A DNA stretch of 36,420 nucleotides from Blastocatellia bacterium. Lineage in GTDB: Bacteria; Acidobacteriota; Blastocatellia; UBA7656. This document shows positions 1 through 36,420 of the stretch, one piece after another. The notes under the pieces are model-generated. The model worked only from the letters and a program-made list of their open reading frames with translations, was not told where the DNA came from and ran no database searches. The stretch lies in NCBI GenBank assembly GCA_041497455.1, contig JBGQGO010000002.1:1-36420 (forward strand), given 5' to 3'. The first letter of the stretch is position 1. Each line of letters begins with the position of its first letter. The translations under genes and the position numbers were made by a program.

Positions 1-1
1 C

Positions 2-2014
2 CGGTTGAACGTGATCGCGAACGTCATCGGCAAGTTCTGCGAGCGCATCTTCACCAGCTTCGAAGGCTCGATCCATCCGAACTTCCCTCACGATCAAGGT
101 GATGTGAAATACCATCAGGGCGCGAGCGGCGTGCGCGAGACTACCGACGGCCGCGAGGTCTCGCTTGTCGTCGTCCCGAATCCGAGTCATCTCGAATTCG
201 TCGATCCGGTCGTCGAAGGAATGGTTCGCGCAAGGCAAGATGTCGACGGCGACCGTTTAAGCAGGCTGGCGGTGTTGCTTCATGGAGATGCGGCGTTCGC
301 GGGCGAGGGGATCGTCGCCGAGACGCTCAACCTTTCGCAACTGCCCGGCTACAAGACCGGCGGCACGATTCATATCATCACCAACAACCAGCTCGGCTTC
401 ACCACTCCGCCTGAAGAAGGGCGCTCTTCGACATACAGCACGGACATCGCGAAGATGATTCAAGCGCCGGTCTTTCACGTGAACAGCGACGACGTCGAAG
501 CCGCTTACAACGTGCTTCAGATCGCGTTGGACTACCGGCAGAAGTTTCAGAGGGATGTTGTGATCGACGTGATCGGGTTCCGGCGACTGGGTCACAACGA
601 AGGCGACGAGCCGACCTACACTCAGCCGGTGATGTACCAGCGAATCCGCAAGCATCCGGGAGCGCGTGCTCTCTACGCGAAGAAGCTCGCCGCCGAAGGA
701 GTGATGACCGAAGAGGTAATCGCAACTCTGATGGATGAGCGAAATCGCCGGTATGAAAACGCACAGCTCGGAGCCAAAGCGATCGTCGCAAAGCAGGACA
801 CTCAAATCGCGCTACCCGATCACCAGCCCGAACCTGAAACCGTTGACGTGATCGCAACGGGCGTCGAGCAAGAGACGCTTCGCAGGATCGCGCATGCGAT
901 CACTACGGTGCCTCGCGGGTTCAATCTGAATCCCAAGATCGTCGGCTTGCTCGCACGGCGCGCGAAGATGGTTGAAGGCGCGGCGGCAGTCGATTGGGGC
1001 ATGGCTGAAGCCCTGGCGTTTGGTTCCTTGCTGATCGAAGGCACGCCGGTTCGGCTCTCGGGTCAAGACACAGTTCGAGGCACGTTCAGCCATCGGCACG
1101 CGGCGTTCACCGACACGCAGACGGGCGTAGAGTGGGCGCCGCTTGCTCAGCTTGCGGACGGCGCGAAGTACGAGATTTACGACAGCCCGTTGTCTGAAGC
1201 CGGCGCGTTGGGCTTCGAATACGGTTACAGCGTCGCCGCGCCCGACACGCTGGTGTTGTGGGAAGCTCAGTTCGGCGACTTCATCAACGCCGCGCAAGTG
1301 ATCGTCGATCAGTTCATCGCATCAGGGGAAGAGAAGTGGAATCAGCCCACCGGCATAGTGTTGTTGTTGCCGCACGGCTACGAAGGCCAGGGCTCGGAGC
1401 ATTCAAGCGCGAGGATCGAACGCTTCTTGCAGCTTTGCGCGGACGGGAACATGCAGGTCGTGAATTGCACGACTGCGGCTCAGTACTTTCACGTGCTTCG
1501 CCGCCAGGCGCAGCAACGGCCTCGAAAACCCCTGGTGATAATTACTCCCAAGAGCCTGCTGCGGTTACCTGACGCTGCGTCTCCTGTTGAGCAATTTTCG
1601 CGCGGCGGCTTCCTTCCAGTGATCGGCGATGACTCGGTCGCTGCGGCCTCCGTCACCCGCGTTTTATTGTGCAGCGGCAAGGTCTACTACGATTTGGTCG
1701 CCGAGCGTAGGAAGGTTGGCGAGTCGGGGATTGCGATCGTGCGCGTCGAACAGTTCTATCCCTTCCCAAAGAACCTGTTGGTTAAGGAGCTCTCCCGATT
1801 CCCGAATGCGGCTGACGTCCGATGGGTTCAAGAGGAGCCTCAAAACATGGGCGAGTGGACTTTTATGGAGCCGCGCTTATTGAAGATGCTCGGCGCGGCG
1901 AGGACTCTTCGTTACATCGGCCGCCCGCCGAGCGCGAGCCCCGCGACGGGTTCGCACACGATTCATCAAATGGAGCAGCAGCAATTGGTGAAGCAAGCGT
2001 TTTCCGGTGATTAG
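2..2014 (+). CDS. sucA: 2-oxoglutarate dehydrogenase E1 component, C-terminal ~670 aa (5' end outside window)
   Basis: The frame is open from the first bases of the window to TAG at 2012-2014. The translation is collinear with OGDH E1 proteins (LLHGDAAFAGEGIV, LWEAQFGDFINAAQVIVDQFI, LLLPHGYEGQGSEHSSARIERFLQL, VRWVQEEPQNMG). The family was recognised from memory, not searched. Confidence 0.9.
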   Translation, partial: RLNVIANVIGKFCERIFTSFEGSIHPNFPHDQGDVKYHQGASGVRETTDGREVSLVVVPNPSHLEFVDPVVEGMVRARQDVDGDRLSRLAVLLHGDAAFAGEGIVAETLNLSQLPGYKTGGTIHIITNNQLGFTTPPEEGRSSTYSTDIAKMIQAPVFHVNSDDVEAAYNVLQIALDYRQKFQRDVVIDVIGFRRLGHNEGDEPTYTQPVMYQRIRKHPGARALYAKKLAAEGVMTEEVIATLMDERNRRYENAQLGAKAIVAKQDTQIALPDHQPEPETVDVIATGVEQETLRRIAHAITTVPRGFNLNPKIVGLLARRAKMVEGAAAVDWGMAEALAFGSLLIEGTPVRLSGQDTVRGTFSHRHAAFTDTQTGVEWAPLAQLADGAKYEIYDSPLSEAGALGFEYGYSVAAPDTLVLWEAQFGDFINAAQVIVDQFIASGEEKWNQPTGIVLLLPHGYEGQGSEHSSARIERFLQLCADGNMQVVNCTTAAQYFHVLRRQAQQRPRKPLVIITPKSLLRLPDAASPVEQFSRGGFLPVIGDDSVAAASVTRVLLCSGKVYYDLVAERRKVGESGIAIVRVEQFYPFPKNLLVKELSRFPNAADVRWVQEEPQNMGEWTFMEPRLLKMLGAARTLRYIGRPPSASPATGSHTIHQMEQQQLVKQAFSGD

Positions 2015-2153
2015 CCGCCATCGCGTCATCGTCATAGCCACCAATCACTCGACGAAGTTTGACTAGTAGCGTTAGGGTGTAAGGGCATTGACGATCTGAG
2101 TTCTAGCTTTCCAATCTTCGGTCGTAGGTGTCTCGAGTCTGAAACAGTGTTAG

Positions 2154-3008
2154 GTGCTGAAAGGCGAGCAGATGGCTTCACTTCAAGAATTCGGACAAAA
2201 TGCGCAGAGGCTGGCGCGTAACCCGCTCGGGATCATCGCGCTGTTCATCGTGTTGGTGTATGGCATCGCCGGGTTGGTACTTGGTGTGTCCGCGGGAAAG
2301 CTCGACCCGAGCGAGAGGCAGCCACTTGTGTGGTTTCTGGTGGTCTTCCCCGTCGTGGTGCTTGCTGTCTTTTATCGTCTGGTTGCGGCGCATCACGTAA
2401 AACTATATGCCCCTAACGACTTCCCCGATGCCGAGGGATTCTTCCGTGCGCTGACGCCGAGTGAGCAGAAGCAACGGCTTGAGCAAGAAATCCGTGAATT
2501 TGAATCTGCACCACCCGTGATCGAAGGCGACAGGATCAAAGGCGAGAAGGTAGTCGCCGTTGAGATGGAGGGCACTGGCCTTTTCAAGAGAATGTCCAGG
2601 ACGCACACTTGGCTACTCGCGGAGGAGTTAGCGTTCAGGGAACTCGAAAGTGAGTTTGGAGCACCCATTCATCGTCAAGTCGCGATTGCGGACTCCGGTG
2701 TCGATGGAGTTCTTATTGACAAAGGAACACTCAGAGTTATCGAGATCAAGTTCACAAGGGGCCCGAGTCTCGGGCGCATCGTTGGGCATGCGGCCGACCA
2801 ACTCAGACGCGTTGCCGAGAAAGTGGGCGGGCGGGCGTCATTCATCCTAGCCGTTGTCGTAGAGGCGATGCCTCTTGAGCGACTGGAAAGCGAGATCGAA
2901 AGAGCCCAAGAGCGGTTGTCGAGGTCTTTCCCGATCCCGATAGAATTGCGCGTCTACGACTTCAGCGAACTCAAAGAAAAATATGGTGTCGTCGGAGAGG
3001 ACTCCTAG
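2154..3008 (+). CDS. Hypothetical membrane protein: two N-terminal TM helices plus a C-terminal restriction-endonuclease-like (PD-(D/E)xK) domain
   Basis: 284-aa ORF; an alternative ATG at 2172 gives MASLQEF. Hydrophobic segments are GIIALFIVLVYGIAGLVLGV and LVWFLVVFPVVVLAVFY. The C-terminal part shows helix-E (LAEELAFRELE), then GVDGVLID, then RVIEIKF, then a helix and ASFILAVVV. This is the order and spacing of an E...D...ExK nuclease core. Confidence 0.6.
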   Translation: MLKGEQMASLQEFGQNAQRLARNPLGIIALFIVLVYGIAGLVLGVSAGKLDPSERQPLVWFLVVFPVVVLAVFYRLVAAHHVKLYAPNDFPDAEGFFRALTPSEQKQRLEQEIREFESAPPVIEGDRIKGEKVVAVEMEGTGLFKRMSRTHTWLLAEELAFRELESEFGAPIHRQVAIADSGVDGVLIDKGTLRVIEIKFTRGPSLGRIVGHAADQLRRVAEKVGGRASFILAVVVEAMPLERLESEIERAQERLSRSFPIPIELRVYDFSELKEKYGVVGEDS

Positions 3009-3099
3009 CGGCGCGAACCAAACGAGGTTCTCGTGGCAAGTTGAATGCTCATGACGTGCGCGCCCGATTTAGCGTCCGAAATGTCGAGGAGTAACACCG

Positions 3100-3275
3100 T
3101 CAGTTCACGCTTGCGGCTTGAGGTATTATCATCGTCCGCCATACCGCCAGCCATCGATCGTTCTCGCGCACGAACACGAATTTGTCGCGGCCGGTGTCGT
3201 TGAAGCGCTCACCGCCCATCTCGTACGCGATCTCGTATGAGCAGGTCGCTAACGCCGTGTCGCCGAAGACGTCAG
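3100..3275 (-). pseudogene. 3' remnant of a SnoaL-like/DUF4440 gene, paralogous to the 3' end of 4257-4673
   Basis: The minus-strand translation DVFGDTALATCSYEIAYEMGGERFNDTGRDKFVFVRENDRWLAVWRTMIIPQAASVN* aligns without gaps to the last 57 residues of the 138-aa protein at 4257-4673. By hand count there are about 28 mismatches in 174 nt. Similarity stops near 3275, an in-frame stop lies at 3328-3330, and no N-terminal two-thirds is present. Confidence 0.7.
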
Positions 3276-3337
3276 TCGCGAGAGCCCTTCGCTGGTCTCG
3301 GCTTCTTTGTGGCTCGAAAGCCGTGCACTACGTGTAA

Positions 3338-3952
3338 CTAGCGGCGCGGCTTTCGGCGTTTGAGTTTCTGCTTGCGGAGCAGTAGTCGCTCCAAGGTATC
3401 GAATATTTCCGGCGTCTCGAGCGCGTCGGCGAATTGCCGAACCCACGATCTAACCCGCGACAGGTCCAGGTCCTCTCGAACATTGAGGATCGTCTCGATA
3501 TCGACGATGTCTTTCGCCCTTTGAGCTACGGCCTTAGTTACGATGAGGTCTTCGGGCGTCGCTACTTTGACCGTGACCGCATGTACCACAAAGAACTCGG
3601 CCCGATCGATTAGTTCCCGCTCGAATGGCAGAGCCCCCAACGACAAATCAATTTCAACGCCGCTGTCCTCGTGCTTGAGCAGAAGCACGCGAACTCTTCT
3701 AGCGAAGGCAATCGCATCGCGCTCTCGAAGCGAAAACCCGTGCTCAACGGCAGATTCTATCAGCGCTTCCCACTGGCCGCTGTCAATCCACAGCACCGCA
3801 TCGATATCCTGAGTAAAGCGCGGCTGCGCGGCCAACGAAACACCAACCCCGCCGATTATCGCATTTGGAACGTTCTCTTCATCGAGCCACGTTACCAACG
3901 CAACCAGGGCGCCTGAGAGGGTTGACGATAAGGCATCTTCAGACACCGGCAA
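3338..3952 (-). CDS. Nucleotidyltransferase-fold protein (AbiEii/DUF2204/DUF6036-like), putative toxin-type component
   Basis: 204-aa ORF. The N-terminal IIGGVGVSLAAQPRFTQDIDAVLWID matches the hGG-x(n)-R-x-T-x-D-x-D signature of pol-beta-superfamily NTases of the AbiEii/DUF2204 type. It overlaps the upstream small ORF by 14 nt. The subfamily is not resolved. Confidence 0.6.
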   Translation of the reverse strand: MPVSEDALSSTLSGALVALVTWLDEENVPNAIIGGVGVSLAAQPRFTQDIDAVLWIDSGQWEALIESAVEHGFSLRERDAIAFARRVRVLLLKHEDSGVEIDLSLGALPFERELIDRAEFFVVHAVTVKVATPEDLIVTKAVAQRAKDIVDIETILNVREDLDLSRVRSWVRQFADALETPEIFDTLERLLLRKQKLKRRKPRR

Positions 3953-4190
3953 TCTCTCTTAAGCGATTCCATCGGGCCCAGACTTTCTCTTCGTCGCCGC
4001 TCCGCCGGGTCCAGCCCATTTCTCGCCCGAATTGATAAAGCGACTCCAACTCTCGAACTTTTTCTGAAGCAGACTTGCGGCGCTGTTCGGCATCGGTGAA
4101 TTCGTTGACCACCTTCCACCGTTCCCTGAATAGGCGGGCTTCCTCTTTTGTCATCATGGTCATGTGCACACTCATTCTACAGCGGTTCAT
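3939..4190 (-). CDS. Small helical protein, putative cognate partner (antitoxin-like) of the NTase
   Basis: 83-aa ORF with several possible starts (MNRC.., MSVH.., MTMMTKEE..). It lies immediately upstream of the NTase gene and overlaps it, an arrangement typical of type II/IV TA pairs. I recognise no family. Confidence 0.4.
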   Translation of the reverse strand: MNRCRMSVHMTMMTKEEARLFRERWKVVNEFTDAEQRRKSASEKVRELESLYQFGREMGWTRRSGDEEKVWARWNRLREIAGV

Positions 4191-4256
4191 TACCGGAAGC
4201 GATACCTAGTGCAACTTGCCAGCGACATTCCGGCGACAGCGTTGAACCGGCGGTTC

Positions 4257-4673
4257 TCAATTTACGCTCTTCGCCTCGGGGATTATCATCGTGCGCCATA
4301 CGGCCTGCCATCGATCGTTCTCGCGCACGAAGACAAATATGTCGCGGCCAGTGTCGTTGAAGCGCTCACCGCCCATCTCATAAGCGATCTCGTATGAGTA
4401 GGTCGCTATCGCCGTATTCCCGAACACGTCAATCCCCGGATTGCTGATCTTGAAATCCAGAATTGCCGCTTGCTTGCAAAAGTCCTCGTAGCTCGCGACA
4501 CAGGCGTCTCTGCCTTCCGTGCGCTGGGTGAAGTCAGGATGCACCATCACGATGTCTTCGCGGAAGAAGGACGCGAGGTCTTCGGGACCGCCGGGCTTTG
4601 CCCACGCGTCGTTCATCCGCTGGACGAGTTGCCAAATCTCTTCCGTGTCTCGTGTTCCGTCAGAAGATGTCAT
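4257..4673 (-). CDS. SnoaL-like / NTF2-fold DUF4440 family protein
   Basis: 138-aa ORF. The sequence (EEIWQLVQRMNDAWAK...FFREDIVMVHP...NTAIATYSYEI...ERFNDTGRDIFVFVRENDRWQAVWRTM) has the typical layout of DUF4440/SnoaL-like NTF2 proteins. Confidence 0.7.
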   Translation of the reverse strand: MTSSDGTRDTEEIWQLVQRMNDAWAKPGGPEDLASFFREDIVMVHPDFTQRTEGRDACVASYEDFCKQAAILDFKISNPGIDVFGNTAIATYSYEIAYEMGGERFNDTGRDIFVFVRENDRWQAVWRTMIIPEAKSVN

Positions 4674-4738
4674 CTATTCACCTCTTTTCGCCTGAGCGTG
4701 GGCAAGCGCCGGTTATGTGAGCGTCAGCTTCTTACGAG

Positions 4739-4832
4739 CTTTGCGTCTTTGCGGGTCTTTGCGTCTTTGCGCGAAACGTCTCTTGCTATGGTTATTTCGC
4801 GCAAAGACGCAAAGACCCGCAAAGACGCAAAG
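4739..4832. repeat. Palindromic intergenic element, family A (CTTTGCG..CTTTGCGCGAAA arms)
   Basis: Left arm ctttgcgtctttgcgggtctttgcgtctttgcgcgaaa (4739-4776) is the reverse complement of tttcgcgcaaagacgcaaagacccgcaaagacgcaaag (4796-4832). The loop is about 19 nt. The element lies between the aguA stop and the start of the SnoaL-like gene. Confidence 0.85.
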
Positions 4833-4871
4833 AGACGCGCGAAACTGAACGACCTGGACCCCCCGACCAAC

Positions 4872-5969
4872 TCATCCGCGCCCGACTCCCGGCTGTTGCT
4901 GAGTCATACAGTGCAACGTCCCGAGACCCCAGACCATATCGACCGCGTGAATCCCAACGACTGGCCGATCGGTGATCAGCTCGCTCAAAATGCCGAGCGC
5001 CACGCGATCATTCGGATCATTGAACGTCGGCACCAGCACCGCCGAATTCGCGATGTAAAAGTTAGCATAGCTTGCCGGAAGGCGCTGTCCGTTGAACACG
5101 AGCGGCGCAGGCATTGGAATCGGAACAACCTCGAGCTTCGAGCCGTCCTCGAGCCGCATCGACTTCAAGCGATCGAAATTCTCTTCGAGCACTGCGTGGT
5201 TGTAGTCGCGCGAGTTCTCCTCGCGGCATATGACGACCGTCCTTGAATTGACGAAGCGGCACACATCATCGACGTGGCCGTGTGTGTCGTCGCCTTGAAT
5301 ACCGCGGCCCAGCCACAGCACGTTGGTTACGCCCAGGTTGTCGCCAAGCGCTGACTCGATGTCGCTACGTGAAAGACCCGGGTTCCGCGCCTGGAGGTTT
5401 TGATCGAGCAAGCACTCCTCGGTGGCGATCAATGTTCCGCGTCCGTTGACGTCGATGGCGCCGCCTTCAAGCACTACATCGCGGTTGTTTCGTTGGGCGC
5501 GAAAGATTCGGCAGCCCAGCGTTTGGGCCGCGCGTTCGGCCACGCGATCGTCTTTCTTCCAGTCGTCGTACTTCGCCCACGCGTTAAACCGGAAACGCAC
5601 GATCGCAACTTCCCGCCGCTTAGAGTCGCGCCTGACGAACATAGGACCGAAGTCGCGCGTCCAGCCTCGATTGGTTGGGAAGCGCAAGAACTCGACTTGC
5701 GTCGGGTCAACGCCAACTCGTGACAGCACACGCCGCGCTCGAGCTTCGTGAGCCTCCGAGTCGACAATGATGCGAACGATTTCGCCGGGCGCGAGCTGGC
5801 GGACTATCTCGCCGTAGACCCAGGGGATGGTTGTGAACTTGCCCGGCCAATCGGTTCGATTGTGGGGCCAGCCAATCCACGTGGCTTCGTGAGGCTCCCA
5901 CTCGGCGGGCATGCGAAAGCCCATCGAGCTTGGGCTGCTGTCCGCGGCTCGTTCAGTCTTTCGGCTCAT
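4872..5969 (-). CDS. aguA: Agmatine deiminase
   Basis: 365-aa ORF. It has N-terminal FRMPAEWEPHEATWIGWPH, DTHGHVDD and C-terminal GTLHCMTQQQP, typical of the agmatine deiminase / PAD_porph family. Its start overlaps the aguB stop by 4 nt. Confidence 0.9.
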   Translation of the reverse strand: MSRKTERAADSSPSSMGFRMPAEWEPHEATWIGWPHNRTDWPGKFTTIPWVYGEIVRQLAPGEIVRIIVDSEAHEARARRVLSRVGVDPTQVEFLRFPTNRGWTRDFGPMFVRRDSKRREVAIVRFRFNAWAKYDDWKKDDRVAERAAQTLGCRIFRAQRNNRDVVLEGGAIDVNGRGTLIATEECLLDQNLQARNPGLSRSDIESALGDNLGVTNVLWLGRGIQGDDTHGHVDDVCRFVNSRTVVICREENSRDYNHAVLEENFDRLKSMRLEDGSKLEVVPIPMPAPLVFNGQRLPASYANFYIANSAVLVPTFNDPNDRVALGILSELITDRPVVGIHAVDMVWGLGTLHCMTQQQPGVGRG

Positions 5970-6865
5970 TCTTTTTCGTCGAGAAACCGCTGTTCGATCC
6001 CAGCGTAAGCGTCAATGCGGCGGTCACGCAAAAAGGGCCAGTTGCGCCGCACTTCTTCGATGCGAGAGAGATCCACTTCGCTGATCAACACCTCTTCGCG
6101 ATCGGTCGAGCCTTCCGCGATCACCACTCCGAACGGGTCGCACAAAAACGAAGAGCCCCAGAACTCAATCCCAGCGCCGCCGTCGGAAGACTTCTCGTGA
6201 CCGACTCGATTCACCGCTGCGACATAAACTCCATTAGCGATTGAGTGCGAGCGCTGAATCGTCTGCCACGCGTTACGCTGCGCTGCGCCGTAGATTTCTT
6301 TCTCGTGCGGATGCCATCCAATCGCGGTGGGATAGAAGAGAACGTTCGCGCCTCTCAGCGCCGTGAGCCTCGCGCCTTCGGGATACCACTGGTCCCAGCA
6401 GATCAGCGTGCCGATCTTACCAACCGGCGTATCGAAAGCGCGAAATCCAAGATCGCCCGGCGTGAAGTAGAACTTCTCGTAGTAAGCGGGATCATCCGGT
6501 ATGTGCATCTTGCGATAGAGGCCAGCGACTTTGCCTTCGGTGTCGATGATGGCGGCGCTGTTGTGATAGAGCCCGGCCGCCCGGCGTTCAAAGATCGGAG
6601 CGATGACCGTGACTTTCTTCTCTCGCGCGACTCTTCCGATTGCCTCGGTCGACGGACCCGGCACAGCCTCGGCGAGATCGAACAGCGCAGCGTCTTCGCG
6701 CTGACAGAAGTACTGAGAGCGAAATAGCTCGGGCAAGCAGATGACCTCGGCGCCGAGCCCGGCCGCGTGTTCGACGAATGAGACGGCTCGGGCGAGGTTG
6801 TCATCGGAATCGGCCGACGCCGCCATCTGCACGAGGCCGACCTTGAACCTTGGAGCGCTCGACAT
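5966..6865 (-). CDS. aguB: N-carbamoylputrescine amidase (CN-hydrolase family)
   Basis: The start is placed at the ATG at 6865 (MSSAPRFKVGLVQM...). The CN-hydrolase catalytic context is present (LPELF, RKMHIP, GTLICWDQWYPE). The ORF-track extension to 7018 merely translates the family-B repeat. The gene is translationally coupled to aguA. Confidence 0.9.
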   Translation of the reverse strand: MSSAPRFKVGLVQMAASADSDDNLARAVSFVEHAAGLGAEVICLPELFRSQYFCQREDAALFDLAEAVPGPSTEAIGRVAREKKVTVIAPIFERRAAGLYHNSAAIIDTEGKVAGLYRKMHIPDDPAYYEKFYFTPGDLGFRAFDTPVGKIGTLICWDQWYPEGARLTALRGANVLFYPTAIGWHPHEKEIYGAAQRNAWQTIQRSHSIANGVYVAAVNRVGHEKSSDGGAGIEFWGSSFLCDPFGVVIAEGSTDREEVLISEVDLSRIEEVRRNWPFLRDRRIDAYAGIEQRFLDEKE

Positions 6866-6923
6866 AGCCGAAAGCTTACACAAGATCGCATTCGGCTCCA
6901 AGCTTTGATAGCGCGCGCCAAGT

Positions 6924-7016
6924 GTTCGTAGTCCGGCCTTCAGGCGGAAGTTCGTAACTCGAGGCTTAACGAGCAAAGGCAGATACAACCTGCCGCCTGA
7001 AGGCCGGACTACGAAC
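6924..7016. repeat. Palindromic intergenic element, family B (GTTCGTAGTCCGGCCTTNAGGCGG arms)
   Basis: gttcgtagtccggccttcaggcgg (6924-6947) is the reverse complement of ccgcctgaaggccggactacgaac (6993-7016). The element lies in the divergent aguB/tpx intergenic region. Confidence 0.85.
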
Positions 7017-7108
7017 AAGAAAGCGGCTTGATCACTCGCCGCCCAACCTTTAGGCTATACCTTCTGCTCGAACTACTAATGAACCTTAAAACTCAGAGGA
7101 GAAACTGA

Positions 7109-7609
7109 ATGGCAAACGTCACACTCAAAGGCAATCCGGTCAAGCTGGTCGGCAACGAAGTCAAAGTCGGCGACACCGCTCCGGATTTCAGAACACAAAA
7201 GAGCGATTTGAGCGATTACAACCTGGGCTCATCAGCCGGCAAGACCCGGATCATTCTCAGCATTCCGTCGCTTGACACTCCGGTCTGCGACGCCGAGACG
7301 AAACGCTTCAATGAAGAAGCTTCAAAGGTCCCCGGCGTGGAGATCGTTTGCATAAGCATGGACCTTCCGTTCGCGATGAAGCGATGGTGCGGCGCGGCGG
7401 GCGTGGACAAGATTACGACGGCCAGCGATCACCGCGACGGCTCGTTCGGCAAGAACTACGGAGTGTTGATTGAAGGCGGGCCGTTTGATCGCGTGCACGC
7501 GCGAGCCGTCTTTGTCGTTGGACCGGATGACAAGTTGAAGTACGTCGAATACGTCAGCGAGATCGCGAATCATCCTGATTACGACGCGGTGCTGGCGGCA
7601 GCAAAGTAA
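7109..7609 (+). CDS. tpx: Thiol peroxidase (atypical 2-Cys peroxiredoxin)
   Basis: 166-aa ORF preceded by aggag. Motifs VTLKGNPVKL, SIPSLDTPVCDAETKRFNEEA and MKRWCGA are characteristic of Tpx. Confidence 0.9.
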   Translation: MANVTLKGNPVKLVGNEVKVGDTAPDFRTQKSDLSDYNLGSSAGKTRIILSIPSLDTPVCDAETKRFNEEASKVPGVEIVCISMDLPFAMKRWCGAAGVDKITTASDHRDGSFGKNYGVLIEGGPFDRVHARAVFVVGPDDKLKYVEYVSEIANHPDYDAVLAAAK

Positions 7610-7671
7610 TGCTGGCTAGAATGAGAGCCTTCGCTCTCAGTGGATCAACCCGCAATCGTGAAGGAGAGAAA

Positions 7672-8214
7672 ATGGACAGGAAACAAATCAAGATCGCATG
7701 TCTTTTGGTCATAGCATTGTTGTGCATTGCGCCAGTCGCGCTGGCCTTCAGCACGCCGCCCGAGGTAGGCAAACCCGCTCCGGAATTCACGCTCAAGAGC
7801 AACGAAGGCAAGACGGTCAGCCTCAAGGACTACAAAGGCAAATGGGTCGTGCTGTACTTCTACCCGAAGGACTTCACTTCCGGCTGCACGATCGAAGCTC
7901 AAAACTTTAAGCGCGACCAGGCGGCCTATGATAAGGCCCACGCGGTCATCCTCGGCGTCAGCGTCGATACCGCGGAATCGCATAAGGATTTCTGCGCCAA
8001 AGAGGGACTGACCTTCAAGCTTCTGGCGGACACGGAGATGACGGTCTCCGAAGCATATGGCTCGATGATGGACCGCCCGGGCGTCAAGCTATCGGCTCGC
8101 AACACCTTCATCATCGATCCGAAGGGAAACGTCGCGAAGGTATTCATAGGCGTGAAGCCGATGCCACACAGCGAAGAGGTCCTGGCCGCGCTGGCTGAGC
8201 TGCAGAAGAAGTAG
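7672..8214 (+). CDS. Secreted/periplasmic Bcp/PrxQ-like peroxiredoxin
   Basis: The ATG at 7672 is preceded by gaaggagag. A signal-peptide-like N-terminus is present (MDRKQIKIACLLVIALLCIAPVALAFS). The AhpC/TSA motif is [22 protein letters not shown]. Confidence 0.85.
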   Translation: MDRKQIKIACLLVIALLCIAPVALAFSTPPEVGKPAPEFTLKSNEGKTVSLKDYKGKWVVLYFYPKDFTSGCTIEAQNFKRDQAAYDKAHAVILGVSVDTAESHKDFCAKEGLTFKLLADTEMTVSEAYGSMMDRPGVKLSARNTFIIDPKGNVAKVFIGVKPMPHSEEVLAALAELQKK

Positions 8215-8272
8215 GTCCGAGTTGGCCGGTTGGGGGTTCGACGCGTTTGGGGCTGTGGTTTCGACGCTAGGG

Positions 8273-8558
8273 ACAATCCCAACGGGATTGCGTCTCACAG
8301 CCCAAGGTTGTCGTACTCGGCTACCTTGGGACACGATGTCGCGACCGCCTCAACCCTGAAGGGGTTGTGGCTCGATTGATCGCGAATGACGACCAACCAA
8401 CCAAACGGTGATAGCGTTGCGTAACGGCTACCGTAAGCCGCCGCAACCCCTTTCGGGGTTGGCGCAAACGACCCACTACGCGTTGGCGTGGCGTTGTTCA
8501 CCCAGGGTAGCCGAGTACGGCAACCCTGGGCTGAGAGATGCAACCCCAGTTGGGGTTC
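8273..8558. repeat. Block of short GC-rich hairpins and an inverted pair, family C
   Basis: cccaaggttgtcgtactcggctaccttggg (8301-8330) is an inverted copy of cccagggtagccgagtacggcaaccctggg (8501-8530) with about 3 mismatches. There are also four CAA(T/C)CCC-loop-GGG(A/G)TTG mini-hairpins, near 8275-8290, 8351-8367, 8443-8462 and 8541-8558. Confidence 0.7.
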
Positions 8559-8618
8559 AACCCAAACTAACACTCAGACCGCTTTCGACAAGTCGCAGCC
8601 AGCGTGTGTCAGCGTCCT

Positions 8619-10937
8619 TCACCGGACGAGCCTGAGAAAGTAGACGCCGCGCATACCGGCTGCGACGATCCGCTCGCCCTCGCGCTGCAACGCGCAACCG
8701 AACAACCGCCCGTCTACGTGCAAAGTCGCCAGGCATTTTCCTGATCTGGCGTCCCACGCCTTGAGCGAGTTGTCGGATGAGGCGGAGACGATGATCGAGC
8801 CGTCGGCGCTGATCGCGCAGCCACGGACCGCAGATGTATGCCCAGCGAGGGAGCGCAGCTCGGCGCCTGATCTGGCGTCCCACACCTTGAGCGAGTTGTC
8901 GGATGAGGCGGAGACGATGATCGAGCCGTCGGCGCTGATCGCGCAGCCCCAGACCCCAGACGTATGCCCCGTGAGCGTGCGGACCAGCGCAGGGTCCGGG
9001 AGGTCCGGAAGTGGGTGTACGGCTTCAACGAACGGCCGGCGAAGAATGCGCGCTAGCTTCTCAACAAGCGGAGCGAACACCTCGACGTGTTGCAGGCGAC
9101 TGAGCAGCGTGGCTTCGGCTGCATCGCGATCATTACAACGATCCAGTACGTGACCTGACTGAACAAAGCTGCGCCGCAGCGTCCGCTGCGTGGGATCATC
9201 AAGCGCGATTCTCTCTGCTGCCAGGAGGTCGCCTTCCACGACGAGCGCTTTCCGCGCCAGCGTCTTCGCTGCCAGGTAACGCAGGTCCTTAACCGTAGCG
9301 ATTAACTCGTCTGCGCGGCCGGCTGAGATCAGGTGATCGGCGAGATGGTCCCATAGATAAGGCTCGTTAAGATCCAGGTCAGCCCATGGGCTCGCGCTGG
9401 CGTCAGACGCTCGGTTGCCGCTCGATGGCTGGTGAGATTCGAGAAGCGCGTTGTGTGCTGCGGCGAGACTCTCGCCTTGCTCTCCGATCAAGTAACCACG
9501 CACAACGTCATGAAGCCGTATTACGCGCCCATTCGGATCGAACCGCTGCAACAGCGAAAGCCGGTCGAGCCGCTCGCACAGTGCTTCGGTGTCGAAGTCG
9601 TCGAGCCTGCCAGTCCTTCCCCACAGTTTTGTGAGCGTGACGAGCGGAACGTCTATGTCCTCGGGGAAGACCGCCAAATCGGCGTAGCGCGCCTGTTCGT
9701 TCGGATCCAACAACTCGATCGACACGCCCAGGCACTTGCGCACTGCTTGCTCGCGAGCCTGCGGGTCGCGCGCGTCGAAGGTCGTGAGCCCGCGTTTGTC
9801 GAGCGAAGTGTTCACCCACTCAATCGCTCTGGTGAACGGTTGGTGCAGGACTTCAACTCGATGCCTCAGGGCGCGGTTGGCGAGCTCGATCAGCAAGGGC
9901 CATTCGCCCAGCCGCTTCGCAAGCTCGCGCAGATCGGTCTCGCACTCCGGTGGCAGACCGGAACCGAGCAACGCAACGGCTTCGTCTCGGCGCATCGCGT
10001 CTACATCGACTCGCTTGGAACCGCGAGGCAGCACGTCCACGAGCCGAGTCGTGATCAAACGAGCGCCGCGTCCGACGCCTTGAGTGAACGGAGTGAGGTG
10101 TACTGAATCCCACACGTCGTCGATCACCAGCAGCGCGTTGCGGTCGGCCAGCAACTCGCGCAGCCGCGCGGTAGCCGCGTTGACATCGGAAAAGCCTGGG
10201 CGCTCGCCTGTGAGTACTTCGATCAGGTCGATGACGCGGCGGGTGAGATCGCCGGGGCTCTCGCCGAGCGTCACCCAGAGGATTCCGCCATCGAAAGCGT
10301 TTTGAACGTCTTCGTCGTGACAAAGCGCTTTGGCGAGAGTCGTCTTGCCGTAGCCGCCCGCTCCTCGCAACGCCGCGGTGATCGCGACCGGATCGCCGCT
10401 CTCGCGGTCGAGCAGAAGCGAGAGCAGTTGATTGAACTCGCCGGGACGAGGAACGAAATCCGGCGGGAGTGGTTCAGCCATGAAGGGCACTCGCGGTTCT
10501 TCGCAGCGAGTCTTCAGGTCGTTGAGGAACTTCTCCAGTTGCAGCGGCTCATCCAGATCATAGAAGTGCTTCTCGCTCATCCATCGCGGCATCGAGCCGA
10601 AGTTGAGGCCGGGCGCGCCCTTGATCGGGTAGACGCACACGCCCTGCTGACGCGCGTATTGCCACTCCTTGCGGACGAACTCGGACTTCAGGGCGTTGGG
10701 TGTAATTATCAGCGCCATGAACTCGACGTGATCGAGTGCATCGGTGATCTGAAGCCACCAATCGCGACCGCCTTCCAGTGCGATGACGTCTTGCCAGAGC
10801 GAAAAGCCTTCGTTCTCGAGGCGCGCGCGCAGCTCTCCGGCGAAGCTTTTCCCATCGCTGCGAGCGTACGAGATGAAGACGCCCTCGCGCGGCTGGCTTT
10901 GTTTGGCTTTAGTCCTGTCAGGCATCGGTGGAGACAT
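8619..10937 (-). CDS. TIR-NB-ARC-WD40 STAND NTPase (candidate immune sensor/effector)
   Basis: 772-aa ORF. The N-terminal TIR is GVFISYARSDGKSFAGELRARLENEGFSLWQD...LIITPNALKSEFVRKEWQYA. NB-ARC motifs are Walker A GAGGYGKTTLA, Walker B LLVIDDVWD, RLITTR, GEWPLLIELA (GxP-like) and RLHDVV (MHD-like). The C-terminal WD40 blades are LTGHTSGVWGCAISADGSIIVSASSDNSLKVWD, LAGHTSAVRGCAISADGSIIVSASSDNSLKAWD and one degenerate blade. Confidence 0.85.
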   Translation of the reverse strand: MSPPMPDRTKAKQSQPREGVFISYARSDGKSFAGELRARLENEGFSLWQDVIALEGGRDWWLQITDALDHVEFMALIITPNALKSEFVRKEWQYARQQGVCVYPIKGAPGLNFGSMPRWMSEKHFYDLDEPLQLEKFLNDLKTRCEEPRVPFMAEPLPPDFVPRPGEFNQLLSLLLDRESGDPVAITAALRGAGGYGKTTLAKALCHDEDVQNAFDGGILWVTLGESPGDLTRRVIDLIEVLTGERPGFSDVNAATARLRELLADRNALLVIDDVWDSVHLTPFTQGVGRGARLITTRLVDVLPRGSKRVDVDAMRRDEAVALLGSGLPPECETDLRELAKRLGEWPLLIELANRALRHRVEVLHQPFTRAIEWVNTSLDKRGLTTFDARDPQAREQAVRKCLGVSIELLDPNEQARYADLAVFPEDIDVPLVTLTKLWGRTGRLDDFDTEALCERLDRLSLLQRFDPNGRVIRLHDVVRGYLIGEQGESLAAAHNALLESHQPSSGNRASDASASPWADLDLNEPYLWDHLADHLISAGRADELIATVKDLRYLAAKTLARKALVVEGDLLAAERIALDDPTQRTLRRSFVQSGHVLDRCNDRDAAEATLLSRLQHVEVFAPLVEKLARILRRPFVEAVHPLPDLPDPALVRTLTGHTSGVWGCAISADGSIIVSASSDNSLKVWDARSGAELRSLAGHTSAVRGCAISADGSIIVSASSDNSLKAWDARSGKCLATLHVDGRLFGCALQREGERIVAAGMRGVYFLRLVR
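8742..8993. repeat. Tandem 126-bp (42-codon) WD40 repeat units inside the STAND gene
   Basis: Unit 1 spans 8742-8867 and unit 2 spans 8868-8993. The first 81 nt of each unit differ at a single position (cacGcc vs cacAcc). The remaining ~45 nt are diverged. Confidence 0.9.
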
Positions 10938-11032
10938 CTGGCTCGACGCTATTGCGAAAGTTAACTAAGGCAGTATACCGATACTCCTAGCGACTTGTAC
11001 CGGCATTTCGGTAGCGATCAAGTCGGCAAGAA

Positions 11033-11146
11033 ATCCGTGCAAACCCGTCGCATCCGCTTCATCAGTGGTCTATGCGTTTGGAAGAACATGTTTGGTAGTG
11101 CCCGATAGACCACGGATAACACTGATCCGACGGATTTGCACGGATA
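11033..11146. repeat. Imperfect long inverted repeat, family E
   Basis: atccgtgcaaacccgtcg (11033-11050) pairs with cgacggatttgcacggat (11129-11146). An inner pair gtggtctat/atagaccac is also present. The element lies between the STAND gene start and the small antitoxin-like gene. Confidence 0.7.
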
Positions 11147-11254
11147 CCACATCCTGACTTCTTCTAATGTTTGTTTTCTAGAACAGAACTCGTCATCGAG
11201 GATACGCCACCATCGCGCAGGCATCCAATACGTAGATCACGATTCGCCCCGGCC

Positions 11255-11452
11255 CTACTCAAGTTCGATCTCTTCAGCCTTACTTCGAAGCACTTCTTCG
11301 GTGGATACTCCCAGGTGCGCGTACTTGCCCCGAACGCTGCGAACCAGTTCCACGCGTTGCTCCCGCTCTAGCGCTTCGAGAAGTCTTTGACGCTCTTCGG
11401 CTGTCAGCGACTTCACTTTTTCAATGATTGTTTCGACAACCGAGTTCGCCAT
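11255..11452 (-). CDS. Small antitoxin-like protein (addiction-module-component style), no adjacent toxin
   Basis: The start is placed at the ATG at 11452 (MANSVVETIIEKVKSLTAEERQRLLEALEREQ...RGKYAHLGVSTEEVLRSKAEEIELE). The LSxEERxxLLEAL helix and the C-terminal tail resemble antitoxins that usually precede PIN/other toxins. No toxin ORF follows. Confidence 0.45.
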   Translation of the reverse strand: MANSVVETIIEKVKSLTAEERQRLLEALEREQRVELVRSVRGKYAHLGVSTEEVLRSKAEEIELE

Positions 11453-11632
11453 GACCTTTGCTGATTTCGTAAGTCTTCGCCGCGATTTTACCACAAGCAA
11501 ACCGCACTGAGCTTAGCTCGGCGAGGCGTTGGCGCCAACAAGCAGAGAGCAAACGAGGCGCTTTGGAAGTTCGTTTCCTTGAGAGCCTTGTGTATAATGC
11601 GAGCACGCAGCCGCGAGCTTGAGGGACACCTT

Positions 11633-11812
11633 ATGAGCACCACAAAAGAAGAAGCAATCAACCTGATAACCCGGCTACCGGACGAAGCTAGCTGGGACGA
11701 CATCATGTACGAGATGTACGTAAAGAAGAAAATTGAGTTGGGCATCAAGGCAGCCGACGAAGGCCGCGTGGTCCCGCACGAGGAAGTAAAGAGGATGTTC
11801 TCAGTTGAATGA
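11633..11812 (+). CDS. RelB/ParD-type antitoxin-like protein
   Basis: The ATG at 11633 gives MSTTKEEAINLITRLPDEASWDDIMYEMYVKKKIELGIKAADEGRVVPHEEVKRMFSVE. The LPDExxxDDIMYxxYV...GxxDxxxGRVxxHEEVKR pattern is common in antitoxins paired with RelE/ParE toxins. A perfect TATAAT lies at 11593-11598. The stop overlaps the ATG of the toxin remnant. Confidence 0.6.
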   Translation: MSTTKEEAINLITRLPDEASWDDIMYEMYVKKKIELGIKAADEGRVVPHEEVKRMFSVE

Positions 11813-12087
11813 AGCTCTTCTGGGCCGAGTCCTTTAAGTCTTTGCGGACCTTGGCGTCTTTGCGCGAAACCCTCTAACGCGATGTTAGACATTGAGGAAG
11901 CAGTGTTTCGCGCAAAGACGCCAAGGTCCGCGAAGACGCAAAGCTCTAAGAGAATGTGAGAGAAACATCTATCGCAGCATACCGCATCATCTACCGAATC
12001 GTTGGCGAGCGAGTCGATGTGCTCGCGGTCATCCACGGCAGCCGAGATCTCTGGGGCCAAGAACCCAAGCCTTGGGAGATCGCGTAG
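11809..12087 (+). pseudogene. RelE/ParE-family toxin disrupted by a family-A palindromic element
   Basis: The ATG at 11809 (ATGA overlap with the antitoxin stop) encodes MKLFWAESFK and then runs straight into the repeat, with a stop at about 11875. A different frame downstream encodes ETSIAAYRIIYRIVGERVDVLAVIHGSRDLWGQEPKPWEIA* (stop 12085-12087), a typical RelE/ParE C-terminus. The central ~45 codons are missing. Confidence 0.6.
11838..11943. repeat. Palindromic element, family A (second copy)
   Basis: gtctttgcggaccttggcgtctttgcgcgaaac (11838-11870) pairs with gtttcgcgcaaagacgccaaggtccgcgaagacgcaaag (11905-11943). The arm motif is the same as at 4739-4832. Confidence 0.85.
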
Positions 12088-12095
12088 GCGCCGGC

Positions 12096-15000
12096 TCAGA
12101 GCGTGAGAGCTGGAAGGCCTGCCTTGGCTAGCTGCTCATTGAGCGCCTTTACGTCCTTGTCTTTCAGTTCACTCCAACGCGACAACACTCCGGCAAGCGC
12201 CTGTTGCGCCTGCTCGGACGCGGCGATTGCCTGAGTCGTTGGCGTCACGTCGGCCCCTTCGACTAATCCCATAAGTCCCAGTAGCTCGCCGCTCACTCGC
12301 GAGAGGCTTGGCTCGCTCGATCCGCCGGCCGCGCCACCGCCGCCTCCGCGACCGCCGCCCGCTCCTTCAAGCGCAGCAGCTTTTCTCTCTAGCGCGGTGA
12401 TCGCATCCGCCGGCGCGCCTGCTCGATCACGCAAGCTCCGGAGTTGCGTTCTGAGCTTGCGAACTTGCTCGATCGCTTCGCGAGCTTGCTTCATCCCGTC
12501 ATAACATCGCATCGCAATCGCATGCTGCTGAGCCAGGCCGTCCGGCGGAGTCTTCACCCGAGGATCCATCTTCACCGTCAGCGGCTGTGCGTAGCTTCGA
12601 CCGTTCACCGTCAGCCTCACGGTGTAGTTGCCTGGCAGCACCCACGGCCCGAGCGGATGACGCTCGGTGTCGCCATAGATCGCCGCGATGGGAAACTGGG
12701 CCGGCGAACCCTCGGGACGCGGATAGTGCAGGTTCCACACAAAGCGTTGCATGCCCGCTTTAGTCGAGAGGATTTGCGATGGGCGAATCCAGTAGGTCGG
12801 GATGTTGACTTCCTTTCCGATCGCCTCGATGTCGTCCCGCTTATCGGCGCTCGAAAAACGAGCCACCAGTTTGTTCGATGAGTCGGATATCTCGAGCACG
12901 ACCGGACTACCTGCCGCCGACTTCAGATAGTAGTTTAAGATCGCGCCGTCGGGTGGGTTCTTGCCTGCGGGTTCTTCAGGAGGCAGCGGCGTGTCGGTGT
13001 TCATATTCCACCGAACGCGATAAGCCAGTTGCGGCTTGAAGAGGAAGGCTTCCGCCGCGGCGACCTGTTCGCTGATCTGCCGAAGTACCGTGATGTCATC
13101 GAGTATCCAGAACGACCGGCCGTGGGTTCCGACTACTATGTCATCGTCTTTGATCACCAAGTCGCGAATGGAGCTTGCGGGCATGTTCAGTCGCAGCGGC
13201 TGCCAGTTGTCGCCGTCGTTGAATGAGACATAGACGGCTCGCTCGCTTCCGCAGAAGAGCAGCCCGCGCCGGACTGGATCCTCGCGCACGACGTTTATTG
13301 GTCCGCTGTCACCGAGACCATTCACGATCTCCTTCCACGTCTTGCCGCCGTCGTGAGTGCGATAGATGTGCGGCCGTTGATCGTCGAGCCGGATTCGATT
13401 CACCGCAGCGTAAGCCGTGTTTGCGTCGAATCGGCCGGCGTCCATGATCGAGATCTTGCTCCACGATGTTATTCCGGGCGGAGTCACGTTGCTCCAGCTC
13501 TTGCCGCTATCGCGAGTGATGTGAATCAAGCCGTCGTCGGTTCCGGCCCAGATCACGTTCACGTCCTTGTAGGAAGGCGCGACGGTGTAGATGACTCCGC
13601 GCCGCGGCTGCTTAGCCATCTCAGGCGTGCGGTAGACGCCGATGCTTTCGGGAACGTCAGGTTGTTCCCGCGAGAGATCAGGGCTGATGATGTCCCAACT
13701 GTTTCCGCCGCTGGTCGTTTTGAACAGCACGTTGCCAGCGAAGTAGAGAACGCGCGGATCGACTGGCGAGAAGATCACCGGCGCAGTGCGTAGGAAACGA
13801 TACTTGCCGCTGCGAGTCCCTTCGGGCGAGATGTTCTGCACTTGACCGGTGCTCCAATCGAAGCGAGTGATCTTGCCGCCGTAGATGATGTTCGGGTTCA
13901 GCGGATCAGGCGCGACGTAGCCGTATTCTTCAACGCCGACCGGATGCCACTCGCGAAACGTGATCTGGCCGTCGTTGCCTCGGCTCGCGATTCCAACAGA
14001 GCCGCTCTCTTGTTGTCCGCCGTAAATCCAATAAGGAAATCGGTTGTCGGTGATGACGTGATAGAACTGAGCGGTCGGCTGGTTGTACCACGAGCTCCAG
14101 GTTTGTCCGCCGTTGACGGTGACGATCGCGCCCTGATCGCTTGCGAGCAGGATGATCCGCGGGTTGTCCGGGTTGATCCAGACGGTGTGATAGTCATCTC
14201 CACCGGGCGCTCCGCGAAACCCAGTCCAGGTTTGTCCCGCATCGGTCGAACGCCAGGTCACGACGTTGGCGCTGTAAACGATATCGGGGTTCTTCGGATC
14301 GACCTTCACTTCGGCGAAGTCGCTGCCTCGCCCCCAGGGCCGGGGATCGGTGCTCACGCGCATCCAGCCCTCGCCCGCGTCGTCCGATCGGTAGACTCCT
14401 CCGAGTTGCGGAGAAGCATCAACCGTCGCGTACATCCGCTTCGGGTCGCTTGGCGCAACGCAGAAGCCGATTCGTCCTAAGCCTTGTTCGAAGGTCGGGA
14501 GCCCTTTCGTAAGCTTTCGCCATGTGGCGCCGCCGTCAGTTGACTTGAAGAGTCCGCTTTCCGGTCCTTGCCACGCGCCGTTCTCCCACGGGCCTTGCCG
14601 CCCGGCCCACAGATCAGCGTAGACGGTCTGCGAGTTCGAAGGATCGAATGCGAGCGCGATCGCTCCGGTGTTTTCGTCTTTGTAGAGGACCTTCTGAAAA
14701 GTCTCGCCGCCATCGGTCGAGCGAAACACGCCGCGTTCTTCATTAGGTCCGTAAGGATGCCCGAGCACGGCTACGAACAGGCGATTCGCATCGCGCGGAT
14801 CGACTATGATTGCGCCGATCTGTTGACCGTCACGCAGGCCGAGATGCTTCCACGTTTTTCCGGCATCGGTCGACTTGTACATGCCGTCGCCGGTCGCGAG
14901 ATCAGGCCGCTGCAAGCCTTCGCCGCAACCGACGTAGACGATCTCAGGATTGGATGGAGCGACCGCAAGCGCGCCTATGGAACCAGTCGGCTGATCATCA

Positions 15001-15257
15001 AAGATGGGCTTCCACGTATGGCCGTAGTCGTTAGTCTTCCACACGCCGCCGTTGTTGACGCCGATGTAAAAGACGTTGGGTTGTCCCGGCACTCCAGTGG
15101 CGCCGACGGTTCGGCCTCCTCGATGAGGGCCGATGCATCGCCAACGGAGGTCCTGGTAGAGGTTAGGGTTGAACTGCTGAGCTGTCGCGGACGACAGAAG
15201 CCCGAAGACCAGAGCCAAAGCACAGACGGGCAGAACAATTTTGCGGCGTGCGCTCAC
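12096..15257 (-). CDS. Secreted BNR/Asp-box repeat, sortilin/VPS10-like beta-propeller protein
   Basis: 1053-aa ORF with a signal peptide (MSARRKIVLPVCALALVFGLLSSATAQ). Repeated S-x-D-x-G-x-T-W Asp-box motifs are present (TNDYGHTWKP, STDAGKTWKH, STDGGETFQK, STDGGATWRK, STDAGQTWTG, VNGGQTWSS, TSGGNSWDI, RDSGKSWSN, THDGGKTWKE). There is a Gly-rich stretch and a helical C-terminus. Confidence 0.85.
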   Translation of the reverse strand: MSARRKIVLPVCALALVFGLLSSATAQQFNPNLYQDLRWRCIGPHRGGRTVGATGVPGQPNVFYIGVNNGGVWKTNDYGHTWKPIFDDQPTGSIGALAVAPSNPEIVYVGCGEGLQRPDLATGDGMYKSTDAGKTWKHLGLRDGQQIGAIIVDPRDANRLFVAVLGHPYGPNEERGVFRSTDGGETFQKVLYKDENTGAIALAFDPSNSQTVYADLWAGRQGPWENGAWQGPESGLFKSTDGGATWRKLTKGLPTFEQGLGRIGFCVAPSDPKRMYATVDASPQLGGVYRSDDAGEGWMRVSTDPRPWGRGSDFAEVKVDPKNPDIVYSANVVTWRSTDAGQTWTGFRGAPGGDDYHTVWINPDNPRIILLASDQGAIVTVNGGQTWSSWYNQPTAQFYHVITDNRFPYWIYGGQQESGSVGIASRGNDGQITFREWHPVGVEEYGYVAPDPLNPNIIYGGKITRFDWSTGQVQNISPEGTRSGKYRFLRTAPVIFSPVDPRVLYFAGNVLFKTTSGGNSWDIISPDLSREQPDVPESIGVYRTPEMAKQPRRGVIYTVAPSYKDVNVIWAGTDDGLIHITRDSGKSWSNVTPPGITSWSKISIMDAGRFDANTAYAAVNRIRLDDQRPHIYRTHDGGKTWKEIVNGLGDSGPINVVREDPVRRGLLFCGSERAVYVSFNDGDNWQPLRLNMPASSIRDLVIKDDDIVVGTHGRSFWILDDITVLRQISEQVAAAEAFLFKPQLAYRVRWNMNTDTPLPPEEPAGKNPPDGAILNYYLKSAAGSPVVLEISDSSNKLVARFSSADKRDDIEAIGKEVNIPTYWIRPSQILSTKAGMQRFVWNLHYPRPEGSPAQFPIAAIYGDTERHPLGPWVLPGNYTVRLTVNGRSYAQPLTVKMDPRVKTPPDGLAQQHAIAMRCYDGMKQAREAIEQVRKLRTQLRSLRDRAGAPADAITALERKAAALEGAGGGRGGGGGAAGGSSEPSLSRVSGELLGLMGLVEGADVTPTTQAIAASEQAQQALAGVLSRWSELKDKDVKALNEQLAKAGLPALTL

Positions 15258-15396
15258 GTTTCACCTCCCGGTAAGACAGCTTGGAGAATTGTTCCTGAGA
15301 GCAGCTACGATACTCGCGTCGGATGGCGGGTGACAAGCTTATCAGCGGTCGGCAACGTGAGAGCCGTCTGCGGTTGCCTTCACTTTTTCATAGCAC

Positions 15397-15651
15397 TCAA
15401 GTCAGAGCGGAATCGGGGAACTTGGTACTCACTGGCGCAGCTTCATCCGGAGTAACCTCGCTGGGGAGCAACGAAGAGTAATCGCGGACCTCAAGGTTCA
15501 TTCGGTCGATCTCCGCAAGGTAGCCTTCCGCTGAGAGTCTGTAGTTGGTTGGATTCTTCTCCACCTGACGCAGTCGGGCGACTTGTTGGTAGAAACTTTC
15601 GATGCGTTTCATTGTCACCTTGAGCTCTTCATCGTTGCTAATCACGGCCAA
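15397..15651 (-). CDS. Hypothetical small protein
   Basis: 84-aa ORF with a TTG start at 15651. A GTG at 15645 has better spacing to gaggtg. It is the last of three closely spaced minus-strand genes following hicB. Its pattern loosely resembles the N-terminal non-HTH part of the XRE protein at 29197-29607. Confidence 0.4.
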   Translation of the reverse strand: MAVISNDEELKVTMKRIESFYQQVARLRQVEKNPTNYRLSAEGYLAEIDRMNLEVRDYSSLLPSEVTPDEAAPVSTKFPDSALT

Positions 15652-15684
15652 TCACCTCGACGATCCTACGACGGGATCGATCCT

Positions 15685-16032
15685 CTAGAGCCGATCGGCC
15701 GCTCGAGGCTTCGTCTTTGATACTTTCGACAATGCCTGTTTGAACTTCTTGCGACTTCCGCGCGCGGCGCGGACTTGCACGACATCCTCGGCCTGCAAGG
15801 CGGTCGCCGATGTGAGGGCCTTCTGTAAGGCTTGCGGCACCTCGATTGGGAAGAAGCGACTCGCGGAATATCCATAGTCCTCGCCGCTCTCATCGATCAC
15901 ACGTATGTACCCGTGGGAGGCGGCCTCATCGTCAGGAATCACGCGATAAAGTTTTCCCGCCAATAGTGACGCTTCATAGCCTCTATTGTTGATGCAGACC
16001 GCGAAGCAGCTTTCGTGTTTGCTTCTTTTCAT
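15685..16032 (-). CDS. Hypothetical protein, conserved-looking, basic C-terminal tail
   Basis: 115-aa ORF starting 12 nt after the hicB stop. The core is CINNRGYEASLLAGKLYRVIPDDEAASHGYIRVIDESGEDYGYSASRFFPIE and the tail is Lys/Arg-rich. No family was recognised with confidence. Confidence 0.5.
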   Translation of the reverse strand: MKRSKHESCFAVCINNRGYEASLLAGKLYRVIPDDEAASHGYIRVIDESGEDYGYSASRFFPIEVPQALQKALTSATALQAEDVVQVRAARGSRKKFKQALSKVSKTKPRAADRL

Positions 16033-16044
16033 AACAGCCGCGAC

Positions 16045-16446
16045 TTAGTCCGACGTTACCGCCATTTCGAGCGGCGCTTCGAGCTTAAGGTTGATGAGCT
16101 GATTCAACGACACGCTCTGTTGCGCGGCCTCGATCGCAAGATAGCGGTGCAAGTAACCCGGCATTCGCACGTTGAGCCGGCCGCTGAACGAACGTTTGCC
16201 GAGCGGCTGCGGTATCGGCTCTTTGGACGCGGCCATGTCCTTCAAGACCACCTTGACTACCTGCTGAATTGAACGCAGCGCAGCCTCCTGCGAATCGCCG
16301 TGGGCTGCAAGTGACGGGAACTCGGCCACCCGCGCGACATAGGCCTCGTCGTCTTCCGACCAGCCGACCGTGTACAGATAGTGTTCTGCCGCCGGGCGCG
16401 AGCGCCTGTCCGGCTTGTTGCGTGCGGTTGTGATCTTTTTTTTCAT
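16045..16446 (-). CDS. hicB: HicB-family antitoxin (UPF0150-type N-domain plus RHH/Arc-like C-domain)
   Basis: 133-aa ORF. YLYTVGWSEDDEAYVARVAEFPSLAAHGDSQEAALRSIQQVVKVVL is HicB-like. The C-terminal FSGRLNVRMPGYLHRYLAIEAAQQSVSLNQLI is the ribbon-helix-helix module found in many HicB antitoxins. Confidence 0.8.
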   Translation of the reverse strand: MKKKITTARNKPDRRSRPAAEHYLYTVGWSEDDEAYVARVAEFPSLAAHGDSQEAALRSIQQVVKVVLKDMAASKEPIPQPLGKRSFSGRLNVRMPGYLHRYLAIEAAQQSVSLNQLINLKLEAPLEMAVTSD

Positions 16447-16617
16447 CGTTGTTCCCCTAACTCACCGCTTGGTCCTTCAGTCGCCGAAGGCAGCGGAGTA
16501 CCTGGCGGACCTGATAGGGCTTCGCACTTCCTTTGTCCACTTGCAAGTTAATTCTCGGGTCGCCGGTCCATCTCGGACACTCTCTGTCGGTGTTCGAGGC
16601 AGGCCGCAGACTAAAGT

Positions 16618-17397
16618 CTACGCTACATCCGGCTTCACTTCCGCCTCGGTCACCACGAAGACGGTTGATGTGAGCGGGTAAGGCTGGCTCTCGCAGTCCT
16701 GCTGGATCTGGGCCCGAACCATCGTTTGAAACGCTTCTGGATTCGACCGCGACCACATGATAAGGAAGTCGCGATTGGGGACCGCCGCGTAGCAAGGCTC
16801 ACCCAGATGCCCGACCGCCAGCTTCCGCATCGCCGGGAGCAGCAGCCGCACGGCGTCATAGCCGTCTCCAGTCTGAATTGCGAGCAAGCGCTGCGGCGCT
16901 TCGGTGGCGTGAATCTCAATTCCGGCCGATGCCTGCTCGAGATTCGAGAGCGCTTGCTCGTAGGCCAGCTCCTCGGTGACTTTCCAGCGCTCGAGATTCG
17001 CAGGCGACACATATGAGTACGCGTGCGTCAGATCAATCGCTATCGCGACTACGACATCACCGGCGAATGGAAAGGTGATCACCGGCGCGCGCAGGGTGTG
17101 TTCGGTTCGCATGAGCTGGAGCCGGAGTTTGCCGCGCCCTTCTTCCCATTCGAGCGCGCTTGCGTCCTGGGTGACGTGCAGGGCCTCGAGTATGCGCCAG
17201 ACGTGCTCGCGAATATGGGCGTCGCGCTCCTCGGGCTCAAACTGTTTCTCCTTGTGAAGCGCATAGAGGTTCCGGAGTCCGAGCTCGGCCTGGCCGTGCT
17301 TGATGAGGAAGGGGTCGGGCGAACCCTCGAACTCCTCATCCGGGAAGGTTGTCTCAAGTAGCCCAAGTACGTGTCGTTGGTATTGTTCGGGAGTCAC
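16618..17397 (-). CDS. DUF1444 / UPF0354 (YtpQ-like) family protein
   Basis: 259-aa ORF. The segment QTGDGYDAVRLLLPAMRKLAVGHLGEPCYAAVPNRDFLIMWS parallels the NTNDGYDATRIL...VVAVPHQDVLIIAD region that I recall from Bacillus YtpQ. Confidence 0.7.
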   Translation of the reverse strand: MTPEQYQRHVLGLLETTFPDEEFEGSPDPFLIKHGQAELGLRNLYALHKEKQFEPEERDAHIREHVWRILEALHVTQDASALEWEEGRGKLRLQLMRTEHTLRAPVITFPFAGDVVVAIAIDLTHAYSYVSPANLERWKVTEELAYEQALSNLEQASAGIEIHATEAPQRLLAIQTGDGYDAVRLLLPAMRKLAVGHLGEPCYAAVPNRDFLIMWSRSNPEAFQTMVRAQIQQDCESQPYPLTSTVFVVTEAEVKPDVA

Positions 17398-17405
17398 CTT
17401 GAATC

Positions 17406-17822
17406 CTACTCTATCGGCTCTACTATTACCGCAGTCCCGTATGCCAGGACCTCGGTCACGCCGTTCATGATCTCGTTCGCGTCGTAGCGCATGCCGATCA
17501 CTGCGTTAGCGCCGATTTCGCTCGCGTGCTGAACCATTATCTCGAATGCTTCGGCGCGAGCGACTTCGCACAGCTTGGTGAACGCGGTGATGTTGCCGCC
17601 TACTATCGTGTGCAGCGTTCCGCCAATCGTTCCGAAGATCGAGCGCGAACGCACGGTGATGCCTCGCACGACACCGAACGTCCGAACTATCCGAAAGCCA
17701 TCGAGCGTGAACGCCGTGGTCACCATGTGTTGCGAGAGCGTGTACCTCTGCGAAACCGCATAGGGCGCGTTTGCGCTCACGCTCTCCTTCGCCTGTTCCA
17801 ACTCGTCGAGTTTGTCTTTCAT
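17406..17822 (-). CDS. YbjQ/UPF0145 family protein with ~33-aa N-terminal extension
   Basis: 138-aa ORF. VTTAFTLDGFRIVRTFGVVRGITVRSRS...GGNITAFTKLCEVARAEAFEIMVQHASEIGANAVIGMRYD is the canonical YbjQ domain. Confidence 0.85.
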   Translation of the reverse strand: MKDKLDELEQAKESVSANAPYAVSQRYTLSQHMVTTAFTLDGFRIVRTFGVVRGITVRSRSIFGTIGGTLHTIVGGNITAFTKLCEVARAEAFEIMVQHASEIGANAVIGMRYDANEIMNGVTEVLAYGTAVIVEPIE

Positions 17823-17990
17823 TAGTTAGTCGCATCCTCCGTTGCGCGTGAAGATCGCCGATGCGCGGACGGCGGAAAAGATAAAGCTTGAAATGAGAAT
17901 GTGCAAGAGGAGCAAGGATGGAGACGTACGTCGCGTGCTGACATATTGTCTAGAAGTCTATAGGCTCGACCCACCCCGTTCAAACCCCGT

Positions 17991-18192
17991 GCTCTTTCTC
18001 AAATACCCCCGACGGCAGAAGATGTGAAGCAATTCAGAATTCGGCGAATTCTCGCATGCGGATTCAACAAGTTACGGTGACGGATTCTGATTCTTTCACA
18101 GCTTCGGCAGTTGGGGGATTCGTTCAAGTACAGCCTACAAACGAAGCCGCACTGCTCTTTCTCAAATACCCCCAACGGCAGTTGGGGGTATT
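17991..18192. repeat. 28-nt direct repeat pair plus hairpin within a ~690-bp non-coding gap
   Basis: gctctttctcaaatacccccGacggcag (17991-18018) and gctctttctcaaatacccccAacggcag (18154-18181) differ at 1 mismatch and are offset by 163 nt. cggcagttggggg recurs at 18105-18117 and 18176-18188. A 10-bp perfect stem pairs aataccccca (18165-18174) with tgggggtatt (18183-18192). Confidence 0.8.
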
Positions 18193-18515
18193 CTAGGAGC
18201 GACGGCGGGTGTACTGGGATTCGTGAACCTTGGAGTCTTCGTGAGTTCATCGACTCCAAACCACATGCAAAGACGCGCCGATTGTGGTTGAATCTAGGAA
18301 CAGCAGAATCAAGGCGGCTGCTTAAGATTCAAATCCTGGCCTGCCCGGAGCCCAACGCGCGTTTGCACTTTGGCTAGGAACCAAAGGGATCTTGAAAAAA
18401 GTTTAATAGTACTCAGGGGGAACTACTCAAACGCTGATGGATCGCACGAAATAGAAAGGACCCCCCCCGGTTCCTCGTGTGTTTTCGTGGCCATTTCTTG
18501 ATTGGAGGAACAACA

Positions 18516-19310
18516 ATGCCAGAGGTAACAGGTCACGTACCCGGATCGTTTTGTTGGATTGAGCTCAACACCAGCGATTCGGCTGCGGCAAAGGAGTTTT
18601 ATTGCGCTTTGTTTGATTGGGAGGCGGAGGACACGCCGGCAGGTCCGGATATGGTCTACACGATGCTCAAGATTCGCGGCCTCGAAATTGGGGCAATGTG
18701 CAATCTGCAGCCGGAACAGAAAGCTCACGGCGTACCGCCGCACTGGATGTCCTATGTTGCGGTCGAGAGCGCCGGCGACGCGGCAACGAAGGCAGCTTCG
18801 CTTGGAGGCACTGTGATGGCCGGCGCATTCGACGTTATGGATGTTGGACGAATGGCAATCGTTCAGGACCCGCAAGGCGCTACCTTCTGCGTGTGGCAGG
18901 CGAAGGCGCACATTGGCGTGAAGCTTGTCGGCGAGAACGGCACGTTTGGATGGGACGAGCTTTGGACGACCGATCGGAAGAAGGCCACCGAGTTCTACAC
19001 TGGGCTCTTCGGTTGGGGCGCCAAAGAAGGCGACATGGGCGGACTGGGAGTCTACACCGAGTGGCAAAACGGCGGTCAGTCGATCGGGGGCATGATGGAG
19101 ATCGCCCCTGACATGGGACCGGTCCCGCCGAACTGGCTTCCTTATTTCATGGTCGAGGACTGCGATGCGACGGCAGGAAAAGCCGGTGCGTCAGGCGGTA
19201 AGATATCTGTACCGCCGACCGACATCCCGAACGTTGGACGCTTCTCAGTGATTGCCGACCCGCAAGGCGCGATGTTCGCGATCGTCAAGCTAACGGGCCA
19301 CGCGCAGTAG
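18516..19310 (+). CDS. Two-domain VOC (glyoxalase/bleomycin-resistance/dioxygenase) family protein
   Basis: The ATG at 18516 is preceded by ggagga. There are two similar halves, each with an FCW/WxEL start and a C-terminal ...DPQGA(T/M)F... strand (GRMAIVQDPQGATFCVWQ and GRFSVIADPQGAMFAIVK). Confidence 0.8.
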   Translation: MPEVTGHVPGSFCWIELNTSDSAAAKEFYCALFDWEAEDTPAGPDMVYTMLKIRGLEIGAMCNLQPEQKAHGVPPHWMSYVAVESAGDAATKAASLGGTVMAGAFDVMDVGRMAIVQDPQGATFCVWQAKAHIGVKLVGENGTFGWDELWTTDRKKATEFYTGLFGWGAKEGDMGGLGVYTEWQNGGQSIGGMMEIAPDMGPVPPNWLPYFMVEDCDATAGKAGASGGKISVPPTDIPNVGRFSVIADPQGAMFAIVKLTGHAQ

Positions 19311-19320
19311 TTGAAGGAGA

Positions 19321-19385
19321 GTTCGGAGTTCAAGCTTTAGCTTGTCCCTGGCGATCGTGGACAAGCTAAAGCTTGAACTCCGAAC
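19321..19385. repeat. Perfect 27-bp inverted repeat between convergent genes (possible bidirectional terminator)
   Basis: gttcggagttcaagctttagcttgtcc (19321-19347) pairs with ggacaagctaaagcttgaactccgaac (19359-19385), with an 11-nt loop. The element is similar in design to family B, but the arm sequence differs. Confidence 0.85.
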
Positions 19386-19444
19386 TTCCAGCCTATAATC
19401 GGCCCCCGTGACGATGCCTGACGGTCCAGAGGCGAATGAGTTTT

Positions 19445-19711
19445 CTACTCACTCCTTATTCGGTAGGTGTAATCTGAGCCAACACGCAGGAAATATAGCG
19501 GCCCAGTACGTCCGGCGTCTCGGGCGCGATGACTGGCATCTATTTCATTCGTTCCCAGGAAGTAATCTCCGGTTTCAGGAATGATCGCTACGATCTCTCC
19601 GGTATGCTCTGGCTCAAGAATCGCTGCTAGTTTGTCTCGATAGATCTGCTTCGCGCGCTCGACGAACTGCTCGATTTCTTGCTGGCTCCATTGTACGGTG
19701 CTTGTTGACAT
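19445..19711 (-). CDS. Hypothetical small protein
   Basis: 88-aa ORF with a protein-like sequence (EIEQFVERAKQIYRDKLAAILEPEHTGEIVAIIPETGDYFLGTNEIDASHRARDAG...YFLRVG). It is not overlapped by a better ORF. No family is assigned. Confidence 0.5.
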   Translation of the reverse strand: MSTSTVQWSQQEIEQFVERAKQIYRDKLAAILEPEHTGEIVAIIPETGDYFLGTNEIDASHRARDAGRTGPLYFLRVGSDYTYRIRSE

Positions 19712-19806
19712 CTGTGCGAATGTTAGCCCGCGGCGAGCTAAATAACAACAAACTTCACGATTGCTCGTCGCGCGCTCGCGGACTACCGCGAGCGCGCCTC
19801 AGGGAA

Positions 19807-21864
19807 CTATTTCTGCGAAGTGGCCGCGTCCACCGCACCACCCTTGCCTCTCCTGCTGTGCTTGTCGAACCACGCCATCAGATAAAGCTGCTGTAGCAAC
19901 TGATGCGATGGCCGGCGCCAGCCGTGATACTCATCCGGCATTCGCACCAGGAGCGTCTCCTTCTTCAGAATCTTCAACGCGCGATAGAACTCTTCGCTCT
20001 GCCGGATCGGCGTTCGCAAGTCAGCCTCCCCGGTCATCACCATCGTCGGCGTCTTTACGTTAGCGACATAGTGCAGCGGCGAACGCACCGCGTACTGCAT
20101 CGGGTCTTCCCACGGATACTTTTCGAACTGGTTGTACCAGTTCGGGCCGTCCGTAGTCCCGACGAACGAATGCCAGTTGATCACCGGCCTCATCGAAACT
20201 GCAGCGGCAAAGCGATCCGTGTGACCGACTATCCACGCCGTCAACACGCCGCCGCCGCTGCCACCGCAAACGAACAGGTTCTTGTCGTCTATCCAACCTT
20301 TCGCCACGGCCGCATCGACGCCAGCCATCAAATCGTCGTAGTCCTTGCCCGGATACGAATACTGAATCCCGTTGACGAAGTCCTGGCCGTAGCCGGTCGA
20401 GCCTCGGGGATTGAGGAACAACACTCCGTAGCCGTTCGCCGCAAAGTTCTGGAACGACCAACTGAATGCCACCGAATACATCGACCACGGCCCGCCGTGA
20501 ATCCACAACACCATCGGATACTTCTTAGCCGGATCGAAATCGGCGGGCTTGATCAACCACCCTTGCACCTTCAACCCGTCCTTGGAGTTGAACCAAAGCT
20601 CTTCAGCATCGCCCAGCTTCACGCCTGCGAGCACGTCTTCGTTGACGTCCACGAGGTGCTTCATCTTTGCCGCGTCCTTCACGTTGAAGGTCACCAGCGT
20701 GCCGGGCTCTTTAAAGCTCGACCGGACCGCCGCGACCTGTCCGTTGTTGGCCATCGAGTAGCCTTCAAGGACGTGAACGCCATCGGTGATCTTTCGAACT
20801 TTTCCATCAACCGGCGCGAAGTAGATATGCGATGAGCCCGACTCTTCCATGTCGTAATACACGCCCGATCCATCGGACGCCCATCGGATGCCGCGCGGGG
20901 AGCTTGGAAGCCCGCCGGCCCAAAGCTTTTTGTTGCCTCCCGCGTTGTCCATCAGGTAGAGGCTCGCAACGTGATTGGTGTAGTTCTTCTCATCGTAGCC
21001 GGTGTACGCGATCCATCGGCCATCGGGCGAAACCTGCGGGCCGCCGTCGGGACCCTTGCGGTCGGTTAGCGGTTTGACCTCGAGAGTCTTCAGATCGACC
21101 GCGTAGATTTCGCTGTCGCCCCGCAAGTACTCGGCGTCGGGCTTTCGAATCGCCGAGACGTAGATCGTCTTTCCATCAGCGGACCATTCGGGATTGTTGT
21201 GATTGTATTTGCCCGAGGTGATCTGGCGAGGCGTTCCTCCGAGCACCGAGTCGAGCGTGTACACCTGCGTGTTGCCCATCGGCAGCGGACCTCGTCCGTC
21301 GGCCGCCCACGCTAGGCGATTGACTATGACGGCGGGTTTCGCCCACTGCGCGTTGCGCGGGCGCTCAGGCAACTTGACCGCGAGGATCGGGTCATTGTCG
21401 GGCTCGAAAGCGTTGAAGGCGATCCACTTGCTATCGGGCGACCAGTTGATCGCGGACGGCGCCTGTTCGAGATGGGTGAGTTGAGCTGCCTCGCGCGTAT
21501 CGACCCACAACACGTGGAGCTGATTCGTGCCATCGCGATCCGACATGAACGCGATGCGCTTGCCGTCCGGAGACCAGACCGGCTGACTGTCTCGCCAATT
21601 GCCGCTGGTCAATTCGCGAACGCGATTGCCATCCACGTCAACGATCCATAAGTTGCTCACGCGTTCGTCTTTGACCTTGTCGACCCACGAGCGAGTGAAC
21701 ACGATCTGCTTGCCGTCGGGAGAAATCGCGGGACCCGCGACGCTCTCCATGTTCATGAAGGTTTCTTTGTCGAGCGTGCCTTTCTTCGACTGAGCGAAGA
21801 CGCTCAAGGACAGTGAAACCAGAAACAGCCCCATCAACGTGGAGCGAAAAAGTTTTGTGATCAT
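19807..21864 (-). CDS. S9-family serine peptidase with N-terminal TolB-like beta-propeller
   Basis: The start is placed at the ATG at 21864 (MITKLFRSTLMGLFLVSLSLSVFAQ, signal peptide), preceded by aggagg. PD40-like repeats are present (SPDGKQIVF, SPDGKRIAF, SPDSKWIAF, SADGKTIYV, SPDGRWIAY). The catalytic GGSGGG nucleophile elbow, GEADLRTP and DEYHGW are in the C-terminal alpha/beta-hydrolase domain. Confidence 0.9.
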   Translation of the reverse strand: MITKLFRSTLMGLFLVSLSLSVFAQSKKGTLDKETFMNMESVAGPAISPDGKQIVFTRSWVDKVKDERVSNLWIVDVDGNRVRELTSGNWRDSQPVWSPDGKRIAFMSDRDGTNQLHVLWVDTREAAQLTHLEQAPSAINWSPDSKWIAFNAFEPDNDPILAVKLPERPRNAQWAKPAVIVNRLAWAADGRGPLPMGNTQVYTLDSVLGGTPRQITSGKYNHNNPEWSADGKTIYVSAIRKPDAEYLRGDSEIYAVDLKTLEVKPLTDRKGPDGGPQVSPDGRWIAYTGYDEKNYTNHVASLYLMDNAGGNKKLWAGGLPSSPRGIRWASDGSGVYYDMEESGSSHIYFAPVDGKVRKITDGVHVLEGYSMANNGQVAAVRSSFKEPGTLVTFNVKDAAKMKHLVDVNEDVLAGVKLGDAEELWFNSKDGLKVQGWLIKPADFDPAKKYPMVLWIHGGPWSMYSVAFSWSFQNFAANGYGVLFLNPRGSTGYGQDFVNGIQYSYPGKDYDDLMAGVDAAVAKGWIDDKNLFVCGGSGGGVLTAWIVGHTDRFAAAVSMRPVINWHSFVGTTDGPNWYNQFEKYPWEDPMQYAVRSPLHYVANVKTPTMVMTGEADLRTPIRQSEEFYRALKILKKETLLVRMPDEYHGWRRPSHQLLQQLYLMAWFDKHSRRGKGGAVDAATSQK

Positions 21865-22023
21865 TATGGCGCCTCCTGCGCGACCCTTAAAGAACAGATC
21901 GAGTCTGCTGCTTTGAATCCGTTGTGTGAGTGATTGCCCTTGCCTTCCACTGCGGCGACGCCACAATATTGCGTCGCCGGGTTAGAGTCAAGCCGTAGGT
22001 ATGAGGGACGGGTTGGAGGTTCT

Positions 22024-22623
22024 TTATTGTCCAGCAGCCGAAAAATCCACAAGGGCGTAGATTTCGCTCAACTTGATCCTGCACGGGATTGTCACGAGTT
22101 CGATCTCACTTTCAATACCTTCGATATCAGAGCGCAACCAACTGCCATCCGCCTGCCGCACGTAATGAGTAACGTAAGGCCTGTCCTGCGCCACCAGCAG
22201 GTATTCCTCGAAGCTGTCGATTGATTGGTAGGAAAGAAACTTCTTTCCTCTGTCGTAGGCTTCAGTCGACTCGGAGAGTATCTCGACTATCAGACGCGGG
22301 TTGACCAGCACATCGAGTCCCTGGATGCTCTCAATCACAGGCTCTCCGCAGACCACCACGACGTCGGCGTAACGATAGGGCGGCGCCTTCGGCACTTTGA
22401 TCCGCATGTCCGCCGGTAACACTTCGCATCCGCGGCCCGCAAGCTTGTTCGTAAGCGATGTCGTCAGATTCCTTGCGATGCGATTACGGGTGAGAGTGCC
22501 GCCGCTCATTGTGACGACCATGCCATCGAAATACTCCCACCGCGCCTCGGAGTTCTTATCGAATTCGATGTACTCTTCCAGAGTGAATCGCTCTTTCGGA
22601 TTCGCAGCCATCTTGTCCTCCAA
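22024..22623 (-). CDS. Uma2 (DUF820) family putative endonuclease
   Basis: 199-aa ORF. FTLEEYIEFDKNSEARWEYFDGMVVTMSGGT, ...ADVVVVCG..., VEILSESTEAYDRGKKFLSYQSIDSFEEYLLV match the Uma2 restriction-endonuclease-like pattern. Confidence 0.85.
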   Translation of the reverse strand: MEDKMAANPKERFTLEEYIEFDKNSEARWEYFDGMVVTMSGGTLTRNRIARNLTTSLTNKLAGRGCEVLPADMRIKVPKAPPYRYADVVVVCGEPVIESIQGLDVLVNPRLIVEILSESTEAYDRGKKFLSYQSIDSFEEYLLVAQDRPYVTHYVRQADGSWLRSDIEGIESEIELVTIPCRIKLSEIYALVDFSAAGQ

Positions 22624-22767
22624 AATCAGAACTCAAACTTGAGTCGAGGCTTAGCGTTATGGCTAGATTCTAACACAGCGTAAGGGTTCGGGACTTCGAG
22701 AGAAGATCATTCCTCATCCGCTGCGTCGGATCGACATAGTCAGCGGTGATTCATCATCAGAAACGAC

Positions 22768-22809
22768 AATACCCTCACTAATACCCTTACGTAGAGGTAA
22801 TACCCTTAC
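22768..22809. repeat. Three direct copies of AATACCCT(C/T)AC
   Basis: Copies lie at 22768-22778, 22780-22790 and 22799-22809, about 150-185 nt upstream of the Uma2 start on the minus strand. This could be an operator/iteron-like site. Confidence 0.6.
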
Positions 22810-22888
22810 TCAAGCGCTTGCCTATTTTGATCGACGCAATCGTCTAGTAGCCATCCGTCGATGGGAGGCTTTACTCCTGCTGTGAGGC

Positions 22889-23107
22889 TTAGCCGCGCGC
22901 ACTCTTCTTACGACGAGACCAGCGGGCCGCCGGACCCTTTCCGATGCACTCCAATTCCCCACCCTCTTTCATCTTGACATCAAGGCCCGTATCCACTCGC
23001 GCCCGACTCCTGGGCATTGCACGCTCATGTTGGCCAGCCGAGACTCTCCCGTCTGAGCGCGTATGGCGCTCGAATGAATCGAGCAACGCAATTCTACGCT
23101 CCCTCAT
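22889..23107 (-). CDS. Possible small winged-helix DNA-binding protein
   Basis: 72-aa ORF located 66 nt downstream of the Fic gene. ...VSAGQHERAMPRSRARVDTGLDVKMKEGGELECIGKGPAARW resembles a wHTH recognition helix plus wing. It ends with the same GxGPxAxW wing motif as the Fic C-terminus (LGRGPNAKW). Coding status is uncertain. Confidence 0.3.
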   Translation of the reverse strand: MRERRIALLDSFERHTRSDGRVSAGQHERAMPRSRARVDTGLDVKMKEGGELECIGKGPAARWSRRKKSARG

Positions 23108-23173
23108 CCCTTATATTCCATCAATTAGAACCCTATTCTTATCACATCAAGCTTTCGTGATGTGATTATCTTA

Positions 23174-24223
23174 TCAACTTCGAATGATCTCCCATTTGGC
23201 ATTCGGGCCACGGCCCAGAGACCTGATTCTTCCATCGCGTCTCAGGTCCGCCAGTGCGCGCTGTAGCGTGGGGTAGCTGACCCCGGGGCACACACGCCTG
23301 AGTTCGTCGATACTAAAGCGTCCCGTCATCCGCCCGATGGCATCCCGGACCATCTCTCGTTTAGCGCCGCGCGCAGAGGTGATTGTACCGACCCTCACCT
23401 CGAACTCCTTGTAGCCTGCGGTCAGCATACCCACGAAGTAGTTCCACCACGGGCGCAGATCGTGCTCACCCTCATGCCAACCACGCGAGCTCTTGAGAAG
23501 CGCTTCATAGTAGGTCTCTTTGCTCTCTTCGACGATTCGCTCGAGGCTGATGTAGCGGCCTACCTCGTAACCAGCTTGATACAGAAGCAACAGTGTTAGC
23601 AATCGACCGATACGCCCGTTGCCGTCCGCGAAGGGATGAACACATTCGAAATCGAGAATGAAGGACGCTATCAGAAGCAGCGGGTCCGTCTGTGGACTGT
23701 CCATTGACTGATTGAACAACGAAAGTGATTTCTCCATGAACTTCGGCGTAGCAACTGATGAGACTGGAAGGAATCGCACGACCTGGCGGCCGTCAGGGAG
23801 GACTTCAAGGATTGCGTTGTCTTTCGCCTTCCAGTCTCCTCCTGCTTCGGCTGTGAAACGATACATTGAACGATGCCAGCTACGGATCAGGTCTGTGGAC
23901 AACGTCAGCTTGTCGGAGTTGGCATGGACTGCTGCGAGGACGTCTCGGTACCCAGCCACCTCTTGCTCGGAGCGGTCCCTTGGAGTGACCTTCTCTTTTA
24001 CGAGTGCTTCAATCCTGTTCGCTGCAACGGTAATGCCCTCGATGCGATTGGAAGACTCAACGCTCTGAACCATTGCGACTTGGCGCAAAGTCTCCAGCAC
24101 CTCCGGCGATTGTTCGGAGTATAAGACCTGGCGTCCACGAAACTCCCCAAGTGAGCGCATCGCCATCAGAAGCGAATGGGATATGGGCGTGTCGAAAAGA
24201 TAACCGTGCTCGAAAGATCTCAT
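23174..24223 (-). CDS. Fic family protein (class II, N-terminal inhibitory helix; C-terminal wHTH)
   Basis: 349-aa ORF. The Fic active-site motif is HPFADGNGRIGR (HxFx(D/E)GNGRxxR). The N-terminal SNRIEG fits the (S/T)xxxE(G/N) auto-inhibition motif. The C-terminal part is a winged helix (LQRALADLRRDGRIRSLGRGPNAKW). Confidence 0.9.
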   Translation of the reverse strand: MRSFEHGYLFDTPISHSLLMAMRSLGEFRGRQVLYSEQSPEVLETLRQVAMVQSVESSNRIEGITVAANRIEALVKEKVTPRDRSEQEVAGYRDVLAAVHANSDKLTLSTDLIRSWHRSMYRFTAEAGGDWKAKDNAILEVLPDGRQVVRFLPVSSVATPKFMEKSLSLFNQSMDSPQTDPLLLIASFILDFECVHPFADGNGRIGRLLTLLLLYQAGYEVGRYISLERIVEESKETYYEALLKSSRGWHEGEHDLRPWWNYFVGMLTAGYKEFEVRVGTITSARGAKREMVRDAIGRMTGRFSIDELRRVCPGVSYPTLQRALADLRRDGRIRSLGRGPNAKWEIIRS

Positions 24224-24241
24224 CCCTTCTCCTTAGAAAGA

Positions 24242-24332
24242 GTTCGTAGTCCGGCCTTTAGGCGGAAGTTTGTACCTGGTCACAGTCCGTCCATTCTGCT
24301 ACAAACTTCCGCCTAAAGGCCGTACTACGAAC
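24242..24332. repeat. Palindromic element, family B (second copy)
   Basis: gttcgtagtccggcctttaggcggaagtttgta (24242-24274) pairs with tacaaacttccgcctaaaggccgtactacgaac (24300-24332) with 1 mismatch. The element lies between the lhr stop and the Fic start. Confidence 0.85.
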
Positions 24333-24413
24333 TTGTATAGGGCGTGGCGCTTCGCGTACCTACCTCGGCTCTATCAGTGTTCATTGCAAATCAGTACGAG
24401 AGAGTCTCGCTGC

Positions 24414-27400
24414 TTACGCTGGGCGGCTCAGGTACGAACGAAGCGGAGGTGCGATTGCTCTTCGCACCAGCGCGTTCTTCGCTTTCCATTCTGAAGCTGA
24501 ATCCATCTCGACCAGAAATCGAACTCCTCCTGATTCCAGCGTCGCGATCGGAACTCCGTCGCGATAAAGAATCCGGTTTGCCGCGAACGCCGAAACTCGA
24601 TCGCCCGGAGTGATGATGCCAACCAGGTTCAGAGGATCGGCGGCGCTCACGCTGACCAGCGTGCCTTCTCCCGGCGTACGGCGCATCGCGCGCAGCATCC
24701 CGACCGCTTCAGGAAGCGCAAACTGTTCGCCGGAGAAACCCGATATGAAGCGGCCCCCGCGAATCTCGCCTCGCGCTTCCAGACGGCGATAGGTCTTCAA
24801 CAACTCGCGCCAGGGCAGCGCTACGTCTTCGCGATCCAGCACTCGCTTAAAAACAACTCCGTATCTCCGTAGCAGAATTCGAGCGATCTTCTCGACCGCC
24901 TCGCGATCGTATGAGACGCGGCCGTTCGAAGCCTTCGCTTCGCGTGAGAGCAGCGACCAACGGCCGGCGTTCGCCATTTCGTAGACTGCCTCGCGGCGCT
25001 TGCGCTTCATCGCCGAGTTGGTTCGCTTGTTCGAAGGAGTGAGCAGCGCGCGAAGCCCCGTGAAACTATCAGCAGTCACCAGCCCGCACGCGACCAATTC
25101 GCCCAGAGCGTCTTCGATCTGTGTTCCCAGCAGCGAAACCCCATCAAGCAGATCCGTAAAGAACGACGCGCCGCGTTTCACGAGATATTCATGGACCGAC
25201 GCGGCAGCCGAAGTGAGATTGATCTCTTCAACGGCTGGCTGCGTGAACAGCGGCGCCCACAGGGAGAGACTCTTTCTATTTAGCAACGCGATCGGCGTTG
25301 TCCGCACAGGGCCCGATGATTTCAAGCGCTCGGGACCGGGCTTTGGAGTCGTCAGCCGCGCCCACATCACTCTTCCCGACAAGCACAGCGAATCGAGCGC
25401 GACCGGATCATAGTCTGTCACGCGAGATGGGAATATCTCGCCTTCCCACGCCGCGGCCGGCGCCTCGAAGCCTTCTAGTTGATCGATCAACGCGGCGACC
25501 GCGTCGGGACCCTCGACCTGGTGATCGGGCGCGAGCTTGTGCCACGCCAGCAGGAAGCGAATGAAATCCGCGCTCGACACCGGCTCGATTTCCTTGCGCA
25601 ATCGGTTCAGCGTGTAGCTGTGAATCCTCGCCAGCAGACGGCGCGCGCACCACTCGGTCTCGGAAAGCCCGGGTGTGAAGCGGCCGCGAAACACGAAGCC
25701 TTCGACTTCGAGATTAACCAGCGCTTCGTCAATCAAGCTGACCTTCAAGCCGAGCGAATCGGCTAACCCTTGAGCAGTTACCGGGCCGAGTCCTTCGAGC
25801 CGTCCGCGGACAATTTCGACAAGCGCCGACTCAGAGCTCCAGACGGTTTCGGCTAGTGCTACGGGCGCGACGATTGGCGGCTCGGTCAACGCGTCTGGAA
25901 AAACCGAACTGAGTTGAGGCAAGCGTTCGGCTGCTGCCCACAGATCGGGTCCACCGGCGCTCGTGTGATAAACCGCCGCGCGCCGATCAGCCGCCAACTC
26001 GTCGAGGAATCGCTCCCAGTTCCGGCCTTCGCGAGGCGTGATGAAACCAAGCTCGACCAGCGCGTCGTGAAGCTCGTCGGCACGATCGACCTGCGGCCAC
26101 ACTTCTTCGCGGACTCGCTCGATCGCCGCGAGATCCAGCGCGCCGAGATCCGAAGCGGTCTCGGGATCAAGCCACCGCCGCCCGGACACCGCGCGCGTCC
26201 GCCGCTCTTCAAGCGGCGCGTCGTCGAGGAACGCATACGGTCTGGCGTTCAGAGTCTCCTGCGCGAGAGGTGATGCTTCGACTACGTCGCGCGCAATCAA
26301 CGTCTTCTCGCCGCGCTCGATCGAAGCGAGCAACGCTTCGAGACCTTCGATGTCCATCGCTTCTTCGAGACAGTCGCGAACAGTTTGATTCACCAGCGGG
26401 TGGTCGGGAATCTCGATGTCACCGCCGGGCAGGTTCTCTGCGCAGGCAACTTGATCCGGAAAGACGGCTGACAGCAAATCGTCCGCATCCATCCGCTGAA
26501 GCTGCGCCGGAATCTTCTTGCCGCCTCGCCGCCTCGCGACCGCAAGCGCCCGAGTCGTGTTCCACCGCCAGCGTATATCCCACATCGGTGCGGCCAGCAG
26601 AGCTTGAGTCAACAACCCGCGCACAGACGACGAACGCAAATACCGGAACACCTCATCGAGAGCAAAACTGTGAGTCGCGCCGAGCGACAACACGATCGCA
26701 TCTTCGGTCGCGGCTGCTTGCAGCTCGAAGTTGAACTTGCGGCAGAACCGCTTGCGAAGCGCCAATCCCCAGGCGCGATTCAACCGGCTTCCAAACGGCG
26801 AGTGAATCACCATCTGTTGCGAGCCGCTCTCATCGAAGAAGCGCTCGATCACCAGCGTCTCTTGCGAAGGCATCACTCCCAGCGCGATCTTCGCCGTGAC
26901 CAAATATTCGACTATCTGTTCGGCGGCCGGCGATGAGAGCCCGATCTCATCAGTCAGCCACGCGAGCGCGGAACCCGCGGCTTCGGGATGATCGTCGCCG
27001 GCGAATCGCTCGGTCAACTCAGTGCGAAACCGCGAGACCGACGCCGAGAGCTCGTGTGTTCGAGAAGGAGCTTCGCCGAGCCAGAACGGAATCGACGGCG
27101 GCTTGCCATGAGCGTCCGCGACTCGAACTCTTCCGTTCTCGACTCGTAAGATCTCCCACGAAGTATTACCGAGCTGAAAGATGTCACCCTGCATGCTCTC
27201 GATCGCCCAGTCTTCGTTCACCGTTCCGATGACGGCATCGGTTGGTTCGAGCACCACGGTGTAGTCGGCTGTGTCGGGGATCGCGCCACCCGAAGTGATC
27301 GCGGTCAGCCGCGCGCCTTTTCGCCCGCGCAACCGGTGGTTGATCATGTCGTGATGCAGGTAAGCTCCCCGCCGCCCTCGGCGCGTCGCAAACCCGTCGC

Positions 27401-28775
27401 GAAGCATTCCCACAATCACGTCGAACTCGCTTCGCTCGAGGCTGCGATACGGATACGCGCGGCGGATGGTCTTGAACAATTCGTCCTCGGTCCATTCGTC
27501 GCTTGCGACTGACGCGACGATTTGTTGAGCCAGAATGTCGAGCGGCTTTTCCGGAATACGCAGTTGATCAAGCTCGCCTCTGCGAATCGAATCAAGCAGC
27601 GCCGCGCATTCGATCAACTCGTCGCGAGTGGTCGGGAAGATTCTTCCTTTAGGAAAACCGGTCACGCTGTGGCCCGATCTTCCAACGCGCTGAAGCAGAG
27701 TCGATATCGCGCGAGTCGAACCGAGCTGGCAGACGAGATCGATGTCGCCGATGTCGATGCCCAGCTCGAGCGACGCCGTCGCAACCAGCGCTTTCAACTC
27801 GCCTGCTTTCAATCGCTGTTCGGCGACTAGTCGCTGTTCTCTCGCGAGACTTCCGTGATGCGAGGTCACGTTCTCGTCGCCGATGCGTTCGCCCAAATAG
27901 CGCGCGACTCGCTCGGCCATCCGCCGCGTGTTGACGAACACAAGCGTCGTGCGATGAGCAGCGATCAACTGAGCGAGACGGTCGTAAACTTCGTCAAAGA
28001 CCTCGCCTGACATCACCGCGCCGAGCGGCGAGTCGGGCACTTCAACCGCGAGATCGATTTCGCGCTTGTGACCCGAGTCGATGATCGTGCAGTTCGGGGT
28101 TCCATGTTCGTCGATGTTTCGTGTTCCAACCAGGAATCGCGCGACTTCTTCGATGGGCTTCTGAGTAGCCGAGAGTCCGATGCGAACAAGATCGTCTCCC
28201 ACGAGCGCTTGCAGCCGTTCTATCGAGAGCGAGAGATGCGAGCCTCGCTTGTCGCCGACCATCGCGTGGATTTCATCGACGATCAAGGTGCGCGCGGTCC
28301 CGAGCATTCGCCGTCCGCCTTCGCTGGTCAACAGGATGTACAGTGATTCTGGTGTTGTAACGATGATGTGCGGAGGTCGCTTGATCATCGCCGTTCGCTC
28401 GTGAGCAGGAGTGTCGCCAGTGCGAACCATCGTGCGAATATTGATCTCGTCCAGCCCGAGCGCTTTTAGCTCTTGCTGGATACCGGCGAGCGGCTCCTGC
28501 AAGTTCTTCTGAATGTCGTTCGAAAGAGCCTTGAGCGGCGAGACATAGACGACGTGCGTGTTGTCATCGAGCGAGCCGGCCAGCGCGAGCCTGACGAGAT
28601 CGTCGATGGCCGCGAGAAAAGCCGACAGCGTCTTGCCTGATCCGGTAGGCGCTGCGATCAGGGTGTGACGTCGCTCTTTGATCGAGGGCCACGCGCGCTC
28701 CTGCGACGGCGTGGGCGCGGCGAATTGTTTAGCGAACCAGTTGGCGACTGCAGGGTGAAAGAGGTTGAGGCTCAT
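24414..28775 (-). CDS. lhr: Lhr-family large ATP-dependent DNA helicase (SF2)
   Basis: 1453-aa ORF. The N-terminus is [27 protein letters not shown]. Motif I is AAPTGSGKT, motif II is DEIH, and SAT-like is [25 protein letters not shown] and QRVGRSGH are all typical of Lhr. The long C-terminal extension is comparable in size to E. coli Lhr. Confidence 0.9.
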
Positions 28776-28845
28776 AGCGCGGTATTATACCAGCGGCTCT
28801 TATCGGAAAGAACCGGCGTTGGAGCCGCGGCAACTCCAAGAAGTA

Positions 28846-29051
28846 ACTCCGTAGGAGTGACATGTCTATAGCAGCGACGACGGGTTTGTCACGCTCACTC
28901 CGTAGGAGTGACCTTTTCGTAGGAGGGCGGGCACGATGCGACCCAATTCGTGTGTCGCGGAAACGCTATCGAAGCCAACACACAGGTGACTCCTACGGAG
29001 TCAGGACGATGCAATGTGCCGGCCTCTATAGACAGGCAACTCCTACGGAGT
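28846..29051. repeat. Cluster of four ACTCCGTAGGAGT / ACTCCTACGGAGT near-palindromic (11 of 13 positions self-complementary) motifs, family D
   Basis: Copies lie at 28846-28858 and 28897-28909 in one orientation, and at 28989-29001 and 29039-29051 in the inverse orientation. The outer copies are each adjacent to a tctatag motif (28864-28870; 29025-29031), which gives a ~200-bp inverted structure. Confidence 0.8.
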
Positions 29052-29196
29052 TGGCCTCCAAGTCGGTGCCAGAGGCGGCCGCAACAACCCTGTCGGCCGC
29101 TTTATCCGGCGAAGCCCCAATACCGATTGACCGCCGCAGCAACACAACAATATGCTTGTGTCCAATGATTCCCCGGCGTTTGAGGAGGAAACGGCA

Positions 29197-29607
29197 GTGA
29201 TAAGAAACGGACGCGAATACCGAATCACTAAAGCTCAGGCAAAGAAGTTCGAGCAGGCAATTGCGCAGCTCCCGAAGGAGCGCTCGATAGAGAAGGGCAT
29301 GCATCCGCGTTTGGCAAAGGCACAGAAGGACGCCTTGCAGAGCCAATTGCAAAGCCTTCGCAAACAAATCAACGATTATGAGAGATTGCGCCGCCGTGGT
29401 GGAAAGGCGTTCGATGTGACCAGCATCGAGAAGCTTCCACAAAGTCTGATTCGCGCGCGCATCGCCGCTGGTCTAACTCAAAAGGAATTGGCTACGCGGG
29501 TTGGAATAAAGGAGCAGCAGGTCCAGCGCTACGAAGCGACGAATTATGCTTCGGCGAGCCTGGCCAGAGTTCTGCAGGTGGCTCGAATTCTGGGTCAACA
29601 GGCGTGA
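29197..29607 (+). CDS. XRE-family HTH protein with N-terminal helical domain (HigA-like antitoxin architecture), no adjacent toxin
   Basis: The GTG at 29197 lies 7 nt after gaggagga; the ORF track starts earlier, at 29152. The C-terminal HTH_3 is LIRARIAAGLTQKELATRVGIKEQQVQRYEATNYASASLARVLQVARILG. Confidence 0.7.
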   Translation: MIRNGREYRITKAQAKKFEQAIAQLPKERSIEKGMHPRLAKAQKDALQSQLQSLRKQINDYERLRRRGGKAFDVTSIEKLPQSLIRARIAAGLTQKELATRVGIKEQQVQRYEATNYASASLARVLQVARILGQQA

Positions 29608-29875
29608 CGACCACACTACAGCTTGAGCGCATCCGGCGGCGAACTGTTTTCGTAACACTTTCGCCTGAACTTAGGTTTTGCCTTTGGAAATGCCTGCGGC
29701 AGTCACTACCTGAAACGAGAACCTAACGATAGGCTCAGCGGAGCGCGGCGAGCATGCGGCAACGCACGACACCGTTGTGCGGGACGTCCGCTGCACGGTA
29801 AAGTTAGACGACCCCGATCTTTTCCGCAATGCGTTGCTAAGACTTATAGACTCTGGAAATCTCACGTACGAGCAA

Positions 29876-31012
29876 TTAACGCAATAGCGCAAATGGGATA
29901 GAACGTGTGGTCATTCCCCATCGAATAGGTAACGGCTTAGCTTCCACTCTTTTAGAAGCATCCGCACCAGCGATGGTGACGAATAGACGATCAAACTTGA
30001 ACTGTGCCGTTTCTATCCCCATTGACTCGGTAATCATGCTAGCCTCTTCCTTACTTAACCGCTGCTCTATGACGAATCGTACGGTGTTCCCAGGTAAACA
30101 ACCCTTGGCCAAATTGTTTCTCATAAGAACCTGACCACCAAGCCGGTGATCGCGGTCAAGTTGAGGATGACTAAACTCGACGAAGCCTTCAAGCGCGTCT
30201 TCAACGTCTATCCAAAAGACAGAACCATTGTGAACCTGAAACCCGAACTCGACATAAGGTACTGGGCTAGAAAGCCGTTCCCCTTCAAGCGTACACTCTA
30301 CTATTGACACAAATGCACTGATGTTCGTCCTCTGAAGTTCCGCAATGTTGTGCAACCATTCATCAGCACAAGTAGGTTCTTCAGATCGCCTGCGAACTTC
30401 AATGATATTGGAATCGTAAGTTGGCAAGGCTCGATAAGTTTCATCTGTAAGCTCGGCGCCGTACATAGCCGCGATTTTGAAGGCACCGCCGCTTTGTGTC
30501 CGCTCATTACCGAATTGACACTCCACGCTCCACAAATAACCATCGACCTCTGCTCTTCGCTGCCGATACCACAATCCATCGCCGGAATGAATCAGCACTT
30601 GTAAGCTAGTATTAGGCGGAGAGATGAAACCGCGAACAAGAGCGCGCAGTCCTACCTCTTCTCCGTTTATGGGAGTGACAATCAGAAGTCTTTGTTCTGG
30701 GCCTTGCGCTACCGGCTGCGGCCGACGGACCGCGTTGTTCTCGGAAACGAGGTTCTGCGCTTTACCTTGGATTTGTTTATGCTGTCTACTAAGCTGTAGC
30801 CCACCTACTAAGAAGCCGCTCGCCATCACCACAAACGTGCCTGCCGTCGATGTAAAAAAATGCCAAATGCTTGGGAGCCAGTCCGTGATCATCTGAAGAT
30901 TCCCCCAAGCATCAATGGCCTGATAAATACTTTTCCAAAGAGGTGTCGAACTAAGAACGAGCGCGATTTGGCCCTTTCTAGATTTGAGAAACAGTTTGAG
31001 TTGCGCAAACAT
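29876..31012 (-). CDS. Hypothetical membrane-anchored protein of unknown family, in low-GC island
   Basis: 378-aa ORF. N-terminal hydrophobic segments are IALVLSSTPLW and FFTSTAGTFVVMASGFLVGGL. A ~290-aa soluble region follows, with no motif that I recognise. Four sampled 60-nt lines give 47-53% GC. Confidence 0.6.
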   Translation of the reverse strand: MFAQLKLFLKSRKGQIALVLSSTPLWKSIYQAIDAWGNLQMITDWLPSIWHFFTSTAGTFVVMASGFLVGGLQLSRQHKQIQGKAQNLVSENNAVRRPQPVAQGPEQRLLIVTPINGEEVGLRALVRGFISPPNTSLQVLIHSGDGLWYRQRRAEVDGYLWSVECQFGNERTQSGGAFKIAAMYGAELTDETYRALPTYDSNIIEVRRRSEEPTCADEWLHNIAELQRTNISAFVSIVECTLEGERLSSPVPYVEFGFQVHNGSVFWIDVEDALEGFVEFSHPQLDRDHRLGGQVLMRNNLAKGCLPGNTVRFVIEQRLSKEEASMITESMGIETAQFKFDRLFVTIAGADASKRVEAKPLPIRWGMTTRSIPFALLR

Positions 31013-31148
31013 AGGCGCAAGCCTCCTTGTGCGGGACTCTCCGCGTCAAGTAGACAATCCCCTTACATTGCCGTCTAACGCCGAGCTTCACTTGCAGGCG
31101 GATCAATCAAACGCGGCGGCCCAGCCGCTGCGTTCTGCAGCAAGCCTG

Positions 31149-31574
31149 TCAGATGAACAACTCGGCGGAGACGTGAAAAAACTCAGCAAGCGCTTTCGCC
31201 TTGCTCTTGCTGATTGCGCGCTTGCCATTGAGCACCTCGGAGGTCAGACCCTTCGAGCCGAACACCTTCCAGAGATCGCTTGGTTTCAAGTCGCGAGCGG
31301 CCATCAGTTCCCGCAGGATGCTGAGAGGCGTCGCCTTCGAGTTCCTTTCAAGATGATAGTGCTCCGTCTCAAACTTCTCGATTAGCGTGACGAGCAGGTC
31401 GAACAAGGCGCTCTCTTCAGGGGTCAAGTTTTCTTCGCCCTTCGACATGAGTTGATCGACGATGGCAAGCAGACGATCATTCTCGTCTTCGCTCGTGATT
31501 GCGCGAGGCTGGGCCTTGGCGAGCAAACGAGAGTATTTCCTGGCATCGAGCCGAACGCTAGGCACCGCAGTCAT
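31149..31574 (-). CDS. higA: HigA-type antitoxin (HTH, COG5499-like)
   Basis: 141-aa ORF overlapping the higB stop by 17 nt. The N-terminal helical part (ITSEDENDRLLAIVDQLMSKGEENLTPEESALFDLLVTLIEKFE) and the C-terminal HTH (LRELMAARDLKPSDLWKVFGSKGLTSEVLNGKRAISKSKAKALAEFFHVS) are typical of HigA partners of PF09907 HigB toxins. Confidence 0.8.
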   Translation of the reverse strand: MTAVPSVRLDARKYSRLLAKAQPRAITSEDENDRLLAIVDQLMSKGEENLTPEESALFDLLVTLIEKFETEHYHLERNSKATPLSILRELMAARDLKPSDLWKVFGSKGLTSEVLNGKRAISKSKAKALAEFFHVSAELFI

Positions 31575-31857
31575 GTTTCCAACCTCCCTCGTCGTAGTCC
31601 TTATGAGTGAGAATGAATCTGATATAGAGGACGTGGCGGTTGAACGCTATCTTCGAAATAAGCCGCCACTTGTTTCCACCGACGTTGAACACTACACAAG
31701 AGCCAACCAGGTCCGCGTGCGGATATATCATCCGAACCTCTGCAAGATTACTCCAAGCCGCTCTCTTCGCTATCCTATACCAGTCATCAAGCGGTTGGGC
31801 CGCGGCCTTGTGATTCGCCGTGAATTCCCGAATCGCCCGATGGCTTATTATTCTCAC
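31558..31857 (-). CDS. higB: HigB-family toxin (RelE-fold mRNA interferase)
   Basis: The start is placed at the GTG at 31857 (VRIISHRAIREFTANHKAAAQPLDDWYRIAKRAAWSNLAEVRMIYPHADLVG..VVFNVGGNKWRLISKIAFNRHVLYIRFILTHKDYD), a near-textbook HigB_toxin sequence. The longer ORF-track N-terminus is probably not translated. Confidence 0.8.
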   Translation of the reverse strand: MRIISHRAIREFTANHKAAAQPLDDWYRIAKRAAWSNLAEVRMIYPHADLVGSCVVFNVGGNKWRLISKIAFNRHVLYIRFILTHKDYDEGGWKHDCGA

Positions 31858-31980
31858 GATCCCTATGTTCACGCGCTGTGAACCAAACGTCAAGCATTGG
31901 GGAAGGTTCGGTGTTGAAGCGGACTCTGGGTACTTCCAATCGTGGTTGACATCAGTCTTCTCTTGCAGTTTGCTTGATCG

Positions 31981-33051
31981 GTGCAATCACAATCAAAGCA
32001 CAGCTCATCACGAGGGCGGGGGACGTCCGAGAATCCGCCGAATCGATTCGAGCGGCTCGCGTATCTTCCAATTCTCGAGTCGCCCGATGATGAAGAGCGC
32101 GCGGTCAAGACTCAGTACTTGAAAGACGCTTCGCGCTCGCTCCTGACCACCAATGACAGCCCGGACATCGGCTTCGACGCGAGCATCAATCCCTATCGAG
32201 GCTGCGAGCACGGCTGCATCTATTGCTACGCGCGGCCCTATCACGAGTACCTCGGGTTTTCGGCGGGGCTCGATTTCGAAACCAAGATACTGGTCAAGGA
32301 AGACGCGCCCGAGTTGCTTCGAGCGGAACTTGCTTCGCCTAAGTGGAAGCCTAAGGTGGTCGCGATCAGCGGCGTGACCGACGCCTATCAGCCTATCGAA
32401 CGAAAGCTCCAGCTCACGCGGCGATGTCTGGAAGTGCTGGCCGAGTTTCGCAATCCGGTAGTAATCGTGACCAAGAACCAACTCGTGACTCGCGACATCG
32501 ATGTGCTGAAGGAGCTTGCGAGCTTCAACGCGGCGGCCGTGTGTGTGTCGGTCACGACTCTCGATGCGGAGCTTGCGCGAGTGATGGAACCGCGAACGTC
32601 AACGCCAGCGAGCAGGCTTGAAGCGATTCAAGCCTTAGCGGAAGCCGGCGTACCAGTGCGCGTGCTCGTCGCGCCGATCATTCCGGGCTTAACGGATCAC
32701 GAAATCCCTTCGATCATTCAGGCTGCCGCGAAGGCGGGCGCTCGACACGCGGGCTATGTGGTGGTGCGTCTGCCGCACGGCGTTGGAGAGCTGTTCGAGG
32801 GATGGTTGGAAGAGCACTTTCCCGATCGAAAGAAGAAGGTGCTGAATCGCATTCGCGAGATGCGCGGCGGAAAACTGAACGATCCGAACTTCGGTTCTCG
32901 GATGAGAGGCGAAGGCGTGTTCGCCGAGCAGATCAAGTCGATGTTCACGCTCGCTTGCCGCAGATCCGGATTGGAATTCGGCGCGCATGAGTTATCGACC
33001 AGCGCGTTTCGCCGAGCAAGCAACGCACAGATGAGCTTGTTTGGGGCCTAA
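31981..33051 (+). CDS. Radical SAM protein, PA0069/SplB-like family
   Basis: 356-aa ORF with a GTG start. It has N-terminal RGRGTSENPPNRFE, the CxxxCxxC cluster motif CEHGCIYC, and TKNQLVTRDIDVL, typical of the PA0069 family (COG1533-like). Confidence 0.85.
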   Translation: MQSQSKHSSSRGRGTSENPPNRFERLAYLPILESPDDEERAVKTQYLKDASRSLLTTNDSPDIGFDASINPYRGCEHGCIYCYARPYHEYLGFSAGLDFETKILVKEDAPELLRAELASPKWKPKVVAISGVTDAYQPIERKLQLTRRCLEVLAEFRNPVVIVTKNQLVTRDIDVLKELASFNAAAVCVSVTTLDAELARVMEPRTSTPASRLEAIQALAEAGVPVRVLVAPIIPGLTDHEIPSIIQAAAKAGARHAGYVVVRLPHGVGELFEGWLEEHFPDRKKKVLNRIREMRGGKLNDPNFGSRMRGEGVFAEQIKSMFTLACRRSGLEFGAHELSTSAFRRASNAQMSLFGA

Positions 33052-33103
33052 GAGAGACTAACCGCGAAGGACGCGAGGGAACGCAGGAGCGGCCGGTCAA
33101 ACT

Positions 33104-33835
33104 ATGGGAAACGACAGATTCCCCGTCACCCGATTGTCCGCGATCGTCGCCGCTTCCAGCGCAAATCAGGAAGAACGCACGCGCGCATTTGAAGCGTTGG
33201 TCTCCGCGTATTGGATGCCGGTCTACAAGTACGTCCGCATCAAATGGAACAAACCCAGCGAAGATGCGCGTGACCTGACCCAGGGCTTCTTTGCCGAAGC
33301 AATCGAGAAGAACTTTTTCGCGCGTTTCGATCCGTCTAAGGCAAAGTTCAGGACGTTCCTTCGCACATGTCTGGACGGCTTTGTTGCGAACGAGAACAAA
33401 GCCGCCAGCCGAATCAAACGCGGAGGCGACGCGACGATTCTCTCGCTCGACTTCGACGGCGCGGAAGAACAGTTGAGGATCGCAGCGCCGCCCGCCGCCG
33501 GCGCGATCGATGAGTACTTCGAAAAGGAATGGGCGCGAAGGGTCTTTAGCTTGGCGCTCGAAGGCTTTCGCGCGCAGATGCTCGGCGCCGGCAAAGAGAC
33601 TCACCTTCAACTCTTCGAGCGATACGTTCTCGATGCGGAAGATGACGCTCCGAAGACAAGCTACAAAGCGCTCGCGGCCGAGTTCGATCTCTCAACCACC
33701 AATGTCACAAACTATCTTGCTCTTGCGCGGCGCGAGTTCCGGCGAATCGTCTTGGAAAAGCTTCGCGAGCTGACCGCCACCGACGAAGAGTTTCGCCGCG
33801 AAGCCCGCGCGCTGCTCGGAGTAGACCCGCAATGA
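33104..33835 (+). CDS. ECF-type RNA polymerase sigma factor, kinase-associated (ECF43-like)
   Basis: 243-aa ORF. A sigma-2-like region (FEALVSAYWMPVYKYVRIKWNKPSEDARDLTQGFFAEAI...FRTFLRTCLDGFVANE) and a C-terminal sigma-4-like HTH (YKALAAEFDLSTTNVTNYLALARREFRR) are present. The stop overlaps the kinase ATG (ATGA). Confidence 0.75.
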   Translation: MGNDRFPVTRLSAIVAASSANQEERTRAFEALVSAYWMPVYKYVRIKWNKPSEDARDLTQGFFAEAIEKNFFARFDPSKAKFRTFLRTCLDGFVANENKAASRIKRGGDATILSLDFDGAEEQLRIAAPPAAGAIDEYFEKEWARRVFSLALEGFRAQMLGAGKETHLQLFERYVLDAEDDAPKTSYKALAAEFDLSTTNVTNYLALARREFRRIVLEKLRELTATDEEFRREARALLGVDPQ

Positions 33836-34926
33836 GATGGCTCTCGGATAACGCCGTCGAGCGGCTTCGCGAGGAGGCCGACTTGCCGGACCTTGGCGGC
33901 TCCAAGTACCTCGTGCTTCACAAGCTGGGCTCGGGCGGAATGGGTACGGTTTACCTTGCGCAGGACGTGGACCTCGGCCGCAAGGTCGCCGTGAAGGTAA
34001 TGAATGTGGCCGACTCGGCCGGCGCGCTTGCGTCTAGAATGATGCGCGAGGCTCGAATCGTCGCGCTGCTCGAACATCCAAGCATCGTTCCCATACACGA
34101 CGTGGGGGCGCTTGATGACGGCCGCGTCTTCTACGCGATGAAGCTCGTACAGGGGAAACGGCTCGATCAATCCGCCGGCGGCGCGGCTTCTCTGTACGAT
34201 ATGCTGCGCATCTTTCAGAAGGTGTGCGAAGCCGTCGCCTTCGCTCACACGCGCGGGGTTATCCACCGCGACCTCAAGCCGGAGAACATCATGGTCGGTC
34301 CGTTCGGCGAAGTGCTGGTGATGGACTGGGGCGTGGCGAAGGTGTTGAGCGCCGGACGCGCCGAAGCTGCTTTGACCTCGGGGGACGCGAGCGCCGAGCT
34401 TAGCGCGATTGAGGACGCGGACCTCATAGAGACGCTTCCGCTTGCCGCCGGATCGCCGGGCGACACCAGCGGCGGGACGATCATCGGGACTCCGGCGTAC
34501 ATGCCGCCTGAGCAGGCGAGGGGACAAACCGAACTGCTCGATGAGCGATCTGACGTTTATGCTCTCGGAGCGATCCTCTACTTTCTTCTCACCGGCCGTC
34601 CGCCTTATGAGTCCGGCAGGGATGCCGGTGAGCAAGCAGGCTCGAGGCGTCCGGTTCGTCCTCGGCAGACTGACCCGAAGATTCCGCGAGCTATAGAAGC
34701 CATCTGTTTGAAAGCGATGTCCGAAAGCTGCGAGGACCGCTACGCCAGCGCCGCAGGAATGGCCGCCGACGTAGTGAGGTTCCTCGACGGAGACCCGGTT
34801 TCGGCTTACCGCGAGAACATCTTCGAGAAGGCGGGCCGGTGGCTCAGGAAGAATCGTTTCCTCGTTCTGCTCATCTTGGCTTACCTGATTATGCGGCTAA
34901 TAGTATTCTTCTCAGTCGGGCGCTAA
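33832..34926 (+). CDS. Hanks-type Ser/Thr protein kinase with C-terminal TM anchor
   Basis: 364-aa ORF. The motifs are GSGGMGTVY, VAVKV, HRDLKPENIM, DWG (in place of DFG) and GTPAYMPPEQ. The terminal hydrophobic helix FLVLLILAYLIMRLIVFFSV is followed by only 3 residues. Confidence 0.9.
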   Translation: MRWLSDNAVERLREEADLPDLGGSKYLVLHKLGSGGMGTVYLAQDVDLGRKVAVKVMNVADSAGALASRMMREARIVALLEHPSIVPIHDVGALDDGRVFYAMKLVQGKRLDQSAGGAASLYDMLRIFQKVCEAVAFAHTRGVIHRDLKPENIMVGPFGEVLVMDWGVAKVLSAGRAEAALTSGDASAELSAIEDADLIETLPLAAGSPGDTSGGTIIGTPAYMPPEQARGQTELLDERSDVYALGAILYFLLTGRPPYESGRDAGEQAGSRRPVRPRQTDPKIPRAIEAICLKAMSESCEDRYASAAGMAADVVRFLDGDPVSAYRENIFEKAGRWLRKNRFLVLLILAYLIMRLIVFFSVGR

Positions 34927-35013
34927 TGAACCCGCCGCGACTGTTTAATAGAAGTATGAGAGCGAAAGAACAACGAGTCGTCATGTTGTCCGTGCCTAAG
35001 ATGAAAATCTGAA

Positions 35014-35108
35014 GAGTTCGTAGTACGGCCCTTAGGCGGAAGTTCGTAAAAGGTCGCGGTCCGGTCAATGTGCTACGAACTTCCGCCTAAAGGCCGTACT
35101 ACGAACTC
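35014..35108. repeat. Palindromic element, family B (third copy)
   Basis: gagttcgtagtacggcccttaggcggaagttcgta (35014-35048) pairs with tacgaacttccgcctaaaggccgtactacgaactc (35074-35108). Confidence 0.85.
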
Positions 35109-35128
35109 TCTTGAGAGGAGCGAATTAA

Positions 35129-35479
35129 ATGTCGAAACCGGTGCTTGGTTTAGTGCTTGGAGGGGTGTTGGGGATATTCGATGGGCTGACCGCGTGGTTC
35201 ACGCCGGCAGCAAGAGATCAGTTGGCGGGGATCGTGGTTGGCTCCACGATCAAGGGCTTGATCGCCGGCATCGCGATCGGCTTTTTCGCGAAGAAGTTCA
35301 ACTCGCTGCCACTGGGAATCGTCTTTGGGCTTGCCGTAGGGTTCTTGCTCGCATTCCTCGTAGCGTTCCTTCAGAAGGATCATTACTTCGAGATAATCCT
35401 TCCGGGGTCCATCCTGGGCTTGGTGGTCGGCTTCGCGACGCAGAAGTACGGGAGACCGGCTACCCAAGCGAGTCGTTAG
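35129..35479 (+). CDS. Small Gly-rich integral membrane protein (about 4 TM)
   Basis: 116-aa ORF preceded by gagagga. It has four hydrophobic, glycine-zipper-like segments (VLGLVLGGVLGIF, IVVGSTIKGLIAGIAIGFF, GIVFGLAVGFLLAFLVAFL, ILPGSILGLVVGF). Confidence 0.6.
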   Translation: MSKPVLGLVLGGVLGIFDGLTAWFTPAARDQLAGIVVGSTIKGLIAGIAIGFFAKKFNSLPLGIVFGLAVGFLLAFLVAFLQKDHYFEIILPGSILGLVVGFATQKYGRPATQASR

Positions 35480-35492
35480 TCGCACACAGAAT

Positions 35493-35523
35493 CCTTTGCG
35501 TACTTTGCGACTTTGCGCGAAAC
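35493..35523. repeat. Solo half-arm of family A element
   Basis: cctttgcgtactttgcgactttgcgcgaaac carries the same CTTTGCG..CTTTGCGCGAAAC motif as 4739-4776 and 11838-11870. I see no matching inverse arm nearby. Confidence 0.6.
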
Positions 35524-35646
35524 CGGATCTCGCATAAGGTAGCTCAGTTCATCTTGATGAAGAAAAGATCGTCGCGATCCCGCTATTGAAAAGATGCGGC
35601 CTGTTCGACGCGCGTCTAGCGCTCGCTATACTTCAAACGCCTCGAG

Positions 35647-35735
35647 GATGTAGCGTAGACTGTCCAGTCTGCGCTCGACATCCAAACAAATGTTCATTGG
35701 AGGCCACACGCAGACTGGACAGTCTACGCTACATC
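35647..35735. repeat. Perfect 27-bp inverted repeat, family F, immediately upstream of the bcp RBS
   Basis: gatgtagcgtagactgtccagtctgcg (35647-35673) pairs with cgcagactggacagtctacgctacatc (35709-35735), with a 35-nt loop. The aaggagg RBS follows at 35740-35746. Confidence 0.9.
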
Positions 35736-35754
35736 TTCAAAGGAGGAATCGACG

Positions 35755-36218
35755 ATGCTTTCAGTTGGAGACAAGGCTCCGCAGTTCGCGCTTAACGACG
35801 GCGATGGAAACAAGGTTAAGCTGTCGGACTTCAAAGGCAAGAAGGTCGTTCTGTACTTCTACCCGAAGGACCTGACGCCGGGCTGCACGGTTGAGGCTTG
35901 CGCGTTTCGCGATGACATAGGCGCGCTGAAGAAGCTCGGCGCGGTCGTGCGGGCGTCTCGGCCGATACTGAGAAAACTCATCAGAAGTTCATGGCCAAGC
36001 ACGACTTGAGCTTCCCGCTGCTTGCGGATGTGAACCACGAAGTGTGTGAGAAGTACGGCGCGTGGCAAGAGAAGAGCATGTATGGAAGGAAGTACTGGGG
36101 TATCGCTCGGATCACTTACATCATCGACGAGAACGGCAAGATCGCTAAGGCTTATGAGAAGGTCAAGCCTGCTGGTCACAGCGAGGAAGTGATCGAGGCG
36201 ATCAAATCCCTCGGGTAG
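35755..36218 (+). pseudogene. bcp: Bcp/PrxQ peroxiredoxin interrupted by a 1-nt frameshift near 35950
   Basis: ORF 35755-36009 encodes [53 protein letters not shown]...LGAVV and then goes out of family. Reading ggc gtc tcg gcc gat act gag from 35951 gives [26 protein letters not shown]...[24 protein letters not shown] to the stop at 36216-36218. A single missing base in gtgc-gggc would restore AVV(L)GVSAD. Confidence 0.8.
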
Positions 36219-36272
36219 CTTCGTTAACCGCGAGTGCTTTGCTGGTACCAGGCGTTGTGCGACCCGGGTTCC

Positions 36273-36419
36273 TTACAGATCCTTGCCAGCGGCCGTGTAA
36301 TTGACTTTCCACTGATATGTCGTTACCAGCAAGTCTATGTCTTTTTGGTAGCTGAGAGATATCTGGACTTTGCCGGCCTCACGAGATACGAGGTTGATGC
36401 TGTTCTCCGGTAGATTGTA
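36273..36419 (-). CDS. Possible 3' end of a minus-strand gene that starts beyond the window
   Basis: The open minus-strand frame from the window edge (YNLPENSINLVSREAGKVQISLSYQKDIDLLVTTYQWKVNYTAAGKDL*) ends with a stop at 36273-36275. The region is AT-richer than its neighbours. No family was recognised. Confidence 0.25.
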   Translation of the reverse strand, partial: YNLPENSINLVSREAGKVQISLSYQKDIDLLVTTYQWKVNYTAAGKDL

Positions 36420-36420
36420 A

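Follow-up and report, generated by a model that had tools for sequence, protein, structure and literature searches.

A Blastocatellia gene for a putative TIR-NB-ARC-WD40 receptor with a contracted WD40 array

Main finding

An open reading frame of 772 codons in the window (the whole 36,420-nucleotide stretch of Blastocatellia DNA analyzed here) encodes a STAND protein that joins a TIR head to an NB-ARC core and a WD40 array. By its sequence and predicted fold, it is a genuine bacterial relative of the Apaf-1 and plant-NLR cell-death receptors, belonging to the AP-ATPase / NB-ARC STAND clade. On balance, and with considerable room for doubt, we read the gene as an eroded, non-reactive form of an NLR-like NADase receptor that is accessory and turns over fast, with its catalytic parts intact and its sensor missing; within this reading, what we infer is the activity as a NADase, the role in immunity, and the short allele's loss of function. 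The copy in the window appears to be an ordinary, probably disabled member because its family is catalogued, 11 of the 14 sensor repeats are lost, and the locus is decaying in relatives. A first-pass annotation of the same DNA had proposed a working single-gene immune sensor. That proposal is weakened by the 11 missing repeats, by a match to defense models confined to the TIR domain, by the lack of a defense island, and by the catalogued status of the family.

Gene and domain architecture

The gene and its parts are as follows.

8619..10937, minus strand: 772-residue TIR-NB-ARC-WD40 STAND open reading frame (stop codon 8619-8621)
10488..10886, minus strand: TIR domain, about residues 18-150 (Pfam TIR_2, PDB matches, confident AF2 model)
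10665..10667, minus strand: codon of E91, candidate catalytic Glu of the TIR NADase site (from the translation)
9498..10460, minus strand: NB-ARC module (NBD-HD1-WHD), about residues 160-480 (Pfam, motifs, phmmer, Foldseek)
10344-10346, minus strand: codon of K198 in the Walker A motif GAGGYGKTTLA (G192-A202)
8997..9497, minus strand: all-helical HD2-like arm and linker between WHD and WD40, about residues 481-647 (AF2 secondary structure)
8622..8987, minus strand: what remains of the WD40 array, 3 units over residues 651-772 (units 1 and 2 followed by the native last blade, which ends in RGVYFLRLVR)
8740..8981, minus strand: two 126-nt WD40 units, 92-95% identical, with a 64-nt exact match between them

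The gene is 2,319 nt long, and its DNA is identical in the window and in two other assemblies. Since homologues begin at the counterpart of M5, translation probably starts from the ATG at 10925. The domains first recognized from the sequence (TIR_2, NB-ARC, and WD40) all score above their Pfam gathering cut-offs, and the motifs quoted for them (EFVRKEW, GAGGYGKTTLA, LLVIDDVWD, RLITTR, GEWPLL, and RLHD) were all found where they had been placed. The AF2 model of the whole protein has a pLDDT of 85. The tripartite plan thus holds in that all three modules are present, but it is incomplete in the window copy, which has 3 WD40 units against a family norm of 14.

The TIR head

Pfam places TIR_2 at residues 20-104 (E 2e-18, 67.5 bits versus a cut-off of 28), and the domain carries the betaA motif VFISYARSDG, the BB-loop EGGRDWW, and the alphaC segment SEFVRKEW, the position at which NADase-competent TIRs have their SxWCxxE-type motif with the catalytic Glu. 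Its matches in the PDB include TIR-SAVED, SARM1, TIR-APAZ, and AbTir. The profile of the family TIR aligns end to end with the solved TIR-APAZ NADase 8qlo, in a sequence-profile alignment as distinct from a residue-level structural superposition, and sets ‘rkEw’ (E91) on the ‘lkEi’ Glu, which we take to be the catalytic Glu of SPARTA. E91 and S85 are both invariant in 120 of 120 homologues. Similarly, ‘EGGR’ in the BB-loop (G57) aligns with the Gly of SARM1 ‘EAGK’, a glycine on which TIR-TIR assembly depends, and G57 is invariant in the TIR alignment. The proposal that E91 is the catalytic residue is therefore supported by the Glu-on-Glu match to 8qlo and by its complete conservation, and the head is a probable NAD+-cleaving domain, with an activity predicted from these alignments. 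The TIR profile also matched 9M0N, an 824-residue TIR+TPR protein in the PDB, whose central domain gave no match to the NB-ARC query.

The NB-ARC core and helical arm

The NB-ARC domain was matched over residues 183-326 with an E-value of 4.6e-18 (65.8 bits versus a cut-off of 23.5, Pfam). Beyond Walker A, which fits the P-loop form GxxxxGK[T/S], its motifs comprise the Walker B LLVIDDVWD (L269-D277, form hhhhDD), the sensor TTR (RNBS-B, 296-298), GEWPLL (344-349), and an MHD-like LHD (475-477); K198, D273, D274, T296, T297, R298, and H476 are invariant in all 120 homologues. The Pfam score, together with the NB-ARC-specific TTR and the GLPL-like and MHD-like motifs, bears out the earlier assignment to NB-ARC and not NACHT.

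Structural comparison points the same way. Foldseek puts Apaf-1 at the top (E 1e-28), together with Dark, CED-4, and plant NLRs, with RPP1 among its matches; against Apaf-1 (1z6t), the AF2 model superposes with a TM-score of 0.62 and an rmsd of 4.9 over 515 columns (Foldseek), and alignments to full-length Apaf-1 cover 645-704 columns. Apaf-1 was also matched by sequence (phmmer E 1.6e-13), and the NB-ARC domain is nearer to Apaf-1 than to plant NLRs by this measure.

The NB-ARC region also matches AfsR and an FxSxx-system TPR protein, which brings in a reading in which the family is not immune at all and acts as a regulatory or developmental STAND switch, with the TIR as a scaffold or signaling module. 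AfsR and MalT, both NB-ARC regulators, are models for such a switch, alongside cell-fate control in aggregating bacteria. The reading also draws on chromosomal, partly syntenic inheritance amid housekeeping genes, on the lack of phage-borne homologues and the merely distant plasmid ones, and on the absence of a PADLOC system call. However, the protein has no DNA-binding or other output domain apart from the TIR, the NADase Glu and BB-loop Gly are invariant, and the sensor surface is hypervariable; moreover, the family shows paralogue expansion, frequent pseudogenization, and variable presence, as conflict genes typically do, and published surveys place TIR-bearing STAND clades as defense-associated (PMC13581612, PMC7159879). 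We therefore regard a regulatory family as very improbable.

The contracted WD40 array

Pfam matches WD40 over residues 651-760 (E 4.6e-21), so the C-terminal WD40 blades reported from the first reading exist, but there are just 3 of them where the family norm is 14. Relative to that norm, about 11 internal units are missing in frame, and the native C-terminus is kept. The WD40 part of the AF2 model has about 11 beta-strands arranged as three blades in an open arc, an arc that, as modeled, cannot close a propeller. A double-propeller sensor of the Apaf-1 type takes 7 or more blades, typically 14-15, for one or two closed propellers. Up to the deletion junction, the two window units differ at unit positions 1, 6, 8, and 30; two of these, 6 and 8, show the greatest variability across the family. 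The 11 internal units were most likely lost through recombination between repeat units. Domain-architecture calls alone concealed that about 80% of the sensor is missing.

A short array could also be produced on the computer: a real array of ~14 units may have been collapsed by short-read assembly to two units plus the terminal blade, and the source organism would therefore have an intact receptor. We judge this unlikely, if still deserving of attention. The two window units share 92-95% identity and a 64-nt exact match, compared to a longest match of 19-23 nt in full-length orthologues; every very short form shows the minimal ‘first unit(s) + last blade’ path, as expected from the collapse of a loop; and short-read assembly is documented to shorten WD40 NLR arrays whose units are very alike (PMC12222747). 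Against this, the 2,319-nt gene is the same to the letter in three independent assemblies that are set apart by SNPs and an indel, and none of the three has a contig break at the array, whereas the contigs of relatives L091, L093, and L106 end there when assembly fails. Units differing at hypervariable codons would also leave extra k-mers and branches, orthologue arrays (~50-62% identity between units, at most 73-75%) assemble without trouble, and real degenerative events have hit the same locus in the related genomes L107 and L008. Thus, the short array of the window copy is probably real.

Family size, taxonomy, and variability

At E<=1e-30, the family comprises 2,626 representative clusters at 50% identity, with a median length of 1,221 residues and a norm of 14 WD40 units, which probably form two seven-bladed propellers in full-length members. 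By the source names of the records, it is centered on Blastocatellia/Pyrinomonadaceae (Acidobacteriota), and some of its genomes hold tandem paralogues. Turnover takes the form of frameshifts, an insertion, and truncations, and arrays range from 2 to about 24 units. The scaffold of the WD40 unit is conserved across the family, with positions 6, 8, and 24 hypervariable. In the closest full-length orthologues, the units are ~50-62% identical in register (maximum 73-75%; 72% by TRF), and the longest exact match between units is 19-23 nt.

Forms with 2-4 units, always with the native terminal blade kept, were found in the window, in the L005/L111/L117 group, in L007, and in L096, and one short form, P0059, occurs in three samples. 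In identity-based clustering, the short forms are scattered among long relatives and make up no old clade. The dN/dS of the TIR/NB-ARC part is 0.13-0.18 for short alleles versus 0.125 for a long-long pair.

The architecture itself is not new. Bacterial Apaf-1-like WD40 STANDs were reportedly catalogued computationally by Koonin and Aravind in 2002 and by Leipe and colleagues in 2004; the family architecture has been known since the early 2000s, and the gene is an ordinary member and no new kind of sensor. No functional work on a TIR-NB-ARC-WD40 protein turned up in searches of the open-access literature and of bioRxiv, in agreement with the earlier remark that none had been functionally characterized. 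No phage-borne homologues were found, plasmid homologues were distant only, and no defense system adjoined the family members in eight family contexts.

The genomic locus

The gene is flanked by repeats, small open reading frames, and the remains of a toxin gene.

8225..8618, no strand: highly structured noncoding block on which the STAND gene and bcp converge (nested inverted repeats, hairpins)
11033-11145: hairpin I3, following the 81-residue open reading frame
11193-11240: 15-codon PIN-like stub, following the 81-residue open reading frame (PIN inferred from a motif only)
11255..11500, minus strand: 81-residue small open reading frame (71 residues in the public annotation), no family match
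11633..11812, plus strand: 59-residue orphan antitoxin, the core of a 77-residue open reading frame (partner of ParE in related genomes)
11832..11943, no strand: I2, one copy of a palindromic repeat of ~110 nt that is dispersed in intergenic DNA (also at the L008 empty site)
11950..12069, plus strand: ParE toxin remnant corresponding to residues 46-85 of L003 ParE (tblastn 57.5% over 40 residues, E 1.3e-13)
8215..11797: 3,583-nt segment (noncoding block, STAND gene, I3, and both small open reading frames) replaced by 9 nt in L008

The flanking repeats noticed at first are real, with inverted arms at 8284-8330 and 8501-8547 and inverted repeats at 11033-11145 and 11832-11943. Hairpins of the noncoding block have the form CAACCCC-N4-GGGGTTG, and its 97-nt units vary in copy number between strains. 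These downstream hairpins were considered as a dispersed REP family and rejected as such, the motif having 3 matches in the window block and 1 stray match in 1.68 Mb of other loci. Scanning the whole window against Rfam at the gathering threshold gave no match, a permissive scan of the noncoding block returned just a sub-threshold COG2908 (18.7 bits versus 58.7), and a tRNA scan found no tRNA that might mark an integration site.

Two antitoxin genes without toxins had been described beside the gene, and one of them stands. The 59-residue protein is a true orphan antitoxin, 80% identical to an L003 gene beside ParE and 98% identical to an L107 gene beside an intact ParE, and the ParE remnant lies nearby, its N-terminal part replaced by the I2 palindrome. 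The 81-residue open reading frame, in contrast, has no family match; as a VapB partner of the L006 PIN gene it was rejected, tblastn having found no similarity.

The idea that defense genes accumulate in this neighborhood finds no support in the flanking genes. The immediate neighbors are peroxiredoxins, a CN-hydrolase, an agmatine deiminase, and a Sortilin/BNR protein, i.e., housekeeping genes, together with orphan antitoxins with decayed toxins, and these flanks are no defense island. PADLOC matched the STAND protein in its TIR domain only (residues ~3-99), with the TIR-NLR model at E 0.014, and gave no match to the two small open reading frames. Because no defense system adjoins the gene and PADLOC matches only the TIR, an immune role rests on domain logic and evolutionary dynamics.

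Comparison with related genomes reveals a decay series at one locus. L003 and L006 carry a full-length gene at the syntenic position, the window copy is contracted, L107 retains a 267-residue stub that carries W92G, and in L008, the closest relative, the gene is cleanly deleted, leaving behind the hairpin at the flank and the antitoxin gene's tail. P0001 and P0002 are full-length syntenic orthologues. Synteny combined with universal conservation had been named at the outset as a sign of a housekeeping role; by that standard the outcome is mixed and favors an accessory role, with synteny in L003 and L006 but a stub in L107 and a deletion in L008. The absence of SNPs in the gene among three strains was also considered as a sign of a selective sweep or recent transfer. 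This was rejected: SNPs cluster at 4727-4995 and, with that cluster set aside, ~2.8 would be expected in the gene, so zero is unremarkable.

Proposed functions of the full-length and short forms

If it resembles Apaf-1, plant TNLs, and the Avs proteins of bacteria in mechanism, a full-length member would work in five steps. (i) The propellers would hold the protein in an ADP-bound, autoinhibited state. (ii) They would bind a trigger via a few hypervariable surface positions. (iii) Ligand binding would permit nucleotide exchange and NB-ARC-driven oligomerization. (iv) The oligomer would join TIR domains into composite NADase sites around E91. (v) NAD+ depletion or a nucleotide signal would then lead to cell arrest or death.

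Fungal het-d/het-e alleles with <10 WD40 repeats are non-reactive (PMC12222747), as we propose for the eroded allele described here. The 772-residue protein as assembled may instead be a working stand-alone immune sensor, in which three blades suffice or complete a propeller in trans on oligomerization. Its open reading frame is intact, its catalytic residues are conserved, its native C-terminal blade is kept, its N-terminal part is under purifying selection, and short forms recur in several lineages and samples. Nevertheless, the family norm is 14 units, short forms are scattered and form no old clade, three blades make an open arc in the model, same-locus copies in relatives are a stub or deleted, a shortage of WD40 repeats makes fungal NLR alleles non-reactive (PMC12222747), and there is no defense-island context. 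We consider a working sensor rather improbable.

A related idea starts from the short forms as a group. Given the still low dN/dS and an intact open reading frame shared unchanged by three strains, selection, and not drift, could be maintaining the short form, and since forms with 2-4 units recur in several sub-lineages, they could have a function. Such mini-arrays might be a functional class generated by within-array recombination, completing a propeller in trans or serving full-length paralogues as partners that lack a sensor or as dominant regulators. We give this little credence, slightly less than a working sensor; if true, recombination would be switching a bacterial NLR on and off or changing its specificity.

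Relation to known receptors

The NBD-HD1-WHD-HD2 core is matched best, in structure and in sequence, by Apaf-1, Dark, and CED-4, and the effector head, the NB-ARC, the helical arm, and the WD40 sensor follow one another in the same order; the 14 WD40 units of full-length family members are comparable to the 7+8 blades of Apaf-1, and the window copy keeps only 3 units. The head differs, being a TIR with a NADase-type Glu in the family and a CARD in these proteins, and the host here is bacterial. Plant TNLs such as RPP1 and ROQ1 have the same TIR-NB-ARC-repeat design, with the catalytic-Glu motif in the same position and oligomerization expected to assemble TIR NADase sites. However, their sensor consists of LRR and C-JID in place of the WD40 units of the family, and bacteria are not known to have an EDS1-type downstream pathway.

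Among bacterial immune proteins, the Avs families, bNACHT, and the PADLOC ‘TIR-NLR’ (Rousset et al. 2022) likewise combine an effector, a STAND NTPase, and a repeat sensor in one polypeptide, and NAD+-depleting TIR heads occur in TIR-NLR and in some of the Avs proteins. Unlike them, the window protein has an NTPase of the AP-ATPase/NB-ARC clade and a WD40 sensor instead of a TPR-like one; it has no full-length match to their models, and its gene appears to lie outside any defense island or mobile element.

The class to which the gene belongs is that of the catalogued bacterial WD40 STANDs, AP-ATPase STANDs with WD40 sensors and swappable N-terminal effectors, including TIR, which are overrepresented among bacteria of complex lifestyle (Kaur et al. 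2020, PMC7159879; Nature 2026, PMC13581612). Those surveys stress cyanobacteria and actinobacteria, whereas the expansion here is in Blastocatellia/Pyrinomonadaceae, and their sensors are full-length, whereas the window copy is contracted. If our reading of the family is right, soil Acidobacteria hold expanded, fast-evolving Apaf-1-like receptors with a NADase head, which would add one more phylum to the picture of a bacterial origin of NLR / apoptosome immunity. The full-length, contracted, stub, and deleted forms would then be a natural allelic series for how WD40 arrays gate a TIR effector, with P0001 and P0002 better suited to characterization than the window copy.

A parallel for the array itself lies in fungi. 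The HNWD/HET-E NLRs are built of 42-residue WD40 units with a conserved scaffold and few hypervariable surface positions, and their repeat number is polymorphic via recombination between units (PMC12222747); their NTPase is a NACHT, whereas here it is NB-ARC. The HNWD type is marked by units >80% identical within one gene that vary at a few surface positions; units 1 and 2 of the window gene are 92-95% identical and differ at the hypervariable positions 6 and 8. Such high internal repeat conservation is not general in the family, since the units of orthologues are ~50-62% (maximum 73-75%) identical in nucleotide sequence.

Domain architecture of the STAND protein

The STAND gene is a single open frame whose product carries three modules, all scoring far over the Pfam gathering cut-offs:

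8619–10937, minus strand: STAND ORF of 772 codons, uninterrupted (ORF calling)
residues 20–104: TIR_2 domain (Pfam, E 2e-18)
residues 183–326: NB-ARC domain (Pfam, E 4.6e-18)
residues 651–760: WD40 region (Pfam, E 4.6e-21)

The motifs quoted in the first-pass annotation (EFVRKEW, GAGGYGKTTLA, LLVIDDVWD, RLITTR, GEWPLL, and RLHD) are all found where it placed them. Thus, with the open frame, domains, and motifs verified, the gene is real and its product has the three modules described, except that the WD40 portion spans only ~120 residues. The G+C content of the gene is unremarkable compared to its flanks, and tRNA and Rfam scans of the window returned no tRNA gene and no Rfam family.

S85 and E91 (SxxVRKEW segment), Walker A residue K198, Walker B residues D273 and D274, T296-T297-R298, and H476 in the MHD-like LHD do not vary among 120 homologs. 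The central module most resembles Apaf-1, both in sequence (E 1.6e-13) and in fold (E 1e-28; against 1z6t, an ADP-bound Apaf-1 fragment, TM is 0.62), with Dark, CED-4, NRC/ZAR1, and RPP1 ranking below it among the fold matches.

The bacterial TIR/AP-ATPase/WD40 architecture was reportedly cataloged by Koonin and Aravind in 2002 and by Leipe et al. in 2004. It was cataloged in bacteria by Kaur et al. in 2020 (PMC7159879), and a 2026 STAND survey describes bacterial Apaf-1 orthologs with WD40 propellers (PMC13581612), while a 2025 survey of TIR systems expressly set aside stand-alone and Avs TIRs as probable NAD+ depleters. No functional study of this architecture was found in open-access papers and bioRxiv preprints, in agreement with the earlier statement that such proteins are cataloged but functionally uncharacterized. 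Since the architecture has been cataloged repeatedly, the window gene belongs to a known class, of which it is a degenerate copy. What we add is descriptive: an Acidobacterial expansion of the TIR-NB-ARC-WD40 family, a natural full-length-to-deletion series at a single locus, and evidence for recurrent WD40 array contraction.

The candidate TIR catalytic site

The family TIR profile aligns full-length with the solved TIR-APAZ NADase 8qlo, placing the Glu of the family ‘rkEw’ (E91) on the Glu of 8qlo ‘lkEi’, which we take to be the catalytic Glu of SPARTA TIR-APAZ. Alignments to SARM1 end shortly before this Glu, owing to a SARM1-specific insertion; in the BB-loop, the family ‘EGGR’ lies opposite SARM1 ‘EAGK’. 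The initial assignment of E91 gains from the alignment to 8qlo and from its invariance, short of structural proof, making this residue a well-supported candidate for the catalytic Glu.

Family size and the WD40 sensor

More than 1,685 proteins in a 5.8-billion-protein collection were significant matches; among the best 120, length has a median of 1,221 aa, with just three below 1,000 aa. For a family count, the TIR, NB-ARC, and helical part served as the query in a word-index-free search of 1.84 billion 50%-identity representatives, which matched 22,231 at E 1e-3, 7,122 at E 1e-10, and 2,626 at E 1e-30. The top 150 all have E <1e-119, and nearly all cover the TIR as well as the NB-ARC. Family members bearing names are annotated Pyrinomonadaceae, and the closest syntenic genome is labeled Blastocatellia. 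Some genomes carry tandem paralogs (loci L089 and L098). Degenerate copies include a gene split by a ~2.5-kb insertion in two independent contigs (L108 2441–7511; L113 4856–9926), frameshifts common to independent contigs (L102/L103, from different samples, and another in L104), and truncated members.

WD40 arrays range from 2 to ~24 units across the family. The 1,185 canonical units give the consensus LxGHxxxVxGCAxSxDGxxIVSASxDxTLKVWDxxxGxERxT, with a strongly conserved scaffold and hypervariability at positions 6, 8, and 24, as would be expected for a diversifying ligand-binding surface. A single ORF of 1,661 aa (L101 4274–9256) has ~24 units.

Probable contraction of the WD40 array

Aligned with its closest relatives (81%, 79%, 77%, and 73% identity), the window protein retains WD40 units 1 and 2 and the native last blade with the C-terminus (...RGVYFLRLVR), and it lacks ~11 internal 42-residue units, in frame. 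A confident AlphaFold2 model (mean pLDDT 85, pTM 0.67) folds the C-terminal part as 11 β-strands in an open arc of ~3 blades. Effector and switch both survive in the window allele, whose sensor/autoinhibitory module is, as modeled, cut to an open three-blade arc.

The two full WD40 units of the window are 92–95% identical in DNA and have a 64-nt exact match in common, compared to 19–23 nt for the longest match between units of the full-length orthologs, where unit–unit identity averages ~50–62% and peaks at 73–75% in register (72% by TRF). Such near-identity could mean that an assembly artifact shortened a longer array, and short-read assemblers are known to do this to highly similar WD40 arrays (PMC12222747). 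Yet the same 2,319-nt gene is found in the window, a JGI metagenome contig (L001), and an NCBI MAG contig (L002), which are independent consensus sequences because they mutually differ by 8–35 SNPs and a 97-nt indel outside the gene. The array interrupts none of the three, whereas failed assemblies in relatives L091, L093, and L106 end exactly there. Similarly, a second short form (P0059-type) recurs in three samples. We consider collapse unlikely and the contraction in the window probably real.

Decay of the STAND gene at one locus

The full-length orthologs P0002 (L003) and P0001 (L006) occupy the same site as the window gene, downstream of a Sortilin/BNR gene, each with a different toxin–antitoxin (TA) cassette adjoining it. 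In L003, a CN-hydrolase/agmatine-deiminase pair lies on the far side; the L006 contig stops before that point. Scanning a single genome for each species, with the agmatine deiminase gene as anchor, identified L008, the closest relative (amino acid identity of 90% for Sortilin, 96% for Tpx, 88% for CN-hydrolase, and 87% for PAD). Here, the Sortilin gene, a conserved hairpin, and the final ~25 nt of the antitoxin gene abut the peroxiredoxin gene bcp directly, and 9 nt stand in for the 3,583-nt window segment 8215–11797. Because the antitoxin-gene tail remains, L008 lost the module by deletion, rather than the window gaining it by insertion. In L107, a close relative (mid-region of a 165-kb contig), ParE is intact and the antitoxin is 98% identical to that of the window; the STAND gene is cut past ~residue 253 and joined to a portion of the downstream noncoding block, yielding a 267-aa stub with W92G, a site where 119 of 120 relatives have Trp.

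States of the STAND gene at one locus
L003, L006: full-length, 14 WD40 units
window: contracted to 3 units
L107: 267-aa stub
L008: deleted

Over the N-terminal 627 codons, pairwise dN/dS is 0.125 for the long–long pair and 0.13–0.18 for pairs with short forms, values that point to strong purifying selection throughout this part, relaxed slightly at most in the short forms.

In L003, the STAND gene is followed downstream by a 60-aa ORF (14019–14201) that corresponds to the C-terminal end of a 521-aa ORF (5237–6802) found in L107 on the upstream side of ParE and its antitoxin, which points to more rearrangement around the locus. In a 9.5-Mb genome (L088 8001–15324), a distant paralog, 57% identical, is convergent with a run of AhpC/TSA peroxiredoxin genes, with Uma2 in between; this echo of the window STAND-bcp-tpx arrangement (7109–10937) may reflect either leftover synteny or an association that recurs.

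Proposed mechanism and fate of the window allele

Taking Apaf-1, plant TNLs, and bacterial Avs proteins as guides, we propose that family members act as sensor-gated TIR NADases. (i) WD40 propellers would hold the ADP-bound NB-ARC shut; (ii) a ligand on the hypervariable WD40 surface would allow the nucleotide to be exchanged and rings or filaments to assemble; (iii) TIR domains would cluster, building composite NADase sites on E91; and (iv) NAD+ loss or a nucleotide signal would stop the cell. The first-pass annotation viewed the window gene as a candidate single-gene immune sensor, a reading that suits its domain architecture and candidate Glu but not its sensor array or genomic setting. The window allele is most likely non-reactive and heading for loss, since relatives at the same locus carry a stub or a deletion, fungal het-d/het-e alleles with <10 WD40 repeats do not react (PMC12222747), and three strains would not tolerate an auto-active NADase. 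A less probable alternative is that the short WD40 form works as it is, as a functional mini-array, perhaps with blades of separate chains jointly closing a propeller. The full-length orthologs P0001 and P0002 are better subjects for study than the window copy.

TA remnants, palindromes, and the noncoding block

Beside the STAND gene lies a ParE remnant (E 1e-13) interrupted by a palindromic repeat. The repeat belongs to a dispersed intergenic family of ~110 nt, in which the two 42-nt arms show 90% complementarity. The copy that takes the place of the ParE N-terminal half is still present at the empty site of L008. Just past an 81-aa ORF, a 15-codon stub with a GTG start (VIYVLDACAMVAYPR, then a stop) resembles the N-terminus of a PIN/VapC toxin in its motif, at a length too short for statistics. 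The window may hold two TA modules, each with its toxin gene truncated beside a palindrome.

11193–11240: PIN/VapC-like stub
11033–11145: inverted repeat I3, a hairpin with 41-nt arms, beyond the stub (region 11033–11254)
11832–11943 and 4730–4832: copies of the ~110-nt palindrome in the window
L008 1904–2054, 3345–3437, and 5622–5726; L002 9186–9287: further copies

The STAND and bcp genes converge on a noncoding block (window 8225–8618; L003 13744–13997; L004 5302–5521; L107 8750–8896; L001 12320–12820), for which computed folding predicts a nested hairpin of very high stability (−198.6 kcal/mol, z −8.9). The block is 88–90% identical between species, compared to just ~81% for neighboring coding sequence, and is composed of 97-nt units with one CAACCCC-N4-GGGGTTG stem-loop apiece: one unit in L003, two in the window and L002, and three in L001. 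The hairpin motif is absent from the rest of the window, has a single match in 1.68 Mb of other loci, and the block has no Rfam match.

Genomic neighborhood

The gene had been placed in a defense-prone neighborhood. Its flanks are of housekeeping type, i.e., two peroxiredoxins, a CN-hydrolase, an agmatine deiminase, and a Sortilin/BNR protein; PADLOC matches to the STAND protein are confined to the TIR (E 0.014 for the experimentally validated ‘TIR-NLR’ model); and searches found no phage-borne homologs and plasmid matches of ≤39% identity. The defense-island argument is therefore unsupported. Variable presence, paralog expansion, pseudogenization, and sensor hypervariability argue for an accessory, conflict-type gene; a non-immune regulatory role for the family is quite improbable. 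Farther off, the window encodes:

3338–3952: AbiEii/DUF2204-type nucleotidyltransferase (type IV TA toxin family), >4 kb from the STAND gene
16045–16446: HicB-family antitoxin, >4 kb from the STAND gene
22024–22623: Uma2-family endonuclease
23174–24223: Fic protein (PADLOC SoFic model, E 2.5e-38)
24414–28775: Lhr-type helicase, 1,453 aa (PADLOC DpdJ model, 1,809 bits)

The last three form a conflict-type cluster (22024–28775) ~11–18 kb from the STAND gene. At another locus (L007 19612–21437), a gene of the STM3845 family precedes a reverse transcriptase gene (RVT_1). This retron-like pair, which lies downstream of P0079, a short STAND form, at a distance of ~7.5 kb, is the sole recognizable defense-type system near any family member examined.
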